Assembly (NCBI GenBank): GCA_009784615.1
Contig: WRBJ01000001.1
Coordinates: 72,810-136,809, forward strand
DNA from: Defluviitaleaceae bacterium
GTDB lineage: Bacteria > Bacillota > Clostridia > Lachnospirales > WRAX01
DNA: 64,000 nt
Direction: 5' to 3'
Shown here: positions 1 through 64,000 of the stretch, piece by piece
Layout of the letters: each line of letters starts with the position of its first letter
Numbering within the stretch: the stretch's first letter is position 1
Position numbers and translations under genes: made by a program
Notes under the pieces: model-generated
The model's database searches: none
Told to the model about the DNA's origin: nothing
What the model saw: the letters and a program-made list of their open reading frames with translations, nothing else

Positions 1-819
1 GGTCTTGACCAATCTTACATCCATCAGTATTTTGCTTGGATAGGGCAGATGTTACAGGGCAATTTTGGCTACAACTTCCCATTTAGGGTGCCTGTTTTAG
101 AAGCGATAAGAACACCTATGTTAAACACGATTGTAATGAACATTTTTGTTTTAATTATCGTGTTTGCTATCACTATACCTATGGGTATTTATGCTGCTAT
201 AAAACGTGGCAAGCTGTTTGATAACGGTGCGTTATTCTTTACCACAATTGGTTTTAGTTTCCCTAACTTTTTATTTGGTCTTTTAATGATAATTATTTTT
301 AATGTATGGCTTGGCTGGCTTCCTACGGGCGGTATGCGCGACCCAATGGCACAAATTTGGCTTGAGGATGGCACTTGGACGCAATGGGATGCATTGTTAG
401 ACCGTGCGAAGTATATGATATTGCCTATTCTGACCCTTGTTTTGGTTGGTATGGCGGGTCTTATGCGTTTTGTGCGTTCGGCTATGATAGATGCCTTAAA
501 CCAAGACTATATACGTACGGCACGCTCTAAAGGTCTTGCCGAAAAAACAGTTATATATTCGCATGCATTTAGAAACGCACTTGTTCCAATCGTAACTGTA
601 ACAGCTGGTTGGTTTATTGGTATATTTGGCGGTTCTGTTTTAGTTGAGCGTGTATTTAGCTGGAACGGTATGGGCATAGTGATGATTGATGCACTTGGTC
701 AGCGTGATGTGGCTACGCTAAAGGCTATGACGGTTTTTTATTCATTAATATCTTTCGTCGGTCTTTTGGTAGTAGATATTGTGTATGTATTGGTTGACCC
801 ACGTATTAGGTTTGAATAA
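1..819 (+). CDS. ABC peptide-type permease, OppB/DppB-like (5' end outside window)
   Basis: Frame is open from base 1 (GLDQSYIHQYFAWIGQMLQGNFGY...). Multi-TM permease with the conserved YIRTARSKGL segment. Followed by OppC/D/F-like genes. Confidence 0.85.
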   Translation, partial: GLDQSYIHQYFAWIGQMLQGNFGYNFPFRVPVLEAIRTPMLNTIVMNIFVLIIVFAITIPMGIYAAIKRGKLFDNGALFFTTIGFSFPNFLFGLLMIIIFNVWLGWLPTGGMRDPMAQIWLEDGTWTQWDALLDRAKYMILPILTLVLVGMAGLMRFVRSAMIDALNQDYIRTARSKGLAEKTVIYSHAFRNALVPIVTVTAGWFIGIFGGSVLVERVFSWNGMGIVMIDALGQRDVATLKAMTVFYSLISFVGLLVVDIVYVLVDPRIRFE

Positions 820-873
820 TTATTTTGTAAATCGAAATTCCTTATAAAAATTTTTTCCAGAGGGGAGAAAACT

Positions 874-3504
874 ATGAGCGAAAATAAGCCCAAAAGAGAG
901 TCTTTTGCGAGCGGTCTGTTTAAGTTTTTATTTACAGGAAGACGCGCTAAAGATGTTTCTATGTGGGAGGAAGAGCAAATTGAAAGTCCGGGTAAAACCG
1001 TGATGAAAGAGTTTTTTAGAAGAAAAATGACAATTGCGGGAATTATTGGTTTTGTTACCGTTTTTACATTGTCTATGGTATTGCCTTTCTTTTTCCCTGT
1101 TCACGATACTGACAGAGATTTGGCGCATTTAAGTATACGTCCTGACCTTACAATGGGTATGATGCGTTTGCCGCGTGAATTGCGTGGTAATGTAGAGATG
1201 ATAGCGCCAGGACCTGGTTTTAGCGTAGGCTTGAGCAAAGACGGCAATGTTTATGTTTGGGGGTCTATTGCACCTGAAACCAGAGATGTTTTTAATGTGC
1301 CTGAGTTTTCCGAGCCTATTGTACACGTAACTGCGGGGCGTTCGCACGTTGTTGCGGTTAGCGAGAACGGTCGTGTATATTCTTGGGGACATCAACACGC
1401 TTCTACAATGCACACTGTAGTGCCAAATGAGATACAAGGGCGCACAAGAGTGGTTGAAGCGGGATTAAGAACGGCTGTTGCTATTTTGGACGACGGTAGT
1501 ATTCAAGTATTTGGCGGTATTGATAATAATATGGCAAATATTGCGCCTTTCCCTGCTTTTGTAGGCTCTAGGGCAAACAATCCTTTTAGCCTTCCTGTTG
1601 GCGCAGTTATTGCGCAGGTTTTGGCATCTGATAATATGGCTGGTGTTTTGACTGAAGATGGCGAGTTGCATATAATGTCATCTAATGCTCAATTGCGAAA
1701 TGTGCCAGACGATGTGCAAGGGCGTATTGTTGATTTTGCATTTAATTCCAGATATGTTGCGGTTGTTTTGGATAATGGCTCTGTTTATGCTTGGGGGCAA
1801 TTGCCAGGCTTAGGCGAGGATGAAGAACGTATTGCTATCAACAGCGGTGCTGTTGGCATTGTTGACAACGATGATGATTTTGTTGTTGCTATGGCGGCAG
1901 GCGGCTTTACACGTTTTGACCTTACTGACAATCAGTTAAGCGCAGAGAATAATATACCTTCATCTTCATTAACCAGACATTCGCTTGAAGGCATTAGTGC
2001 TTCACAAATTGTTGTTAATACTAATAATTTTGGCATTTTGACTGAAGGCAGTGATGTGACTGGAGGCGGTAATGTTTATGTTGTTTCGCCAAGTGGACAC
2101 GCTGTTGGTAATGTTCCTGCCGATATTCAAGGCAGAATAATTGATTTTGCTTTAACCGACAGAAATGGTGCGGCTCTTTTAAATGACGGAACTGTTGTTG
2201 TGTGGGGCGAAGGTCCTTATCAGCAAGCTCCGGCGCATTTCCAAGGACGTGTTGTTTCTATTGACAGCGGCGTTACGCATTTTTCTGTTGTATTAGAAAC
2301 CGGAAACACACATACATTTACGGCTGACCCTTCTGCGGCTTCACATTTTTGGAGATTGCCTGTTGGTGTGTACGTTACTAAAGTAGAGATGAATTCTAAT
2401 ACAGCGGCTGTTTTAACTTCTGACGGCGAAATTTATGTTCTTTCACCTGTAGACCGTACAGTTAGAAATGTACCGCAAGAATTTCAAGGTAGATTTATTG
2501 ATTTTGCTTTAACGGATAGAAATGCCGCCGCAATTTTGGACGACAACACAGTTGTTGCTTGGGGCGACGATATGCCTGCACGCGTTGTTCCTGAAGCGAT
2601 TGGCGCACGTGCTATGGAAATAAACGGCGGCGAAGCACATTTTACCGTGCGCTTAGACGATAATTCAGTATATTCTTGGGGTGATAATGGTCATAGACAA
2701 TCAAATCACCCTAACAATAATAATATTGAAGAAATCTTCGTTGGATACCATCATAACTATGCCTTGACTTCAGACGGCGATGTTGAAACTTGGGGTTTAA
2801 GAGGTTTTCCGTTTGGTTCGGATGACTCTGGGCGTTCTATGTTTTCACGTGTTTGGCAGGCTGGGCGTTATTCTTTAACAATCGGTTTTGTGGCTATATT
2901 AATTGCTACCTTCATTGGCATTATACTTGGCTCACTTGCAGGTTATTTTGGAGGGTGGGTTGAAACGCTTATTATGCGTTTTGGTGAGATAGTTATGTCG
3001 CTGCCTTTCCTACCTATGGCGTTGATACTTAACTGGCGTTTGCAAGGTGAAGCCACAACAGAGGTGCAAAACCTTATGATACTGATGGTTGTACTTGGTC
3101 TTATATCTTGGCCAGGCATTATGCGTCTTGTTCGTGCACAGGTTATGCAAGCAAGAAATGCGGAATACGTTATTGGCGCACGTGCTTTGGGTGTAAAAGA
3201 AGGCAAGATTATATCTCGCCATATTATGCCAAACGTGCTATCGGTTATTATTGTACAATTTGCATTGGGTCTTGCTGGTTCTATGCTTACAGAAAGCACA
3301 CTGTCCTTCCTAGGCTTTGGCATTACACCGCCGACACCAACTTGGGGCAATATGCTTAATGCCGCACAGCACTCTATTGTATTGCGTGTTGAATGGTGGC
3401 GTTGGGTTGCTCCGGCGGCGGCACTTGTTACAGTTGTTATCAGTATTAATCTTATCGGCGACGGCTTGCGTGAAGCCTTTGACCCAAGAGCGAGAGGAAG
3501 GTAA
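874..3504 (+). CDS. OppC/DppC-like ABC permease with a large RCC1-like beta-propeller insertion in the first extracytoplasmic loop
   Basis: RBS GAGGGGAG upstream. TM1 lies near aa 52-74. About 560 aa follow with repeated G..H..A......G.VY.WG blades (YVWGS, YSWGH, YAWGQ, VVWGE, VAWGD, YSWGD, ETWGL). The C-terminal about 240 aa are a typical OppC permease core ending DGLREAFDPR. Confidence 0.8.
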   Translation: MSENKPKRESFASGLFKFLFTGRRAKDVSMWEEEQIESPGKTVMKEFFRRKMTIAGIIGFVTVFTLSMVLPFFFPVHDTDRDLAHLSIRPDLTMGMMRLPRELRGNVEMIAPGPGFSVGLSKDGNVYVWGSIAPETRDVFNVPEFSEPIVHVTAGRSHVVAVSENGRVYSWGHQHASTMHTVVPNEIQGRTRVVEAGLRTAVAILDDGSIQVFGGIDNNMANIAPFPAFVGSRANNPFSLPVGAVIAQVLASDNMAGVLTEDGELHIMSSNAQLRNVPDDVQGRIVDFAFNSRYVAVVLDNGSVYAWGQLPGLGEDEERIAINSGAVGIVDNDDDFVVAMAAGGFTRFDLTDNQLSAENNIPSSSLTRHSLEGISASQIVVNTNNFGILTEGSDVTGGGNVYVVSPSGHAVGNVPADIQGRIIDFALTDRNGAALLNDGTVVVWGEGPYQQAPAHFQGRVVSIDSGVTHFSVVLETGNTHTFTADPSAASHFWRLPVGVYVTKVEMNSNTAAVLTSDGEIYVLSPVDRTVRNVPQEFQGRFIDFALTDRNAAAILDDNTVVAWGDDMPARVVPEAIGARAMEINGGEAHFTVRLDDNSVYSWGDNGHRQSNHPNNNNIEEIFVGYHHNYALTSDGDVETWGLRGFPFGSDDSGRSMFSRVWQAGRYSLTIGFVAILIATFIGIILGSLAGYFGGWVETLIMRFGEIVMSLPFLPMALILNWRLQGEATTEVQNLMILMVVLGLISWPGIMRLVRAQVMQARNAEYVIGARALGVKEGKIISRHIMPNVLSVIIVQFALGLAGSMLTESTLSFLGFGITPPTPTWGNMLNAAQHSIVLRVEWWRWVAPAAALVTVVISINLIGDGLREAFDPRARGR

Positions 3505-3510
3505 GGTATT

Positions 3511-4500
3511 ATGGCATTATTAGAGCTTAACAATGTTCATACATTCTTTACTACTAGACGTGGCATTATTAAGGCCGTAAACGGTGTATCTTATCACGTT
3601 GAAGCGGGTAAGACCCTCGGCATAGTGGGCGAATCTGGTAGTGGCAAGTCTGTTTCTGCAATGAGCGTTTTGCGTCTTTTGGACGAAAACGGTAAAGTTG
3701 TTGACGGTACGATTATGTTTAAAGGTAAAGATTTGTCAAAGCTATCTAAAAAGGAGATTAACAGAATACGCGGTAACGAGATTTCTGTTATCTTTCAAGA
3801 GCCTATGACAAGCCTTAACCCGATTTTTACTGTACGCAAGCAAATTGGTGAAGCGTTTAGATTGCACCAAGGTATGAGTAAGCAAGAAGCATATCTTGAA
3901 GCGGTTAAAATTTTGGCAGATGTTAAAATACCTGACCCAGAGATTGTAGCAAAAAAATATCCATTTATGCTATCTGGTGGTATGCGTCAGCGTGTTATGA
4001 TTGCGATGGCGTTAGCGTGTAAACCCGACTTGCTTATTGCTGATGAACCAACGACGGCACTTGATGTTACAATACAAGCACAGATTTTGCGCCTTATGAA
4101 TGAATTGAAAAAAGAAAAAGGCACAGCTATTATGTTTATTACGCACGATTTGGGCGTTATTAACGAAATGGCGGATGATGTAGCTGTAATGTACTGCGGG
4201 CAGGTTGTAGAACAAGCACCGGTGCGACAAATATTTGGCGAAAGTAAGTTTTCGCATCCATATACTGAAGCATTGCTTACATCTATACCACGTCTTGACA
4301 CGCCTGTTGGCACAAGACTTGACCCGATTGAAGGCTCTGTGCCTCATCCGCTTGATTTGCCTGTTGGTTGTAAATTTGCGCCACGTTGCAAATATAAAAC
4401 CGAACGTTGCGAAAAAGAGGAACCGGAACTTTTCCAAGTAACAGAAAACCAAAGGGTAAGATGTTTCTATCCGGAAGAGGGGGTGCGTGCAAATGGATAA
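3511..4500 (+). CDS. Peptide ABC transporter ATP-binding protein, OppD/DppD-like
   Basis: Walker A GESGSGKS, signature LSGGMRQR, Walker B LLIADEPTTALD, C-terminal oligopeptide-type Cys motif (CKFAPRC). Confidence 0.9.
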   Translation: MALLELNNVHTFFTTRRGIIKAVNGVSYHVEAGKTLGIVGESGSGKSVSAMSVLRLLDENGKVVDGTIMFKGKDLSKLSKKEINRIRGNEISVIFQEPMTSLNPIFTVRKQIGEAFRLHQGMSKQEAYLEAVKILADVKIPDPEIVAKKYPFMLSGGMRQRVMIAMALACKPDLLIADEPTTALDVTIQAQILRLMNELKKEKGTAIMFITHDLGVINEMADDVAVMYCGQVVEQAPVRQIFGESKFSHPYTEALLTSIPRLDTPVGTRLDPIEGSVPHPLDLPVGCKFAPRCKYKTERCEKEEPELFQVTENQRVRCFYPEEGVRANG

Positions 4501-6040
4501 AAAGCCGCTTATCAGCATAAAAGAACTTAAACAATGGTTTCCCGTTAGGGGTAAACGTGGTTTGTTTGTTAAAGCAAACGACGGTGTTACACTTGACATT
4601 TTTGAAGGCGAAACGGTTGGTATCGTAGGCGAATCTGGTTGCGGTAAGTCTACACTTGGTCGTGTGCTTTTACAGCTTTATAAGCAAACCGACGGGCAAA
4701 CTATTTATTATGGACAATCTCTTGAAGATGTTGCGCCGATTTATGTTCTTGATATTTATAAAAATCTTGAGAAAAAAGTCGCATTAACAAAAAAAGAGAT
4801 TGCCGATGCCGAACGTTTGGAAGCAGAGGTTGCTAAACTTGAAGCCGAAATTGGACAATCGCAAGATAAAGACAAGTTAAAACTGTTATATGCTAAAATG
4901 AACGAGCGTAACGAAGCCAGAAAAATAGCAAACACAGACTTTTTGTCGGTTGTGCGATTGATGGGCGGTTTTTATACCACAAAGGATTTTGCGGAGGTTT
5001 CACGTGTTCACGTAGAATATTACAACGCTTGCCTTGGGGTGCGCTCTGTTAATATGTCGCTTAAAAAATTACGTCTTGAAGTTGCAGAGCTTCAATATAA
5101 AGTCGATAAAGACTTGGGAGGTGACGCAACAAAACTTGATAACCTTAAAAAGAAACTTGAAGGTATTGAAAGCACCGAATTGCGCACAGCAGAGCGTGCA
5201 AGAGATGAAAAGCGTGACACAGTTAATGCTTTGCGTGCAAAATATGCCAATGACCCCGAGTTTCAAGAATTTGAAGAAATGCGAGATTATGGTATAGACC
5301 TTGCCGCCTTAAAAATTAACGAAATGCGTCATTTGCGCAAAGATTTGCAAATGATTTTTCAAGACCCGTATAGTTCGCTAAACCCACGCTTAACAGTTGG
5401 TCAAATTATAGCTGAAGGTCCGCAAACCCATCAGGATTTGGCGGCGAAAAATGAGCGCACACAGGAATATGTTACAACAATTATGGAAGATTGCGGTCTT
5501 GCACCTTATATGATTCACCGCTACCCGCATCAATTTTCGGGCGGTCAGCGTCAGCGTATAAGTATTGCACGTGCATTGTCTGTTAAGCCAAAATTTGTTG
5601 TTTGCGATGAGGCTGTTTCGGCACTTGACGTATCTATACAGTCGCAAATTATCAACCTTTTGCAAGATTTGCGCGAAAAAGACAATCTTACGTATATGTT
5701 TATTTCGCATGACCTTTCTGTTGTAAAATACATATCCGACCGTGTTGCGGTTATGTATTTGGGCGTTATTGTGGAACTTTGTAGCTCTGCAGAGCTATTT
5801 AGTAACCCATTGCATCCATATACGGAAGCTCTGCTTTCTGCTATACCAACAACAGATTTAGAAAAAGATACAGAAATGATTATACTCGAAGGCGACATTC
5901 CATCCCCTGTTAATCCTCCAAAGGGTTGTAAGTTTAATACTCGTTGTAGAGATTGTATGGACATTTGTTCGCAGGTAGCACCAGAATGGCGTGAACATAC
6001 ACCAGGTCATTTTGTAGCTTGCCATAAGTATAACGACTAA
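4487..6040 (+). CDS. Peptide ABC transporter ATP-binding protein, OppF/DppF-like, with about 210-aa coiled-coil insertion
   Basis: Walker A GESGCGKST. About 210 charged heptad-like residues lie before QMIFQDPYSSLNPR. Signature FSGGQRQR, Walker B FVVCDEAVSALD, C-terminal CKFNTRC. Overlaps the upstream gene by 14 nt. Confidence 0.85.
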   Translation: MQMDKKPLISIKELKQWFPVRGKRGLFVKANDGVTLDIFEGETVGIVGESGCGKSTLGRVLLQLYKQTDGQTIYYGQSLEDVAPIYVLDIYKNLEKKVALTKKEIADAERLEAEVAKLEAEIGQSQDKDKLKLLYAKMNERNEARKIANTDFLSVVRLMGGFYTTKDFAEVSRVHVEYYNACLGVRSVNMSLKKLRLEVAELQYKVDKDLGGDATKLDNLKKKLEGIESTELRTAERARDEKRDTVNALRAKYANDPEFQEFEEMRDYGIDLAALKINEMRHLRKDLQMIFQDPYSSLNPRLTVGQIIAEGPQTHQDLAAKNERTQEYVTTIMEDCGLAPYMIHRYPHQFSGGQRQRISIARALSVKPKFVVCDEAVSALDVSIQSQIINLLQDLREKDNLTYMFISHDLSVVKYISDRVAVMYLGVIVELCSSAELFSNPLHPYTEALLSAIPTTDLEKDTEMIILEGDIPSPVNPPKGCKFNTRCRDCMDICSQVAPEWREHTPGHFVACHKYND

Positions 6041-6077
6041 AAGAAACCGTATAATAAGCAGGAAGCTAGGTGATGTT

Positions 6078-6296
6078 ATGTTTTTACGAAAAGACCAAAG
6101 AAGGCGACGTATGACAAGGGAAGAAGCTAACGCTATTTTGGAGCGTACAAAAACCGAAGAACCTTTGGAATTGGAAAAGGGCGATTTGTTTGCTATTCTT
6201 TTGGCGGCGGCAAAAACATTCGTTCCTGTTATATTAGTATTTTGCCTCTCTATGTTGTTATTATGGTGGCTTATATTTCACGTTTGGGCAAGCTAG
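6078..6296 (+). CDS. Small membrane protein, function unknown (start may be the ATG at 6111)
   Basis: 72-aa ORF with a basic N-terminus and one clear hydrophobic helix (FAILLAAAKTFVPVILVFCLSMLLLWWLIF). Coding status is not independently supported. Confidence 0.4.
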   Translation: MFLRKDQRRRRMTREEANAILERTKTEEPLELEKGDLFAILLAAAKTFVPVILVFCLSMLLLWWLIFHVWAS

Positions 6297-6369
6297 TTTT
6301 ATCCAAACAAACTAAAGCGTTTTGGGCGAGGCGTTATTTTGTCTCGCCCTTGTTAATGGGAGGTAAGAA

Positions 6370-8175
6370 ATGAGAAATAGTAAGTGGGAGCAAGTTAAAG
6401 CAAATGTATCATTATTTGCAAAAAGAAACAAAAAAGCATTAAGAAGGACGTATTGGACATTAGCGGCATTGTTTTTGGTTGGCTTTGGCGGAATGTTAGC
6501 ATATGTACAATTTATGGGATATTTTGACCCCATTAGCACGCCAGCTATGATGAGGATGACCCCAGATGAAATGCGTGAAATGCGTGAAATGGAGCAAGTA
6601 TTGTGGGAATATTGGCGTGAGCAATCCCGTCAAGGCGACTTTGCTGAAATGATGTGGCTTTTGCACGAAAACTATCCATTTTTTGAGATGGGTTTGCGCA
6701 ATGGCGTAGATATTGTAGGTATTGGCATTGATGCTTTTGCAGAGCTAGAAGGGGTTGCCGCACATCTATCAGGTACAGGCGGCTTTCAAGAGTTTATCAA
6801 TAGCTATTTTATGAACCATATTGGTGGCTTGGGCGGTTTGCGTATTGCGGCTGCGGCATCACGTACTGCGCTTTGGTTAAGTGAGCCTTATTATATGGGT
6901 CATTCTGACTTCCGTTTTTATGACGATAGGTTTGACGCACAGACAAGTGAGCAAAACCATCGTATGTCTATGGTTACAGATGATGTGGCGTATTTGCAAA
7001 TTGAGGCATTTTTGTCAAAGGGCTATACTCCTATTAATAATCATCCGTATTGGAGATATGATTTTAACGAAGAACGGCAAGAATTGTTGCGTGCATTTAG
7101 AAACGTCAACAACGCAGAGCATTTAATAATTGACATTAGAGGCATAAACGAAGGTTTTAGTGAATATTTTTTGCCGCTATTAATAGAACCAAATATTTAT
7201 GCACCTATTATGCAAAATTTCTACGCTTTCCATACAGGTGGCAATATGGCGATGGAAGTTAGCGCAAGTTTTAGAGAATTTCACAGCCTTGGCAGAACAT
7301 ACAATACAAATAGCCTTTTAGCAGATATGCCGATGGCGAATGTGGCAGATTTTGAAAATCTTATCCACGGTTTTGAAATTGCGCTTGAAGCAAATCCGAC
7401 ACAAAATAGCCCTGCATTCGGCGGGAAAATTTGGCTGTTGACAGATTCGGCAAACTTCTCTGGGATAAATCAAATGTATTTAGCTATGGCAGAAGAAGCG
7501 GGTTTTGAAATTCTTTATGTCGAAGATAATAATGCGCCACAATGGCCAGTGCCTTTTGCCAGATTGCCGCAAAGCGGTTTATCGGTGCGCCACAATGTTT
7601 TTTATTTCACAAACAATGACGGCATAGCTTTTGAAGAACAACGCATTGCAGGACATTACAACCTACAGGCTGATGTCGATGATGCATTAAGCGTCGCGTT
7701 TATGCATATAACAGGTGCAGAAATGCCGCATTTTGAGATTGCTCAAGAACCAAACGCAGAAATAGATGATATAATATCAATTACAAATGGCATTGCATTT
7801 GGCGATTTAAGCATTACTTTTAGTAATGAAGTTAGCGTAATCACCAATGAATTGGGCAATACGCTGGTGATTTTTGATGATGTAGATGGCAATTCAACTC
7901 TAATACATCAGCTTACAGCAAGTGCGCCTATGCAGAATTTTTCGTGGATAGCGGTTGGTATGAATGAAAGTGGCGAACTTTACGAAGCTGAAGTGCTGTA
8001 TGCCCACGACGGCGAAGTATCTGTATTTATAGTTAATTGGATAGAGTGGGGCACAGTACCACACCGTGGGGTATCATTTGTCGATGAAAATGGCAATGTG
8101 CGACGTTTTTTCATAGCTATGAACAATGCATATCCTGATGAAGGCGATGGCATATTCTTGCTTCGTGAGTTTTAA
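6370..8175 (+). CDS. Membrane-anchored protein with S41 (tail-specific protease)-like core, otherwise uncharacterised
   Basis: RBS GGGAGG, N-terminal TM. The segment LIIDIRGINEGFSEYFLPLL resembles the S41 vIiDLRgNgGG strand. The later LLTDSANFSGINQ resembles the S41 Ser region. Family assignment is from memory of motifs only. Confidence 0.55.
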   Translation: MRNSKWEQVKANVSLFAKRNKKALRRTYWTLAALFLVGFGGMLAYVQFMGYFDPISTPAMMRMTPDEMREMREMEQVLWEYWREQSRQGDFAEMMWLLHENYPFFEMGLRNGVDIVGIGIDAFAELEGVAAHLSGTGGFQEFINSYFMNHIGGLGGLRIAAAASRTALWLSEPYYMGHSDFRFYDDRFDAQTSEQNHRMSMVTDDVAYLQIEAFLSKGYTPINNHPYWRYDFNEERQELLRAFRNVNNAEHLIIDIRGINEGFSEYFLPLLIEPNIYAPIMQNFYAFHTGGNMAMEVSASFREFHSLGRTYNTNSLLADMPMANVADFENLIHGFEIALEANPTQNSPAFGGKIWLLTDSANFSGINQMYLAMAEEAGFEILYVEDNNAPQWPVPFARLPQSGLSVRHNVFYFTNNDGIAFEEQRIAGHYNLQADVDDALSVAFMHITGAEMPHFEIAQEPNAEIDDIISITNGIAFGDLSITFSNEVSVITNELGNTLVIFDDVDGNSTLIHQLTASAPMQNFSWIAVGMNESGELYEAEVLYAHDGEVSVFIVNWIEWGTVPHRGVSFVDENGNVRRFFIAMNNAYPDEGDGIFLLREF

Positions 8176-8190
8176 TACAGGGGTGATTTT

Positions 8191-8991
8191 TTGGCTGAAA
8201 ATATCTTTGGTGGATTAGAGAAATTTGGCTTTGCGGACATAATTGAAAAAAATATAGATATTTTTCAAATAGCCCGTAAAAAAGAAAGCCTTGCTGAAAA
8301 AGAGAAAGTTTTTGATATAAACGACTATGTTTATGCCAAAAAATACAGATGTCCAGTGTGTATGGAAACTTTTGAATCTTATGCGGTTAAATGGGGCAAA
8401 ACTCGTTTGAATTCTATCGAATTTGACTTGCGCCCAATATATAGCCCCATAAATCATTTGTATTATGACGTTATTTCTTGCAGTTTGTGCGGGTATACGG
8501 CTGTTTCTGAAACTTTTGATAAAATAACAAACAAACAATCAGAATACATTTTAACAGAGCTAAAACCCCATTACAAACATCAAGAATATCCCATAGAACC
8601 CAGCGTCGAGGCTGTGATAGACAGATACAAACTGGCTTTGCTAAATGCGACAATTAAAAAAGCAAAGCACGGCGAAAAAGCCTATATTTGTATGAAATTG
8701 ACATGGCTGTATAGAACTAAAGGCGATGACCCAATCAACGAAAAAAAGTTTGCGATTTTAACGATAAAAGGGTTTACGCACGCTCTTGAAGAAGAACATA
8801 CGCCAATAATAGGTTTAGAAGAAGTTACGATATTTTATATAATTGCCGCATTTTCAAAATTTATAGGCAACAACAAAAACGCCCTTAAAATCTTATCTGC
8901 AATAATAACATCAAGAAAATCATCCGAAAGATTAAAGGACAGAGCAAGAGATTTGAAGGATGAGATTGTTAAGCAAAATAATGCTTCATAA
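8191..8991 (+). CDS. DUF2225-like zinc-ribbon protein
   Basis: TTG start after AGGGGTGA. CPVC...CSLCGY zinc-ribbon pair followed by a helical TPR-like C-terminus, as in the DUF2225 family. Confidence 0.65.
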   Translation: MAENIFGGLEKFGFADIIEKNIDIFQIARKKESLAEKEKVFDINDYVYAKKYRCPVCMETFESYAVKWGKTRLNSIEFDLRPIYSPINHLYYDVISCSLCGYTAVSETFDKITNKQSEYILTELKPHYKHQEYPIEPSVEAVIDRYKLALLNATIKKAKHGEKAYICMKLTWLYRTKGDDPINEKKFAILTIKGFTHALEEEHTPIIGLEEVTIFYIIAAFSKFIGNNKNALKILSAIITSRKSSERLKDRARDLKDEIVKQNNAS

Positions 8992-9009
8992 TATGCTAAA
9001 ATCCCCCGC

Positions 9010-9038
9010 TTGACAAAACGGGGGATTTGTTGTATTAT
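9010..9038 (+). promoter_or_regulatory. Sigma-A type promoter for tmRNA (TTGACA-17-TATTAT), embedded in the upstream terminator hairpin
   Basis: TTGACA at 9010-9015, 17-nt spacer, TATTAT at 9033-9038. The hairpin AAATCCCCCG...CGGGGGATTT spans the -35 element. Confidence 0.45.
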
Positions 9039-9070
9039 TATGGTTAGTGGCAAAATGCCGCTGTTACGTC

Positions 9071-9418
9071 GGGGGCGCACTGGTTTCGACGGGGATTTTA
9101 AATACAGAGATAGCCATCCGCAGCGTCAACTGCGTCATCAAGGCAAACCTAAAATTAACTGACAAAAATGAATTAGCTTTTGCGGCTTAATTAAAAAGCC
9201 GTTGCCCGCCTAGATAATCTCATCGGTTTAGGCCTGGCATCGACTAGATGAGGCACTTTCGCCACGACCGCTTCGCCGTGGCGAAAAGACCCTAGAAGCT
9301 ACCTGCGGTAATGCTTTGTCGGTTTTGCATACCAAAGGGAAATTTAAAAATCGTCTATGATGGAAGAAGTCTTTGTGGGCAGGTTCTCGGACACGGGTTC
9401 AATTCCCGTCGCCTCCAT
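9071..9418 (+). ncRNA. ssrA: tmRNA (SsrA)
   Basis: 5' GGGGGCGCACTGGTTTCGACGGGG and 3' GGACACGGGTTCAATTCCCGTCGCCTCCA form a tRNA-Ala-like acceptor stem with a G3:U pair and a T-arm. The internal tag frame GCA AAC ... GCT TAA (9143-9190) would encode ANLKLTDKNELAFAA. CCA is not encoded. Confidence 0.85.
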
Positions 9419-9424
9419 AAGGTT

Positions 9425-9460
9425 AAGCTCTGTAAATTTAACATTTGCAGAGCTTTTATT
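9425..9460 (+). terminator. Rho-independent terminator after ssrA
   Basis: Stem AGCTCTGTAAAT / ATTTGCAGAGCT followed by TTTATTT. Confidence 0.55.
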
Positions 9461-9488
9461 TCTGAAATTTGCGTAAAAGGTGATTTAA

Positions 9489-9983
9489 ATGATTTCTAAA
9501 AAACAAACAATTAGTTCGGCTGTACATTCGTTTGAGCCTATATCAGACGAATTTTCGCATACCCTGATACTTGGAACTATGCCAAGTGTTCAATCACGCA
9601 AAGCAGGTTTTTATTATTCGCATCCTCGTAATCGTTTTTGGAAGGTGCTTTCAGGTTGTTTTAAGTATCAATTACCTAATACAAATGCAGATAAAATTAA
9701 TTTATTGATTGAAAACGGCATTGCATTGTGGGATGTGCTGGCATCTTGCGAAATAATAGGCTCTGATGATTCTACTATAAAAAAACCGATTTATAATGAT
9801 ATTGACATATTTGTTAATGGTAAAAATATTTCAAAAATATTATGTAATGGCAAGAAGGCATATAACTTATGTCGTCGTCTTGACCTACCTATACCCATAC
9901 GATATGTGCCGTCTACCAGCCCAGCTAATGCTATATGGAGCATAGAAAAATTGACAGAAGCGTGGAAATTAGAATTAATTTGA
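9489..9983 (+). CDS. DNA-deoxyinosine (hypoxanthine) glycosylase, UDG superfamily
   Basis: LILGTMPSVQSRKAGFYYSHPRNRFWKVL matches the recalled family-6 UDG/HDG N-terminal motif. Size is 164 aa. Confidence 0.7.
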   Translation: MISKKQTISSAVHSFEPISDEFSHTLILGTMPSVQSRKAGFYYSHPRNRFWKVLSGCFKYQLPNTNADKINLLIENGIALWDVLASCEIIGSDDSTIKKPIYNDIDIFVNGKNISKILCNGKKAYNLCRRLDLPIPIRYVPSTSPANAIWSIEKLTEAWKLELI

Positions 9984-10070
9984 GGGAGAATGATATTGTA
10001 TCATAAAAGTTGACAGGAAGCCTTCATCTGATAAAATAAAAACCGACACCAAACCACGGAGGCTACACAG

Positions 10071-10534
10071 ATGAGAAGGTATGATTCAGAGTTCAGAATT
10101 GATGTAGTAAAACTAGAAAATGAAATCGGTGCAACGAAAGTCGTACAAAGCAGTGGCTTTTTTCGCAACGAGCCAAAAGAAATAGTGGTGTATCAAAAAT
10201 TCGAGTTTATACGGTTGCATATATGATTATCCTATAGCCGAATTATACGTATTCTTAGTGTTAGTAGCCAAGGAGATACCATAAGCACATCAAAACCTTT
10301 GATAAATCCTGCAAGCACGCCCCTCTTTTGGCTAAGTATGAGTTACTATCCAAGACCAACAAGCCAAAAAAATTAACGAAGCTAGATAAAGAAGTTTATA
10401 AAAATGATAACCAATTGAAAAAAGATTTTAAAAGCGATGTACCTGACAAGAAGTTTATAGGTAACATTACACAGCTACCAACAGCAGATGGAAGGCTTTA
10501 CATAGGACTAACCTTCGATTGTTTTGACAACTAA
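10071..10534 (+). pseudogene. Degraded IS3-family transposase remnant (orfA/orfB fragments with stops and frameshifts)
   Basis: MRRYDSEFRIDVVKLENEIGATKV is orfA-like. Fragments in other frames follow (ALAFFRNEPKE; YPIAELYVFLVLV). One ORF ends ...GNITQLPTADGRLYIGLTFDCFDN, resembling the start of the DDE core (DITYIPT..GwlYLa). Confidence 0.55.
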
Positions 10535-10570
10535 ACCCCTTAAAAAATGACACTTTTAAGGGGTTTTGAA

Positions 10571-10622
10571 GGAGAATACTGGACTTTAACTGGTGACCTC
10601 CTGAATGCCAGTCAGGCGCACT
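10571..10622 (-). pseudogene. Degenerate copy of the 3' two-thirds of tRNA-Ala (relic attachment-site repeat)
   Basis: GGAGAATACTGGACTTTAACTGGTGACCTCCTGAATGCCAGTCAGGCGCA aligns to 11600-11650 of the intact tRNA-Ala with about 5 mismatches. The T-stem and TTC loop are disrupted, so it is not functional. Confidence 0.6.
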
Positions 10623-10851
10623 ACTGAGGTGGTCGGAAAATCTCCCCTGAAAAGTTGCATAATTCATTTCGCTTGTTGTCCCTGTTGGTTTGATTTTTAG
10701 CGGCTAAAGGCTGAGCAACCGACACGTATCTCAGGGCGTTTTGGGGTTTGGGGTATCCTCGACAAGCAAGTGTGGTAGTACCACGCCTTGCTTGCAGATT
10801 CATCAACAATATCGAAAGACTGATATTGTTGGTGAGGGATGCAAACAGGCT

Positions 10852-11514
10852 TTACATATTTAAGTCACTTTTTCCTAAATTACAAACTGAACAAAGTGTC
10901 TGTAAGTTCTCATAAAGTGCTGTGCCACCTTTGGCGCAAGGAACAATATGATCTATATGTAATTCCACTTCTGGGCTACTTGCAGGTGAGCATCCACAAA
11001 TTTTACATTTGAAATTATCTCGTTTCATAACCATAAATCTCATTCTATAATTTATGGTGCGAGGATTTGTTTGAGGCTTATTCAATGCGCTAGATTCAAT
11101 AATTTCACCATCCATATGTTCAACAAATGCAGTTAGTGCGTTATAATATGTGCCAAAACGTTTTTCATATGTTCCTACAGAAAAACGAGATAATGGTTTA
11201 ATAATTTCATGATATTTAGGTTGTCTACCAAAGTGTCGCCAAATATTTTCTAGATTTTGAAATAGTTCTTCGTTTGGAATATTTAAGGGACTTCTTGATA
11301 CCTGTAGTCCAGCCCGCTCTAAGCATAAGAACCACGAGCCTATCTTCCTTGTCAGAGTAGACGGGTGATATTTGCTATGAACTTTGTATTCATCCATTGT
11401 AATAGTCTCTTTATTTAACTTCAATGCAACACTCTTCAAATCACGTAGCATTTCCTCAGATGAGGTATTCCTATTATATTTTATAAGTTCAAATCGATCA
11501 CTCAAAATTACCAC
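10852..11514 (-). CDS. HNH endonuclease with two N-terminal homing-endonuclease-associated repeats
   Basis: C-terminal CKICG...HIDHIVPCAKGG...NLQTLCSVCNLGKS is an HNH/zinc motif. Two roughly 50-aa helical repeats precede it. Confidence 0.8.
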   Translation of the reverse strand: MVILSDRFELIKYNRNTSSEEMLRDLKSVALKLNKETITMDEYKVHSKYHPSTLTRKIGSWFLCLERAGLQVSRSPLNIPNEELFQNLENIWRHFGRQPKYHEIIKPLSRFSVGTYEKRFGTYYNALTAFVEHMDGEIIESSALNKPQTNPRTINYRMRFMVMKRDNFKCKICGCSPASSPEVELHIDHIVPCAKGGTALYENLQTLCSVCNLGKSDLNM

Positions 11515-11598
11515 CTCAAAACAGCATCAAATGTATAGATACGCTCAAATAACATCGCCCCATCAAAGTCACGAGAACTTTGGTGGGACGATAACTAG

Positions 11599-11671
11599 TG
11601 GAGAATACCGGACTTGAACCGGTGACCTCCTGACTGCCAGTCAGGCGCGCTCCCAACTGCGCTAATCCCCC
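11599..11671 (-). tRNA. tRNA-Ala (anticodon GGC)
   Basis: The reverse complement folds as a cloverleaf: acceptor GGGGGAT/ATTCTCC with G3:U70, anticodon loop CTGGCAG, T-arm ACCGG-TTCAAGT-CCGGT. CCA is not encoded. Confidence 0.85.
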
Positions 11672-11814
11672 ATAGTTAATGATGGCTGTGAGTATATCAT
11701 AGATTTTGTAGTTTGTCAAGGGTTATTTTGATGTTTGTTATAGATGCAATTCAAGAAATGCTTATTTATAGCTCTGCGCAAATATGTACGGCGGCATCCG
11801 CCGCCTTTGTGCTT

Positions 11815-12396
11815 TTATTTTGAATAGAAGAATCTCTTGCCGCTTAAATGTTCCTCGACCCTGCGTAAGCATTCGCCAAAGCGTTGGAAATGCACCACCT
11901 CACGCTCACGCAAAAACTTGATTGGGTCGGCGACGGCATCGTCGTCGATTAGGTCAAGCAAATATTCATAGGTAGAGCGGGCTTTTTGCTCTGCCGCCAT
12001 ATTTTCGTAAAGGTCGGTAATTGGGTCGCCTTTAGACTGTATGCCTGCCGCTGTCCACGGTATGCCTGCGGCGGACTGCGGAAAAACTGCCGTGCCGTGG
12101 TCGGCATAATATGGGTCAAGCCCAGCGGCTCGCATATCTGCCGCCGTTGCGCCTTGTGTAAGCTGGGTAACCATTGCACCCACCATCTCTAAATGAGCCA
12201 ATTCTTCCGTACCTATATCATTTAAAATTGCTTTTGCTTCGGGAGTTACCATTGTAAAACGCTGGGAAAGATAGCGTATTGCCGCCCCAAGCTCGCCATC
12301 GGGACCGCCGTATTGTGTTATGATAACCTTTGCGAGTTTTGGGTTTGGTCTTGTTATTTTTACTGGATATTGTAGTTTTTTCTCATAAATCCACAT
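11815..12396 (-). CDS. cotJC: Spore coat protein CotJC (manganese catalase family)
   Basis: MWIYEKKLQYPVKI...YGGPDGELGAAIRYLSQRF...GTEELAHLEM is near-collinear with recalled B. subtilis CotJC. Confidence 0.9.
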   Translation of the reverse strand: MWIYEKKLQYPVKITRPNPKLAKVIITQYGGPDGELGAAIRYLSQRFTMVTPEAKAILNDIGTEELAHLEMVGAMVTQLTQGATAADMRAAGLDPYYADHGTAVFPQSAAGIPWTAAGIQSKGDPITDLYENMAAEQKARSTYEYLLDLIDDDAVADPIKFLREREVVHFQRFGECLRRVEEHLSGKRFFYSK

Positions 12397-12419
12397 AATT
12401 GCCCTCCTGTTTATGGTTG

Positions 12420-12683
12420 TTAGATGTTATAGTTAGCGTCGGTTTCCCACGGCCAAGGTGAATTTATCCATTGCCATTCATTCTGGTCGTTGTTGGTGCG
12501 GTTGCATAGCGGACCGTGGTTTTGTTCGTATAGCTTGCGCAACTTGGCAGCATCATCAGATGCTTGTTTGTGCAGAGCAATTGCCCTTTCGTCTGTCGGA
12601 TTGTTGTTAAGATACAGTCCTAAATCAAGCAGCATAAAATCCAACACCGAAAGTTGCTTTAAATGTGTTTCTCGATGTGTCAT
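12420..12683 (-). CDS. cotJB: Spore coat protein CotJB
   Basis: LDFMLLDLGLYLNNNPTD...YGPL...PWPWE pattern, positioned upstream of cotJC. Confidence 0.85.
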   Translation of the reverse strand: MTHRETHLKQLSVLDFMLLDLGLYLNNNPTDERAIALHKQASDDAAKLRKLYEQNHGPLCNRTNNDQNEWQWINSPWPWETDANYNI

Positions 12684-12874
12684 TTTGCACCTCCTTCGTA
12701 AGGCAAATCAAGCTCAGGAAAAATCGTGCCACGTCTAAAACCATATTCGGCGATGTAAAGCTGGCACAGCGTTTGATAAGGAACATAAGCCTTGCCAAAG
12801 CCTGTAAATTCCATAACAGGCAAACGCTCCAAACAGTTCGCATCGCCAACGTGCGTGATAAAATCGTTGTTCAT
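12680..12874 (-). CDS. cotJA: Spore coat-associated protein CotJA
   Basis: AYVPYQ...GTIFPELDLPY motif. 4-nt overlap with cotJB. Confidence 0.75.
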   Translation of the reverse strand: MNNDFITHVGDANCLERLPVMEFTGFGKAYVPYQTLCQLYIAEYGFRRGTIFPELDLPYEGGAK

Positions 12875-13042
12875 CTATTCGCTCCTCCTAAATAATAGGT
12901 TGTTTGTTATAATATTCTTATCGCCAGCGTTGTGTTAAAAAATTTAAAATTTATTTAAAAAAGAATTGAAAAAATTTAGCTATATTATATAATGATACAA
13001 ACGAGGTCTCGACAAACCTCGTTATCAAAGGAGGAATTGCAT

Positions 13043-13747
13043 ATGAAAGTGACTAATTTTAGACAAAGACCGATTATGTTTATGCTGGTCTTTTTAATTG
13101 CCTTTGGCACGCTTAGCGCATTTGCCTTTGCAAATGAAGGAGGTGATGCCGAGATTGCGGACAATATTACATATGACATTATGCAAGAAGAAGCAAACGC
13201 CGCTATCAGCTTAAGGCAACCATCAGGTTGGGATAGCTCAAGACATTTATTTTACTGGTGGCAAGGCGCACAACCTATACCCGTAAATGTTCAGGTGTTC
13301 TCTTGGCTTGACCAAAGCTGGCGTATGTCGGCATTGAATGGTTTGTTGTCGTGGAATTGGAGCTCTGCACCAGTGAATTTCACTAATACAACTGCCGCAA
13401 ATAATAACATTAATGTTTGGCCTCGTAGGGATAGGCTTCAATTTCTTGGTTGGCTAGAGCCTACGCATTCGGGTAACTTTATCGGCTCTCAACTTCGTAG
13501 TTTTGAAATTTGGATTAATGTAGATTCTATCGAAGAACACGTCGCTCGATATGGACGTAATCTCGCAAATGTCATCAGAGGCACTTCTGCTCACGAACTA
13601 GCACACGCTGTAGGTCTTGAAGATGCCCGTAATCATAATCTTGGTGGCTCTATTAACGGAAGTCTTATGAACTATAATAGAATTAGGGATGCAGTAATTG
13701 AACCAACATCCTTCGACGTTCAAAGTGTACGACTACTTTACAATTAG
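13043..13747 (+). CDS. Secreted zinc metalloprotease (HExxHxxGxxD, snapalysin/metzincin-like)
   Basis: ATG at 13043 follows GGAGG. Signal peptide MKVTNFRQRPIMFMLVFLIAFGTLSAFAFA. Zinc site SAHELAHAVGLED. Confidence 0.7.
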   Translation: MKVTNFRQRPIMFMLVFLIAFGTLSAFAFANEGGDAEIADNITYDIMQEEANAAISLRQPSGWDSSRHLFYWWQGAQPIPVNVQVFSWLDQSWRMSALNGLLSWNWSSAPVNFTNTTAANNNINVWPRRDRLQFLGWLEPTHSGNFIGSQLRSFEIWINVDSIEEHVARYGRNLANVIRGTSAHELAHAVGLEDARNHNLGGSINGSLMNYNRIRDAVIEPTSFDVQSVRLLYN

Positions 13748-13765
13748 GAAAAGGAGATGATAATT

Positions 13766-14542
13766 ATGAAGAAACATACTATACCTGCAATTATAGAAAG
13801 CATTGCCTTAATTTTACTTGTCGCTTGCAACGATACAACCCAAGACGAATTTTCGCACATCAGAGAAATGTATGGCGATTATTGGTGGTCAGTCATAACC
13901 GAAGCAAGCGAACAGTATGGTGATGATTTGATAATCGAACATCCCGTGCAAGGCGATATTTGGCTAAGAAATAGTGTAGAGGATTTGGCATTTAGCGCAA
14001 CGCATATTGTAAGAGCTGAGGTTATTGACAGTCGTGTCGAACTTATCAACACATTGCTAGGTGAACCAGGTCTTGAAGATATGGAGTTTTACGAAAGTTT
14101 ACGAGAAGCCGCAACTGTATTACATACCGTCTACAGCTTAAGAGTTTTGGAAAGTTTCCAAGGCAATGCAGAGATAGGAAGCACTATTGAAGCGATGCAA
14201 TCAGGAGGTCAATCGGGAAATAGGGTTCTTGTAAATCTTGACACAACGCAATTCGCACTTGGGGATGAGATAATACTGTTTCTACGTTGTTTTGAAACAC
14301 TCGGATTTAACTCTGGACCAATGTCGTTAGTGTCATATATACAAGGCATCTACCAAGCGACCCCATCAAACGCTAGCCGCGGTGATTTAGAGGCATTTGA
14401 AGACGGCATTACAAATGCCTACAACCAAAATGCAGACTTTGCAAGTATCGAATTTGAAAGCGTAAACCCAACGAACAACCTAACATTAACGGTGGGTGAC
14501 CTAATGCGTATTGCAGAGCAGTCTTCAAGAAGCAATTATTAA
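13766..14542 (+). CDS. Lipoprotein, function unknown
   Basis: ATG at 13766 is well spaced from GGAG. Lipobox LILLVAC. No recognisable domain. Confidence 0.6.
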   Translation: MKKHTIPAIIESIALILLVACNDTTQDEFSHIREMYGDYWWSVITEASEQYGDDLIIEHPVQGDIWLRNSVEDLAFSATHIVRAEVIDSRVELINTLLGEPGLEDMEFYESLREAATVLHTVYSLRVLESFQGNAEIGSTIEAMQSGGQSGNRVLVNLDTTQFALGDEIILFLRCFETLGFNSGPMSLVSYIQGIYQATPSNASRGDLEAFEDGITNAYNQNADFASIEFESVNPTNNLTLTVGDLMRIAEQSSRSNY

Positions 14543-14566
14543 AATACAAAAAGCGACCAAATCATT

Positions 14567-14589
14567 AAAAGCCCCTCAACGGGGCTTTT
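14567..14589 (+). terminator. Rho-independent terminator
   Basis: AAAAGCCCC-TCAA-CGGGGCTTTT followed by a T-rich tract. Confidence 0.7.
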
Positions 14590-14617
14590 GTTATTATGAA
14601 ATTTTTGAAAGATGAGA

Positions 14618-14646
14618 TTGATTGTTAGTCGGTTTTGTGGTATAAT
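14618..14646 (+). promoter_or_regulatory. Sigma-A promoter for the uvrB operon (TTGATT-17-TGgTATAAT)
   Basis: TTGATT at 14618-14623, 17-nt spacer with extended TG, TATAAT at 14641-14646. Confidence 0.5.
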
Positions 14647-14683
14647 GAAGAATGGACTATTCGACAGTAAAAGGGGTGTTTTG

Positions 14684-16663
14684 GTGGATAAATTTGAGAT
14701 AGTATCAGAATTTGTGCCTACGGGCGACCAACCGCAGGCGATTGACGAGCTTGTGCAGGCTTTTAAGGGCGGCGAAAGGTTTGGTACATTGCTTGGGGTT
14801 ACAGGTAGCGGCAAGACCTTTACCGTGGCTAATATAATACAGCGTTTGCAGAAACCGACCATTGTAATGGCGCATAATAAGACGTTGGCGGCGCAGTTAT
14901 ATAACGAATTTAAAGAATTTTTCCCCAACAATGCCGTGGAATATTTTGTAAGTTACTATGACTATTATCAGCCAGAGGCTTATGTGCCTTCATCTGACAC
15001 CTATATAGAAAAAGATAGCGCAATAAATGATGAAATTGATAAACTGCGACACAGTGCCACAGCGGCTATTGCAGAACGTAATGACGTTATAATCATTGCG
15101 TCGGTATCGTGCATATATGGTCTTGGTTCGCCCATTGATTATAAAAATTTGGTGGTTTCTTTGCGACCTGGTATGACCAAAGATAGGGACGAGCTTTTGC
15201 GACGTTTGGTTGATATACAGTATAACCGCAATGATATGAACTTCCAGCGTGGTACATTTAGGGTACGTGGCGATGTTGTAGAAATCTTCCCTGCATACAG
15301 CGATACTACGGCTTTTAGGGTGGAATTTTTTGGCGACGAAATAGAGCGCATTGTAGAAATCGAGCCGCTGACAGGCGAAATTTTTGGGGCTAGGACGCAT
15401 ATATCCATTTTCCCCGCAAGCCACTATGTTACAACAAAAGAGAATATGGAAAGGGCTATTGCGGATATTGAGGAGGAGCTTGCGGCGCAGATAACATATT
15501 TAAAAGGGCAGGACAAGCTGATAGAGGCGCAACGCATTGCGCAACGCACACGTTATGATATTGAAATGATGCGTGAAATGGGCTTTTGCAACGGCATAGA
15601 AAACTACAGCCGCCACCTAACAAACGGTAAGGCGGGCGACGCACCGCATACTTTGCTTGACTATTTTCCTGATGATTTTTTGATTGTGGTGGATGAAAGC
15701 CACGTTACCCTGCCGCAGTTTAGAGGGATGTATTTAGGCGATAGAAGCCGCAAAGAAACGTTGGTGGACTTTGGCTTTAGGCTTCCTTCGGCTCTTGACA
15801 ACCGCCCGCTTCGTTTTGAGGAATTTGAGAAAAAGATGGGACAAGCGTTGTTTGTATCTGCTACGCCTGCTGTGTACGAAAAAGATAACTCGTCATTGAC
15901 GGTGGAGCAAATTATACGCCCGACAGGCTTGCTTGACCCCGAAATCTTCATACGCCCTATAAATGGGCAGATTGATGACCTTATCACCGAGATTAAAAAG
16001 GTTACAGAGCAAGGTTTTAAGGTGCTTGTAACCACGCTAACCAAAAAAATGGCGGAAGACTTGACAGATTATTTGAAAAATAGTGGTGTTGGTGTGCGGT
16101 ATTTGCATAGCGATATAAAAACGCTGGAAAGGCTTGAAATTATACGTGATTTGCGTATGGATGTTTTTGATGTACTGGTTGGCATTAACTTGCTAAGAGA
16201 GGGGCTGGACATACCCGAAGTAGCCCTTGTTGCTATACTAGATGCCGACAAAGAAGGCTTCCTTCGTTCCGAAACCAGCCTTGTGCAGACCATAGGGCGT
16301 GCGGCAAGAAACAGCGAAGGACGTGTAATTATGTATGCCGATAATGTTACACGCAGTATGAATTATGCCATAAGTGAAACCAACCGCCGCCGTGGCATAC
16401 AAATGGCATATAACGAGGCAAACGGCATAACCCCGCAAACCATAACCAAAAAAGTACACGACATCATCCAAGCCACAATGAGTGTTGAAGAAAAGAAAAA
16501 GTCCACAAAACTAGCCAAAGACCCAGAAAGTATGAACCGCGAGGAGCTTATAACATACATCAAACAGCTTGAAAAAGAGATGAAGCAAGCGGCGCAGGAT
16601 TTGAACTTTGAAAGAGCGGCTAATTTAAGGGATACAATATTTAAGACAAAAAAATTGTTGTAG
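14684..16663 (+). CDS. uvrB: Excinuclease ABC subunit B
   Basis: GTG at 14684 after [24 protein letters not shown], Walker [13 protein letters not shown] box, C-terminal UVR motif (FERAANLRD). The upstream Met at 14612 lies 5' of the predicted -10, so it is unlikely to be the start. Confidence 0.95.
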
Positions 16664-16676
16664 GGGAGGTTTGTCG

Positions 16677-18773
16677 ATGGGCAAAATCAAATTTATCGAC
16701 CTTTTTGCAGGGATTGGCGGTATACGTCTAGGTTTTGAAAGGGTTTTTGGTGATATGGGCAAAACGGTTTTTGTTAGTGAATGGGATTTGAATGCACAAC
16801 AGACATATAGAGCGAATTTTGGTAAAGAAATTGAAATTGCAGGCGATGTTACGTTGATTGACGAAAAAGATGTTCCTGCCTTTGATATTTGTCTAGCAGG
16901 TTTTCCTTGTCAGGCATTTAGTCTGGCGGGAAGTCGTAAAGGTTTCAAAGACAGCTTCAAAGGAAAAACAAGGGGTACATTGTTTTTTGATGTGGCAAGA
17001 ATTTGTTCCTTTCATAAGCCAAAAGTAATTTTTTGTGAAAATGTTAAAGGGTTGGCTATACACGACAAAGGCAGGACTTACAAAATTATTAAAAGCACGT
17101 TGGAAGAATTGGGATATACAGTGTATGAAAAAATACTCAACAGTAGGGATTTCGGTGTTCCGCAAAATCGTGAACGTATTTACATCGTAGCTTTTAGAAA
17201 TGATATTGACACAAGAACATTTAGTTTTCCTGAGCCAATAAATTCCAATATGCGAATTAAAAATATAATTGAAGAAACCCCTGTTTCGGCTAAGTATTAT
17301 TTGAGCGATGTCTATATCGAAACTTTACGAAGACACAAAGCTAGGCATAAGGAAAAAGGGAATGGTTTTGGATATGAAATTCGTGACTGGAATGATGTAG
17401 CAGGTACTATAGTATGTGGTGGTATGGGTCGAGAACGCAATTTGATAATTGACAAACGACAAACAAACCTAAATCCCATAACAAATATTAAGGGCACAAT
17501 TAACAACGAAGGCATACGAAAGATGACGCCTAGAGAATGGGCAAGATTGCAGGGTTATTCTGATGATTTTATTTTGACACTTGCAGATACACATTTGTAT
17601 AAACAATTAGGCAATTCTGTAACAGTGCCTGTTATACAAGCCATTGCAGAAAAAATAAAGCACACACTCAATAACCAAAGGGAGGCAAAGAAAATGGCTG
17701 TTAGAGGCAACAAAGGTGAATGGTCGGAGTTATATGTTTTGCTACGTTTGCTAGCTGAAGGAAATCTTTTTGCGGCAGACAAAAACCTTAATCGCATTAA
17801 AGATATGTTTTTTCCGATTATTAATATAATACGAGAAGAAGTAAAAGGCAAAATTTATGAGTATAGACCAAATCGAGATGATGCTCAAATTGAAATCTAT
17901 TTTAATGATGAGTTTGTATTAAAACTTCCTGCAAAGATTTTTGGCGATGAAGCAAGTAAATTATTTGATAAAATTGTTGCTGGTGGCTCAGGAAGCGGAG
18001 CTTTTGAAATTCCAGAAACGGAGAGTTTTATTAAGAATATTTATATCAATAAACCAAAGGCTGGCACTTCAACTAAATCTGATATGAATATCCAATTGCA
18101 CGATGTTAATACGGGGTTTGAAAATATTGTGGGTTTTAGTATTAAGAGCCAGATGGGTAGCCCTTCTACGCTTCTTAATGCAGGAAAATCAACAAACTTT
18201 ATTTATAAAATAAAAGGGATAGACCATAATAGAATTGGAGAAATAAATGCTATAGATACCCAGACTAAGTTAAAAGACCGCATAAACAGTATAGTTGATT
18301 TGGGAGGAGAATTTATTTTTGAAAATACAGATAACGCCAATTTTAGTAACAATTTATTTATGGTAGATAGCCAGATGCCAATAATTATTTCAGAAATGCT
18401 CGTTGGATTTTACAAAGATGGTGTTAAGAATTGCAAAGAACTGACTGAATATGTTTCAAAAATAAATCCTATTTTACGAGATGAACGTTTTTATCTACAT
18501 AAAATAAAAGAGCTTCTTTGCGCAATAGCTTTAGGTATGAAAACGACATCCATTTGGGATGGGACAGATGAAGCAACGGGTGGCTATATTGTTGTAAAAA
18601 ATGATGGTGATGTGCTTGCTTATCACATCTATAATCGTGATGCTTTCAAAGATTATTTGTTAGATAATACCAGATTGGATAAGCCAAGTAGCACAAGACA
18701 CGGATATGGAGTGCTTTATGAACAGAATGGAGAAATTTATATAAAATTGAACTTACAAATACGATTTAAATAG
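16677..18773 (+). CDS. Fused DNA (cytosine-5) methyltransferase / HpaII-like restriction endonuclease, single polypeptide
   Basis: ATG at 16677 after GGGGAGG. The N-half has C5-MTase motifs in order: [27 protein letters not shown]. From about codon 345, [20 protein letters not shown] starts a roughly 355-aa region that I recall as HpaII-family REase. There is no stop between the halves. Confidence 0.75.
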
Positions 18774-18787
18774 TGAGGACAAAAGAT

Positions 18788-21625
18788 ATGTCGAAGAACA
18801 AAATTGTGATTAAGGGTGCGAGGGAGAATAACCTCAAAAATATTGATTTAGAGATACCGCGGGATGCTATGGTTGTGTTTACGGGGGTGTCGGGTAGCGG
18901 CAAAAGCTCGCTTGCTTTTGAAACTCTTTATGCAGAGGGGCAAAGGCGTTATATGGAGAGCCTGTCGTCATATGCTCGCCAATTTTTGGGGCAGATGGAA
19001 AAGCCTGATGTGGATAGCATTGAAGGGTTGTCGCCTGCTATTTCTATCGACCAAAAATCTACCAACCAAAACCCACGCTCTACGGTGGGGACGGTTACGG
19101 AGATTTATGATTATTTAAGGTTGTTATATGCTAGGGTTGGCGTGCCGCATTGTCCAGAGTGTGGCAAGGAGATTGTGCGGCAGACGGTTGACCAAATTGT
19201 TGACCAAATTTTGGCATTGCCTGAAGGTAGCCGCATACAGCTACTTGCGCCTGTTGTGCGGGATAGAAAGGGCGAACACCAAAAGGTGCTTGACGAAGCA
19301 AAGAAAGAAGGCTATGCCCGTGTACGTGTAAACGGCACGGTGATGGAGCTTGCGGATGATATAAAGCTGGCGAAGAACAAGCGGCATAATATAGATATTG
19401 TGGTGGATAGGATTGTGGTGAAGGCGGGCATTGAGGCACGTTTGAGCCAGAGCGTGGAAACCGTTATGGGTTTGACGGATGGTATACTTGTTGTGGATAT
19501 TGATGGTGGCGAGGACTTGATGTTTTCGCAGAATTTTGCTTGTCCTGAACACGGCGTGTCGCTAAACGAGATAGAGCCTAGGATGTTTTCGTTTAACAAC
19601 CCATCTGGGGCTTGTAGCGAATGTGCTGGGCTTGGGTTTAAAATGGAATTTGACCCAGAGCTTATTGTGCCAAACGCCGATTTGTCGCTTGCGCAGGGGG
19701 CTATTACTGTACCTGGTTATAATAGCGTTGGCAAGACAGATTCTTGGGGTGGGTTTTTCTTTACAGCTTTGGCGAAACGTTATGATTTTAGCCTTAACAC
19801 GCCTTTTAAAAAGTTGCCTATGCAAATTAGAAATCTTATTATGTATGGTAATGACGGCGAGAATTTTCCTGTTGAATTTTTAAATCAAAGAGGCGAAAAA
19901 AGGGTTTATCAAAGCCATTGGGAAGGTATTGTACCGGGTGTTAGCCGCCGTTATAAAGAAACCAACAGCGAATGGAGCAGGCAGAATTATGAGGGTTTTA
20001 TAACAAATATAGAATGTAATATTTGCGATGGCAAACGTCTAAAGCCAGAGATTTTGGCGGTTACTGTTGGCGGGGTTAATATTGCAGATGTTACTGTTAT
20101 GCCCGTTGGGGCATTAGCAAAGTTTTTTAAAGAGCTTGCGCTTGGTGCAACACAGGCTGTTATTGCCGAGCGTATTTTAAAAGAGATTAAGGCAAGAGCG
20201 GGTTTTTTGGTTGACGTTGGGTTGGATTATTTGACGCTGGCGCGCTCTGCGGGGACATTGTCGGGTGGCGAGGCACAGCGCATACGCCTTGCAACACAAA
20301 TAGGTTCTGGGCTTGTTGGGGTTGTTTATATTTTGGACGAGCCATCCATTGGGCTACATCAACGTGATAATGATAAGTTGCTTAAAACCCTTCACCATCT
20401 GCGGGATTTGGGCAATACGTTGATAGTGGTAGAACACGACGAAGACACAATGCGTGAAGCTGACCATATTGTGGATATTGGGCCCGGTGCCGGTGTTAAT
20501 GGCGGCGAGATTGTTTATAATGGTGATATTGCGGGGATTTTGAAAGATGAAGATAGCATTACGGGCGCATATATGAGCGGTCGTATGGCTATACCCTTGC
20601 CAAAAAACCGCAGGCAAATGTGCGATAAGCGTTTGGTGGTAAAAGGTGCGGCGGAGAATAATTTGAAGAATTTGGATGTTGAAATTCCGCTTGGTCTATT
20701 TATTGCTATTACGGGTGTTTCTGGCAGTGGCAAGTCTTCGCTTATCAATGAGATTTTGTATAAACGGCTTGCTAGAGATTTAAACCGTAGCAAAGTAAAG
20801 CCTGGCAAGCACGAAGATATTACAGGGCAGGAGCATTTGGATAAAATTATAAACATCGACCAAAGCCCGATTGGGCGCACGCCACGCTCTAATCCTGCAA
20901 CATATACGGGTTTGTTTGATTTGGTGCGGGATTTGTTTGCGGCAACGCCAGAGGCAAAGGTGAGGGGCTACCAAAAAGGACGTTTTAGCTTTAATGTAAA
21001 AGGCGGGCGTTGCGAGGCTTGCTCTGGTGATGGTATTATTAAGATAGAAATGCACTTTTTGCCTGATATTTTTGTGCCTTGCGAGGTTTGTGGCGGCAAG
21101 CGTTATAACCGTGAAACGCTTGAGGTTAAATATAAGGGTGCGACAATTGCGGATGTGCTTAATATGACTGTGGAAGAAGCATTAGCTTTTTTTGAGAATT
21201 TGCCACGTTTGCGAGATAAGGTGCAGACGCTGTATGATGTAGGGCTGTCTTATGTTAAGCTGGGGCAAAGCTCCACGACATTATCTGGTGGCGAGGCACA
21301 GCGTGTTAAACTAGCGACGGAGCTTTCTAAACGTAGCACAGGGCGTACAATTTATGTGTTAGACGAGCCGACAACGGGCTTGCATATGGCGGACGTTCAT
21401 AAGCTGGTGGATATTTTACAGAAGCTGACGGATGGCGGTAATAGCGTTGTTGTTATCGAGCATAATTTGGATGTTATCAAAACTGCGGATTATATTATTG
21501 ATTTGGGACCAGAAGGCGGACACGGCGGCGGCACTATTGTTGTGCAGGGTACGCCGGAGGAAGTGGCGAAGTGCAAAAAGTCATACACAGGGCAGTATTT
21601 GAAGAAGGTTTTGAAGAAGAAGTAG
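18788..21625 (+). CDS. uvrA: Excinuclease ABC subunit A
   Basis: [21 protein letters not shown], two ABC modules (GVSGSGKSS twice, LSGGEAQR twice), zinc-finger Cys pairs. Confidence 0.95.
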
Positions 21626-21668
21626 TTTAATAGAAATATTTTTTTCTAGCGAAGGGTAGTGTTGTGCT

Positions 21669-22667
21669 ATGCTAAATAAGGTTCAAGAAAAATCATATAA
21701 ATTAATTCAGGCAGATGCACGATTTTTATATAATTTAACAAGAGTGTTTAAAAGCCCTAATGCCCCTAAAAGCAATTACATTATGATGTTGCTACCTTTC
21801 ATTGGTCTCTTTGCTGATGGTTCTGAACAATGGGGAAGAAAGGTTAAAATAGGTGCACCAGTTTTCCAAGATGAGGAAAAAAAGTATTATACGGAAATGC
21901 GTAAATCTATAAAAATGTTCGATATTACCTATGATGAGTTATTCGACACATTAAAAGATACTCTTAATAAAAGCGACAAATATTATTACGATATTCGTAC
22001 TCTTCGTTCAAAATTGTGTGGGATGTATTATAATGCTGGTGTTGATTTGCAGGGTAATACTTTTTGTGGTAATACTATTTTATGTTCAATTTATGCTCCA
22101 TTTTACAAGTTTGGTGACAAACAATATGGTAAAAAAATAAATAACATAAGCGTTGTTGCGGGAAGTCTAGCGGCATTTTATGGTGATAGTAACGCTCAAT
22201 CTTATGGTGTTAATAATAGCTTGACGTTCAGGTCTAAAGATTATCATTTTTTCAGCAAATGTCCTAGCGGCATTAAAGATTATGATAAATTTTTATTATT
22301 TTCTATATTGTGTAGCGTGAATTTTGTGAGAGTTTTTATAAATCAATACTTTGTTGATGAGTTCCCTGCAAAATTACGTTTTGCGTATTTGAAATACTAT
22401 TACTTAACAACTTTAATTCCGCAAATAAACCAAAAACTTGCAACCAATTTCACTATTAATCTTCAATACAAAAATGACAAATTTAGAAATTGTATGGCAC
22501 ATTATGGACTTGGTGCAGTTCTAAAAGAAGATGATATTATTGAGGACGATATGCTTTATGGGCTTTCAAACCTACTTTTAAAGATGTCATATAAAGATAC
22601 AAAAACAGCGATTTATTACGAATTAGATTCATTTTCAAAACAGATAACAGAATATCTGCTTTTATAG
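21669..22667 (+). CDS. AT-rich orphan protein with RNxxxH (HEPN-like) motif, possible Abi-type RNase
   Basis: 332-aa ORF, visibly lower GC than uvrA. FRNCMAHYGLG near the C-terminus fits the HEPN Rx4-6H signature. No TM segment or signal peptide. Confidence 0.5.
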   Translation: MLNKVQEKSYKLIQADARFLYNLTRVFKSPNAPKSNYIMMLLPFIGLFADGSEQWGRKVKIGAPVFQDEEKKYYTEMRKSIKMFDITYDELFDTLKDTLNKSDKYYYDIRTLRSKLCGMYYNAGVDLQGNTFCGNTILCSIYAPFYKFGDKQYGKKINNISVVAGSLAAFYGDSNAQSYGVNNSLTFRSKDYHFFSKCPSGIKDYDKFLLFSILCSVNFVRVFINQYFVDEFPAKLRFAYLKYYYLTTLIPQINQKLATNFTINLQYKNDKFRNCMAHYGLGAVLKEDDIIEDDMLYGLSNLLLKMSYKDTKTAIYYELDSFSKQITEYLLL

Positions 22668-22786
22668 CAACGTTAATGTAGAGTTAGTGCAAATATTGAA
22701 GGGATATTCTCTTGATGATGTTGCTGAAAATATGATAAATGCTTGATATTTGGCGTGGTTTGCTTACAGGAAAGGTTTTGTGATTT

Positions 22787-23389
22787 ATGAAAAAAACATT
22801 ATCTGAAATGACATTAGGGGAGTTATGGGAGTTGTTTCCTGTGATTTTGCTGGGGCATAATTCTCAGTACAAGATATGGTATGAAACTGAAAAGAAAAGT
22901 ATATTGAAAAATATAAATGCTGATGATGTAGTTCGTATTAATCACATAGGTAGTAGCGCGGTAAAAGGCTTGATTGCTAAACCTACTGTAGATATTTTGT
23001 TGGAAGTTGATGGTGGTTGTGATGTTTTGCGCTTGGTTGATGATTTAATTGCCGTCGGTTGGGGGTTGATGAAAAAAGAAAACCAGCCGATGAAAATATC
23101 GCTTAGCAAAGGATATACGCCTGATGGGTATGCCGATAGGGTTTTTCATCTTCATATAAGGTATTTTGGGGACTGGAGCGAATTATATTTTAGGGATTAT
23201 TTAATTGAACATACCGATATTGCGGACGAATATGGGAAGTTAAAGCTACAATTGTTTAACGATTTCAAACATAATAGAGATGGATATACGGAAGCAAAAA
23301 CGGATTTTGTTTTAAAGTATTCTGAAATAGCGAAATGCGAGTTTAAAAATAAATATAGACCAAGATTTGTAATTTGTGAAAATACTTGA
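22787..23389 (+). CDS. GrpB-family (nucleotidyltransferase-fold, UPF0157) protein
   Basis: INHIGSSAVKGLIAKPTVDILLEV and HLHIRYFGDW motifs are typical of GrpB. Confidence 0.7.
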   Translation: MKKTLSEMTLGELWELFPVILLGHNSQYKIWYETEKKSILKNINADDVVRINHIGSSAVKGLIAKPTVDILLEVDGGCDVLRLVDDLIAVGWGLMKKENQPMKISLSKGYTPDGYADRVFHLHIRYFGDWSELYFRDYLIEHTDIADEYGKLKLQLFNDFKHNRDGYTEAKTDFVLKYSEIAKCEFKNKYRPRFVICENT

Positions 23390-23539
23390 TGTTTTGGGTG
23401 ATGTGGTATATACTATGTATAATATATTTTTACGAGGTGATATTGTGGTGATAGAAGCATATGCCCAAAGGATATTGTTGACGAGGTTTTAGAAGTTATT
23501 ATTGATTTTTTTGAGTAAATATACAAAGGATGGGAAATT

Positions 23540-24070
23540 ATGATTTTATCGGGATTGGAAATTGCGAGGCTGGCGAAGATTGGCGAGCAGGTTATTATAA
23601 AGCCGTTTGATGCTACAAGGGTGGGGCCTAATAGCTATGATTTGCGGCTTAATAATGTGTTGCAGGTTTACGAGATACCTGAAGGTGGGCATTTGGATAT
23701 GAAGAAGGATACGCCTGTGCGTGAGGCTATTATACCTGATGATGGCTTTGTGCTACAGCCTGGGCAACTTTATTTGGGTAGTACATTAGAATATACCGAA
23801 ACACACGGTTATGTGCCTATGCTTGAAGGGCGGTCTAGCATTGGGCGGCTTGGGGTTAGCATACATGTTACAGCGGGGTTTGGTGATGTAGGTTTTGCGG
23901 GTTATTGGACGCTGGAAATACATACTTTACATCCCGTAAAAATATATCCTTTCGAGCGTATTTGCCAAATATATTATCACAAAATAGAAGGCGATTATAA
24001 ACCGTACCAAGGGAAGTATCAAAAAAATACAGGAGTGCAAGCTAGTCAAATATACCGTGACCAGAGGTGA
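23540..24070 (+). CDS. dcd: dCTP deaminase
   Basis: MILSGLEI...NSYDLRL...LEGRSSIGRLG...GFAGYWTLE are characteristic dCTP deaminase/dUTPase-fold motifs. Size is 176 aa. Confidence 0.85.
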   Translation: MILSGLEIARLAKIGEQVIIKPFDATRVGPNSYDLRLNNVLQVYEIPEGGHLDMKKDTPVREAIIPDDGFVLQPGQLYLGSTLEYTETHGYVPMLEGRSSIGRLGVSIHVTAGFGDVGFAGYWTLEIHTLHPVKIYPFERICQIYYHKIEGDYKPYQGKYQKNTGVQASQIYRDQR

Positions 24071-24074
24071 ATAG

Positions 24075-25337
24075 ATGAGTTTTTTGGGTAGGATAGTTGA
24101 TTGGATAAATAGATTATATCCTTTTAAAAAAGAGCATAGCGAAGACAGAAAGACCAATTTTGAAGCAGCTTTGAAAAAAGGTATTGATGAAGATAGGGAT
24201 GATATTGTTTCGGCGGTTAATTTGTGCGACGAGGCTTTGGATATTGTTGCCGACCGTATTGTGATGATAAACCGCCAAAAAGACGTTGAAGAACGGATTG
24301 CGGAAGTGGCGGCTTATGGTTCGCTGTCGTCTGAAGATGTTACGGATTTAAAAGAAATGCTTGACAGATACACCAATATGTCGAAAGAGTCTAATCATCT
24401 TAAATATCAAGTAACCAGTTTTGACCCTGCTTTGGCTGGATTAGGAAGGTTGCAAGAATCTGCCGCAAATGCTGTGCCTGAGATAAAATTTGCGGAAGAA
24501 CGTCAGCGTATTTTTAAAGTTGATATTGGACATCTTGAGGGCGAAAAAATTGTGCTGGAACACGGGCGTGAACGCATTAAAAATGCAATAGATTTTGTAT
24601 ATAAATTTTCTATTGCATTGTTAATTTTCTTTGCACTTATATTGGTGGTTTTGGTTTATATTTATATAATGCATAATGTGCAAACAATGGTTGTTCTTGC
24701 GGGATTACTTACTTTTGGTATTGTTTTAACGGGATTATTATATTGGTTGCGGCAAAAACTGCGGTACGAGCTTGTTGTTAATAGAAAAAAACAACAACGT
24801 GCTGTAGAGCTATTAAATAAGAAAAAGGCTAATTATGCCCATTTTACAAACTTTCTTAATCATAGTTATAGAAAATACCAAGTGCGCAATTCCAAAATGC
24901 TTGAAAGCAACCTTGAAGATTATGCGCATTATAAGCATATGACAAAACGTCTTGATGCATTGCGCAATATTATGAACCAAACCGAAGAAGCTATTGAAAC
25001 ATTTTTGCGGTATAAAGGCATTACGACGACCTTTGGCTCTATAGAAAAATTTGCCGCCACTGTAAATTTGGATGATAAAGTGCATTATCATAAAGAGTTA
25101 GAGCGTGAGCTGGAGTTGATTGAACGCTCGCTAAAACGCTTGGATACTAGAAGCGCGCAGATTTGGCAGGTGCTAAGTCAGCTAAAAGCAAGTAGCAAAG
25201 AATCTGCTGTAATTGGGGCGATAATGGATGATTATGTTGTTAAAGCTGAACGATTGATGGAAAGAGATGCAAATTTTGGTACGACTTTGCAGGATTTTGA
25301 AGGGATTGACGGAGAAATGTCAACAGAAATGGCATAA
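24075..25337 (+). CDS. Two-TM coiled-coil membrane protein, function unknown
   Basis: Starts 5 nt after the dcd stop, behind GAGGTG. The central hydrophobic pair (FSIALLIFFALILVVLVYIYI / VVLAGLLTFGIVLTGLLYWL) is flanked by long helical charged regions. Confidence 0.65.
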   Translation: MSFLGRIVDWINRLYPFKKEHSEDRKTNFEAALKKGIDEDRDDIVSAVNLCDEALDIVADRIVMINRQKDVEERIAEVAAYGSLSSEDVTDLKEMLDRYTNMSKESNHLKYQVTSFDPALAGLGRLQESAANAVPEIKFAEERQRIFKVDIGHLEGEKIVLEHGRERIKNAIDFVYKFSIALLIFFALILVVLVYIYIMHNVQTMVVLAGLLTFGIVLTGLLYWLRQKLRYELVVNRKKQQRAVELLNKKKANYAHFTNFLNHSYRKYQVRNSKMLESNLEDYAHYKHMTKRLDALRNIMNQTEEAIETFLRYKGITTTFGSIEKFAATVNLDDKVHYHKELERELELIERSLKRLDTRSAQIWQVLSQLKASSKESAVIGAIMDDYVVKAERLMERDANFGTTLQDFEGIDGEMSTEMA

Positions 25338-25349
25338 ATGGAGGATATT

Positions 25350-27995
25350 ATGAAAAAAGATATGGAAACAAAATATAATCCAAAGGTTGTAGAGGACAGA
25401 CTTTATGCCGATTGGGTTGAAAAAGGCTATTTTCACGCCGAGGCGGATGAAAACAAAGAACCGTATACGATAATGATTCCGCCGCCCAATATTACAGGAC
25501 GTTTGCATATGGGACACGCTTTGAACGCTACTTTGCAGGATGTTTTGATACGTTTTAAGAAGTTGCAGGGATATAACGCATTGTGGATGCCCGGTACAGA
25601 CCACGCCGCTATTGCAACAGAAGTTAAGATTGTAGAAAAGATGGCGGAAGAAGGCTTGACAAAGGCTAGCCTTGGGCGTGATGCTTTTATGAAGCGGGCT
25701 TGGCAATGGTATGATGATGTTGGGGGTGTTATTACAAAGCAGTTTCGCAAATTAGGGGTTGCTTGCGATTGGCAACGTCAGCGTTTTACAATGGATAAGG
25801 GTTGTTCTGATGCAGTTTTGGAGGTTTTTGTTAAACTGCACGAAAAAGGGCTTATTTATCGTGGCGAGCGTTTGGTAAACTGGTGTACGCAATGCAAAAC
25901 TTCAATATCTGATGCTGAGGTAGAGCACGAAGACAAACAAAGCGGTTTTTGGCATTTTAAATATCCGATTAAAGATAGCGATGAGTATGTTGTTTTTGCT
26001 ACCACTCGTCCCGAAACTATGCTTGGTGATGTGGCAATTGCTGTTAATCCATCAGACGAGCGTTATGCACATTTGGTAGGTAAAACCGCCATTATGCCTA
26101 TTTTGGGTCGTGAGCTAAAAATTGTTGCGGATGAATATGTTAAGGCAGATTTTGGTACGGGTATGGTTAAGGTTACGCCTGCACACGATTTTAATGATTT
26201 TGAGATAGGCGTAAGGCACGATTTAGAACGCATTAATATAATGAATGATGACGGAAGCATTAACGAAGCAGGCGGCGATAATTACGCTGGGCTTGACCGT
26301 TATGAGGCTCGTAAAAAAATAATTGCCCAAATGGATGATATGGGCTATTTTGTACGCAAAGAAGAAATTACAAATGCCGTTGGTGGGCACGACCGTTGCG
26401 GCTCTGTTGTAGAGCCTTTAAATAAATTACAATGGTTTGTTAAGATGGAAGAATTGGCTCGACCTGCGCTTGATGCTTATAAAAACGGCGATTTAAACAT
26501 TGTGCCGCCACGCTTTGGCAAGGTTTACAGTCATTGGTTAGAAGGTATTAAGGACTGGTGTATTAGCCGTCAGTTGTGGTGGGGACACCGTATACCTGCG
26601 TATCATTGCGAGGGTTGCGAGCATATAGAAGTGGCAAAGATTGCGCCCGATAAATGCCCGAAATGCGGCGGAGCGGTTTATCAAGATGAAGATAGTTTGG
26701 ACACTTGGTTTAGTTCTGCGTTATGGCCTTTTTCTACATTAGGATGGCCAGAAAAAACTCCTGAACTTGCTCATTTTTACCCAACAAGCGTGCTTGTAAC
26801 TGCTTACGAGATATTGTTTTTTTGGGTTATTCGTATGGCTTTTGCGGGAATTGAATTTATGGGTGAGCTACCGTTTAAAGATGTGCTTTTGCACGGCGTT
26901 ATGCGTGATGACCAAGGGCGAAAAATGTCAAAGTCGCTTGGAAATGGTATTGACCCGCTTGGGATAATTGAGGAATATGGTGCGGACGCTTTGCGTTTTT
27001 CGCTTGCGACGGGCAATAGCCCTGGTAATGATTTGCGGTTCTACATAGAGAAGGTGGAATCTAGTCGTAATTTTTTGAATAAGATTTGGAATGCCTCACG
27101 GTTTATTATGATGAACCTAGATAACGAAACCGCAGAGGCTACCTTTGGTTGCCTGCCGTCAGAGCTGACGGCGGCTGATAAATGGATTATTTCTAAAGCA
27201 AACACACTAGCGAAAGAGGTTGCCGAAAATCTTGATAAATACGAATTGGGGCTTGCGGCGGATAAGGCTTATAGCTTTATGTGGGACGAGTTTTGCGATT
27301 GGTATATCGAAATGGCGAAGCCGCGTTTGTATAATGCTGATGACGAAACACGTCTTGCGGCGTTGTGGACATTGCAACATATATTGTCTACAGGATTGCG
27401 CTTGTTACACCCATTTATTCCATTTATTACTGAAGAAATTTATACCAGCTTTGGCTTTGGCGAAAGTATTCTTTTGGCGGATTATCCAAAATATCAAGAC
27501 GAGCTTAACTTCCCTATTGAAGAAGGGCAAATGGAGCAGATTAAGGAAGCGGTGCGGGCTTTAAGAAATATGCGGTCGCAAATGAACGTGCCGCCTAGCA
27601 GAAAAGCGCAGACCTTTGTGGTTAGCACAAATGTCGATGTGCGTGCAGTTTTTGAGGCGGGGGCGAAATATATCAAATCGCTTGCGGGAGCTAACGAAGT
27701 GATTGTGTTATCCGAAAAGGTTGGTATTGATGATAATGCCGTATCTGTTGTAGTGCCGTCTGCAGAAATTTTTATGCCGCTTGCCGAGCTTGTGGATATG
27801 GAAAAAGAGCGAGAACGTCTGCAAAAAGAAATTAAAAAATTGCAGGGCGAGGTTGATAGGGTAAATGCGAAGCTAAATAACCAAGGTTTTATCGCAAAAG
27901 CCCCTGCAAATTTGGTTGAAGAAGAAAAGGCGAAAGCGGCTAAGTATCAAGAAATGTTGCAGGTTGTACAAAAGCAGTTGGAGGGTTTGAAATGA
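25350..27995 (+). CDS. valS: Valine--tRNA ligase
   Basis: ATG at 25350 after GGAGGA. PPPNITGRLHMGH (HIGH), KMSKS, C-terminal coiled coil. Confidence 0.95.
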   Translation: MKKDMETKYNPKVVEDRLYADWVEKGYFHAEADENKEPYTIMIPPPNITGRLHMGHALNATLQDVLIRFKKLQGYNALWMPGTDHAAIATEVKIVEKMAEEGLTKASLGRDAFMKRAWQWYDDVGGVITKQFRKLGVACDWQRQRFTMDKGCSDAVLEVFVKLHEKGLIYRGERLVNWCTQCKTSISDAEVEHEDKQSGFWHFKYPIKDSDEYVVFATTRPETMLGDVAIAVNPSDERYAHLVGKTAIMPILGRELKIVADEYVKADFGTGMVKVTPAHDFNDFEIGVRHDLERINIMNDDGSINEAGGDNYAGLDRYEARKKIIAQMDDMGYFVRKEEITNAVGGHDRCGSVVEPLNKLQWFVKMEELARPALDAYKNGDLNIVPPRFGKVYSHWLEGIKDWCISRQLWWGHRIPAYHCEGCEHIEVAKIAPDKCPKCGGAVYQDEDSLDTWFSSALWPFSTLGWPEKTPELAHFYPTSVLVTAYEILFFWVIRMAFAGIEFMGELPFKDVLLHGVMRDDQGRKMSKSLGNGIDPLGIIEEYGADALRFSLATGNSPGNDLRFYIEKVESSRNFLNKIWNASRFIMMNLDNETAEATFGCLPSELTAADKWIISKANTLAKEVAENLDKYELGLAADKAYSFMWDEFCDWYIEMAKPRLYNADDETRLAALWTLQHILSTGLRLLHPFIPFITEEIYTSFGFGESILLADYPKYQDELNFPIEEGQMEQIKEAVRALRNMRSQMNVPPSRKAQTFVVSTNVDVRAVFEAGAKYIKSLAGANEVIVLSEKVGIDDNAVSVVVPSAEIFMPLAELVDMEKERERLQKEIKKLQGEVDRVNAKLNNQGFIAKAPANLVEEEKAKAAKYQEMLQVVQKQLEGLK

Positions 27996-29239
27996 ACCAC
28001 GAAGCGGCTATGGAGTATTTGGTAAACAGCTTTGGGCAAGGGCGCAAAAAGGGTATGGATGCTGTTTTGGCTGCTCTTGCCGCTCTTGACAACCCGCAAG
28101 AAAAAATTAAAATTATACACGTGGCAGGCACAAATGGCAAGGGTAGCTTTTGTGCTATGATGGGCAATATTTTGGAAGAAGCCGGTTATCGTGTTGGTAG
28201 TTTTACCAGTCCACATATGGAGAAATTTAACGAGCGTTTTACAATAAATGGCGAGATGATTAGTGATGAAGATTTTGCCCGTCATTTATCAAAAATTGCA
28301 GAAATAAGTGGTCAGATGTATGAAGATGGGGATGGTTTTTCATATTTTGAACTTCTTACAATGCTTGCATTTTGCTATTTTTATGAACAGGCTGTTGATT
28401 TTTTGTTGCTAGAGGTTGGCATTGGTGGCAGAAACGATTGTACTAATGTTATTAAAAACCCGATTTTATCTGCGATAATGGCGATTGGTTTTGACCATAT
28501 GGATATTTTGGGCGATAATTTGTCTGATATTGCAAGAGAAAAAGGAGGAATTATCAAAAAAAAATGCCCCGTGGTATTGTATGATGACGTGCCTTTAGTG
28601 TATAATATTTTTAAAGAGATTGCGGCGGATAATAACGCTAAGGTTTATAGCTCGTCAAACATTTCTTTAAATGGTTATAAAATTGGATTGATAGGTGAAC
28701 ATCAACGTAAAAATGCACAGACCGTTGTTGCGGCAATTAATGTTTTGCGTGATTTGGGCTTTTCTGTTGATGATGCTCATATTTATAATGGGTTGGAAAA
28801 AACCCGCCATATGGGACGTATGGAGATTATGGGAGAAAATCCTACAATCATTTTAGAAGGTGCGCATAATTTGCAAGGTGCTGAAGCTGCCGCATATAAT
28901 ATGCAAAACCTTTTTGTGGATAAAGAAATTACCGTAATAATGGGTATGATGGCGGATAAAGAATTTGATAAGATTGTTAATGTGTTGGCGGGTTCGGCGA
29001 AATGTGTTGTTTTTACCAAGCCGTTCTATGACCACCGTGCCGCCGACCCGAAAGATTTGGCGGCGTGTCTAACAAAAGATGATAGAGATGTGTATATTGA
29101 AAATGATTGTACAAAAGCCTATGAAACAGCTAAAAAAATAACCTCGGCAGATGGTGTGATACTTGTTACAGGTTCGCTTTATTTAGTGGGCGATATTAGA
29201 ACGTATATAAAAAGAGATTGCGGGCTAAGCCAGCAATGA
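27992..29239 (+). CDS. folC: Bifunctional folylpolyglutamate synthase / dihydrofolate synthase
   Basis: HVAGTNGKGS P-loop, Mur-ligase architecture, 4-nt overlap with valS (the common valS-folC pairing). Confidence 0.9.
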   Translation: MNHEAAMEYLVNSFGQGRKKGMDAVLAALAALDNPQEKIKIIHVAGTNGKGSFCAMMGNILEEAGYRVGSFTSPHMEKFNERFTINGEMISDEDFARHLSKIAEISGQMYEDGDGFSYFELLTMLAFCYFYEQAVDFLLLEVGIGGRNDCTNVIKNPILSAIMAIGFDHMDILGDNLSDIAREKGGIIKKKCPVVLYDDVPLVYNIFKEIAADNNAKVYSSSNISLNGYKIGLIGEHQRKNAQTVVAAINVLRDLGFSVDDAHIYNGLEKTRHMGRMEIMGENPTIILEGAHNLQGAEAAAYNMQNLFVDKEITVIMGMMADKEFDKIVNVLAGSAKCVVFTKPFYDHRAADPKDLAACLTKDDRDVYIENDCTKAYETAKKITSADGVILVTGSLYLVGDIRTYIKRDCGLSQQ

Positions 29240-29256
29240 TATAGGGAGTGATGGCA

Positions 29257-29406
29257 ATGATTGATTTTAAAAGCGAGCTTAAAAAATTTAAACCCGTTTT
29301 GGAAGTAGATAATATTGAAGAAGATGTTGTAGATTGCGATGCTAAGGATGTTATGGAGCTATTGCAATACCTTTTTGCGCAGAAAAATGAAACGAGGGCA
29401 AATTAA
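29257..29406 (+). CDS. Possible 49-aa acidic small protein (below the ORF-track cutoff)
   Basis: ATG at 29257 is 8 nt after AGGGAG. MIDFKSELKKFKPVLEVDNIEEDVVDCDAKDVMELLQYLFAQKNETRAN. Its TAA (29404-29406) abuts the ATG of the next gene. Confidence 0.35.
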   Translation: MIDFKSELKKFKPVLEVDNIEEDVVDCDAKDVMELLQYLFAQKNETRAN

Positions 29407-30837
29407 ATGATACATATAGATTGCCCAAAATGTGGAATTAAGATAGAAGGCAAGGTTTGTGCGGGCTGTGGAGTCGATTTTGTTTTGCATAATTTAGCAC
29501 AAGATATGTCTAACAAATATTACAATGCAGGGTTAAAAAAAGCAGAGGAAAACGATATTTCTGCCGCAATTAGGCTTCTTGATACTGCTCTTAAAATAAA
29601 CAAAAGAAACATAGCCGCACGCAATCTTTTGGGGCTTTGTTTCTATGCAAAAGGACATATTGGCGAAGCATTGCGTGAATGGGTTGTTAGTAGTAATTAT
29701 AATAAAACAGATAACCCAGCAAAGAAATATTTGGATGGCTTTAAAAACAATTTAACAGCTTTGGAAAAATACTCGGAAGCTATGATTAAATATAATGAAG
29801 CATTGGTTTATATGGAGCAATTTAGTGAAGATTTGGCAGTGATACGATTAAAGCGGGCTATTGAAGTGTTGCCCAATTTTGTTGATGCTATGAATTTGCT
29901 TGCACTATTTTACATTAAAGCTGATGATAAAACCCGTGCCGCAGGGTTGGTTGAAAAAGTGCTTGCAATCGACAAGGGCAATGATTTTGCAAATCGTTAT
30001 TATTTTGATATTTTCCAGAAAAAATATGGCGAAAAAGTCGCGGGAACAAGTATTGCACGTCCGCAAAGCCGCACAAATGCAAACCAACCAAAACAAACGG
30101 AAGCAAAAACCCAACCAACATCAAACCCATTTTCGGCACGCACTCAAAAGGTTTTTACCAAATCATCCCCATTATCTGGCATAATTTCTGCTGTTGCTTC
30201 TATGGGTGCTATGTTTTTGTTTATGTATTTCCTTATTTTTCCGGGTATGTTGTCGGATAGGGATAATACTATAAGAGAAATGAATACAAACATCCAAAAC
30301 ATAGCTACATCCCATCAAAATGCCATTGCGGATTTGCAGGCGGAAATAAATGAGTTTGACAACGAGATTACACGGTTAAACGATAACATCGCACAATTAG
30401 AGCTTGAGAAGGACGCAATGCAACAATCTATGTGGGTTTACGATGCCCAAAGATTGTTAAATGGCAATATGCCGTTGGATGCTTTGGAGATTTTGTCGGA
30501 TGTTCAGGTTTTAAATCTTCCTGAAAATGTTCGGGAAATTTATGCTGAAGTTCGCCGTGTTGCAACACCTTTGGTAGAGCAACAATATTTTGCCGCAGGT
30601 ACAGCATTATTTAACGCAGGCAATTTTGCCGAAGCCCGCATTAATTTAGAACGTGCGGCAATCCACACATTGTCAGGTTCTGACATAGGCGGCGATATTC
30701 TTTATTGGCTTGGACGCATAGCGGAAATTGACGGCGACATACCGCTTGCACGAATTTATTACCAAAATGCGTTAGAAAACCACCCGACATTTAACAGAAG
30801 ATGGGCGGCAACGGCTCGCCTTAATGCAATTTCGTAG
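29407..30837 (+). CDS. Zinc-ribbon / TPR-repeat membrane protein
   Basis: N-terminal CPKC...CAGC, TPR-like repeats, a Q/T/N-rich linker, one TM, a coiled coil and C-terminal TPR repeats. Confidence 0.7.
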   Translation: MIHIDCPKCGIKIEGKVCAGCGVDFVLHNLAQDMSNKYYNAGLKKAEENDISAAIRLLDTALKINKRNIAARNLLGLCFYAKGHIGEALREWVVSSNYNKTDNPAKKYLDGFKNNLTALEKYSEAMIKYNEALVYMEQFSEDLAVIRLKRAIEVLPNFVDAMNLLALFYIKADDKTRAAGLVEKVLAIDKGNDFANRYYFDIFQKKYGEKVAGTSIARPQSRTNANQPKQTEAKTQPTSNPFSARTQKVFTKSSPLSGIISAVASMGAMFLFMYFLIFPGMLSDRDNTIREMNTNIQNIATSHQNAIADLQAEINEFDNEITRLNDNIAQLELEKDAMQQSMWVYDAQRLLNGNMPLDALEILSDVQVLNLPENVREIYAEVRRVATPLVEQQYFAAGTALFNAGNFAEARINLERAAIHTLSGSDIGGDILYWLGRIAEIDGDIPLARIYYQNALENHPTFNRRWAATARLNAIS

Positions 30838-30915
30838 AAAGTTAAAAAAATTTCAGACAAATAAACAAAACCTCACGTATATATATTCAAACAGAATAAA
30901 ACTGGAGGTAATGAA

Positions 30916-31263
30916 ATGAACAAATCAATATTTGGACTTAACGAAAATTTGGCGGCGGCACTTGCTTATTTATTTGCTTTTGTCAGCGGTATTGTTGTCT
31001 TAATTATGGAGCGTGAAAACAAGTTTGTGCGTTTTGCCGCTTTGCAGTCCACGGTGTTTTTCTTGGTTGGCTTTTTTGTGCTTGCCATCCTCTCTTTCTT
31101 GTCAAACATTTGGTTGCTTGGCATACCATTTGCCATTGCTGGATGGGTGCTAGGTACTGGAATGTGGATTGTTTGGGCATACCTTGTAATTAAAGCGTTT
31201 TTGGGTCAAACAGTAAAAATTCCGATAATTGGTGATGTTTGCTGGGACCAAGTAAACAAATAA
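30916..31263 (+). CDS. DUF4870-family membrane protein
   Basis: NENLAAALAYLFAFVSGIVVLIMERENKFVRFAALQS motif, three to four TM helices. Confidence 0.65.
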   Translation: MNKSIFGLNENLAAALAYLFAFVSGIVVLIMERENKFVRFAALQSTVFFLVGFFVLAILSFLSNIWLLGIPFAIAGWVLGTGMWIVWAYLVIKAFLGQTVKIPIIGDVCWDQVNK

Positions 31264-31380
31264 AAATTTCACAAACTTACACCCCTTACCCCTTTTGCAC
31301 AAGCAAAAGGGGTTGACTTTTTTTAAATGCTATGATATATTAATTTTGGGAGAATTTTATAGCATAAGGAGGAGTTTTTT

Positions 31381-32001
31381 GTGTTAGAAGATAAACAACA
31401 TAAAAATATTCTGATTGACGAAAGTCAACAAGACAAAAATCGTATAGGCTACATTCGTATAAGCTCTGCAGAAAAAAACGAGCAAAAGCACATAGAAGCA
31501 TTTTCTCATCTTGGGCTTTACAAAATTTATATCGAGCGTGTTTCAATAAAAGACCCGACACGTCCAATTTTACAACAAATGCTGGATGAAGTTAAAAAGG
31601 GTTGTACTGTTTATATCGGAAGTTTTGCACGTTTGGCACGCTCTATAAAAGATTTTCTTAATATTGTAAATGAAATAACACAAAGAGATTCGCATTTAAT
31701 CAGTTTAAAAGAATCTTTTGACACAATGACAGACCGAGGTAGATTGATAATAGAAATTTCGGAGTACATACACGAGTTTGAACGTGAAAATATGCTTCAA
31801 CGCCAGCGTGAAGGCATACAATTGGCAAAATCGCAAGGCAAATTTAAGGGACGTAAAGAAATTCCGCGTCCACAAAATTGGGACGAGATTTATAATCTTT
31901 ACAGAACCCGTAAAATGACAGGCACGCAAGCTATGATACAGCTAGGATTAAAACGAAATACTTTTTATAAATTTGTTAAAAAAGAACGTGAAAATGAATG
32001 A
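31381..32001 (+). CDS. Small serine recombinase (resolvase/invertase family)
   Basis: GTG after AAGGAGG. IGYIRISSAE (catalytic Ser region), SFARLARS, C-terminal HTH (MTGTQAMIQLGLKRNTFYKF). Confidence 0.8.
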   Translation: MLEDKQHKNILIDESQQDKNRIGYIRISSAEKNEQKHIEAFSHLGLYKIYIERVSIKDPTRPILQQMLDEVKKGCTVYIGSFARLARSIKDFLNIVNEITQRDSHLISLKESFDTMTDRGRLIIEISEYIHEFERENMLQRQREGIQLAKSQGKFKGRKEIPRPQNWDEIYNLYRTRKMTGTQAMIQLGLKRNTFYKFVKKERENE

Positions 32002-32023
32002 TTTATATTATAAATACTAAAGC

Positions 32024-32048
32024 AAGAACCCTTTTAAGGGTTCTTTTT
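32024..32048 (+). terminator. Rho-independent terminator after the resolvase gene
   Basis: AAGAACCC-TTTTAA-GGGTTCTT followed by TTT. Confidence 0.7.
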
Positions 32049-32079
32049 ATTATCGTCTTTTATTTGTATAAATTAACAT

Positions 32080-32108
32080 TTGACACAGGGGTTTGGATGT
32101 GTTACAAT
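32080..32108 (+). promoter_or_regulatory. Near-consensus sigma-A promoter (TTGACA-17-TGtTACAAT)
   Basis: TTGACA at 32080-32085, 17-nt spacer, TACAAT at 32103-32108 with extended TG. AAAGGAGGG and a GTG start follow. Confidence 0.55.
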
Positions 32109-32150
32109 GGTAACGGATAGGTCTATTTTGTTTTATGAAAGGAGGGTTTT

Positions 32151-32858
32151 GTGTTGCTTACCAATTTATTTTATTATGGTCATTATCGTGATTTTGTACA
32201 GCGGACCAGTTCTGGCAATAATAACAATTTTAATCGTGCCTTGCTTGATAGGGGGCAAATTATTTCTGCCCATCGTGCCGAAGGTACGGCTTCGGTACAG
32301 CTAAACAAAACCTTCGACAAGCGCATATTGCACTTTGTTAAAGCATTGGGCGAAAATGTGCTAACATTAAAGGATTCTGCCCGTATGTTTTCAAACGACA
32401 TTAAAAGTTTGGAAATTACGCAAGGCATAGGTGGCTTAAACAACCAAATGCAATGGATAGAGGAAGATTTGCGTAATTTTGCAATGAGCTATAATAACCT
32501 TAATTACATATCCCAGGTAACGGGGCATAGTAGTAATCTATCGCATTTTACTCATAGCATACGTAATATTACACAAGGCAATGAAAATCTGTTGTCGCAT
32601 TTAGGCATTATTATCGCCGACCAAGGTGGTTTGTCTTATCACGGTATGGGTAGCACCGCTTCAAAAGAAATAACCCAACAAGCGGCAATGGCTTTAAAAT
32701 CTGCATACGATGCCGCTAGAGATTTTTTGGTACATCCAATGTCCCATCATATGGAATTTAAAAGCCTTAATTATTACTATAATTATACAATTGGCAACAC
32801 ACCAAATGATACCTTTAGATTGTTAGAAAGTGGTATTTTAATAGACATAGCAATATAA
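32151..32858 (+). CDS. Hypothetical soluble protein, no recognisable domain
   Basis: 235-aa ORF with its own promoter and RBS. Asn/Ser/His-rich. No TM segment. Confidence 0.55.
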   Translation: MLLTNLFYYGHYRDFVQRTSSGNNNNFNRALLDRGQIISAHRAEGTASVQLNKTFDKRILHFVKALGENVLTLKDSARMFSNDIKSLEITQGIGGLNNQMQWIEEDLRNFAMSYNNLNYISQVTGHSSNLSHFTHSIRNITQGNENLLSHLGIIIADQGGLSYHGMGSTASKEITQQAAMALKSAYDAARDFLVHPMSHHMEFKSLNYYYNYTIGNTPNDTFRLLESGILIDIAI

Positions 32859-32916
32859 TTTAAGGCGGCTAATAGCCGCCTGTTTTGTACATATTAATAT
32901 TTTGGAGGTTTGCAAA

Positions 32917-34605
32917 ATGGAGCATTTAAAAATATACCAACAATGGCTTACCAACCCAGCATTAGGCGAAAAATCACGTACAGAGCTTTTGTCAATAGCT
33001 GATAATGATACCGAGATAGCCGAGCGTTTTCATAAAGATTTAGAATTTGGCACGGGTGGCTTGCGTGGCATAATTGGTATTGGAACAAATCGTATGAACA
33101 TTTACACTGTACGCCGTGCGTCGCAGGGTTTGGCGGATTATATTATTGCCGTAGCACCCAATGAAAAAGAGCGTGGCGTTGCTGTTTCTCACGACAACCG
33201 TCATTTTTCAAAAGAATTTGCGCTGGAGGTTGCGCTAATTATGGCACAAAACGGCATAAAAGCCTATCTTTTTGAGGATTTGCGCCCAACGCCGCAGTTG
33301 TCTTTTGCTATTCGTGAATTAGGTTGTATTGCAGGCGCTATGGTAACGGCAAGCCATAACCCGCCAGATTATAATGGTTATAAGGCATATTGGCAAGACG
33401 GCGGTCAATTGGTTTTTCCGCAAGATGAAGAAGTTATTGAGTATGTTAATGCGATAAACGACCCTGCTTCTTTACGGGTTATGGATAAAGAAGCCGCAAT
33501 ACAAGCGGGTTTGTTGGAATATTTGGGTAAGGATATGGATGATAAATTTTTGGCAGCTGTTGGCGCATTGTCGTTAAACCCAGAAATTATTGCAAAAATG
33601 GCGGCTGATTTTAAGATAGTATATACGCCATTGCACGGTACGGGCAAAATGCCTGTACAGCGTGCGTTGCAAAATGCAGGCTTTAAAAATGTGTATATAG
33701 AGCCTAGTCAAGCCGAACCTGACCCAAATTTTACCACAGTAAAATCACCTAACCCCGAAGACCCTACTGCTTTTGAGTATGCTTTAAAGTTGGCAAAAGA
33801 AAAAAATGCCGATATAATAATAGCCAATGACCCAGACGCTGACCGCGTTGGTTGTATGGTTAAAAATGCCAATGATGAATATGAACTTATAAGCGGCAAC
33901 GCAACAGGTGTAATTTTAGCAGAATATTTGCTTTCGCAAATGAGCAAAAAGGGTATTTTGCCACAGAACGCAGGCATCATATCTACAATAGTTTCTACAC
34001 GATTAACACAAAAAATTGCAGACCATTATGGCGTGTCTTATGCCGAAACTTTTACAGGGTTTAAGCATATAGCCAAGCAGATTTTGACGTGGGAGCAAGC
34101 AAGTTCTGTTAAATTTATATTTGGCTTTGAGGAATCTTTTGGATATTTAACAGGAGATAACGCAAGGGATAAAGACGCTATTGGTGCGGCTTTATTGTTG
34201 TGCGAAGCTGCCGCTTTTTATAAGGTGCAAGGCAAAACCCTATTTGATGCTCTTGAAGATATTCATATACGTCAAGGCTATCACGCCGAATATACCCGTT
34301 CTATTACTTTGCCAGGCATAGAAGGTGCGGCAAAAATCAAGCAAATTATTGCAGATTTGCGCAACAATCCACCAAAAGCCCTAGCAGGTACAGAAATTAT
34401 TGAAATTAGGGATTATATCGCAAATGCACCGTCATATGATATGCTATACTATATTTTGTCTGACCAATCTTGGTTTTGCGTGCGCCCATCAGGCACAGAG
34501 CCTAAGGTAAAAATATACTTAGGTGCAAATGATACCACTGCCGAGGCCGCCCAAAATCGCTTAAACACAATATCTGCTGCCGTTTTTGATTTTATGAAAA
34601 TATAG
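32917..34605 (+). CDS. Phosphoglucomutase / phosphomannomutase family protein
   Basis: ATG at 32917 after GGAGG. FGTGGLRG, active-site TASHNPPDYNGYK, ANDPDADR metal loop, GTEPK C-terminal loop. Confidence 0.9.
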   Translation: MEHLKIYQQWLTNPALGEKSRTELLSIADNDTEIAERFHKDLEFGTGGLRGIIGIGTNRMNIYTVRRASQGLADYIIAVAPNEKERGVAVSHDNRHFSKEFALEVALIMAQNGIKAYLFEDLRPTPQLSFAIRELGCIAGAMVTASHNPPDYNGYKAYWQDGGQLVFPQDEEVIEYVNAINDPASLRVMDKEAAIQAGLLEYLGKDMDDKFLAAVGALSLNPEIIAKMAADFKIVYTPLHGTGKMPVQRALQNAGFKNVYIEPSQAEPDPNFTTVKSPNPEDPTAFEYALKLAKEKNADIIIANDPDADRVGCMVKNANDEYELISGNATGVILAEYLLSQMSKKGILPQNAGIISTIVSTRLTQKIADHYGVSYAETFTGFKHIAKQILTWEQASSVKFIFGFEESFGYLTGDNARDKDAIGAALLLCEAAAFYKVQGKTLFDALEDIHIRQGYHAEYTRSITLPGIEGAAKIKQIIADLRNNPPKALAGTEIIEIRDYIANAPSYDMLYYILSDQSWFCVRPSGTEPKVKIYLGANDTTAEAAQNRLNTISAAVFDFMKI

Positions 34606-34798
34606 CTTGACATAGGGCGTACCCCGTAGGTTAAAATCGTCTTTGGATATGGTTTATATGAAATACAAAACAAGCGAAGCAGACGTTAAGTTAGGTTTAA
34701 CCAAGGACGCATTGCATTATTATGAAATTTAGTAAATTGTTAATTCTTTCATTAAAAATCAATGTTCAAATAATCTCTCGGATTTTTGAAAAATATGC

Positions 34799-34827
34799 TT
34801 GACATTTGCGCAAGCATAGTCTATAAT
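34799..34827 (+). promoter_or_regulatory. Consensus sigma-A promoter for tRNA-Leu (TTGACA-17-TATAAT)
   Basis: TTGACA at 34799-34804, 17-nt spacer, TATAAT at 34822-34827, 15 nt upstream of the tRNA 5' end. Confidence 0.6.
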
Positions 34828-34842
34828 AAATTTTGCGGTGTC

Positions 34843-34927
34843 GCCCGAATGGCGGAACCGGTAGACGCACAGGACTTAAAATCCTGCGACCTCAACAGTC
34901 GTGCCAGTTCGAGTCTGGCTTCGGGCA
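34843..34927 (+). tRNA. tRNA-Leu (anticodon UAA), class II with long variable arm
   Basis: Acceptor GCCCGAA/TTCGGGC, anticodon loop CTTAAAA, variable arm GACCTCAACAGTCGT, T-arm GCCAG-TTCGAGT-CTGGC. Confidence 0.9.
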
Positions 34928-34936
34928 TTGTGAAAC
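34875..34936 (+). repeat. attL: 62-bp direct repeat (3' part of tRNA-Leu plus 9 nt)
   Basis: Identical to 59926-59987 (CTTAAAATCCTGCGACC...GGGCATTGTGAAAC). Confidence 0.9.
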
Positions 34937-35052
34937 CCCTGTAAATCAACATTTACAGGGGTTTGTTATTTACTGCGGTAAAAAGTCCTGCGGGTATCAC
35001 TGCGGTAATTATGGGGTAATAAAATATGCCGTAACAAAAATTACCGCATTAA

Positions 35053-36162
35053 CTAATTTAATAAATCAACTGTTTCTTGCTTCATATTGGGCATTGCGTG
35101 GCTGTAGATGTCAAGAGTAATTTGCACTGATGCATGTCCCAAAATTTCACTCACAACCTTAATATTTGCGCCTTTTTCAAGCAATCTTGTTGCGAAGGTG
35201 TGTCGTAAAGAATGTACATTTATTTCGTTTGATAATTCGGCTTTATCCAAAGCACGCTTAAATGCTTTTAACACTTCACGAGATGCAGTTATTGCATTAC
35301 TTCGTGAAGAAAAAACAAATATACCGCCTTTTTTCTTTTGCTCTAAAAGTATATTCCTGACCGCATTATTTATAGGTACTTGTCGTGTACCTTTGGACGT
35401 TTTAGGTTCTGAAATTATAATCTTTGTTTTGGTCGTTGCGCCCTCATCACGATTTCTAACTCTTGTTGAGGTCTTGTCTACAGAAATGAAACCACTATTA
35501 AAATCTATATCACTCCATACCAAAGCAGATATTTCACCAATGCGCATACCTGTATTAAGAGCAAACACAAACATATTTCCAAATGTGCTTTCGGGTATGT
35601 TGCGTAAAAATATTTCTTGTTCTTCAACCGTCATTGCACGATTGACTTTCGGTTTGACTTTGGGAACAACTAGCGCATCGCAAGGGTTTCTGTATAATAT
35701 TTCATTCTTGATTGCTTGTTTGAAACTTTGGCTAAGAACAATATGAACACCTTTTATTGTGCTTGTCGAAAAATTCGCTTTGTACATATCGTTGTAAATT
35801 GACTGTATCATCTCGGGGCGTAGCTTCGTTAGCTTGATATGTCCTATTTTATCTCTTGCGTGCTTGTTAAAAGACATTTCGTATTTGTCATATGTAGATG
35901 ATTTTAATTCTATCGCCTTATAATTCTCTAACCAAAAGTCCACCCACTCCGCTACAGTGTAATCACTGCTGACTGTAGCAATATTGCGCCGCAGTTTGTA
36001 TTTCTCATTTTCCATCTTCTCAAGCAGTTTCTCTCTGTCCATAGACGAGAAACTTTTTTTATTGCGCTTGCCGCTTGCATCATACCCCAAAGTTATCTCG
36101 CCACGCCAAAGCCCCTTTTTGTCTTGCCATATAGTACCTTCGCCGTGTGTTCGTTTTGGCAT
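35053..36162 (-). CDS. int: Tyrosine-type site-specific integrase
   Basis: N-terminal SAM-like arm/core-binding domain. Catalytic region ...MRIGEISAL...HSLRHTFATRLL...LGHASVQITLDIYSH. Confidence 0.9.
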   Translation of the reverse strand: MPKRTHGEGTIWQDKKGLWRGEITLGYDASGKRNKKSFSSMDREKLLEKMENEKYKLRRNIATVSSDYTVAEWVDFWLENYKAIELKSSTYDKYEMSFNKHARDKIGHIKLTKLRPEMIQSIYNDMYKANFSTSTIKGVHIVLSQSFKQAIKNEILYRNPCDALVVPKVKPKVNRAMTVEEQEIFLRNIPESTFGNMFVFALNTGMRIGEISALVWSDIDFNSGFISVDKTSTRVRNRDEGATTKTKIIISEPKTSKGTRQVPINNAVRNILLEQKKKGGIFVFSSRSNAITASREVLKAFKRALDKAELSNEINVHSLRHTFATRLLEKGANIKVVSEILGHASVQITLDIYSHAMPNMKQETVDLLN

Positions 36163-36166
36163 TTTA

Positions 36167-36817
36167 TCACCTCTTTATTTCTTTATCTTGAATAGGCTCT
36201 GTATGCGCACAATCTGGGCTTCTCGGACAACCTAGATATGGTGTGCGAGTAGATTTATTGAATTTCTTTGTGAGAACGTGATTGCATTGCGGGCAATAAC
36301 CCATATGTTCACTCATTTTGTGATATGCAACATCTGCAATAATATCCACATCCAACAAGGCGAATAAGCTAAATAACTTGCTTCTATCAATCAATTCAAT
36401 TTTTGGCTGTGCAGACGCCGCCGCCATTTTTGCATTTGGAGTAAAAAACGAGGTAGTGATAACACACCCTTGCAATTTTGGTTTATCCATCAACGAAATT
36501 GCACCAATGAAACTTCTTATGCGGTCTTCGTCCACAAGCTCACTATATTCTAATCTCCACGCTTTGGCTTGTATTGCTGTTGAAACATCATCTTTTGTAA
36601 TTATCAAATCCACACCTCTGTCGCCAAGACCAGGTTGCAATCTTGATTTTGGTATAACGCTATATCCAAGATATGTAAACAACTTTTCAAGCAATGCCTC
36701 AAACTCTGCGCCGTTCATATCGTCCATTCTTCGCAATTGTTGTGAGAGATATTGCAATTCTAGCCCATCCATAACGGTCTTTTTGCTTGGTAATATCGTC
36801 TTCTTGCGTTTGAACAT
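36167..36817 (-). CDS. Mrr-cat-type restriction endonuclease-like protein with C-terminal topoisomerase-type zinc ribbon
   Basis: FEALLEKLFTYLGY...GDRGVDLII...AIQAKAW (D...QxK nuclease core). C-terminal CPQC...LGCPRSPDCAHTE. Confidence 0.65.
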   Translation of the reverse strand: MFKRKKTILPSKKTVMDGLELQYLSQQLRRMDDMNGAEFEALLEKLFTYLGYSVIPKSRLQPGLGDRGVDLIITKDDVSTAIQAKAWRLEYSELVDEDRIRSFIGAISLMDKPKLQGCVITTSFFTPNAKMAAASAQPKIELIDRSKLFSLFALLDVDIIADVAYHKMSEHMGYCPQCNHVLTKKFNKSTRTPYLGCPRSPDCAHTEPIQDKEIKR

Positions 36818-36844
36818 ATTATTTTCTCCTTTGTAATTTTGTGA

Positions 36845-37258
36845 TTATGCTTTTGATGGCGTCAGCTCCGAGGATAATTCCAAGTCCTTCAATGAGTTTT
36901 CGTTTGAGTTCAAAGCGGCAAATGACGCTTCGCCCAAAATGGCTTTTTTGCCTTCATCGGATGACTTCCTGTAGTTATCTACCAATAACTTTTCGGCAAT
37001 ACTTAGTTTCTCTTGTTGTTCTTTTTCACTTGGTAAATTATCGTCGGTACTTTGAATATCGGTCAATCCTAAAAGATAATCGGCTGTAACACCGTAGAAA
37101 TTTGCAAGACGGATTATGCTCTCTGTATTTGGCTCTGCAACACCCTTCTCCCATTTTGCAATCGTTTGCTGGGTGAAGTTTAATTTGCCGCCAAGTTCAG
37201 CTTGTGACAGACCTTTAGATTTTCTCAACTCGTAAATTCGCTGACTTAGCATTTTCAC
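36845..37258 (-). CDS. XRE-family HTH repressor (cI-like)
   Basis: IYELRKSKGLSQAELGGKLNFTQQTIAKWEKG HTH motif. Divergent from the cro-like gene. Confidence 0.8.
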   Translation of the reverse strand: MKMLSQRIYELRKSKGLSQAELGGKLNFTQQTIAKWEKGVAEPNTESIIRLANFYGVTADYLLGLTDIQSTDDNLPSEKEQQEKLSIAEKLLVDNYRKSSDEGKKAILGEASFAALNSNENSLKDLELSSELTPSKA

Positions 37259-37336
37259 CGCCCCTTTACTCGCATTATACCACTAAAAGTTGTTGAAAAA
37301 AATATTTACGCTTTTTTTTCGTAAAAATGCTTGACA

Positions 37337-37385
37337 ACAACCCAAGGTTGTGATATTGTGATGTAAATACACAACCTAAGGTTGT
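37337..37385. promoter_or_regulatory. Two 15-bp palindromic operator candidates (ACAACC-NAA-GGTTGT) overlapping a TTGACA promoter
   Basis: ACAACCCAAGGTTGT at 37337-37351 and ACAACCTAAGGTTGT at 37371-37385. TTGACA at 37331-37336 precedes the first one. Confidence 0.5.
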
Positions 37386-37399
37386 AGTGAGGTGATACG

Positions 37400-37618
37400 T
37401 TGAGAAGAGAATGGTTAGGAAAATTGCGAGAGAAGAAAGGTATCTCGCAAGCTGCACTTGCAAGCATAGCGGGTATTACACAACAACAGTACAGCAATAT
37501 CGAAAAAGGGTGTAAAAATCCATCTCCAAAAACTGCACAAAAAATAGCCGAAACTCTCGGTTTCGACTGGAAACTATTTTTTGAGGACGACAAGTCCGAA
37601 GTGCTGGCGGGGAAGTAG
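37400..37618 (+). CDS. XRE-family HTH protein (cro-like)
   Basis: TTG start after GTGAGGTGA. LREKKGISQAALASIAGITQQQYSNIEKG HTH motif. Confidence 0.7.
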   Translation: MRREWLGKLREKKGISQAALASIAGITQQQYSNIEKGCKNPSPKTAQKIAETLGFDWKLFFEDDKSEVLAGK

Positions 37619-37740
37619 TACAAAAAACAAAAAGCCCCGACAGGGGGCAAAATAGGATTACCAAAAAATTTTAAGTAATTAAGTATATCACATCCAAAAT
37701 ATTTTTGCAACCATAAATTCAACAATCGGGGGGATATTCG

Positions 37741-37965
37741 ATGCCACGAAAAGCAGAAATTGATATAAAAGATTTTGCAAAGCAAATAACAACACAAAAC
37801 CAAATTCCGATTTTAGACGGAAGTTATAAATATCTAACACCAAAAGAATATGCCGCTTTTATAGGCAAACATCAAGTAACTATTTTGAACTGGCTCGCTG
37901 ATGGGCGCATTGAAGGGGCGGTTAAAGTTGGACGTAATTGGAAAATCCCAATCAAATCAATATAA
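37741..37965 (+). CDS. xis: Excisionase-family (HTH_17/MerR-like) DNA-binding protein
   Basis: LTPKEYAAFIGKHQVTILNWLADGRIEGAVKVGRNWKIP. Confidence 0.7.
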   Translation: MPRKAEIDIKDFAKQITTQNQIPILDGSYKYLTPKEYAAFIGKHQVTILNWLADGRIEGAVKVGRNWKIPIKSI

Positions 37966-38004
37966 AAATTTTCTTTTCACCCAGTGAAGAAAGGAGTATC
38001 ACGA

Positions 38005-39921
38005 ATGAGCGAAAACACCAATAGCACTAACAATAATACTACCAACACCCCCACCCAACCCAAAACCACCAACACCTACCACGAAAACAATTTCAAAATC
38101 GACGTAACCCTTGCCCCTATCGAAAACCCCAAGGGCAACCTTATGTCTTATGCCAACATAACCATTAATGACATATTCGCAATAAACAATGTACGGGTTA
38201 TGCAAAGACAAAGCGACAATGTATTATTTGTCGCAATGCCACAGGAAAAAGGCAGAGATGACAAGTATTACGATATTGCTTTTCCCGCTACGGCAGAGCT
38301 ACGCAATATTACTAACAAAGCTGTTTTGGATACATATGCAATGCATAAAGGGCTTAATGAGCAACGGCATACCCAAGAATTAAATCAAACTTCACACCCG
38401 CCAATCGAGCATAATCAGCCTAATTCTTCACCTAGTGAAAAAGAAGTTATTGACAACGCCGACAACGTCATATCACAACCCGCCGAGTCCAAAACCTCGT
38501 CTGAACCAAAGCCATCAGACCCAACGCCCAAAAAAGAATGGACAGGTGTTAGCGATGACCGTGTTGTTGAAGCTCGCAAAATCGACATTCTCGACTACCT
38601 ACACCAAAACGAACCATACAACATCGTACAACATTCAGCCGACACCTACAAACTAAAAGACCACGACAGTCTTAAAATCTACCCATCTAACACAGGCGGC
38701 TATGCGTGGAAACAACACTCTAACGACAAAGGCGGCAAATCTGCGCTTGATTTTATGACGGGTGTACGAGGTATTGCTTTTGTGGATGCTGTTAAGCAAT
38801 TAACGCCGTTTTATCAAGAGCAGTCCAAAGATAAGGCGCAAAATACCCAACACAACGAAATAGACACAAGATTTGATTTAGCTGTCGATATAGTTCAAAT
38901 GGAAAGACGTTTGCAAAAGATTGAAGGTATGGATGAAAAACATCTAACACCATTTTCGGAAGCAAATAAATTTGCCGAGTGGGATAAAAGCAAATTAGAA
39001 CAGTATCACAAAGAACTGACAGCAGATTTTAACGCTGTAATGAAAATGAACCCCGATAAATTGAAGCAACACATTAACACACTTAACGAAAGCACCAAAG
39101 ATGCACCATTACAACAATCTCGACCCTCCCCCATCCAACTCCCACCCTCCCACTGGTCAAACGCCGAGGTAGTCGAATACCTATCAGAAACAAGAGCAAT
39201 AGACCCCGAAATTATAAATCACTGCATTGATAAAGGAGCAATCTACCAAAGCGAACACCACAAAAATGTTGTGTTCGTCGGTCGTGTAAATAGCAGGGAC
39301 AACACAAGTGAAATAAAATACGCAAGCATAAAAGGCACAACCCCAAACCCAACCACAGGCAAAGTATTCCAGCAAGAAGCCACAGGAAGCAAAAAGGATT
39401 ATCCTTTTGCTATACCTATTAAAGAACAATACAGAGATGTCGCAAAAACAATCTTTGTTTCAGAAAGTGCAATTGATACACTATCAAAAGCAACATTGGA
39501 CAAGCAACACCCCGATAAAGGACATCTTTGGAACGCTGTACATAGAATATCGCTTGCTGGTGTTTCTGCCAAGGGATTAATAACATATCTTGAACAACAT
39601 CCAAGTATAAACAAGATTGTATTAAACCTAGACAACGACAAAGCAGGATTGGATGCCGCATTACGTATTACAAACCAACTACACAACCAATATCCCAACA
39701 AATACGATATTGACTACAAACCACCACAATCCGACCCAAAGGGTAGAGCAGTTAAAGATTTTAATGATGTGGTTGTTCATCAAAGAAACGATAGACGAGA
39801 AGCAAGAGCAAAGGCAGAAAAGACCGCTAGGGGTAATGATGCAAAAGGTGCCGATGCGCCGTCAAGTCCTAATGTGGGACAAGATATGCCTGATATGCCT
39901 ATGGGTGGGGATGGTCGGTGA
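38005..39921 (+). CDS. SpoVG-like / DUF3991 / Toprim fusion protein (putative conjugative primase-like)
   Basis: ATG at 38005 after AAAGGAG. Residues about 30-115 align with recalled SpoVG (...ANITINDIFAINNVRVM...LFVAMP...YYDIAFP...AVLDTY). The middle YKLKDHDSLKIY...GGKSALDF is DUF3991-like. Toprim acidic motifs are FVSESAID and LNLDNDKAG. Confidence 0.7.
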   Translation: MSENTNSTNNNTTNTPTQPKTTNTYHENNFKIDVTLAPIENPKGNLMSYANITINDIFAINNVRVMQRQSDNVLFVAMPQEKGRDDKYYDIAFPATAELRNITNKAVLDTYAMHKGLNEQRHTQELNQTSHPPIEHNQPNSSPSEKEVIDNADNVISQPAESKTSSEPKPSDPTPKKEWTGVSDDRVVEARKIDILDYLHQNEPYNIVQHSADTYKLKDHDSLKIYPSNTGGYAWKQHSNDKGGKSALDFMTGVRGIAFVDAVKQLTPFYQEQSKDKAQNTQHNEIDTRFDLAVDIVQMERRLQKIEGMDEKHLTPFSEANKFAEWDKSKLEQYHKELTADFNAVMKMNPDKLKQHINTLNESTKDAPLQQSRPSPIQLPPSHWSNAEVVEYLSETRAIDPEIINHCIDKGAIYQSEHHKNVVFVGRVNSRDNTSEIKYASIKGTTPNPTTGKVFQQEATGSKKDYPFAIPIKEQYRDVAKTIFVSESAIDTLSKATLDKQHPDKGHLWNAVHRISLAGVSAKGLITYLEQHPSINKIVLNLDNDKAGLDAALRITNQLHNQYPNKYDIDYKPPQSDPKGRAVKDFNDVVVHQRNDRREARAKAEKTARGNDAKGADAPSSPNVGQDMPDMPMGGDGR

Positions 39922-39954
39922 TGAAAAAAGCCCCAAAAGGGGCTAATTGCTAAA

Positions 39955-40149
39955 TTAAAACTTATAATTAACTCTAGCTTCCTTAAGTATTTCATTAGCA
40001 GAGTGGCGGGACTTTATCTTGCCATCAACCGAAACGCTAACTTTTGTTATATCGCTATACCAAATTTCGTGGTCGCCTTTACCTTGACGAGAAAATTTGT
40101 AACCGTGTTCTTTTAGCACTTTACGAACTTTGCGTTCATATTCAGCCAC
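39955..40149 (-). CDS. hicA: HicA-family mRNA interferase toxin
   Basis: KVLKEHGYKFSRQGKGDHEIWYS (YcfA/HicA motif). 64 aa. Confidence 0.75.
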   Translation of the reverse strand: MAEYERKVRKVLKEHGYKFSRQGKGDHEIWYSDITKVSVSVDGKIKSRHSANEILKEARVNYKF

Positions 40150-40369
40150 CTACAACCAACCTCTCTTGATGAGCGAGTACAAAATCAAACTCCGCATCAC
40201 CTTTATAACCGTGGTTTAGCTCTAGCATTTCGGGAGCCGCAAGACGAACACGATACATCAATACATCAAGTGAGCCGTCCTCTAAAACAAGACCAACAAA
40301 ATCATCACTTGTTGCCATCCAAACATAAGCCTCATCATCCCACGCAAATTTTATTGTAAATTTCGCCAT
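40142..40369 (-). CDS. hicB: HicB-like (DUF1902-type) antitoxin
   Basis: ATG at 40369 after GAGGTG. MAKFTIKFAWDDEAYVWMATSDDFVGLVLEDGSLD. 8-nt overlap with hicA. Confidence 0.6.
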   Translation of the reverse strand: MAKFTIKFAWDDEAYVWMATSDDFVGLVLEDGSLDVLMYRVRLAAPEMLELNHGYKGDAEFDFVLAHQERLVVGG

Positions 40370-40441
40370 ACAATCACCTCTAAAATATTGTATCACAACA
40401 AAACCAATTTATCAATCAAAAAATGCAAAGGAGAAGGAACA

Positions 40442-41305
40442 ATGACAAATATTAACCCCTGCAAAATAATAACAATAGCCAACCAAAAAGGCGGCGTTGG
40501 CAAAACAACCACGGCTTGCAATCTAGGACACGCTATATCCAGTATGGGTAAGAATGTATTGTTAGTGGACTTTGACCCACAAGCTAATCTATCTATGAGT
40601 GCTGGAATAGAAAACCCTAACGGAGTAGAAATGTCTATGCCGCATTTGCTGGATTTATTTTTTAATGATAAAGAGATACCTCAAATGGGATTTTGTTCTT
40701 ATGAAGCAAACTTTAACGAGAGCAATCACTCCGAAAGAGAGAAAGCATTTCCACAATCCAATAATTTTGGTTGGATTGATATAATTTCTAGCAATATAAA
40801 ACTTGCTCAATCAGAAATAAACCTTAGAGATGAAATAGGCGGAGAGTTTGTTTTGAAAAATCTTTTAGATGCTTTGCACACACGTACCATCTATGACTAT
40901 GTAATTATAGACACTACCCCAACCCTAGGACTTCTAACCATTAACGCATTAGTAGCTTGTGATGAAGTCATTATACCTGTCAGTCCTCAATTATGGTCTG
41001 CTGTTGGATTAACTGATTTATTGCTTACAGTATCAAAAGTCAAGCGCAAGTTAAACCCCAATATCACAATAGGCGGTATTCTCTTAACCCTCTATGAAAA
41101 ACGCAACACCCTATCCAAAGAAGCCCGCAAACTTATAACTGATAGCTATGGTGAACATCTTCGCATATTTGATAGTTTCATCCCTCACACTGTAAAGGTT
41201 GGCGAAGCTAATTATAGCAGTCAAAGTATTTTTGATTACTATCCAAAGAGTTCAGCGGCAACGGCTTATATGGAGTTTGCGAGGGAGGTTATAGCTAATG
41301 GCTAA
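40442..41305 (+). CDS. parA: ParA-family partition ATPase
   Basis: ATG at 40442 after GGAGAAGG. Deviant Walker A NQKGGVGKTT. IIDTTPTLG. Confidence 0.85.
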   Translation: MTNINPCKIITIANQKGGVGKTTTACNLGHAISSMGKNVLLVDFDPQANLSMSAGIENPNGVEMSMPHLLDLFFNDKEIPQMGFCSYEANFNESNHSEREKAFPQSNNFGWIDIISSNIKLAQSEINLRDEIGGEFVLKNLLDALHTRTIYDYVIIDTTPTLGLLTINALVACDEVIIPVSPQLWSAVGLTDLLLTVSKVKRKLNPNITIGGILLTLYEKRNTLSKEARKLITDSYGEHLRIFDSFIPHTVKVGEANYSSQSIFDYYPKSSAATAYMEFAREVIANG

Positions 41306-42548
41306 AACCCTAACCAAACCCAACATCACAAAACCAAATATCATTGCAGATTTGTTTGGTGTTGATACCACAGGCATTACATCAATTACATCAAATACAA
41401 ACAGCTCGGATAATAACAGTAGCACAAACAAGATTATCGAAATCGACATTAGCAACCTCATAGAATTTCACAACCACCCCTTCCGTGTAAACGATGACGA
41501 AGCAATGGAAGATTTGGTTGCAAGTGTTGCGGCAAATGGCGTGTTGCTTCCTGTATTGGTTCGTCCTGCTCCAACATCATCACAAGAGCAAACACAACCA
41601 CAGGAGCAACCACAGGAACAAGAGCAATCTTTTTCTTCACCTAGTGAAAAAGAAAGCCTTGAAAAAAGAAACGAATTACCAAAATATGAACTACTAGCAG
41701 GACACCGCCGCACCAAAGCGGCAAGTCTTGTAGGACTAACCAAAGTCCCAGCGATTATCCTAAACAACCTATCAGACGAGGACGCAATGGCTTATGTAAT
41801 TGAAACAAACCTAATGCAACGCTCATTCTCCGATATGCGACACAGCGAAAAGGCGGCTGTTATTGCATTACACCATAGTAAGATGTTTTCGCAGGGCAAG
41901 AGAAATGACATATTAGAGCAATTAGCAATTTTAGATGGTAGCGACACCTCTCGCCATAGTGGCGAAAAGATTGTTGATGTAGAAGATGGCACTATTCGCC
42001 ACAATGGCGAAAGGATTAGTGGTAGCGAAAAATACCGTTCGGATGAACTCGTTGGTGAAATGTACAGCCTATCACCCCGCACAGTATCAAGGTATTTACG
42101 CATTGCACAGCTAAATCAAACGCTTAAAGAACTGCTTGACAAAGGCAGACTAGATTTTCTGCCAGCTGTAACATTATCTTTTTTAACCAAAGACGAGCAA
42201 GAAATGGTCTCTCATTACCTCACCACAACAGATACCACAACAGACTATACAATCAACACAAAAAAGGCGGATGCTTTACGTGAACTTTCCAAAACAGGCG
42301 AACTAACACCAAAGTCTGCAATTTTAATACTGCAAGGACAATTGAAAGGACAGGCAGAGCAAAAAGAACAAACAGAACAAAAAGAGCAAGAAGAACAAAA
42401 AGAGCAAAAACAACCTTCATCCCACAAGGTAAAGATAAGCCCTGCAACCTACAACACCTACTTTACACCCGAGCAATCACCAAAAGAGGTTGAAGGGATT
42501 GTTGAGAGGGCTTTGGGGATGTGGTTTGCAAGTCAAATAATGAGTTAA
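41298..42548 (+). CDS. parB: ParB/Spo0J-like protein with low-complexity Q/E/K repeat tracts
   Basis: ParB N-domain LLAGHRRTKAASLVGLTKVPAII. Tracts QEQTQPQEQPQEQEQS and EQKEQTEQKEQEEQKEQKQ. Confidence 0.8.
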   Translation: MAKTLTKPNITKPNIIADLFGVDTTGITSITSNTNSSDNNSSTNKIIEIDISNLIEFHNHPFRVNDDEAMEDLVASVAANGVLLPVLVRPAPTSSQEQTQPQEQPQEQEQSFSSPSEKESLEKRNELPKYELLAGHRRTKAASLVGLTKVPAIILNNLSDEDAMAYVIETNLMQRSFSDMRHSEKAAVIALHHSKMFSQGKRNDILEQLAILDGSDTSRHSGEKIVDVEDGTIRHNGERISGSEKYRSDELVGEMYSLSPRTVSRYLRIAQLNQTLKELLDKGRLDFLPAVTLSFLTKDEQEMVSHYLTTTDTTTDYTINTKKADALRELSKTGELTPKSAILILQGQLKGQAEQKEQTEQKEQEEQKEQKQPSSHKVKISPATYNTYFTPEQSPKEVEGIVERALGMWFASQIMS

Positions 42549-42573
42549 ATAATAATTGAAAGGCGATGATTTT

Positions 42574-42855
42574 ATGCAAGCATTACTATTTATAGCTTTA
42601 CTATTCTCTATTCAAGCATTGGCGTTTGGCTTTATTATAATTGTAGCCCTAATAGATGCGAAAAAACGAGGTGGCTTGTTTAGTGAAAAAGGTGCGAAAA
42701 TAATTGTAGTAACCTATGTTATTACTGCATTTATAACTGGGTTTGCTTATTTAGTAATAGATTTTCCACCATTCTCTAGCCAATGTGAAGTGATTGAGGG
42801 GGTTATGTGTGTATGTGAGGTGGTAGAGCGACTAAAAAACCTAAGAAAAAACTGA
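42574..42855 (+). CDS. Small membrane protein (start uncertain; TTG at 42556 is an alternative)
   Basis: Two hydrophobic helices. Sits directly upstream of the coupling protein gene. Confidence 0.45.
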   Translation: MQALLFIALLFSIQALAFGFIIIVALIDAKKRGGLFSEKGAKIIVVTYVITAFITGFAYLVIDFPPFSSQCEVIEGVMCVCEVVERLKNLRKN

Positions 42856-44717
42856 TGCGTGAAATAATAATGAACATAGTTATCTTTGCAGTGTTTGGTC
42901 TTTTAAGTGTTTACTTAAATACTACTTTTAATTTAATGGCAATTGACAACGTCATACTAGCCGTCATTGTCGGCACAACTGCCGTGTTGCTCTATATTTT
43001 TACCAAAGACAAGCGCAAATATCGCAAAGGAATAGAACACGGCTCTGCTCGTTGGGGTGCAAGAGAAGATATATTTCCATTTATGGATTTCTACAGTCCG
43101 CAAACTCCAAAGAATACATCAAATACAAAATCATCATTAAGTACAAAACCCACCAAGCCGCCAAAAGTTATCATACCAAACAAAATCGCAAAATCAAATA
43201 TCATACTAACCGCCACAGAAGGGTTGACAATGACAAGCCGTCCCAAACTACCAAAACACGGACGTAATAAAAATGTTCTAGTCTTTGGTGGTTCAGGTAG
43301 TGGTAAAACAAGGTTTTTTGGTATGCCTAACATTATGCAAATGCACAGCTCCTATGTGATAACCGACCCTAAGGGCGAACTCTATCTTTTTCTAAGTAAA
43401 TTATTAAAAAGATTTGGCTATGATGTACGTGTTCTCAACCTTAAAGAATTTGATAAGTCGATGGGTTATAACCCTTTTGATTACATAAACAAAGAAGACG
43501 ATATTCTAAAGGTTGTTAATGTTATTCAAAACAGCACTACCGAAAATACAAAATCAAGCGCAGACGGCGACTTTTGGACGAAAAGCGAAAAGCTACTGTA
43601 TATGGCTTTGATAGGCTATATCAAATTTCACGTCAAAGATAAAACCCTACACAATATGAACACCTTAGTAGATATGGTTACAAAAATGGAAGTTCGAGAA
43701 AACGACGAAACATTCAAAAGTCAAATAGACAAAGACTTTGAAAGAATAGCCGAAATGCACCCTAATGATTTTGCTGTTAGGCAATATCGCAAATTCAAGC
43801 AAGGGGCAGGAAAAACACTAAAATCAATTATAATTTCCTGCGGCGTTCGTCTTTCTGTTTTTGATATTGCCGCAGTACGTAGGGTTATGGAACAAGACCA
43901 AATGAAACTAGAAACCATAGGCGATAGAAAGACTGCATTATTCATTATAACGGACGACTCAGACACTACATATAACTTTATCGCCGCTATGCTTTATACT
44001 CAAATGTTTAATGTGCTAATTAACCGTGCGGAAACAAAGTATGCCTCAAATGGTAATCGCCTACCTATTCACGTTAGATGTATTTTAGATGAGTTTGCAA
44101 ACCTCGGTAAACTCCCTAACTTCCAACGACTTATATCAACAATACGAAGCCGTGAAATATCTGCTTGTATAATAGTGCAATCATTAAGTCAGATAAAAGA
44201 AATTTACAAAGATAGTATGAACACCATCATAAGCAACTGCGACAGCAAGCTATTTCTTGGTGGTGATGATGAGGAAACCCTAAAATATCTAACTCGTGTC
44301 ATCGGCAAAGAAACCATTGATACAATGGATAATTCCGAAACCAAAGGTAAAAGCGGTTCTTTTAGCAAACAGTACAAAAAACAGGGTCGTGAATTAATGA
44401 CAACGGATGAGCTGGCAAGGCTTGATGGTGGTAAGTGTGTTTATATCTTGCGTGGTGTTCCGCCGTTTTTGTCGGAGAAGTACGACATCGAAGCTCATCC
44501 AGTCTATCCATTTATGCAGAAATTGAATAAGATTGCAATACAAAACCCAATGCAACAAGCAAATCCTAACCGACGACCACATCAACCACCACAACACCCT
44601 AATAAACTTCTATCTTCACAAAGTATAAAGCAATCTCACAATCTAAACACACGAAACAAAAACATACATAATCCAACCCGTGTGAACAAAAAAATCAAAG
44701 GAGGAAACCAATTATGA
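42855..44717 (+). CDS. virD4: Type IV coupling protein (VirD4/TraG family)
   Basis: Two N-terminal TM helices, Walker A GGSGSGKT, Walker B ILDEFANLG. Confidence 0.85.
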   Translation: MREIIMNIVIFAVFGLLSVYLNTTFNLMAIDNVILAVIVGTTAVLLYIFTKDKRKYRKGIEHGSARWGAREDIFPFMDFYSPQTPKNTSNTKSSLSTKPTKPPKVIIPNKIAKSNIILTATEGLTMTSRPKLPKHGRNKNVLVFGGSGSGKTRFFGMPNIMQMHSSYVITDPKGELYLFLSKLLKRFGYDVRVLNLKEFDKSMGYNPFDYINKEDDILKVVNVIQNSTTENTKSSADGDFWTKSEKLLYMALIGYIKFHVKDKTLHNMNTLVDMVTKMEVRENDETFKSQIDKDFERIAEMHPNDFAVRQYRKFKQGAGKTLKSIIISCGVRLSVFDIAAVRRVMEQDQMKLETIGDRKTALFIITDDSDTTYNFIAAMLYTQMFNVLINRAETKYASNGNRLPIHVRCILDEFANLGKLPNFQRLISTIRSREISACIIVQSLSQIKEIYKDSMNTIISNCDSKLFLGGDDEETLKYLTRVIGKETIDTMDNSETKGKSGSFSKQYKKQGRELMTTDELARLDGGKCVYILRGVPPFLSEKYDIEAHPVYPFMQKLNKIAIQNPMQQANPNRRPHQPPQHPNKLLSSQSIKQSHNLNTRNKNIHNPTRVNKKIKGGNQL

Positions 44718-44995
44718 GTTTTCTAACAAATCTATTAAACAATCCAATAGTGGCAGGTATGACACTAAACCCCGACCTCGGAAGCGAGATATGGGAGCAA
44801 GTAGTTACAATCCTGCAAGTTATCGTCATTGGCGGCGGTGCAGTTTTAGCTATATTTGGCGTAATAAAGCTATTTGACGGTCAAGGCGACGGTGATGGTA
44901 GTAAGGTATCGCAGGGTAGATGGCAGATTATCGGCGGTGCTGGAATTATTGCTGTAGGCTTTTTGGTCATCCCTATGTTGGAGAATATTTTTTAA
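44714..44995 (+). CDS. Maff2-family small membrane protein (pilin-like T4SS component)
   Basis: VIGGGAVLAIFGVIKLFDGQGDGDGSKVSQGRWQIIGGAGIIAVGFLVIPML matches the recalled Maff2 pattern. Confidence 0.65.
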   Translation: MSFLTNLLNNPIVAGMTLNPDLGSEIWEQVVTILQVIVIGGGAVLAIFGVIKLFDGQGDGDGSKVSQGRWQIIGGAGIIAVGFLVIPMLENIF

Positions 44996-45059
44996 CAAAT
45001 TACCAAATAAACAAAAGAATTTCAAGAAAGGCAAGAAATGTTCTTAGGAGGAAACGCCT

Positions 45060-46052
45060 ATGCAATTTATATTTCAATATCTGCCACGATTGCTTGACAA
45101 CTCACCTGTGTTGTTTGTATTCCAATGGATAATAAATCAGCTAGACACCTTTGTTACAAGATGGCTTGCGGATATGTTGGTGGAGGGGATTATCAGTAAT
45201 ATTGAAGGGGCTTTTATGGAATGGGACACTGGCATTGATACCGTATCGGGTGGACTTGCTTTAACTCCCGAAAATTTCTTTGGTGGCAATTTTCTAAACA
45301 TAATTCAAGGGCTATCTGATAATGTAGTTTTGCCAATTGCCGTTACCATTTTTGGAATAATCGTAGTATATGAATTGATGGCTATGCTTGCAGAGGGTAA
45401 TAATTTCAGCGATTTTAATTATACCCATTTTGTGAAATGGCTTGTGAAAATTGTTATAGGCGTGTTTCTCCTTACTAACGTTTTTCCGATTATTAATTGG
45501 ATTTATAGTGTCGGTGCGAACGCAGTTATAGCTACATCGAATGTATTAAATGTTGACCTGTTTGATATGAACCAACTCCTTGACGCTGTTGAAGAATCCC
45601 TTTGGGATGATTATGGTGTAGTAGACTTGGTATATACGTGGTTGGTCAGCTTTTTGCTGAGGTTTTTTATGATAATAAGTCAAGTAGCTATTGGCATTAT
45701 TGTTTATTACAGAATGTTTTTGATTTTACTCAAAATATCAATTGCTGCTATTCCGTTTGCAACTTTAATAAATAAGGAATGGGGCAGTGTAGGCAATAAC
45801 TACATTAAGCTAATTGTAGCTTCAGCCTTTCAAGGTTTTTTGATGATGGTGGTCTTAGGAATGTATGGCGGAGTTATGGCAGGTATGCTTTTATTCTTCC
45901 CTCCCACTGCAGAAGCGATAAATACGGGTATTTTTCCTACTCCCGACGCAATCTTAATGGCTATGTTTATGATACTGGCTTTGTCCGTTATGCTAATAAT
46001 CCTACTATTAAAAACCCAGCAAATCTCAAAAAGCATCTTCGGTGCGCATTAG
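45060..46052 (+). CDS. VirB6-like polytopic membrane protein (CD0415/CD1112-type)
   Basis: Six or more TM helices, in the conserved position between the Maff2 and PrgI-like genes. Confidence 0.6.
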   Translation: MQFIFQYLPRLLDNSPVLFVFQWIINQLDTFVTRWLADMLVEGIISNIEGAFMEWDTGIDTVSGGLALTPENFFGGNFLNIIQGLSDNVVLPIAVTIFGIIVVYELMAMLAEGNNFSDFNYTHFVKWLVKIVIGVFLLTNVFPIINWIYSVGANAVIATSNVLNVDLFDMNQLLDAVEESLWDDYGVVDLVYTWLVSFLLRFFMIISQVAIGIIVYYRMFLILLKISIAAIPFATLINKEWGSVGNNYIKLIVASAFQGFLMMVVLGMYGGVMAGMLLFFPPTAEAINTGIFPTPDAILMAMFMILALSVMLIILLLKTQQISKSIFGAH

Positions 46053-46123
46053 CAATAAAAAGCAATCAAATATGGAAGGGGTATTTTATGAAATCTATAT
46101 CGAAGAAGGGAGCAACTGGGTAG

Positions 46124-46522
46124 ATGAACAACCTAAACCAACCAAACCAAGAACTATCCGTTAAAATCCCAAAAGACCTAGAAAAAATGAGGGTCAAGGT
46201 AGGTGCATTTACCAAAAGACAATGGGCATACCTTGTCATAGCGGGCGTTTTAGGCTTTATAGCATATCACGCCACGGTAAGTCTATTAGGCACAACAGGG
46301 TCGGTATGGATAACAATGTTGGTCATTGTACCTTTTGCCATAATAGCCTTTAAACACAAAGACGGTATGTCAATGGAGCAAATATTATTGCTAAGAATAC
46401 GTTACATATTATTTCCGTCAAATCGCAAATACAAAGGTCGCTTCTTGGGTTCTATAAAAGAACAACAAAAGGGGGTATCACATAATGGTGCAAGCATCTC
46501 AAAAACAACAAGCGGCGCATAG
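46124..46522 (+). CDS. PrgI-like (VirB3-like) T4SS membrane protein
   Basis: KIPKDLEKMRVKVGAFTKRQWAYLVIAGVLG followed by two TM helices. Immediately upstream of VirB4. Confidence 0.6.
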   Translation: MNNLNQPNQELSVKIPKDLEKMRVKVGAFTKRQWAYLVIAGVLGFIAYHATVSLLGTTGSVWITMLVIVPFAIIAFKHKDGMSMEQILLLRIRYILFPSNRKYKGRFLGSIKEQQKGVSHNGASISKTTSGA

Positions 46523-49088
46523 GTTGCCGCAAAAACACAACCCTGCTCCAAAATCTATATTAATCCAATCCCGAGAGTGGGCATACAAACGCATCTTTGG
46601 TCAAGCTATAGCACCGACCACTATACAGGACACTATTCCTTATATAGCAATGTATGAAGATGGTGTATGCTACGTATCAGATGGGTACTACACAAAGACA
46701 ATCGCAATTACAGACACTAGCTTTCAGTTACTAGATGAAAAAGGCAAGCAAGGTTTTTTCGACAAATGGTGTGGGTTGTTTAGTTTCCTACGTGAGCCTG
46801 TTACGCTACAGCTTACATATATGAACACGGCTACAGACACAAGGGATATAGAAAATATGCTTAGTCCTCATCAATCGCAAGCACAGGATGACTTTACGCA
46901 TATACGAAAAGAGTTTTACGAGATGTTAAAACAAAAGCTAGTAGCGGCAAAGAAGGGTCTAATGCGCCGCAGATATGCGACAATCGGCGTGTATGTTAAG
47001 AATATAGATGAAGCTCGCAGTAGGCTTTTGGGCGTGGAGAGGGAAACTATTAAGATACTCAACAGCATAGGTGCATTGGCTTTTCCTTTGGATGGTAAAG
47101 AGCGACTTGCATTATTACACAAACAAATGCATCCAAACCCGAAACATAAATTTTCTATGGGACGGTTTGATGATAAAGACGGCAAGAAGAATAGCGATGA
47201 TAGAAATATTATAAGTGCTTTCCCTGCTGATATTACCGCAAAAGTTGCAAATGATTTCTCTTTCGCTCCAACAAAAGACTATATTGTGCCACAAGCAATT
47301 ATTTTTAGCAAAAACCAATTTACATTAAACTATTCCGCCACAGCCAGTACAAAAAATCCAAAAAGAAACGTCCGTCCATCTTTCGCCGCAATGTCGTATC
47401 TTGAAATTGATGCCGAAAGACTGCCCGAAAGTTTCTTGACAAAAATGTTAGATACTGAATACCCCATCGCCATCAACATACACATACGCCCAATAGATAA
47501 AGCTAAAGCAATAAAATACGCTAAAAATAAACTTGCAGATGTTAATGCGGCGAAAGCAAGTAAGCAGAAAAAAGCCTTTAGGGATAAAGTAGACCCTGAT
47601 ATGTTGCCACCTGACATAAAAATGTTTTCCGATGCGGCGCAAAGTTTGGTGCAAGAGCTACAAGGTGATGAAGAATATTTTGATATGCAGTTTCTCGTAA
47701 CACACTTTTCAGATAATCCCCAAGACCTAGAAAGTAGGGTACTAGCTACAAAGGGTTTGGCATCACAGTATAGCTGTAACATTAAAAGGCTTGACTATAT
47801 GCAAGAACAGGGCTTTGCATCCTATCTTGCACTAGGTAAAAATCAAATCCCAAAGCAGATAGTGCGTAAGCTGTACACAACAGCTCTTGCGGCATTGATA
47901 CCTTTTACCACAGGCGAAATATTCCAAAAAGACCCGCAAGCAATATATTATGGCACAAATTCTATATCGGGTGTTGTAATCCTTGCCAATCGTAAGTTGT
48001 TAAAAAATCCAAATAGCGTAGTGCTAGGAATACCAGGTAGCGGCAAATCTTTCTTTGTGAAAAGGGAGTTTATACACGTATTCCTTGTTACCTTAGACAC
48101 AATATTGATACTAGACCCCGAGGGGGAATATTCGCCATTAGTTAAGGCGTTAGGTGGAGTAGTTATAAAAATATCGACCTCATCTAACAACCACATAAAC
48201 CCATTAGATATTGTTTGGGACTATGGCACAACCGAAGAACCGCTTGACCCACTAGGGCTAAAATCGGAGTTTGTGATGTCTATGATGGAAACGATAACAA
48301 CAAGACCTCACGGCTTGTATGATATTGAAAAATCTATAATTGACCGCTGTGTAAGAAAGATTTATGAAAAACATTGCAAAAATGCAATCCCCGAAAATAT
48401 GCCTATACTTTCGGATTTGTACGATGCACTACAAGCAGACTTCGACCCCAACGACCCAATTAATCCAACCATTAAAAAAATGGCTAGTAATCTTGCGCAA
48501 GCATTAGATATGTACGTCAATGGCTCGTATACGATGTTTAATCACCGCACTAACATTGATACAACCAACCGCATTATATGCTTTGATACAAAGTCATTAG
48601 GTGGTGGTATGCGACCTCTTGCAATGCTTATCATACAAGACCAAATATGGGGCAGGATTTCATACAATCGCTCTATTGGTAGAGGTACGTGGACTTATAT
48701 AGATGAATTTCATCTACTACTACAACATCAGCAAACAGCAGAGTATTCTGTAGAGATGTACAAGCGTTTCCGTAAGTGGAGCGGAATACCCACGGTCATT
48801 ACACAAAACGTAAAAGACTTTTTGCGTTCTTCACAAGCAAAAAACATAATTGATAACTGTGAGTTTGTAGCACTGTTAGACCAGTCCCCCGATGATGGTT
48901 TGATACTTATGGAGCGTCTTAAACTATCAGAAAAACAGCTTGCACACGTAACTAATGCAAATGTAGGTGATGCCCTTATCAAGTATGGCAATACCATTAT
49001 AACGGCAACAGATAGGTTTCCGACCGACACGCAGTTGTATAAGTTGATGACCACCAAACCTAGTGATTTGCACGAAGGCGTAAGATAA
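46485..49088 (+). CDS. virB4: VirB4-like conjugal transfer ATPase
   Basis: TIQDTIPYIAMYEDGVCY N-terminal motif, Walker A GIPGSGKS, Walker B YIDEFH. Confidence 0.85.
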   Translation: MVQASQKQQAAHRLPQKHNPAPKSILIQSREWAYKRIFGQAIAPTTIQDTIPYIAMYEDGVCYVSDGYYTKTIAITDTSFQLLDEKGKQGFFDKWCGLFSFLREPVTLQLTYMNTATDTRDIENMLSPHQSQAQDDFTHIRKEFYEMLKQKLVAAKKGLMRRRYATIGVYVKNIDEARSRLLGVERETIKILNSIGALAFPLDGKERLALLHKQMHPNPKHKFSMGRFDDKDGKKNSDDRNIISAFPADITAKVANDFSFAPTKDYIVPQAIIFSKNQFTLNYSATASTKNPKRNVRPSFAAMSYLEIDAERLPESFLTKMLDTEYPIAINIHIRPIDKAKAIKYAKNKLADVNAAKASKQKKAFRDKVDPDMLPPDIKMFSDAAQSLVQELQGDEEYFDMQFLVTHFSDNPQDLESRVLATKGLASQYSCNIKRLDYMQEQGFASYLALGKNQIPKQIVRKLYTTALAALIPFTTGEIFQKDPQAIYYGTNSISGVVILANRKLLKNPNSVVLGIPGSGKSFFVKREFIHVFLVTLDTILILDPEGEYSPLVKALGGVVIKISTSSNNHINPLDIVWDYGTTEEPLDPLGLKSEFVMSMMETITTRPHGLYDIEKSIIDRCVRKIYEKHCKNAIPENMPILSDLYDALQADFDPNDPINPTIKKMASNLAQALDMYVNGSYTMFNHRTNIDTTNRIICFDTKSLGGGMRPLAMLIIQDQIWGRISYNRSIGRGTWTYIDEFHLLLQHQQTAEYSVEMYKRFRKWSGIPTVITQNVKDFLRSSQAKNIIDNCEFVALLDQSPDDGLILMERLKLSEKQLAHVTNANVGDALIKYGNTIITATDRFPTDTQLYKLMTTKPSDLHEGVR

Positions 49089-49122
49089 TTATTCATTATA
49101 GATGTGAGAAGGGAGCGTACCG

Positions 49123-49398
49123 ATGACAGCATATCAACGCCTATCATCCAACGACAAGCACATAAAAGACGCACAAGCAAAAATCGAGCGTCTTGAAAAA
49201 CAGCTTGCCAATGAAAAACAACATTTAACAGACCTTTATGCAAAGCGTGAAACAATTGAAAGCGGCATTATACAAGGCACAATGCGCAAGTATTCTGTTT
49301 CTGTTAGTGATGTTGAGAAACTACTGCATAATACTTTTGAGCAAAACAGTACAAAAACAAGCGACAATCCAAAGGAGGATTTGAAAAATGAAGAATAA
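49123..49398 (+). CDS. Coiled-coil small protein (DUF4315-like)
   Basis: KIERLEKQLANEKQHLTDLYAKRETIE. In the conserved position after VirB4. Confidence 0.5.
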   Translation: MTAYQRLSSNDKHIKDAQAKIERLEKQLANEKQHLTDLYAKRETIESGIIQGTMRKYSVSVSDVEKLLHNTFEQNSTKTSDNPKEDLKNEE

Positions 49399-50515
49399 GC
49401 GAAATAATCTGTTATCTAAGGCTTTTATACAAAAATTTCTTGTGGTTGCACTAATGACTTTCATCTTCACGCAGTCAATGGCAATGAATGTTTATGCAAA
49501 TGGTCAATTGCCGACAAACGGCAATCATCCTCCCATAACCAACACACAACCCCAACCTCAAAACGGCACAAATCAAAACATTACACCTCAAAACGGACGC
49601 AACATAATATCAATCACGCCTTTAGCCGAGTTTGCACAACTTGACAATGAGCTTGATGACTTCGATGGGTTTGAAGACATTTACGAGCCATTCCCCGACT
49701 TTGATTATCAATCGCCTGTCGATGCGCCGCCTGATTGGTTGATAGAGCTATTCAACCTTGACTGGTGGGACGAGGGAGATTTTAGTGAACCACCGCCAAT
49801 ATTGCGGGAACTACTAGAAACAAATGGTCAAGTAATATTGCCGCCCCCAACAGCATTAACACCAGCTGGCGGCGGTGAGTTAGTAGATAATATTCAAGTA
49901 GGGGATATGGAGTTTATAACTATTAACAGCCAAGCAGGCAATGTATTCTTTCTCATTATAGACCGAACACGAGAAGAAGACAATGTTTATTTCTTAGCAC
50001 CCGTTACAGAACATTATCTTTTTTCATTGGCTAATCAAGCGGGTGAAGATGCGAGCATACAACAGGGAGCGTTGCCAGGTATGATACAAAGTGGTTTTGG
50101 CATAGAGCCACAAACCACTGCACCCACAGAAGATTTATCGCAATCACAAAGACGCGCAGGGATTAGTCCATTGGTATTATTAGCTATTTTGGGCATAGCA
50201 GGTGCGGTTGGTTTTGTAATATTTAGATTGCGTGCCAAAAAGAGAAATCAAGGACTAGACTACTATATAGACGATACAGCGGAATACATAGACGACCCAT
50301 ACCCACAAGATGAGTTTGAGCCTAGTCCCCCCACAGTTTCACCGAAAGAAAGCATTTCAAAGTTACAACCATTAGAAAGTGCAGATGGTGCTTTTGAAGG
50401 TGATGAAGAGGTGACCCTATACGATGTTATCGTTGAAGGTGATATTGTTGAAGAAGATGTCCTTGAAGTTGACGAAGCCTTTGAATCAGATAGTGAAGGG
50501 CGAGGTGGTGCTTGA
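49388..50515 (+). CDS. Surface protein with signal peptide and C-terminal TM anchor (DUF4366/CD1107-like)
   Basis: Signal peptide ...FTQSMAMNVYA. Core LVDNIQVGDMEFITINSQAGNVFFLIIDR. TM LVLLAILGIAGAVGFVIF followed by an acidic tail. Confidence 0.6.
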   Translation: MKNKRNNLLSKAFIQKFLVVALMTFIFTQSMAMNVYANGQLPTNGNHPPITNTQPQPQNGTNQNITPQNGRNIISITPLAEFAQLDNELDDFDGFEDIYEPFPDFDYQSPVDAPPDWLIELFNLDWWDEGDFSEPPPILRELLETNGQVILPPPTALTPAGGGELVDNIQVGDMEFITINSQAGNVFFLIIDRTREEDNVYFLAPVTEHYLFSLANQAGEDASIQQGALPGMIQSGFGIEPQTTAPTEDLSQSQRRAGISPLVLLAILGIAGAVGFVIFRLRAKKRNQGLDYYIDDTAEYIDDPYPQDEFEPSPPTVSPKESISKLQPLESADGAFEGDEEVTLYDVIVEGDIVEEDVLEVDEAFESDSEGRGGA

Positions 50516-50907
50516 TGAGCGAAGCAAAAGAGAAACTTGACCGCTCCTACAGTATTGACTTATATATTTCAAAAGAAGAACTTTCCGCCCTTGAACAACG
50601 AATGCAACAGGCAGGGATAAAAAACCGCTCTTACTTTATGCGAGAAATACTTAACAAAGGCTACATATTACAAACTGACACATCTACACTCAACAAAGTT
50701 ATGTTTCTATTATCTAATATAGCCAACAATATGAACCAAATCGCACGTTATGTCAACGTACATCAGCCAATATACACCAATGATATTGAGCAGATACGAC
50801 AAGGTTATATGGAGATAGCAAAAGAGATTAGCGCAATATCGGATGTTATCATTAGTCCAAAAATATCTGCTTGTGAGATATGCGGTCATAATTCACTTCT
50901 CACATAG
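50512..50907 (+). CDS. mobC: MobC-family relaxosome accessory protein
   Basis: RSYFMREIL ... LSNIANNMNQIARYVN (MobC N.NQIAR signature). Confidence 0.7.
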   Translation: MMSEAKEKLDRSYSIDLYISKEELSALEQRMQQAGIKNRSYFMREILNKGYILQTDTSTLNKVMFLLSNIANNMNQIARYVNVHQPIYTNDIEQIRQGYMEIAKEISAISDVIISPKISACEICGHNSLLT

Positions 50908-50950
50908 TAAGGCATAAAAAACATTATTTATTATCATTGGGAGGTTCGTT

Positions 50951-53944
50951 ATGTTTAAGAACAGTTATACAAGCTGGGGTTCACCCGATGACTGGGAAGC
51001 ATACGACCTCCCTTTTGATGCCAAAGTTAATAAAATCGATAATGCACCCAAAATTATATATGCACCATATTCATCTGATGACAATGATAATTGGATGGAT
51101 TGGCTCGCTTATGCGATAAAAGTGTATGGTACAAAATCTTCTGGCAAAGTTGAACTACCACAAATAACAATAATCAAAACCTTAGCAATTGACGAGGAAT
51201 CAACAAGACCCCCTGCTACAACATTTCTTAACAAAAAATATTCATATGTAAGTTTCGGCAATCCCGAAGATTGGGAAGCGGATGACCGCCTACTTGATGA
51301 AGATAAATACATAGATATGTGGGCAAACCGACTTGCTTCTTCCCAAAAAGAATTCGCAACAGTGTCGTCCGACAGAATCGAATTGCCCGCAGTAACAATA
51401 AATATATCAATGGTAGCCAAAGAAGAAAATGCGTACGACAATTGGGCAGAATGGCTTACTCCAACTCTAAAAGAGTTTGCGGAAACGCCCTCTTGCAGAA
51501 TTGAATTGCCATCGTCAATATCCACCACGAGTCCAATGACTGATGAGAAATATTCATATGTAAGTTTCGGCAATCCCGAAGATTGGGAAGTTGACGACCG
51601 TGCAATTGATGTTTGGGATTACGCCTTTTGGGATATTGACACGTTAGTCAATGATAAAACCCACAACACAGCACCTAATGACGCAAACGGTGATTGGGAT
51701 AACTGGTACACGAGCGAAATAGAACATCAAATCTTAATAGAAGACGAAATATTCGCCCAAGCCCTAGCAAGTAATGATTGGGCTGAATACGATAACCTAA
51801 TCAACCCCACAACAAAAATATACGACTTTACATTCGGTCATAGTATTGCAATGTTAGAAAAGGATTTTGCTAACGCTCCTGACCTTCCCGACCTGTCCGA
51901 TGATTGGGAAGAAATCTACGCCTATGACATACGCCGCCACTATGAAATAGAGCAATCACAATTACTTTTTGAAAGAAACTTGACATTATATAATATACAC
52001 CAAGATTACATTAATCATCTTTTTGAACATCCGCCTTATGACGATAGTTTTACTGACGGTCTTGCGGATGGTCTTGATGGCGATTTTGACAGCAGTTTTG
52101 GTTTAGGCGGCGACTTTTCCTGTTTTGGGAATTTTGCTAATCAAGCATTAAGCATATTATCACAAAAAAGCATTGTAGACACAGGCAACGAAGAAGAAGA
52201 TTTTATCCGTAGTGAAATACGGATGACGAAAAAAGGGTATCGCCTTGGTAAAACTGCCTTTCAAAATGTGCGTGACAAGATACGTTCAATTGGTGCAGAA
52301 AAATCTGCAACAGCGGGTAAACTCGGCGGTAAGTTGAGTTCATCAAATAACATACGTAAGAGCAATGCACCAGCCATAAATGGAAAGCTAGTTGCGGCAA
52401 GCCGTACACGTTCGGGTAATGTTTTAGGTACGGGGACAGGAATAGGCGGCAAACTTGCACTTGCTGGCGGCAAAGGTGGCGTATTAGCAAACAAATCTAA
52501 ACTTGCAGGGATGCACAAAACGTTACATAAAAGTATGCAATGGCAAAAAATGTTTAGTCCTTCATATTGGCTTACCTTTAATCCCAAAACTTGGGCAAAG
52601 CGTATTCCTTTGCTTATATCAAAAGGCATTATAAAGCTGGGCATTAAAGCCGCATCAAATCCTTATGTGCTTGCAACAATGGGCATAATGGCTTTGATAA
52701 TGGCGGTTGTGGTTGTTGTATCTATTGCGATTTTTATCTTTATTGCCGCCATAGGACAACTAACCGTTTCTTTAGGTTTGAGCTATCTCGCAGAAGAACC
52801 TCATTTAAACAACACAACAATCGCCTACACCCAAACCGAAGTCAATATCATAGCAGACCTAATGAGCTTCAACGCAGACGGCTACAACGAAGCAGCATCA
52901 TTTATAACAGGTGGCGAACAAATACGAATTACCGCAGGATGGGTAACGGGTGGACTTAATGACGCAGGTCATCCACAAACCATTGGTGAAATGAACCCAA
53001 ATGCTACCAGGTTATTACTTGCACCACTAATAGGCTCAGTAGGACACGACCCTCATATGCTCTTATCGGGCTTCACTGCTTTATATCTTGAAGATATAAT
53101 TTATCCCGCAATAACAACTGAAATAAATAACCTTATCTCACTGCAATATGAGATATGGTATGAAGAAATAATTGAAACACGTAACCGTATTGTATCAGTT
53201 ACATTCGGCGAATGGGAAGACCACGGTTGGTATGAAGATTATGGATGGTGGGATGATACCGACCCCGAGGCTCCTGAATGGGTAAATAATTGGGAATGGT
53301 ACGAAGATTGGGTATGGGTTGAATGGATTGAAGATGTGCTTGTTGTGTATGATTGGATTATATTGCATATTCATCTTGAAGTGAATGCTATGGAGATGAT
53401 TTTTAGGGAGATGATGAACGAAGACCAAGAGGGACATTTTGATGCTTTGCTGTACCAAGGACACGGTTCAAGGCAGTTTGTGGAATCGCCATTTGACTTT
53501 AGATGGAGTTACAATGTTTCCAGTATTTTCGGTTGGCGTATACATCCAATATCAGGCGATGTAACTATGCACAATGGTATTGATATTGCAGTACCCACAG
53601 GCACAGAAGTTTTAGCAACACACGATGGAATTATTACCCGTTCAGAATATGAAACAAATGGTTATGGTCATTGGATAGAAATATCGCATACCCTAGACAG
53701 TGGATTTTGGTTTGTGCCAAATACCATCTTACGTACAAGGTATGCTCATCTTGACGAAAGACACGTTTCTGTCGGCGATGAGGTGTTGTTGGGCGACATT
53801 ATCGGATTGGTAGGCAACACAGGTGCATCAACTGGGGCGCATTTGCATTTTGAAGTTATAACGCAAACATTTCTATCAACGACACGGTGGAATCCGCTTA
53901 TATTTTCTTGGATTGGGAATGAGGTGGAGGTGGATGTTGAATAA
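50951..53944 (+). CDS. Large conjugation-associated cell-wall hydrolase: N-terminal tandem repeats, TM region, Trp/acidic-rich segment, C-terminal M23 peptidase
   Basis: RBS GGGAGG. M23 motifs HNGIDIAVPTGTEV and GNTGASTGAHLHFEV. TM ATMGIMALIMAVVVVVSIAIFIFIAAIG. Internal repeats KYSYVSFGNPEDWE.DDR. Confidence 0.8.
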   Translation: MFKNSYTSWGSPDDWEAYDLPFDAKVNKIDNAPKIIYAPYSSDDNDNWMDWLAYAIKVYGTKSSGKVELPQITIIKTLAIDEESTRPPATTFLNKKYSYVSFGNPEDWEADDRLLDEDKYIDMWANRLASSQKEFATVSSDRIELPAVTINISMVAKEENAYDNWAEWLTPTLKEFAETPSCRIELPSSISTTSPMTDEKYSYVSFGNPEDWEVDDRAIDVWDYAFWDIDTLVNDKTHNTAPNDANGDWDNWYTSEIEHQILIEDEIFAQALASNDWAEYDNLINPTTKIYDFTFGHSIAMLEKDFANAPDLPDLSDDWEEIYAYDIRRHYEIEQSQLLFERNLTLYNIHQDYINHLFEHPPYDDSFTDGLADGLDGDFDSSFGLGGDFSCFGNFANQALSILSQKSIVDTGNEEEDFIRSEIRMTKKGYRLGKTAFQNVRDKIRSIGAEKSATAGKLGGKLSSSNNIRKSNAPAINGKLVAASRTRSGNVLGTGTGIGGKLALAGGKGGVLANKSKLAGMHKTLHKSMQWQKMFSPSYWLTFNPKTWAKRIPLLISKGIIKLGIKAASNPYVLATMGIMALIMAVVVVVSIAIFIFIAAIGQLTVSLGLSYLAEEPHLNNTTIAYTQTEVNIIADLMSFNADGYNEAASFITGGEQIRITAGWVTGGLNDAGHPQTIGEMNPNATRLLLAPLIGSVGHDPHMLLSGFTALYLEDIIYPAITTEINNLISLQYEIWYEEIIETRNRIVSVTFGEWEDHGWYEDYGWWDDTDPEAPEWVNNWEWYEDWVWVEWIEDVLVVYDWIILHIHLEVNAMEMIFREMMNEDQEGHFDALLYQGHGSRQFVESPFDFRWSYNVSSIFGWRIHPISGDVTMHNGIDIAVPTGTEVLATHDGIITRSEYETNGYGHWIEISHTLDSGFWFVPNTILRTRYAHLDERHVSVGDEVLLGDIIGLVGNTGASTGAHLHFEVITQTFLSTTRWNPLIFSWIGNEVEVDVE
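51236..51278 (+). repeat. 43-bp exact direct repeat, copy 1 (inside the M23 hydrolase gene)
   Basis: AAATATTCATATGTAAGTTTCGGCAATCCCGAAGATTGGGAAG is identical to 51548-51590. Confidence 0.9.
51548..51590 (+). repeat. 43-bp exact direct repeat, copy 2
   Basis: Identical to 51236-51278. The spacing of 312 bp keeps the reading frame. Confidence 0.9.
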
Positions 53945-55377
53945 TGGCAACCACATACATAAAAGGCATAAAAGCATCATCTGGCAAATCTGCCGCCAAA
54001 ACTTTCAGTGATTGTATAAACTACGGCACAAACCCCGAAAAGACAGACGGCGGCAGATTGGTTTTGGCGTATCATTGCACACCAGACCTAGCGCCTATGC
54101 AATTTATACAAAACAAAAGCATATATCACGCTAACGGCGGTCGCATAATGCGAAAAGATAAAGATGTATTGTTATATCATATGCGGCAATCATTTAAGCC
54201 AAATGAAATAACTCCCGAAGAAGCTAACCGCATTGGCTATGAATTAGCAATGCGGTTTACTAAGGGCAAGCACGCTTTTGTAGTTAGTACACACATAGAC
54301 CAAGAACACATACATAACCACATACATTTTTCTGCTGTAGATATAAATGCAGAAAGAAAATTTCACGACTTTTCATTTTCGGCAATGGCTTTACGCAGAG
54401 TGAGCGACTTCCTTTGTTTGGAAAATGGATTATCAATTATACGCAATCCAAAACAACGCTCGGAAAGTTTCGAGCATACAAAAGAAATAAGGCAAGAGAA
54501 GGAAGAATCACGCATTACCAATCGTGATATATTACGTACTCATATCACCTCAGTAATGAAAACCGAACCAAAAACATTTGAAGAATTTCGCAACGCTCTG
54601 GTTAAAGATTTCGGTTGGCAATATAACGAGCGTGGCAAAAATATTTCTTTTACAAACGAAGAATTAAAAGTCAAACAGCCTATTAGGTTGAGAACGGATT
54701 CTTTGGGTGAAGGCTTCGACCAAGCCGACATTCGAGCAAAAATCGCTACGCAGGATTTTCCAAAAACTACTGCACCGCAAAATCTGCTTGAACAGTTGGA
54801 AGCTATAGTACATAACCAATTGCAGGATGGTTATAAAAATCGTGATGCAATGAGTGCATTGTCCTATCTCAACGATAAAAATATATCTAGCTTTGAAAAT
54901 TTAGATAAAAGAATTAATTTTGTTTTGCAAAGACAAACTTCGACTGGCAATGCATTACGAGATACTGACAACCGTATTTCACAGATTGACGCTTTATCTT
55001 ACGAGATAAAAAATTACAATAACGGCTCGAAACTTTACGCTCAATACAACGAACTCGCAAAGAAAAATCCGCAAGCCGCTAAAGAATTTTACGAAGCAAA
55101 TCGTGCGACACTAATGCTCCATCAAGCCGCAAGAAACTATTTTGAAGCTAATGGTTATGGTAAGTCAAAAGGTAGGCAAGTGCCACACCCTGACACATTA
55201 AAATCTGAAAGGGCATCGTTACAAAAAGATAGAAATAAGTTTGCAACTTCATACAAAAATCTTGGAAATCAATATAAGGAATTACAAAAAGCTCGTGATG
55301 TTTCGCGCTCACTTTTGCAAGACCGAGGTCGAGATTTGCCACAGCGAAATATAGAAATTGACATCAGCGGACGTTAA
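53944..55377 (+). CDS. Relaxase / mobilisation nuclease (MobA/VirD2-type relaxase domain)
   Basis: STHIDQEHIHNHIHFSAV histidine triad, N-terminal Tyr-containing region, coiled-coil C-terminus. Confidence 0.85.
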   Translation: MATTYIKGIKASSGKSAAKTFSDCINYGTNPEKTDGGRLVLAYHCTPDLAPMQFIQNKSIYHANGGRIMRKDKDVLLYHMRQSFKPNEITPEEANRIGYELAMRFTKGKHAFVVSTHIDQEHIHNHIHFSAVDINAERKFHDFSFSAMALRRVSDFLCLENGLSIIRNPKQRSESFEHTKEIRQEKEESRITNRDILRTHITSVMKTEPKTFEEFRNALVKDFGWQYNERGKNISFTNEELKVKQPIRLRTDSLGEGFDQADIRAKIATQDFPKTTAPQNLLEQLEAIVHNQLQDGYKNRDAMSALSYLNDKNISSFENLDKRINFVLQRQTSTGNALRDTDNRISQIDALSYEIKNYNNGSKLYAQYNELAKKNPQAAKEFYEANRATLMLHQAARNYFEANGYGKSKGRQVPHPDTLKSERASLQKDRNKFATSYKNLGNQYKELQKARDVSRSLLQDRGRDLPQRNIEIDISGR

Positions 55378-55774
55378 AATTTCTTACGCCTTTTCATTCA
55401 CGAGGTAGAAAGTTTTTGAGGTGGTTTTGATTTGCGATACAGAATTTCTAACTCATTATTGATTTTGCACCTAAATGTTTTTATGGGTTGTTTTGGTCTT
55501 GTCTTTGGTTTTTAAAAGACCCGTGCATTGTCGGGGCTTTCGGTTTTAGCCCGTAGGGCTTGGGGGTCTAGGGGGCAAAAAGCCCCCTCGTCCTGCTGAA
55601 GGCACGAGCGGTATCATACACGGACACGTGTGTGATACACTGCTCGCCAAACTTCAATGCAACGAATTAATCACCTTTTTACCTTGTGTCGCTACGCTCC
55701 GTTTTTCGATACATCAAACCGTCATTTCTTGCTTATGGGTCAAAATTTCAAGACATAACCTTGGGCGGCAACAC

Positions 55775-55835
55775 AAAAATTTAGTATTTACATTTAATAA
55801 TTTTAGTATCACATTGCAAAATTTTAATATCAAAA
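55775..55835 (+). repeat. Three iteron-like direct repeats phased at 21-22 bp upstream of the Rep-like gene
   Basis: TTTAGTAT at 55780 and 55802, TTTAATAT at 55823, each preceded by an A-rich tract (AAAAATTTAGTAT / TAATTTTAGTAT / AAAATTTTAATAT). Confidence 0.5.
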
Positions 55836-55866
55836 TTTAAGCCTTACGAGGTGAAACCAAACCCCT

Positions 55867-56967
55867 ATGAAACTAACTTGGCACATCCTAAACAACCTAA
55901 TACAAAACGCCACAAGCAAAGACATAAGTCTAGCAATTCATCTAGCACAGTTTGCAGATGATGATGGGCTTGTTTGTGGTGTGCAATATGAAAAGGTTTG
56001 CCGTGCTGTTGGGTTTTCGGTTTCTAGCTTCTATAAGTCATTAAACCATCTTGAAAGTATTGGGGTTATTAAAGTAGATTGGCTTGGTGAAAATTATGGT
56101 GGATGGGGTTATTGGTCTATGCGTTTTGTTGATAATGATTTTACAGTAGTAGATAGTGTAGATAATAACCTAGAGAGCAAAAATAAAGATATACTCACAA
56201 ACAATGATAGAAAAATACCCTCAAGCAAAGATAAAAATATATCTGCAAAAATATCTGCACCATATCTCAACTGCAACCTAAAAATATTACATACAAAAAA
56301 ATTTCATAAGGCATCAAAAAGCGAAAAGGTTATCTTGCTTAACCTCATTCGTAGATTGGGTTATTTCTTTGGCAAGGGTAGCGATTACAAGGGCAAGAAA
56401 ACAATACCCTTGCGTCTTGAAACTCTTATGCAATGGACAGGTAAAACAAGACGCTCTGTTATGCGTATATTAGAACGATTACAAGATAATTTCAACGACT
56501 TTGTAAACTTCGCTCTTGATGGTAATAATGTTTTTGTTATGCGTCAGATGACCGTCAACGTAGGTGAAAACAGTAATAGTAGTATAAGTAATAGAAACAT
56601 TGGTATCAATCACAACATCAATCACAGCAACAACGTCAATAATAATATAGGCAACACACACGACACAATAAATAACACCTTCAACCTACACGAACGCCGC
56701 CCCATAAAAGAGCAAGATGTAAAAATCTTTCACGCAATAGGTTTTGTTTTGGACAAGCTAAAAGTTACAACAGAACTTGATGGCGACCATCAACAAGAAA
56801 CACTAACTAACATCTGCAACACAATCAAACTATACAAGGTCAAAGGTTTTAATGCGATTGTAAATTACATAGCAACAACCCTAAAAGACAGCGGTTATTT
56901 GTCTGTGAAATACTTTCATTCGTTGTTGCGGCATAAAGAAGCAAGCAACAAAATAATTTTTGTATAA
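55867..56967 (+). CDS. Winged-helix protein, candidate replication initiator of the element
   Basis: VQYEKVCRAVGFSVSSFYKSLNHLESIGVIKV (wHTH-like). A second helical region and an Asn-rich low-complexity tract follow. The function is inferred from context only. Confidence 0.4.
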   Translation: MKLTWHILNNLIQNATSKDISLAIHLAQFADDDGLVCGVQYEKVCRAVGFSVSSFYKSLNHLESIGVIKVDWLGENYGGWGYWSMRFVDNDFTVVDSVDNNLESKNKDILTNNDRKIPSSKDKNISAKISAPYLNCNLKILHTKKFHKASKSEKVILLNLIRRLGYFFGKGSDYKGKKTIPLRLETLMQWTGKTRRSVMRILERLQDNFNDFVNFALDGNNVFVMRQMTVNVGENSNSSISNRNIGINHNINHSNNVNNNIGNTHDTINNTFNLHERRPIKEQDVKIFHAIGFVLDKLKVTTELDGDHQQETLTNICNTIKLYKVKGFNAIVNYIATTLKDSGYLSVKYFHSLLRHKEASNKIIFV

Positions 56968-57311
56968 AGTACAGTCCTTTTTTGCGTACTTAAAACACAC
57001 CCTACAATAAATTTTAATCCAACAAAATAAAATCACAGCAAATTTTATCCAATTTTCGCATTAATAACACCAAGCGAAACATAAAATATTGCAATGATTT
57101 TATTTTTTTGCTCAAAAATTTCTGTGGATTTTCTATCTTGATGCTGTGGATTTTGTAATTTGCGACAACCCGAAACACAAAGAAAAACCGCACAGGGTAA
57201 GCGGTTGATGGCTTTGGTTTGCGGTTTGTTATCTTTTAATTATAGTATCTTAATTAATGTTTTTGTGTGGGTGGGGCAACAAAAAAACGTACAAGGAGGA
57301 TGGATTTCAAA

Positions 57312-57860
57312 CTATTCTATCCGTTCGTAAATTCTACGACTGCCGTGTGTTGTGCTGTCAATTATTGTTAAAGTGCTGTCTTCAATTTCAAATCTTCTGT
57401 CCGTTGTGCCAGTTCTATTAGCTACGCTATATGACAACATATCTGCACCACCAAGCAAACCGCCTTGCGACCTGCTCCATTCAAGGGCAACATCATTTAA
57501 ACTACCTGTGCCGTCTTCGTAAAAAGTTATAATATCGCCTACATCATAGCGGCGGATGGTGGGGCTGATGTTTTCGATTAGTTTCCAAGAGCCGATTAGT
57601 TTAGAAAAAAGCGCATCATAATCAATCGTATCTTCGTTATTACCCCTCGTGTTGTTAATGTTTGAATTGCTTTGTTCTGCTTCATTTCTTGCGTTGGTGG
57701 GGAGGTTTATAAAAGGCTCTGCATTATACATCACCTCGTGCATCTCAGTCATAAACTGACTTACATACTCTAAGTTTCTTGTTGTGCGTGCGCAAGCCGA
57801 CAATGCAAAAGCAAAAGCCATTATCAGCACAGCCATCAAAAATTTTCTATACAACTTCAT
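57312..57860 (-). CDS. Lipoprotein, function unknown
   Basis: ATG at 57860 after GGAGGG. Lipobox FALSAC. Confidence 0.6.
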   Translation of the reverse strand: MKLYRKFLMAVLIMAFAFALSACARTTRNLEYVSQFMTEMHEVMYNAEPFINLPTNARNEAEQSNSNINNTRGNNEDTIDYDALFSKLIGSWKLIENISPTIRRYDVGDIITFYEDGTGSLNDVALEWSRSQGGLLGGADMLSYSVANRTGTTDRRFEIEDSTLTIIDSTTHGSRRIYERIE

Positions 57861-57920
57861 AACATCGCCCTCCAAAATCAAACACTCACAAGGGCGGTAC
57901 ACACCACCCCTGATTAACCA

Positions 57921-58190
57921 TTATTGACTTGATAATCTATTAATGATATACTGCTCTAGGCTTATGCCTTGACTATCTGCTTCTTTAGTTAATTCCTTAC
58001 GCAATTTTCGTGATACACGGACAGAAATTCTTCCACGTTTATCTTGTTCTTTGCGCAAGGCACGCATTTCTTCTAGGGTAATACCTTTGGTGTCGTCATT
58101 TTGTTCTGCAATCCGAGCAAGAGCCGCTAAATCTTGTGCATTAGGTTCAATTTCTTGTGTAGCAAGAAATCTTTTTTCGATTTTGGTCAT
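57921..58190 (-). CDS. Ribbon-helix-helix antitoxin
   Basis: C-terminal GRISVRVSRKLRKELTKEADSQGISLEQYIINRL (RHH). Start overlaps the stop of the upstream RelE-like gene. Confidence 0.6.
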   Translation of the reverse strand: MTKIEKRFLATQEIEPNAQDLAALARIAEQNDDTKGITLEEMRALRKEQDKRGRISVRVSRKLRKELTKEADSQGISLEQYIINRLSSQ

Positions 58191-58453
58191 TATACATACC
58201 TCCCATAATCTATATTACCTCGCAAATTTATTTCTAAAACATAAATAGTATTTGCTTCTTTGTCATACTCAAATATAAGCCGATATGGCGGTTTTTTAAG
58301 CCGATATTTAGAACTTCCAGCCAATTTTTTAATATCGCCTTCCCATTTTTCCAACCCCTTTAATGCTTTATCCAATTTCTTAAATGCTTTGTTGTCTACG
58401 GCTTGAAGAAATTTTACTGGTTGTTTTTTAGGCTTTACATTAATTTTCTCCAT
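58190..58453 (-). CDS. RelE/ParE-family toxin
   Basis: YRLKKPPYRLIFEYDKEANTIYVLEINLRGNIDY matches the RelE/ParE C-terminal pattern. Confidence 0.7.
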   Translation of the reverse strand: MEKINVKPKKQPVKFLQAVDNKAFKKLDKALKGLEKWEGDIKKLAGSSKYRLKKPPYRLIFEYDKEANTIYVLEINLRGNIDYGRYV

Positions 58454-58553
58454 ATGCTCCCCCTGTATAAATATATTGTAGCATAATACGTTATGATTTT
58501 CAAGTGTTTTGTTATAGGGCGGCGATTTTTGCCGCCCTATAACTTTTTATATA

Positions 58554-59054
58554 TTACTCACCAACCGCCAATTTAAAATGCGACTTCTTCCTCACCTCAC
58601 TACTACCATACATCACCCGTATATCATCCATTGAATAATCTCTACGGCTTCTACTTCTATAACCTTCGGGGGCTAGATACCAGCTTTGTTTGTTATTTGA
58701 CCATCTAAACCCCATTTCTTTTAGTATATCTTTGTAGGGTTTTGTGTTACCACTTACCCATACAAACGACCCTATAATTTCTATTAGCACATTTTCAAAT
58801 CTTATTAACTCGTTTATTATGTTGATGAATTGTTCGGGCGTTTCCTCTGTTTCTTTGGTATATTGTTCGCCCTGTGCATTGGTATGTATGTCTTTTAGCT
58901 TCTTGAACAACTCACGATATTCACCATTAACAATTTTCATTTCTTCCTCATCACCGCCATTGTCGGGGTGGTGCATATGCGCTAACTTTCTGTAGAGCTT
59001 CTTTAACTGTTCGGCAGTTTTGGGGATTGGGTTAAAATACTTGTAATTTTTCAT
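58554..59054 (-). CDS. J-domain protein
   Basis: LKKLYRKLAHMHHPDNGGDEEEMKIVNGEY carries the HPD tripeptide of J domains. The C-terminal region IIGSFVWVSGNTKPYKDILKEMGFRWSNNKQSWY has unknown function. Confidence 0.75.
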   Translation of the reverse strand: MKNYKYFNPIPKTAEQLKKLYRKLAHMHHPDNGGDEEEMKIVNGEYRELFKKLKDIHTNAQGEQYTKETEETPEQFINIINELIRFENVLIEIIGSFVWVSGNTKPYKDILKEMGFRWSNNKQSWYLAPEGYRSRSRRDYSMDDIRVMYGSSEVRKKSHFKLAVGE

Positions 59055-59093
59055 ATGAGGTTTTCTCCTGTTCTCTAATTTATTATGCTTTGT

Positions 59094-59288
59094 CTATGCT
59101 TCGTACACTTCAAATCTGTACATATGATGCGGCTCTACATTTACGAAGACGTGGAATTTATAGAAGCCGTCTTTGTCTTTTCGTCCTGCTCGGTGTGCTG
59201 CTGCACTTGTTACAATTTCGCCTTTGCTGGTGTAGTAGTCAGTCCAGCTTTTGGCGATGTTTTTTGTTTTCGATTGTAGGTTTGTCAT
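59094..59288 (-). CDS. Hypothetical 64-aa protein
   Basis: RBS GGAGGA and its own consensus promoter (59341-59369, minus strand). No recognisable domain. Confidence 0.45.
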   Translation of the reverse strand: MTNLQSKTKNIAKSWTDYYTSKGEIVTSAAAHRAGRKDKDGFYKFHVFVNVEPHHMYRFEVYEA

Positions 59289-59340
59289 TTTGTGTCCTCC
59301 AAAATTTAATATAAAGTAAATTTAATAACTTATTAATATT

Positions 59341-59369
59341 ATTATACACTATAAAATGTATATTGTCAA
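59341..59369 (-). promoter_or_regulatory. Consensus sigma-A promoter on the minus strand (TTGACA-17-TATAAT with TG)
   Basis: The reverse complement reads TTGACAATATACATTTTATAGTGTATAAT. Confidence 0.6.
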
Positions 59370-59421
59370 CACTTATTTTCAAATTTATTAAGTTTTTTTA
59401 AAATTTATTTAACATTTAGTG

Positions 59422-59450
59422 TTGACATTAATTTTTAAGTGTGATAATAT
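59422..59450 (+). promoter_or_regulatory. Plus-strand promoter (TTGACA ... TGTGATAAT) for the XRE gene at 59492
   Basis: TTGACA at 59422-59427. A -10-like GATAAT/TAATAT lies at 59443-59450, preceded by TG. Confidence 0.45.
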
Positions 59451-59491
59451 GCAAACAATTAAAATAAAGCAACCGAAAGGAATACAAGAAA

Positions 59492-59704
59492 ATGTATATG
59501 TCAGAAAAAATAAAAATCGCTTTGATTAAAAGAGGTATGACATTAAAAGACTTAGCAGACAAGCTAGAAACAACTCCATCAAATTTGAGCAACAAAATAA
59601 GAAGGGATAACTTCCCCGAAAATGAATTGCACGAGATAGCAAAAGCACTCGACTGTACATTTAATGTTAGTTTGACTATGAATGATACAGGGGAGAAAAT
59701 TTAG
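59492..59704 (+). CDS. XRE-family HTH protein
   Basis: LIKRGMTLKDLADKLETTPSNLSNKIRR HTH motif. Confidence 0.7.
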   Translation: MYMSEKIKIALIKRGMTLKDLADKLETTPSNLSNKIRRDNFPENELHEIAKALDCTFNVSLTMNDTGEKI

Positions 59705-59925
59705 GGGAACAAAGACACCCAAGATTGATTTCTTCTTTCACAAAGTAGAAGTATATATAATCCAAGATAATTCATTATAGTGTATTGCGGTAATTAGTTC
59801 GGTAATTATATTTTATAGTGCCTTAAAATGCGCTATATTGCGCTATTTACATTTTATCATTTATAGCTTAAAATAGTCATAAAGATACTATGAATACTAG
59901 CTTTTAGTAGGTTTTGCAATAGGGT

Positions 59926-59987
59926 CTTAAAATCCTGCGACCTCAACAGTCGTGCCAGTTCGAGTCTGGCTTCGGGCATTGTGAAAC
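59926..59987 (+). repeat. attR: 62-bp direct repeat (duplicate of the tRNA-Leu 3' part)
   Basis: Identical to 34875-34936. Lacks the tRNA 5' half. Confidence 0.9.
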
Positions 59988-60018
59988 TCCCTACACTCAA
60001 GGTGTTTGGGAGTTTTTT
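59984..60018 (+). terminator. Rho-independent terminator (probable original tRNA-Leu terminator, now displaced to attR)
   Basis: AAACTCCC ... GGGAGTTTTTT. Confidence 0.6.
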
Positions 60019-60331
60019 GTTTAATCCCATAAACAAAAACATAAGTATGCAAAATGCTCAAGGCTGAAGGCAACTATCATTTTTGCAAAGCGGTGTGTGT
60101 CTGCGGACTTTTGGAGCAATTATAAGCAATAGGCAGTCAACTTTATCTCCAACGGCAAAGTGTATTGTTTCTGCTCGCAAATATGGTAAATAGATATCGC
60201 TTCATTATAAAGCTGAAAGCGATAAAGCCAGAGGCAAGTAAAGAACACTAGAGGCATATGGTGATATTGCACTAAAAATGGATTATCAAGTCTGTCGAAG
60301 CTAGATTTTGCTGAGATTTGAAAATTACAAT

Positions 60332-60376
60332 AAAACCACCTGCTTTTCTCCAAAAGATATATGCAGGTGGTTTTTT
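60332..60376 (-). terminator. Hairpin terminator downstream of the REC-GGDEF gene
   Basis: AAAACCACCTGC ... GCAGGTGGTTTTTT, with A- and T-runs on both sides. Confidence 0.6.
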
Positions 60377-60379
60377 ATG

Positions 60380-61282
60380 TTATATTGTTTGCACGCGGTT
60401 GCGTCCGCTTTGTTTTGCCTGGTATAGGGCTTGGTCTAGCTGGTTATGGAAGATGATGAAGTCCGCATCGTTGTCCGTAGGGGCTGGGCTTATTGTACCT
60501 GCGCCTATACTTACGGTTATTTTGACGTTTTTACCCGATACAGGAATCGAGGTTTTTTCTATAACAACCCGTATACGTTCAGCAATATGCATAGCACCTT
60601 TTATGTCAGTATCTGGCAAAAGAACGGCAAATTCTTCACCGCCCCATCTATAAACACTGTCGCTTTGACGGTTTAGCGAGGCTTCTATGGTTTTTGCCAC
60701 TATTTTTAAGCATATGTCGCCATTAAGATGACCGTAGCTGTCATTAAAGGTCTTAAAATGGTCTATATCTATCATCAACATACTAAAAGTGTCACCTTTA
60801 CGTTTTGCTTGGCTCCAAACTGTGCGTATATTTTGGTCAAAGCCACGACGGTTGTATATTCCTGTTAATCCGTCTGTCAGGCTTAGATTTTCAATAATAC
60901 GCATTTGTGCTTGCATTTGCAAATGTAGCTTTACACGCAAATTGATAATGATGTCTGTGAAAGGCTTGCGAATATAATCCACTGCGCCCAAAGCAAGCCC
61001 TTTCGCTTCGTCGGTGCTGGATACCGAGCCAGTTACAAAAATTACGGGTATATTCTTTGTATCCTCATTTTCCTTTAACTTCAAAAGCACATCGAAACCC
61101 GACATACCTTTCATTACAAGGTCAAGCAAAATTAGGTCAATTTTATGTTCGGTAAGCAGTTTAAGTCCCTCTGCACCAGATTTTGCCATTTTAACATCAT
61201 ATTTGTTTGACAAAGCACGCCCCATAATCATTAGCTGCATAGGCGTGTCGTCTATTACCAAAATGCATTGTTTTTCACCCAT
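60380..61282 (-). CDS. Response regulator with GGDEF diguanylate cyclase output
   Basis: Receiver LVIDDTPM...DLILLDLVMKGMSG. GGDEF domain with RWGGEEFAVLL. Confidence 0.85.
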   Translation of the reverse strand: MGEKQCILVIDDTPMQLMIMGRALSNKYDVKMAKSGAEGLKLLTEHKIDLILLDLVMKGMSGFDVLLKLKENEDTKNIPVIFVTGSVSSTDEAKGLALGAVDYIRKPFTDIIINLRVKLHLQMQAQMRIIENLSLTDGLTGIYNRRGFDQNIRTVWSQAKRKGDTFSMLMIDIDHFKTFNDSYGHLNGDICLKIVAKTIEASLNRQSDSVYRWGGEEFAVLLPDTDIKGAMHIAERIRVVIEKTSIPVSGKNVKITVSIGAGTISPAPTDNDADFIIFHNQLDQALYQAKQSGRNRVQTI

Positions 61283-61284
61283 TG

Positions 61285-64000
61285 CTAAACCCCCAAATCA
61301 TCACGCAAAACCGAAAGTGTATCAAGTGCTACGTCAAAATCTATGGCCTCTATTTGTTCTATAAGTTCGTTTGTTTTTGGGATTTGTGCAAGGTCTTCGA
61401 TAAGCTCTAGTGCGGAAAAACTGCTTGATTGCAGTAGCGGTGTAAGAATATCGAACACCTCTTTCGCTTTTTGTTTGTCCAAAACAACGACATCTATTCG
61501 GCGTGCAGGATAGGTACTTTCTATTTTTTCAAGCAAAATAACCATTTTTTCGTTAAGTTGCGAAAGGATTTCTTCAGATTTTTCTTTTTTATTAAAAGCC
61601 AATTCTGCCTTTTGTGCTAAATGTAAAATATCTTTTGCGTCAATAAGCCCTGCAAGCCCTTTTAATGTATGTGCCAGCCTATGGGCTGTTTTAAAATCAT
61701 CTGCATCTAAGGCTTTTTTAATGTCGTCCATTGCGGTTTTTTGGCTATTTGCAAAATCTCGGTTTAGTTTATATGAATAATCTGTACCTTTTAGAAAGTC
61801 GTTGATTTTGCTGGCTTTTATGCCGCCATCCTCGCTGGATTCCCTTGCCGCCAAAACAACCGCTTCGGGCTGTATATCACGCACATATTTATTTAATATA
61901 TCATTAAGACGTGTGGTTTGTATTGGCTTTGAAATAAAATCGTCAAAGCCGTTGCTCATAAATTCTTCGGCTTGCCCTATTAGGGCGTTGGCGGTAAGTG
62001 CGACAATTGGTGCATTATAACCCATTTCACGCAAAATTTTTGTGGTTTGCATACCATCTAGGTCTGGCATCATATGGTCCATAAATATTATGTCATATGT
62101 TTTGCCGGATTTTACGGCATTTATAGCAGCAAAGCCATTGTTGGCGGTCTCTATATTAAGGTCGTAAAAATCCATTAACCCTTTAGCAACAAACAAATTT
62201 GTCGGCACATCATCTACAATCAAAACAGAGCCATAAGGCATAGATTCTGGAATAAAATTGGTCTTTTTGATGGATGTTAGCGCACCCGTTTCATAATTGT
62301 GCAGGTTAATTGCTGTATGCTTACCTATAACGCCGTCTGCCGCAATGCGTTGCGGCAGACGCACGGTAAATAAACTACCTTCGCCCGCTTTGCTTTGTAC
62401 TTCAATTTCACCGTCCATTAACTTAATAAGGCTGTTGGCTATAGCCATACCAAGACCCGTGCCTTGCGTAAAGCGGTCTTGGTGTTCGTGAAAACGCGTA
62501 TATTCGTCCAATAGCATATCAAGCTGTTCTTGGTGCATACCGCGCCCTGTGTCCTTTACTTTTAACACAAGCACAACATCTTCGTTTTCTTTGCATAAAT
62601 CGTAATCACAGCTAATATCCAGCATAACATTACCAGTATCTGTGTATTTAAAGGCATTTGATAGTATGTTGTTTAAAATCTGTTTTACACGTAGCTCGTC
62701 GCCGTATAAAGTGGAAGGTATATTTTCGTCAACATCAACTATAAACTCTAAATTTTTATTTCCGCTATATACTAAATGCAGTTGTATGGTGTCCATTATA
62801 AAGCTGGCGGTGTCATATTTATGCACTATTAAATCCATTTTACCTGCTTCGATTTTAGAAATATCTAAAATATCGTTAATTATACTTAACAAAACGCTTG
62901 CAGAATCGTGGATGGTTACAAAAGCCTCCTCTATTGCTGTTGGCAATGCAGCATTGCGTAATTGTATTTCTGAAATACCAAGTACCGCAGAAATTGGAGT
63001 GCGTATTTCGTGCGACATTCTTGCCAAAAAGCGGGTTTTTGCGTGACTATTTTCTTCCGCAATAAGCGTGCGCTGCTCTTGTTCCAGCATTTGATAAAAC
63101 GCAGACATATCAAGAAAATACGCCACAATAACATTCTTGCCATTAAGCGAAAAGCGTACAAAAGTAACCTCGCAAGGCACAACAATACCACTTGGTTTTT
63201 TCAAATCCCACCCAAAGATAGTATAACCCGTTTGCATTGCCGTCAAAAAAGGGTTTTTAAGGTTTGGTGCATCAAAAATATATCCTACGCCAGCTATAGC
63301 TTCCTCTTTGCTTGTAAAATCAAGCAAATTAACCGCTTCGGCGTTGCAATCTAAAATATTTAAATTTTCGTCAATAAGATAGCTTGCGACTGGGTTGCCG
63401 TCAAGCATTAATTGCGCACGTTCTTCTGCCGCTGTTACATTGTCTAACATTGCATTTATTGTTACAGCAGTTTTGTAATATTCACCTTCAAAGAGGTTTT
63501 CGTTTATGCGTGTGCGGCTGTCGCCGTCTTTGTTGTTTTTGCTTACTTTTTCAATCTCGTCAATAAGCCCTGTAAAGACACGCACCATTTTACCAAAAAC
63601 ACGTGAAATTTCATCATTGCCTTCATTTTTTAATGCTGTTTCAAAATTACCTGCCGCAACAAGGGATGCCTCGGCTTCTATCGCCTTTATTCTGTCTTTA
63701 AAGGTTCGCAACATCAAATACGCCAACCATACGGCTAAAACTATTGCGACGATTAATGCCATAGCAGTAACACCGTTTGACACGCCCCTGTAACGATAAA
63801 TATCTTCCTGCGCCATATCACGATGTGTAAGGTGTAATTGACGAAGCGCACCGACCATAACCTCGCCTGCTCTGGAACGTTCTAATGCGTTTGCGTGGTC
63901 GTGGCTACCATTTCCGTCCCAAAAGAAATTATCACGATAAATTTCATATACTGAATTTATTTCTTCCATCATACGACCCATTATGTGGATACGGCTGTCG
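61285..64000 (-). CDS. Hybrid sensor histidine kinase (HAMP-PAS-HisKA-HATPase-REC-Hpt); 5' end may lie beyond the window
   Basis: FLARMSHEIRTPISAV H-box, GTGLGMAI G2 box, receiver LIVDDVP...FMDHMMPDLDG, Hpt HTLKGLAGLI. The frame stays open from the Met at 63981 to base 64000. Confidence 0.85.
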   Translation of the reverse strand, partial: DSRIHIMGRMMEEINSVYEIYRDNFFWDGNGSHDHANALERSRAGEVMVGALRQLHLTHRDMAQEDIYRYRGVSNGVTAMALIVAIVLAVWLAYLMLRTFKDRIKAIEAEASLVAAGNFETALKNEGNDEISRVFGKMVRVFTGLIDEIEKVSKNNKDGDSRTRINENLFEGEYYKTAVTINAMLDNVTAAEERAQLMLDGNPVASYLIDENLNILDCNAEAVNLLDFTSKEEAIAGVGYIFDAPNLKNPFLTAMQTGYTIFGWDLKKPSGIVVPCEVTFVRFSLNGKNVIVAYFLDMSAFYQMLEQEQRTLIAEENSHAKTRFLARMSHEIRTPISAVLGISEIQLRNAALPTAIEEAFVTIHDSASVLLSIINDILDISKIEAGKMDLIVHKYDTASFIMDTIQLHLVYSGNKNLEFIVDVDENIPSTLYGDELRVKQILNNILSNAFKYTDTGNVMLDISCDYDLCKENEDVVLVLKVKDTGRGMHQEQLDMLLDEYTRFHEHQDRFTQGTGLGMAIANSLIKLMDGEIEVQSKAGEGSLFTVRLPQRIAADGVIGKHTAINLHNYETGALTSIKKTNFIPESMPYGSVLIVDDVPTNLFVAKGLMDFYDLNIETANNGFAAINAVKSGKTYDIIFMDHMMPDLDGMQTTKILREMGYNAPIVALTANALIGQAEEFMSNGFDDFISKPIQTTRLNDILNKYVRDIQPEAVVLAARESSEDGGIKASKINDFLKGTDYSYKLNRDFANSQKTAMDDIKKALDADDFKTAHRLAHTLKGLAGLIDAKDILHLAQKAELAFNKKEKSEEILSQLNEKMVILLEKIESTYPARRIDVVVLDKQKAKEVFDILTPLLQSSSFSALELIEDLAQIPKTNELIEQIEAIDFDVALDTLSVLRDDLGV

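What the first reader, a model, noticed from the sequence alone, without database searches (positions are those of the whole stretch)
874..3504. OppC-type ABC permease carrying a roughly 560-aa RCC1-like beta-propeller in its first external loop
Seen:
- The protein is 876 aa, where a typical OppC/DppC is about 300 aa.
- One TM helix lies at about aa 52-74.
- A long region follows with at least seven blade-like repeats ending in hydrophobic-WG (YVWGS, YSWGH, YAWGQ, VVWGE, VAWGD, YSWGD, ETWGL) and a recurring NVP.D.QGRI.DFALTDRN.AA module.
- The ordinary OppC membrane core then follows.
- The DNA repeats are diverged, so this is not a recent duplication artefact.

Known:
- RCC1/ATS1-type repeats form seven-bladed propellers.
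- In OppC the loop after TM1 faces outside, where it contacts the substrate-binding protein.

Inference: the propeller is displayed on the cell surface as part of the translocator. It may act as a built-in receptor or docking platform that replaces or supplements an OppA-type binding protein. No binding-protein gene is visible in this window, though one could lie upstream.
Basis: partly seen in the sequence, partly recalled or inferred. Interest (0 to 1): 0.65.

Follow-up and report, generated by a model that had tools for sequence, protein, structure and literature searches.

The report
Peptide-importer permease carrying an external beta-propeller
The membrane subunit OppC of a peptide-uptake ABC transporter in a Clostridia bacterium carries a large BLIP-II/RCC1-like beta-propeller domain on the outside of the cell; this is a real, conserved and so far undescribed transporter variant, and it works alongside an ordinary binding protein rather than replacing it.

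Summary
ORF 874..3504 encodes an 876-aa OppC-type permease with about 570 aa of RCC1_2 repeats (E 1e-39) inserted between TM1 and the six-helix core.

The insert faces outward. Three TM helices separate it from the cytoplasmic EAA loop, and solved OppC/DppC structures place this loop in the periplasm.

It is not an assembly fusion:
- three assemblies carry the identical protein;
- a 64%-identical syntenic orthologue exists;
- at least 150 protein clusters in Clostridia share the architecture.

- The family standard is seven BLIP-II-like blades of about 41 aa each. This protein has 13, because a three-blade unit was triplicated. Only it and its orthologue show this.
- A 725-aa OppA-type lipoprotein gene lies two genes upstream, just outside the window, and OppB keeps its scoop region. 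"Replaces OppA" is therefore not supported.

Eight of eight loci share one cassette: large SBP, OppB, OppC-propeller, OppD, OppF and an unannotated ~70-aa membrane protein, often next to an M3 peptidase.

My best reading is an accessory external docking platform, analogous to the MalF P2 loop. That function is inferred, not shown. No paper describing the architecture was found. Whether the 13 blades form one ring or two is unresolved.

The parts
1..819 (+). oppB permease gene, 5' end cut by the window edge. It is 334 aa on contig L002. The longest in-window ORF is 49..819.
   Evidence: BPD_transp_1 E 2e-38. Best NCBIfam match is Opp4B. The full-length copy aligns 1-333 to E. coli DppB 8z1v_A, including the scoop region.
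874..3504 (+). oppC permease gene with the inserted propeller ectodomain (876 aa).
874..1095 (+). Cytoplasmic N-terminus (aa 1-51, 12 K/R, with FFRRK immediately before the helix) and TM1 (aa 52-74).
   Evidence: Hydropathy and charge count; AF2 helix 51-73; weak OppC_N hit at aa 38-84.
1168..2796 (+). Extracytoplasmic ectodomain: 13 BLIP-II/RCC1-like blades (aa 99-641), each of about 38-54 aa with three main strands.
   Evidence: RCC1_2 E 1e-39. Blade alignment and score matrix. 13 strand triplets in two AF2 models. PDB sequence hits to BLIP-II, RCC1, HERC2 and UVR8. Foldseek top hits BLIP-II and UVR8.
1516..1929 (+). Three-blade unit U1 (blades 4-6, aa 215-352).
   Evidence: Unit alignments. 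48% identity to the orthologous unit in P0002.
1930..2322 (+). Three-blade unit U2 (blades 7-9, aa 353-483).
   Evidence: This is the region of lowest model confidence.
2323..2682 (+). Three-blade unit U3 (blades 10-12, aa 484-603). It is the copy closest to blades 4-6 of the standard seven-blade members.
   Evidence: Highest alignment score to P0004, P0006 and P0017. 60% identity to P0002. pLDDT above 90.
2797..2874 (+). Junction WGLRGFPFGSDDSGRSMFSR (aa 642-667), which links the last blade to TM2. G644, G648, D650, G653 and R659 are invariant across the family.
   Evidence: Column counts over 90 family members.
2875..3504 (+). OppC membrane core, TM2-TM6, with the cytoplasmic EAA coupling loop at aa 762-787 (nt 3157-3234).
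   Evidence: BPD_transp_1. phmmer: aa 644-874 align to E. coli OppC 8z21_B residues 81-302. Foldseek TMt 0.72, rmsd 2.0 A.
3511..4500 (+). oppD ATPase (329 aa).
   Evidence: ABC_tran plus oligo_HPY. Best NCBIfam match is OppD.
4487..6040 (+). oppF ATPase (517 aa), with a charged insert of about 180 aa between the Walker A region and the rest of the nucleotide-binding domain.
   Evidence: ABC_tran is split into two stretches, plus oligo_HPY. Best NCBIfam match is OppF in two stretches. The long form is seen in five of eight family loci.
6078..6296 (+). Conserved small single-pass membrane protein (72 aa), a candidate sixth component of the cassette.
   Evidence: Present directly after oppF in 8 of 8 loci. 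Alignment A4. 725 protein clusters found, no Pfam family.

Best explanation
This is the OppC subunit of a complete OppABCDF-type (peptide/nickel family) type I ABC importer from a monoderm Clostridia bacterium (Defluviitaleaceae MAG).

Anatomy (shown):
- A secreted-type BLIP-II/RCC1-like beta-propeller module has been inserted into the TM1-TM2 loop, so it sits on the outer face of the membrane beside the place where the binding protein docks.
- The family standard is seven blades.
- In this lineage a three-blade unit was triplicated, giving 13 blades.

Function (inferred): the propeller is an accessory protein-binding platform that recruits, holds or orients the operon's own unusually large lipoprotein OppA at the translocator. 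This would be functionally analogous to the MalF P2 loop of the maltose importer. Substrate hand-over still runs through the normal OppB scoop and the OppB/OppC gate.
For: Architecture:
- Domain order OppC_N, RCC1_2 repeats, BPD_transp_1.
- The core aligns to solved OppC/DppC only from residue 81 onward. The modelled core superposes on E. coli OppC with TMt 0.72 and rmsd 2.0 A.

Outside location:
- A K/R-rich N-terminus precedes TM1, and TM2-TM4 lie between the insert and the cytoplasmic EAA loop (direct reading of the sequence).
- The TM1-TM2 region of DppC is periplasmic in cryo-EM structures (PMC12136057).

Reality and selection:
- The identical protein appears in three assemblies.
- A syntenic 879-aa orthologue at 64% identity keeps all three units in order.
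- At least 150 clusters carry both RCC1_2 and BPD_transp_1. Their ectodomains are 317-368 aa in 88 of the 90 members aligned.

An SBP-dependent importer:
- The SBP_bac_5 lipoprotein has lipobox LAAC.
- SBPs from distant family loci are homologous over their full length.
- The OppB scoop region is kept.
- The same cassette is found in 8 of 8 loci, with an M3 oligoendopeptidase gene adjacent in five of them.

Protein-binder precedent:
- The nearest solved relative is secreted BLIP-II, which binds its protein target through propeller loops (PMC10817188).
- MalF P2 is a folded periplasmic insertion that binds MalE (PMC6906923).
Against: - No direct evidence links the propeller to the SBP. No multimer model, interface or co-variation analysis could be run.
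- SBP size does not track blade number. Seven-blade loci have SBPs of 628-745 aa, and the two 13-blade loci have 722 and 725 aa.
- The extra blades evolve faster (47-48% identity between orthologues, against 75% for blades 1-3 and 82% for the core). That fits relaxed or diversifying selection better than a fixed interface with a conserved partner.
- In the solved Dpp complex, the SBP cleft is engaged by DppB rather than DppC.
Confidence: 0.4

Rival explanations
1. The propeller is itself a ligand receptor. It captures the transported substrate or a precursor at the cell surface (long peptides, glycopeptides, muropeptides or a protein) and feeds it to the SBP or translocator. This would make it a built-in primary receptor that supplements OppA.
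For: - The domain faces outward next to the translocation gate.
- Propellers commonly bind ligands on their top face.
- There are sub-threshold Tectonin (lectin propeller) hits in the P0050 clade (25.6 bits against a cutoff of 30).
- The added blades evolve quickly, as expected for a changing ligand surface.
- Peptidase genes lie next to the operon.
Against: - A dedicated SBP is always present (8 of 8 loci).
- No pocket or conserved ligand-binding residues were identified. The invariant positions are mostly structural Gly, Trp and Pro.
- No propeller is known to deliver substrate to a type I importer.
Confidence: 0.2
2. The propeller binds some other extracellular partner rather than the SBP or the substrate. 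Candidates are an exoprotease or peptidase (coupling degradation to uptake), the cell wall or S-layer (as a spacer or anchor), or a foreign protein that it inhibits in the way BLIP-II does.
For: - BLIP-II, the closest solved relative, is a picomolar protein inhibitor.
- A membrane-anchored 601-aa protein with a faint S41-peptidase match follows the operon in this lineage.
- The best hits to the ectodomain are giant multi-RCC1 proteins of 1,200-7,000 aa whose function was not examined.
Against: - The 601-aa neighbour is lineage-specific and absent from six of eight loci.
- No partner gene other than the SBP and the small membrane protein is conserved in the cassette.
Confidence: 0.2
3. The propeller is largely structural baggage: a tolerated insertion in a permissive loop, without a specific binding function. 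On this view the 13-blade expansion is neutral repeat amplification.
For: - Propeller blades amplify readily (PMC9218822).
- The added units are the least conserved part of the protein.
- AF2 confidence is lowest in those units.
Against: - The seven-blade insert is kept intact in at least 150 clusters that are only 30-65% identical to one another, with invariant positions in most blades.
- The 13-blade form is kept in frame and in unit order in two species at 64% identity.
Confidence: 0.1
4. The long ORF is an assembly or annotation artefact that fuses a propeller gene to oppC.
For: None was found. The only prior grounds are the unusual length and the metagenomic origin.
Against: - The identical 876-aa product is found on three contigs from different assemblies.
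- The propeller lies between TM1 and TM2 of a single permease, not at an end.
- The family is large and shares the same architecture.
- There is no composition break across the gene.
Confidence: 0.01

Closest known systems
OppC/DppC permeases of OppABCDF and DppABCDF importers (solved: E. coli 8z21 and 8z1v; M. tuberculosis 8j5q and 8wd9)
   Same: - Six-TM BPD_transp_1 core, EAA loop and OppC_N-type TM1.
- Operon with OppB, OppD and OppF (including the C-terminal oligo_HPY Cys-rich tails) and an SBP_bac_5 protein.
- The core superposes at rmsd 2.0 A.
   Different: - The TM1-TM2 loop is about 570 aa here (about 320-370 aa in the wider family), against a short loop in the solved 287-302-residue OppC/DppC chains, where it ends by about residue 80.
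- The protein scores below every NCBIfam equivalog cutoff (best is Opp4C, 288.8 against 350).
- The cassette also contains a ~70-aa membrane protein and, in most loci, an OppF with an insert of about 180 aa.
BLIP-II (beta-lactamase inhibitory protein II, Streptomyces exfoliatus; 1jtd, 3qhy, 3qi0) and the RCC1/BLIP-II propeller lineage
   Same: - Repeats of about 40 aa with three strands per blade and WG-type signatures.
- A bacterial protein located outside the cytoplasm.
- Best PDB hit for the ectodomain by both sequence and fold (PMC10817188).
   Different: - BLIP-II is a free, secreted seven-blade protein. Here the propeller is a loop insertion in a membrane permease and has 13 blades.
- Foldseek TM-scores are only about 0.4, so the overall geometry differs or is unresolved.
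- No beta-lactamase context is present.
MalF P2 loop of the E. coli maltose importer MalFGK2-E
   Same: A folded extracytoplasmic domain inserted in a permease loop of a type I ABC importer that still uses a separate SBP. P2 binds MalE and stays bound through the cycle (PMC6906923). This is a functional analogy only.
   Different: - P2 is an Ig-like domain of about 185 aa between TM3 and TM4 of MalF.
- Here the domain is a 7- or 13-blade propeller of about 320-570 aa between TM1 and TM2 of OppC.
- The two are not homologous, and SBP binding is untested here.
ABC importers with fused substrate-binding domains (GlnPQ and OpuA types; Bdellovibrio MalE-MalF fusion)
   Same: An extracytoplasmic domain is covalently attached to the permease (Bdellovibrio case: PMC6906923; GlnPQ and OpuA from my own knowledge).
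   Different: In those systems the fused domain is a periplasmic-binding-protein fold that replaces the free SBP. Here the domain is a propeller and a free SBP gene is retained.
ACR4/CRINKLY4 receptor-kinase ectodomain (7a0j)
   Same: An RCC1-like seven-blade propeller displayed on the outer face of the membrane as part of a membrane protein. It appears among the Foldseek hits.
   Different: It is a eukaryotic single-pass receptor kinase, not a transporter. The resemblance is at fold level only (TMt 0.45).

Membership tests
OppC/DppC-type permease (PepT-family type I ABC importer) | BPD_transp_1 domain above the Pfam gathering score | tested here: met
   118.1 bits against a cutoff of 26.4, aa 682-874.
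OppC/DppC-type permease (PepT-family type I ABC importer) | OppC_N N-terminal TM domain | tested here: inconclusive
   18.5 bits against a cutoff of 23.9 in this protein. Family members pass clearly, for example P0050 at 44.9 bits and P0004 at 33.6 bits.
OppC/DppC-type permease (PepT-family type I ABC importer) | Six TM helices with a cytoplasmic EAA coupling loop between TM4 and TM5 | tested here: met
   Six hydropathy peaks. EAA-type motif at aa 762-787, read directly from the sequence. AF2 helices. Foldseek match to 8z21_B with TMt 0.72.
OppC/DppC-type permease (PepT-family type I ABC importer) | Operon with OppB, two oligo_HPY ATPases and an SBP_bac_5 binding protein | tested here: met
OppC/DppC-type permease (PepT-family type I ABC importer) | Equivalog-level match to a named OppC, DppC, NikC, GsiD or similar (NCBIfam cutoff) | tested here: not met
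   The best match is Opp4C at 288.8 bits against a cutoff of 350, and all others are lower. Family-level membership holds, but substrate specificity cannot be assigned.
RCC1/BLIP-II-like beta-propeller | Multiple RCC1-type repeats above the Pfam gathering score | tested here: met
   RCC1_2 at 133.8 bits against a cutoff of 22. phmmer hits to BLIP-II, RCC1, HERC2 and UVR8.
RCC1/BLIP-II-like beta-propeller | Canonical single seven-blade ring | tested here: not met
   There are 13 blades. The whole-domain model WD40_RLD scores 116.9 bits against a cutoff of 150. Foldseek TM-scores to seven-blade propellers are at most about 0.4. Standard family members have seven repeats by sequence, but their fold was not modelled.
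RCC1/BLIP-II-like beta-propeller | Blades predicted as antiparallel sheets of about 40-50 aa | tested here: met
   13 strand triplets in two AF2 models, with mean pLDDT 82.5 and 80.4.
RCC1/BLIP-II-like beta-propeller | Closed ring geometry (one ring or two) | not testable with these tools
   Neither model coordinates nor PAE were available. Only pLDDT, DSSP and Foldseek summaries could be read.
MalF-P2-type SBP-docking domain (functional class) | Folded extracytoplasmic insertion in a type I importer permease that also has a free SBP | tested here: met
MalF-P2-type SBP-docking domain (functional class) | Direct binding to the cognate SBP | not testable with these tools
   This needs a multimer model or a binding experiment.
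MalF-P2-type SBP-docking domain (functional class) | Ig-like fold between TM3 and TM4 (homology to MalF P2) | tested here: not met
   The domain is a propeller fold located between TM1 and TM2. The relationship is an analogy only.
SBD-fused ABC importer (GlnPQ/OpuA type) | The fused external domain has a periplasmic-binding-protein fold and substitutes for a free SBP | tested here: not met
   The fused domain is an RCC1-like propeller, and a free SBP gene is present in 8 of 8 loci.

The most novel reading that the evidence does not exclude
The propeller-bearing OppC, the oversized OppA, the conserved ~70-aa membrane protein and the OppF with a coiled-coil-like insert may together define a distinct, uncharacterised subclass of Opp importers in Clostridia. 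In that subclass the permease itself would carry a surface receptor or gate that captures large substrates or controls SBP access. In this lineage the receptor has been enlarged to 13 blades. That would mean either a propeller-within-propeller (7+6) arrangement or a ring larger than the range of 4-12 blades quoted for beta-propellers in PMC3797127.
Probability: 0.2. Interest if true: 0.8.

Novelty: new variant of a known kind. Interest (0 to 1): 0.55.

Why it matters
Type I ABC importers are thought to obtain specificity and substrate delivery from the soluble or lipid-anchored binding protein. The only well-studied permease-borne accessory domain is MalF P2. Here a whole family in gut and digester Clostridia carries a protein-binding propeller on OppC, and that implies an extra extracellular step in peptide uptake that nobody has examined. 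The step could be SBP retention, substrate pre-capture, or coupling to another surface protein.

The family also gives a natural series for testing how propeller blade number changes function inside a constrained loop insertion: seven blades against 13, with the extra six produced by triplication of a unit.

The co-inherited small membrane protein and the OppF insert are further unstudied parts of the same cassette.

The claim is limited. The anatomy is solid and the function is inferred.

Tried and rejected
1. Self-BLASTP of the protein printed no repeat pairs. I replaced it with a manual blade register and local alignments.

3. My DNA pattern for the blade-13/TM2 junction contained one N too many before the final Arg codon.
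   - It returned L008, a Bacillota MAG with ORFs of 666, 324, 629 and 337 aa in the cassette order. I did not annotate these further.
   - It also returned L009 (Vicinamibacterales), which I did not examine and which is probably a chance match.
   - A species-level taxonomic map was therefore not obtained. Taxonomy rests on the source names: Defluviitaleaceae, Oscillospiraceae, Clostridia, Ca. Limihabitans and Ca. Caccousia.

4. The exhaustive representative search with the ectodomain was dominated by giant multi-RCC1 proteins whose many repeats add up in score. It could not be used to size the OppC-propeller family.

5. Foldseek on the full-length and ectodomain-only models did not settle whether the 13 blades form one ring or two. 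TM-scores were at most about 0.4 to seven-blade propellers and about 0.16 to tandem propellers.

6. Rejected as explanations: assembly fusion, recent duplication artefact, cytoplasmic location, and replacement of the SBP. The evidence is given in the report.

7. Four paper searches combining RCC1 with OppC, ABC-permease or bacterial beta-propeller/BLIP-II terms found no description of this architecture.
Full report
**1. The observation**

ORF 874..3504 (+) is a continuous 876-codon frame.
- Pfam finds a weak OppC_N match at aa 38-84.
- It finds very strong RCC1_2 repeats (133.8 bits, E 9.8e-40), partial matches to the RCC1-like-domain model WD40_RLD, and a BPD_transp_1 core at aa 682-874.
- NCBIfam places the core in the OppC/DppC/NikC group. 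The best match is Opp4C, but it is below every equivalog cutoff.
- Base composition shows no break across the gene.

**2. Position and topology**

- Solved OppC/DppC chains align only to aa 642-874, which corresponds to E. coli OppC residue 81 onward. The insertion therefore lies between TM1 and TM2.
- Hydropathy gives TM1 at aa 52-70, preceded by a K/R-rich segment ending in FFRRK. Five more helices follow at aa 668-862.
- The EAA-type coupling loop (aa 762-787) must contact the ATPase in the cytoplasm. It is separated from the insert by three helices, so the insert is on the opposite, outer side.
- The E. coli DppBCDF cryo-EM paper describes six TMs per permease and calls the TM1-TM2 region periplasmic (PMC12136057).
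- The AF2 core superposes on E. coli OppC 8z21_B with TMt 0.72 and rmsd 2.0 A.
- The refutation test "the insert is cytoplasmic" is not met.

**3. Not an artefact**

- The identical 876-aa product is encoded on three contigs from different assemblies.
- An 879-aa orthologue at 64% identity (P0002) sits in a syntenic operon on two further contigs.
- A word-seeded search returned 151 clusters at 90% identity. All 120 clusters listed carry both RCC1_2 and BPD_transp_1. The few with source names are called only "ABC transporter permease subunit", from Defluviitaleaceae, Oscillospiraceae, Clostridia and Ca. Limihabitans MAGs.

**4. What the insert really is**

In 88 of the 90 aligned family members, the segment between TM1 and TM2 is 317-368 aa. 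That equals seven repeats of about 41 aa, as the register in P0004 shows.

This protein and P0002 have 593 and 596 aa in that segment.
- P0004 matches the query twice: query 10-310 to P0004 13-300, and query 438-876 to P0004 166-612.
- A blade-by-blade alignment gives 13 repeats.
- Blades 4/7/10, 5/8/11 and, more weakly, 6/9/12 are each other's best matches. The order is therefore 1-2-3-(4-5-6)-(7-8-9)-(10-11-12)-13.
- At DNA level the three copies of the best-kept segment are 66-74% identical, spaced 411 and 357 nt apart. This is an old triplication, not a recent artefact.
- Each unit maps to the same-position unit in P0002, so the triplication predates the split of the two species.
- Unit 3 is closest to the standard members.
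- Between the two orthologues, identity is 75% for blades 1-3, 48% and 47% for units 1 and 2, 60% for unit 3, 53% for blade 13 and 82% for the membrane core.

**5. Structure prediction**

- The full-length AF2 model has mean pLDDT 82.5 and pTM 0.68. The ectodomain-only model has pLDDT 80.4 and pTM 0.62.
- Both show 13 consecutive groups of three strands.
- Confidence is above 90 for blades 1-3 and 10-13, and lower for blades 4-9. Part of this difference may reflect alignment depth.
- The best sequence and fold matches for the ectodomain are BLIP-II, then UVR8, RCC1 and HERC2.
[quoted passage not shown] It binds its protein target through loops (PMC10817188).
- TM-scores to seven-blade propellers are only about 0.4, and to tandem propellers about 0.16. 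Coordinates and PAE were not available to me.
- I therefore cannot say whether the 13 blades form two rings (for example a 7+6 insertion arrangement) or something else. A review abstract gives 4-12 blades as the range for propellers (PMC3797127).

**6. Context**

On the source contig the operon runs as follows:
- SBP_bac_5 protein (725 aa)
- OppB
- OppC-propeller
- OppD
- OppF (515-517 aa)
- a 72-aa ORF

A 601-aa protein and a DUF2225 protein follow these genes.

Further points:
- The SBP has a lipoprotein signal (MRKLIMALLLVALVVVLAAC). It is a divergent OppA (best PDB hit 9p48 OppA).
- It is homologous over its full length to the SBP of a distant seven-blade locus (30% identity).
- OppB aligns end to end with E. 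coli DppB, including the segment that forms the scoop motif.
- The same order (SBP of 628-745 aa, OppB, OppC-propeller, OppD, OppF, small ORF of 62-72 aa) is found in all eight loci examined. Two of these were reached by starting from the small protein.
- An M3 oligoendopeptidase gene lies next to five of the eight loci, and an M29 aminopeptidase gene next to one. This fits peptide uptake.

The propeller therefore does not replace the binding protein.

**7. Mechanism**

Shown:
- an outward-facing BLIP-II-like propeller fused into OppC;
- a complete SBP-dependent importer;
- conservation of both across a broad clade.

Inferred: the propeller is an accessory binding platform at the SBP docking site, and its most likely partner is the cognate large lipoprotein OppA. 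This would be analogous to the Ig-like MalF P2 loop, which binds MalE and stays bound through the transport cycle (PMC6906923).

Points against this reading:
- SBP size does not follow blade number.
- The added blades are the fastest-evolving part of the protein.
- In the Dpp complex it is DppB that enters the SBP cleft.

Rival readings remain open and are scored in the report: direct capture of substrate or a precursor, binding of another surface protein or the cell wall, and a tolerated insertion with no specific function.

**8. Comparison and novelty**

The protein is a family-level member of the OppC/DppC permeases and of the RCC1/BLIP-II repeat lineage. It fails the equivalog cutoffs for any named OppC, and it fails the canonical seven-blade test.

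It works like, but is not homologous to, MalF P2. It is not an SBD-fused importer.

No paper describing a propeller in OppC or any ABC importer permease was found. Databases call these proteins "ABC transporter permease subunit". I rate it a new variant of a known kind. The family is undescribed, and the 13-blade form is unique to two sequences among those seen.

**9. Limits**

- A typing error in my junction pattern wasted the only genome-contig scan, so there is no species-level distribution.
- The representative search was swamped by giant multi-RCC1 proteins.
- No multimer modelling or coordinate inspection was possible.

Noticed in passing
window 6078-6296 (+); also L006 13212-13427, L004 11885-12091, L010 10478-10696, L011 10760-10963, L012 10523-10711, L013 9001-9207, L014 9001-9207: An unannotated small protein of 62-72 aa lies directly after oppF in all eight propeller-OppC loci. 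It has a basic N-terminus, an E(K)GD motif and one C-terminal TM helix. The family has 725 clusters and no Pfam match. It may be a sixth subunit.
   Followed up: partly
window 4487-6040 (+), insert at about nt 4754-5296: OppF is 517 aa. A highly charged, coiled-coil-like insert of about 180 aa splits the ABC_tran domain after the Walker A region. Long OppF (509-543 aa) occurs in five of eight family loci, and the normal 341-358 aa form in the other three (L004, L013, L014).
   Followed up: partly
L001 6500-8677 (upstream of the window on the source contig): The operon's OppA-type lipoprotein is 725 aa, and 628-745 aa across family loci. The OppA and family-5 SBP chains it matched in the PDB are 517-571 aa. 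Only part of it matches the SBP_bac_5 model (aa 317-508).
   Followed up: partly
window 6370-8175 (+): A 601-aa protein with an N-terminal hydrophobic segment and a faint Peptidase_S41 match (E 0.0095) follows the operon. It is present only in this lineage (a 487-aa protein occupies this position in P0002's locus) and absent from the other six loci.
   Followed up: no
window 16671-18773 (+): A single 700-aa ORF fuses a C-5 cytosine DNA methylase domain (aa 6-331) to an HpaII-type restriction endonuclease domain (aa 347-699). It sits between uvrB (14612-16663) and uvrA (18773-21625).
   Followed up: no
window 34843-53944: A tRNA gene at 34843-34927 is followed by genes typical of conjugative elements: a SpoVG/DUF3991/Toprim protein (37984-39921), a T4SS coupling protein (42855-44717), a TraG P-loop ATPase (46485-49088) and a 997-aa M23 peptidase (50951-53944). 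This is probably an integrative conjugative element.
   Followed up: no
window 9071-9420 (+): A full-length tmRNA gene (151.6 bits) lies just downstream of the DUF2225 gene.
   Followed up: no
P0163-P0311: The strongest matches to the ectodomain in the 1.8-billion-protein library are giant proteins of about 1,200-7,000 aa, each with 7-32 matched RCC1-like stretches. Their origin and function were not examined.
   Followed up: no
P0110 (955 aa), P0114 (801 aa), P0101 (714 aa): Some family members have a normal seven-blade ectodomain but carry 100-346 extra residues N-terminal to OppC_N, with no Pfam match. This could be a cytoplasmic extension or a miscalled start codon.
   Followed up: no

Follow-up and report, generated by a model that had tools for sequence, protein, structure and literature searches.

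A single open reading frame encodes a C5 methyltransferase and an HpaII-family nuclease

A gene at positions 16677–18773 of the plus strand in a 64,000-nt stretch of DNA from a Defluviitaleaceae bacterium (contig WRBJ01000001.1; hereafter the window) is, with a probability that we put at about 75%, a natural single-chain restriction-modification (R-M) gene. On this reading, the gene descends from a two-gene ancestor, joins an N-terminal C5 methyltransferase of the M.HpaII type (M) to a C-terminal PD-(D/E)XK endonuclease of the HpaII family (R), and most likely targets CCGG. The ORF listing shows one unbroken plus-strand frame, which is 700 aa long when read from a TTG at 16671 and 698 aa long when read from an ATG at 16677. 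The features of the locus are the following:

14566–14590, plus strand: terminator-like hairpin (10-bp stem with 5 GC pairs, T-run) that ends the upstream gene and forms the 5' limit of the transcription unit
14618–14646, plus strand: best match to a promoter (consensus match), TTGATT-17-TATAAT plus extended -10 TG, from which uvrB, the R-M gene, and uvrA are presumably transcribed
14684–16663, plus strand: uvrB, with a likely GTG start at 14684 behind AAAGGGG and a TAG stop at 16661–16663
16664–16669, plus strand: Shine-Dalgarno sequence GGGAGG of the fused gene, adjoining the uvrB stop and 7 nt upstream of the ATG
16677–18773, plus strand: fused M-R frame, 698 codons plus stop (TAG at 18771–18773)
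16686–17663, plus strand: C5 cytosine methyltransferase domain (aa 4–329) with motifs I, IV (PCQ), VI (ENV), VIII (QNRER), IX, and X
17664–17708, plus strand: junction or linker (aa 330–344, [15 protein letters not shown]), where a small indel has put the old 3' end of M in frame with the 5' end of R
17679–17685, plus strand: internal Shine-Dalgarno sequence AGGGAGG, separated by 8 nt from the ATG at 17694
17694–17696, plus strand: retained start codon of the ancestral R (Met340), a candidate internal initiation site for a free 359-aa nuclease
17709–18767, plus strand: HpaII-family restriction endonuclease domain (aa 345–697) with candidate PD-(D/E)XK residues E351, D476, and S488-x-K490
18774–18779, plus strand: uvrA Shine-Dalgarno sequence TGAGGA, right after the R-M stop
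18788–21625, plus strand: uvrA (Pfam UvrA_inter, UvrA_DNA-bind, and ABC_tran)

An earlier reading made from the sequence only had proposed a C5 methyltransferase and an HpaII-like nuclease in one frame, bounded by a uvrB stop at 16663, a start at 16677, a stop at 18773, and the uvrA ATG at 18788. Each of these positions was confirmed, and profile searches recovered both domains at full length with no stop between them. PF00145 (DNA_methylase) matched aa 4–329 over profile positions 1–324 of 324 (E = 2e-95, 320 bits against a cut-off of 22), and PF09561 (RE_HpaII) matched aa 345–697 over positions 1–359 of 359 (E = 4e-120, 402 bits against a cut-off of 25). The methyltransferase half was also recognized by TIGR00675 (dcm; E = 2e-98, 330 bits against a cut-off of 100.65) and the nuclease half by the PADLOC profile REase_II PDLC03563 (E = 9e-95). 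All the methyltransferase motifs that had been named are there in canonical order (DLFAGIGG at aa 8–15, GFPCQAFS at 75–82, ENVKGL at 121–126, QNRERIY at 163–169, and GNSV at 312–315). Within them, F10-G15, P77-C78-Q79, E121-N122-V123, Q163-R165-R167, and G312-N313 show no variation among 74 fused homologues of 48–62% identity. The closest PDB relative of this half is M.HhaI, with an alignment that spans motifs I–VIII and IX–X. The methyltransferase half is predicted to place m5C in host CCGG sites.

In the nuclease half, the HpaII-family signature [20 protein letters not shown] begins at aa 343, and the candidate residues are conserved: E351, S488, and K490 are invariant in the 74 fused homologues and D476 is kept in at least 90% of them. 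The half is an intact frame of 355 codons, with 33% GC and about 42% divergence from its nearest relative. AF2 modelled the R domain alone with a pLDDT of 95.7 and a pTM of 0.91; in this model the candidate D ends the strand 131–136 and the SxK lies within the strand 143–152. A PDB sequence search with the R half as query gave no match, and the top Foldseek match of the R model in the PDB was HinP1I (E = 0.03, TM about 0.2–0.3), with none at E < 0.001. Because Foldseek found no significant solved homologue, the proposed catalytic role of these residues draws only on their conservation and on the published prediction that the HpaII nuclease family has a PD-(D/E)XK fold (PMC3424549). The nuclease half is predicted to cleave unmethylated CCGG.

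The full-length chain was modelled with a pLDDT of 90.7 and a pTM of 0.62, and the AF2 models represent it as two independent domains on a linker. The gene (2,097 nt) and its two 200-nt flanks have the same sequence in ENA ERZ27257297, where the locus lies on a 147.7-kb contig, and in Logan SRR5215140 and SRR10512952. With the window's own assembly, four assemblies, independent and from different runs, therefore contain the same DNA across 2.5 kb.

The fusion has arisen repeatedly from two-gene systems

The earlier reading had called the organisation unusual and possibly undescribed. The first part does not hold in full: at least 118 protein clusters share the fused M-R architecture, one such gene is the sole R-M gene of the closed Francisella philomiragia plasmid pFPK_1 (RefSeq), and the arrangement is a recurrent frameshift derivative of the two-gene form. 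The second part stands, as a literature search on natural m5C methylase-nuclease fusions and HpaII-family fusions found no characterisation. Fused HpaII-type genes are uncharacterised, not unique. They are also a minority, present at 6 of the 80 nuclease loci that are closest. The best 150 matches in a search of 50%-identity representatives were stand-alone nucleases of about 360 aa only, and this listing is no measure of how common fused forms are.

Where M and R are split, the stop of M and the start of R overlap at 36 of 76 loci and are separated by 1–14 nt at another 32, together 68 loci. Because the two overlap or nearly adjoin, an indel of 1–2 nt suffices to fuse M and R. The nearest relative of the R half (P0121, 59% identity) is found unfused in the same gap of a sister Defluviitaleaceae genome (loci L172–L174), in the order uvrB-GNAT-M-R-HNH remnant-uvrA; M of this system is 72.5% identical to that of the window, and M and R overlap by 14 nt in different frames. 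The distance from a conserved AAC to the R ATG is 21 nt in the window vs 19 nt in L172, a difference of 2 nt. A human-gut pair, fused in L207 and L209 and split in L198, L200, and L201, differs by one A in 'ggaaaatg'. Because the sister genome holds the closest relative unfused at the same site, the fusion of the window most likely arose inside the uvrB-uvrA gap, where the two-gene ancestor was probably already resident; the history of this gap-resident system may be one of vertical descent or of cassette exchange between lineages. In a tree of R domains, about 40 fused-only clades are interleaved with about 48 split-only clades. The fused state can last, as is indicated by a fused clade whose 27 members diverge down to 49% identity.

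The uvrB-uvrA gap is a cargo hotspot

The fused gene lies between uvrB, whose product carries the Pfam domains UvrB_inter, UvrB, Helicase_C, and UVR and has homologues that begin at the equivalent of MEKFEIV, and uvrA, whose leader is native, since L167 and L170 have the same (ATAAA)GTGAGGA/G in front of uvrA. That the module is wedged into the uvrB-uvrA pair, with neither a terminator nor a promoter in the gaps, had been claimed before and agrees with our analysis: the 13-nt and 14-nt gaps flanking the gene contain no promoter-like or terminator-like site, and the insert is accessory cargo that is richer in AT than its neighbors, also as claimed (GC of 0.345 vs 0.438 for uvrB and 0.457 for uvrA). 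The mean GC of 41 ORFs in the window is 0.393 ± 0.036, and the fused gene is the sixth lowest. It is presumably transcribed together with uvrB and uvrA from the uvrB promoter. No LexA/Cheo box (GAACN4GTTC, up to one mismatch) was found near this promoter, and the count of such boxes in the window is below chance; there is therefore no evidence that the R-M gene is under SOS control.

In six relatives from the family (UvrB 83–92% and UvrA 80–92% identical), the gap has six different contents, and five relatives have five inserts other than the HpaII-type system. In L170 it holds a different C5 R-M system; genes for a ferredoxin-like membrane protein and a GNAT acetyltransferase, and an IS200-like gene, also occur there as cargo in relatives. 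The uvrB-uvrA gap is a cargo hotspot in this Defluviitaleaceae lineage, with cargo swapping between two conserved core genes. The position is thus not special to the fused gene, and the same HpaII-type system sits there unfused in the sister genome. Because the gap also holds cargos unrelated to DNA, and because the LexA box is absent, we set aside a functional tie to excision repair. An empty uvrB-uvrA site was not found in the family, where the closest UvrB (93%) is on a contig that ends inside uvrB. In distant Firmicutes (UvrB identity of at most 72%), 42 of 48 loci with a downstream uvrA have a gap of at most 500 nt, and six uvrB-uvrA loci carry unrelated inserts of 1–2 kb. A literature search for uvrB-uvrA hotspots found nothing on point. 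The E. coli Immigration Control Region, in which Sibley and Raleigh reportedly described in 2004 restriction genes that vary like cassettes between conserved neighbors, is similar in that a fixed slot holds different restriction systems or other cargo across related strains. Unlike that region, the slot here is a junction of 10–60 nt within the uvrB-uvrA operon, and its cargo lies in the orientation of the operon without detectable signals of its own.

CCGG is depleted in the window and absent from the sister locus

CCGG occurs 18 times in the window against 107 expected, an approximately six-fold depletion, and 0 times against 17 expected in L172, whereas observed and expected counts are close in three sisters without the system (57/56, 28/26, and 71/79). 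The conjugative element resident in the host has none (0/32). This depletion in the presence of the system, with none in relatives that do not have it, supports active CCGG restriction. It could also be a legacy of the two-gene state that preceded the fusion, or stem from another CCGG system in the genome. Because GGCC, CGCG, GATC, and CATG are likewise depleted in the window, depletion alone does not assign CCGG to the fused gene; the depletion of CATG is unique to the window. L170, which has a different cargo, is depleted of CCGG as well (3/39), and in four further hosts with HpaII-type genes, whether fused or split, CCGG is not depleted (L001, 47/29; L002, 37/42; L179, 23/27; L207, 9/7). 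Two CCGG sites that had been pointed out in the tRNA-Ala gene (11598–11671, minus strand) exist, one at 11619 as given and the other at 11608, not 11607.

The nuclease start of the two-gene ancestor is retained inside the frame

Separate M and R frames, a trait of classical two-gene systems, are absent from the window, where no stop separates the domains. Another such trait, a ribosome-binding site and start of R's own beside the 3' end of M, is present (AGGGAGG-N8-ATG, 17679–17696). AGGGAGG occurs only twice on the plus strand of the window, and at the junction it is built from minority codons (AGG for 6 of 38 Arg, GAG for 7 of 45 Glu). The ATG at 17694 is the sole in-frame ATG of the gene with a Shine-Dalgarno sequence upstream, and it is homologous to the R start of split relatives. 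The linker varies in length and sequence among homologues (its block 331–340 has an AF2 pLDDT of 70), and of 118 fused homologues, 101 (86%, vs 17% expected) have a Met no more than 10 aa from NKGEW. A free nuclease can probably still be made from this internal start. Because the internal AGGGAGG and ATG survive intact, the enforced 1:1 synthesis of both activities that the sequence-only reading had put forward is doubtful. Phase variation at the junction was set aside, as the A-runs are just 3–4 nt long.

The fused gene differs from characterised R-M systems

The closest known systems are HpaII of Haemophilus parainfluenzae (M.HpaII and R.HpaII) and its tested relatives, namely the Algibacter and katablepharid-mitochondrial pairs (PMC8099122) and FpsJI of Flavobacterium psychrophilum (PMC11837570). 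They belong to the same families, PF00145 and PF09561, and likewise have M followed by R on one strand, tightly packed, with CCGG as the probable target of the window's gene too. They consist of two polypeptides, whereas the window encodes one 698-aa chain from which the M stop has gone. A Vsr gene accompanies 52 of 87 HpaII-type loci and is absent from that of the window. HpaII-type systems stand alone or ride on a mobile element; the gene of the window is embedded in the uvrB-uvrA operon.

As in the Type IIC/IIG/IIB enzymes MmeI, BcgI, Eco57I, BpuSI, and TstI, restriction and modification domains are found in one polypeptide, the trait of Type IIC. The features that are typical, though not formally defining, of characterised Type IIC members, such as an N6-adenine methylase, are not found, and the halves are homologous to separate proteins. 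All biochemically proven single-chain R-M enzymes combine adenine methylases with a shared recognition module, and the statement in the earlier reading that known single-chain enzymes are typically N6-adenine enzymes agrees with PMC3039593 (Table 2). The five enzymes have an N6-adenine methylase of the gamma class and one shared DNA-recognition module, and they cut outside their site, often in an AdoMet-dependent manner (PMC3039593, Table 2; PMC12707154). In contrast, the gene of the window encodes a C5 methylase, and in its chain a linker joins two enzymes that are each self-sufficient and have a recognition apparatus of their own.

A closer parallel is RM.Eco29kI, an engineered fusion of a Type IIP nuclease and an m5C methylase that kept both activities and whose authors predicted natural counterparts (Mokrishcheva et al. 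2011, PMC3039593). It likewise has a C5 methylase in one chain with a Type IIP nuclease that cuts a palindrome, and was obtained from two head-to-tail genes by deleting the stop and start codons where these overlapped. RM.Eco29kI is artificial, has R before M, uses a GIY-YIG nuclease, and had its start codon replaced, so that no internal initiation occurs, whereas the gene of the window is natural, has M before R, is of the PD-(D/E)XK type, and keeps an internal Shine-Dalgarno sequence and ATG.

Proposed mode of action and alternative explanations

We propose that, in an ancestor in which the M stop overlapped the R start, an indel of 1–2 nt just upstream of the R start put the M stop out of frame, so that M would read into R. 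A transcript from the uvrB promoter would carry uvrB, the fused gene, and uvrA, and initiation at the ATG at 16677 would yield the 698-aa M-R chain as the cell's sole source of this methylase. Its M domain would protect host CCGG as m5C, and nuclease activity would come from the R domain of the chain and probably, in addition, from a free 359-aa R initiated at the internal Shine-Dalgarno sequence and ATG 17694; incoming unmethylated DNA would be cut. The fusion would make the usual translational coupling of the family absolute, as no M would be made without an attached R domain, although this would not ensure a 1:1 ratio.

That a missed base in sequencing or assembly conceals a stop between two genes is effectively refuted. 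Fused and split forms are indeed 1–2 nt apart, at times within short A-runs, and the earlier reading had raised a hidden frameshift as a concern; against this, the DNA is identical over 2.5 kb in the three other assemblies and in that of the window, more than 100 diverged fused homologues exist, many of them on several contigs, and one lies in a closed RefSeq plasmid. A fused R-M gene with a target other than CCGG is quite unlikely. The much shorter target-recognition region of the Francisella fused homologue, the depletion of four other tetranucleotides alongside CCGG, and the poverty of L170 in CCGG despite its other cargo would fit such a target. However, CCGG is the target of every HpaII-family pair that has been tested experimentally (those of Haemophilus, Algibacter, a katablepharid mitochondrion, and Flavobacterium; PMC8099122, PMC11837570), CATG depletion is confined to the window, and among the sisters the loss of CCGG tracks the system (18/107 and 0/17, vs ratios of about 1.0 in the three without it).

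The remaining alternatives concern what the fused chain does. The system may still be one of two proteins, in which the free R from ATG 17694 is the working dimeric nuclease, the long chain is in essence the methylase with a tethered and largely idle R, and the fusion is a near-neutral loss of the M stop. We regard this as a real possibility, if short of even odds. It would explain the strong Shine-Dalgarno sequence at the only suitable in-frame ATG, written in minority codons, and the Met that 86% of fused homologues keep despite variable linkers; SD-like purine runs also precede that Met in L001, L002, L179, and L207, and the fusions come about by trivial indels, with many singletons scattered in the tree. 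It is less easily reconciled with the 17 of 118 fused homologues that have no Met within 10 residues, with L213, which has no obvious Shine-Dalgarno sequence, and with the 27-member fused-only clade, which suggests a workable chain; the purine-rich linker may moreover merely encode Lys, Arg, and Glu. It is unlikely that the system is decaying or attenuated, with a nuclease crippled by the fusion through steric hindrance or impaired dimerisation, a role mainly as a CCGG methylase, and an R half heading for loss. The fusion may weaken restriction, because the engineered Eco29kI fusion, with full methylase activity and a three-fold lower nuclease activity, protected against phage 100-fold less than its split counterpart (PMC3039593). 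Singletons are common among fused lineages, CCGG is not avoided in some hosts that carry a fused gene, and Vsr is missing from the locus. Yet all 355 codons of the R half form an unbroken frame in 33% GC and every family-invariant residue is retained, chromosomal CCGG is down six-fold and reaches zero in the resident conjugative element, and fused forms persist through deep divergence and serve as the sole R-M gene of a plasmid.

The only single-chain m5C example found in the literature search was a laboratory construct; the present locus and its relatives demonstrate that such genes also arise in nature, and repeatedly. A wider proposal, which we hold tentatively and consider rather doubtful, is that HpaII-type M-R fusions are a natural, recurrently evolving, single-chain m5C class of Type IIC in which the fused chain itself is a working nuclease and the fusion is selected, and that the uvrB-uvrA junction is a dedicated slot for R-M cassettes exchanged by recombination between the flanking core genes. 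If so, a monomeric chain might methylate first and cut only once dimerised at higher concentration, and this gating of cutting by dimerisation would be a built-in control for safe establishment that needs no C protein. The exact mutational step is visible: an indel of 1–2 nt falls where stop and start overlap, and sister alleles of both kinds, fused and unfused, occupy one chromosomal site. This offers a natural experiment on the influence of R:M stoichiometry and translational coupling on the safety and strength of restriction. The CCGG contrast between sister genomes is an unusually clean in silico sign of past activity of the system. The practical value is modest, consisting of candidate single-chain CCGG enzymes. 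The annotation label "HpaII family restriction endonuclease" hides the methylase half of the fused genes.

A single gene between uvrB and uvrA encodes a methylase and a nuclease

The restriction-modification (R-M) gene was found in the ORF listing as one continuous frame of 698 codons, and it contains all the motifs that the sequence-only reading had named. Profile searches detected both domains over the whole Pfam profile, a C5 DNA_methylase domain (amino acids 4–329, E 2e-95) and an RE_HpaII domain (amino acids 345–697, E 4e-120), and the calls were concordant in NCBIfam (dcm) and PADLOC (MTase_II + REase_II). The earlier observation of a methylase and an HpaII-type nuclease in one ORF was confirmed as a whole. 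The following features were located:

14566–14590, terminator-like hairpin upstream of uvrB
14618–14646, best promoter-like site (extended -10) upstream of uvrB
14684, + strand, GTG, likely start of uvrB
16661–16663, + strand, uvrB stop, immediately followed by GGGAGG
16671, in-frame TTG, alternative start of the R-M ORF (+2 codons)
16677–18773, + strand, uninterrupted fused ORF, ATG at 16677
17679–17685, + strand, AGGGAGG, ancestral Shine-Dalgarno sequence of the nuclease, 8 nt before its ATG
17694, + strand, ancestral nuclease ATG, still present
18771–18773, + strand, R-M gene stop; uvrA ATG at 18788, preceded by TGAGGA

The uvrB stop, both ends of the R-M gene, and the uvrA start are those first read and, as also read then, no promoter-like or terminator-like site is present in either gap flanking the R-M gene. 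Because no such site lies between them, the 3 genes are most naturally regarded as co-transcribed; no LexA box was found. The R-M gene (GC 0.345, GC3 0.264) is indeed AT-richer than uvrB (GC 0.44) and uvrA (0.46). However, with a mean GC of 0.393 ± 0.036 for the window ORFs and a rank of 6th of 41, it is AT-rich locally but not an extreme outlier.

The fusion is real and not an assembly frameshift, a possibility that the sequence-only reading had proposed to check: the 2,097-nt gene with 200-nt flanks is identical in 3 further assemblies built on different data sets (ENA ERZ27257297, Logan SRR5215140, and Logan SRR10512952), each with uvrB upstream and uvrA downstream. When 5.8 billion proteins were searched, the best 120 matches (540–770 amino acids, 48–62% identity) all contained both Pfam domains, and came from Defluviitaleaceae, Oscillospiraceae, Selenomonadaceae, and other Clostridia. 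A fused gene is also present in a cultured strain, as the sole R-M gene of the closed, mobilizable 8.8-kb Francisella philomiragia plasmid pFPK_1 (NZ_CP009446.1, 2498–4462, 654 amino acids), where the RefSeq product name "HpaII family restriction endonuclease" hides the methylase half. Because the target-recognition region of this methylase is much shorter than that of the window's, its specificity may differ. Across 74 aligned fused proteins, methylase motifs I, IV (PCQ), VI (ENV), VIII (QxRxR), and X and nuclease residues N345, G347, E351, Y353, R386, S488, K490, N501, and N524 are invariant, and D476 is kept in at least 90%.

The AlphaFold2 model of the nuclease half (pLDDT 95.7, pTM 0.91) places the conserved D (nuclease-domain residue 137) at the end of strand 131–136, S149-x-K151 within strand 143–152, and E12 within helix 7–22. 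This predicted placement matches how a PD-(D/E)XK core is laid out, and Steczkiewicz et al. (PMC3424549) assigned the HpaII nuclease family to that fold. Because sequence search detected no solved relative of the nuclease half, these residues are considered candidate catalytic residues; the best Foldseek match was HinP1I (E 0.03). In the full-length model (pLDDT 90.7), pTM was only 0.62 and confidence dipped at the linker, as would be expected of two independent domains on a tether.

Fusions arise repeatedly from overlapping or closely spaced genes

The nuclease half is sister (59% identity) to a stand-alone nuclease of 363 amino acids, P0121, encoded on contigs L172–L174 of a related Defluviitaleaceae genome (UvrB 85% and UvrA 81% identical). 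There, the same gap (L172, 3431–6425) holds a split HpaII system in the order uvrB, GNAT acetyltransferase, methylase, nuclease, 104-amino acid HNH remnant, and uvrA. The L172 methylase (343 amino acids) is 72.5% identical to the methylase half of the window's protein, and the nuclease gene overlaps it by 14 nt in a different frame. The junctions are AAC GAA AGG CGG CGA AAC A|ATG (19 nt) in L172 and AAC CAA AGG GAG GCA AAG AAA|ATG (21 nt) in the window, and this 2-nt change in length puts the methylase stop out of frame. The simplest reading of the two junctions is that an HpaII-type two-gene system was already in the gap when its genes fused in the lineage of the window. An exchange of the cassette between lineages, rather than in-place fusion of a resident system, is a less simple but conceivable account.

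The start signals of the nuclease survive inside the window's ORF. The ATG at 17694 is the only in-frame ATG of the gene with an upstream Shine-Dalgarno sequence, and AGGGAGG occurs only twice on the + strand of the 64 kb and here uses minority codons (AGG, 6 of 38 Arg; GAG, 7 of 45 Glu). In 101 of 118 fused homologues a Met lies within 10 residues of NKGEW (17% expected), in linkers that otherwise vary in length and sequence. This pattern suggests either that the fusions are mostly young or that internal initiation is still in use. Either way, the enforced 1:1 synthesis first proposed is not established. The first interpretation is right in part, in that the gene is a real single-chain R-M gene. 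The constraint that the fusion does impose is that every methylase made carries an attached nuclease domain.

Metagenome contigs were scanned with an alignment of the nuclease half. Of the 80 closest loci, 6 were fused and about 70 had separate genes, the remainder having no upstream methylase or reaching a contig edge. In 76 non-redundant split loci, methylase stop and nuclease start overlap by 1–20 nt (36 loci) or are separated by 1–14 nt (32) or 25–41 nt (8), and the nuclease Shine-Dalgarno sequence usually lies inside the last methylase codons. Near-identical fused (L207/L209) and split (L198/L200/L201) alleles from the human gut have junctions that differ in a single A ("ggaaaatg" to "ggaaatg"), which brings the methylase in frame with the nuclease ATG. 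A neighbour-joining tree built from 267 nuclease domains shows about 40 clades of fused forms only, interleaved with about 48 that are split only, and the biggest fused-only clade has 27 members diverging down to 49% identity; thus, the fused state arises often and can last.

In many HpaII-type loci, fused and split, another C5 methylase gene that is only distantly related (34–42% identical) lies just downstream, often after Vsr (L087 8068–8988, L088 6729–7262, L089 8149–9054, L002 10740–11690, L175 6525–7430, and L179 6496–7413). A Vsr gene lies beside 52 of 87 such loci; neither Vsr nor a second C5 methylase gene is present in the 64-kb window.

The uvrB–uvrA gap is a cargo hotspot

Among 80 Firmicutes loci, uvrA lies downstream of uvrB in 48, with a gap of at most 500 nt in 42 (mostly 9–80 nt) and unrelated 1–2 kb inserts in 6. 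The proposed comparison with related genomes, made within this Defluviitaleaceae group, found different cargo in each relative examined, in operon orientation and with tight spacing, including the split HpaII system of L172. Cargo differs in every one: 5 relatives with 83–92% identical UvrB carry 5 different inserts, and L167 and L172, with UvrB and UvrA 92% identical, have wholly different ones. Besides L172, the gaps hold:

L167/L168 (L167, 7980–9371), ferredoxin-like membrane protein and unknown protein
L169, 5024–6009, unknown 339-amino acid protein
L170, gap 7983–10536, three-gene cargo at 7993–10518: PD-(D/E)XK nuclease (PDDEXK_3-like, 325 amino acids), C5 methylase (326), and HNH protein (196)
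L171, gap 7983–8476, IS200/RAYT-like gene as sole cargo

The L170 methylase shares only 36% identity with that of the window, and the L170 cargo is a different R-M system. In the window, L167, and L170, the insert is bordered on its right by the native uvrA leader GTGAGGA, which has been retained. In this group, then, the gap is a hotspot for cargo, and an R-M gene inside an excision-repair operon therefore needs no functional explanation. The L172 HNH remnant (6092–6406, beside uvrA) is a degenerate copy of the L170 HNH gene (47% identical), a hint that cassettes have replaced one another in turn. The L171 protein (158 amino acids, 7980–8456), whose gene start overlaps the uvrB stop, gave a weak Y1_Tnp match (E 0.0036) and has an HUH-like NHLHMVI motif.

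Directly after uvrA, the window holds a low-GC (0.30) ORF of 332 amino acids (21669–22667, + strand) with no Pfam, PADLOC, or NCBIfam match; we take its FRNCMAHYG (Rx4H pattern) to be reminiscent of HEPN nucleases. A tmRNA gene (tag peptide DKNELAFAA) lies at 9071–9417.

Relation to known systems

The two-gene HpaII system is the closest known one, and the window's parts are ordinary members of its two well-known families. The architecture, known here from sequence, fits the formal definition of Type IIC, but characterised members all differ in having an N6-adenine methylase and one shared recognition module and in cutting outside their site (PMC3039593 Table 2; PMC12707154). The closest precedent is an engineered fusion, RM.Eco29kI, which retained both activities with 100-fold poorer protection and whose authors predicted natural counterparts (PMC3039593). 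Natural m5C fusions, HpaII-type or other, are not described in the literature searched. To call the organisation unusual and possibly undescribed, as was first done, nevertheless overstates the case: the gene is one example of an uncharacterised variant that is widespread and has arisen repeatedly from a known system. Its fusion appears to be the product of a trivial frameshift in a hotspot, with the nuclease start signals still there. A recent review notes a possible control of single-chain enzymes through assembly, the monomer being active as methylase and the dimer as nuclease, and such control would be a plausible benefit here.

CCGG is depleted in the window

The HpaII-family systems that have been tested come from distant hosts and all target CCGG (PMC8099122, PMC11837570). 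The window contains 18 CCGG sites versus 107 expected from a second-order Markov (trinucleotide-based) model, with none in the R-M gene, one in tRNA-Leu, and 2 in tRNA-Ala, as noticed earlier. Four of the 18 (19934, 20484, 20490, and 21554) lie in uvrA, directly downstream of the R-M gene (4 observed/7 expected; uvrB, 0/5). Among sister loci, depletion follows the HpaII-type system (L172, 0/17; L167, 57/56; L169, 28/26; L171, 71/79); L170, with its other R-M cargo, is also depleted (3/39; GGCC in its flanks, 8/69). Next to tRNA-Leu lies an integrative conjugative element, which also encodes a Toprim protein, ParA, and an M23 peptidase:

34843–34927, tRNA-Leu
34843–56000, tRNA-Leu and the integrative conjugative element together (element, about 34.9–56 kb)
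35053–36162, - strand, integrase
42855–44717, coupling protein
46485–49088, VirB4-like ATPase
53944–55377, relaxase

This element has no CCGG versus 32 expected. The depletion in the window, L172, and the element argues for sustained CCGG restriction in the window's lineage, subject to several caveats. The depletion may be older than the fusion, it extends to L170, and the window has neither Vsr nor a second C5 methylase. Moreover, CCGG is not depleted in several other hosts that carry fused or split genes; the genes there are often neighbours of mobile-element genes, which suggests that they arrived recently. The window's gene is a real single-chain R-M gene of the CCGG type and is probably active.

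The window (1–64000) shows strong avoidance of five 4-base palindromes (observed/expected): GATC 2/160, CATG 6/218, GGCC 12/145, CGCG 23/146, and CCGG 18/107. Compared with L167–L172, GATC avoidance is common to all sister loci, CATG avoidance occurs only in the window, and GGCC and CGCG avoidance differ from genome to genome. Additional restriction systems, in sets that are specific to each strain and lie outside the window, are suggested by this pattern. The conjugative element (GGCC 0/36, GATC 0/65, CATG 1/74, CGCG 2/37) is purged of the avoided palindromes more thoroughly than the chromosome.
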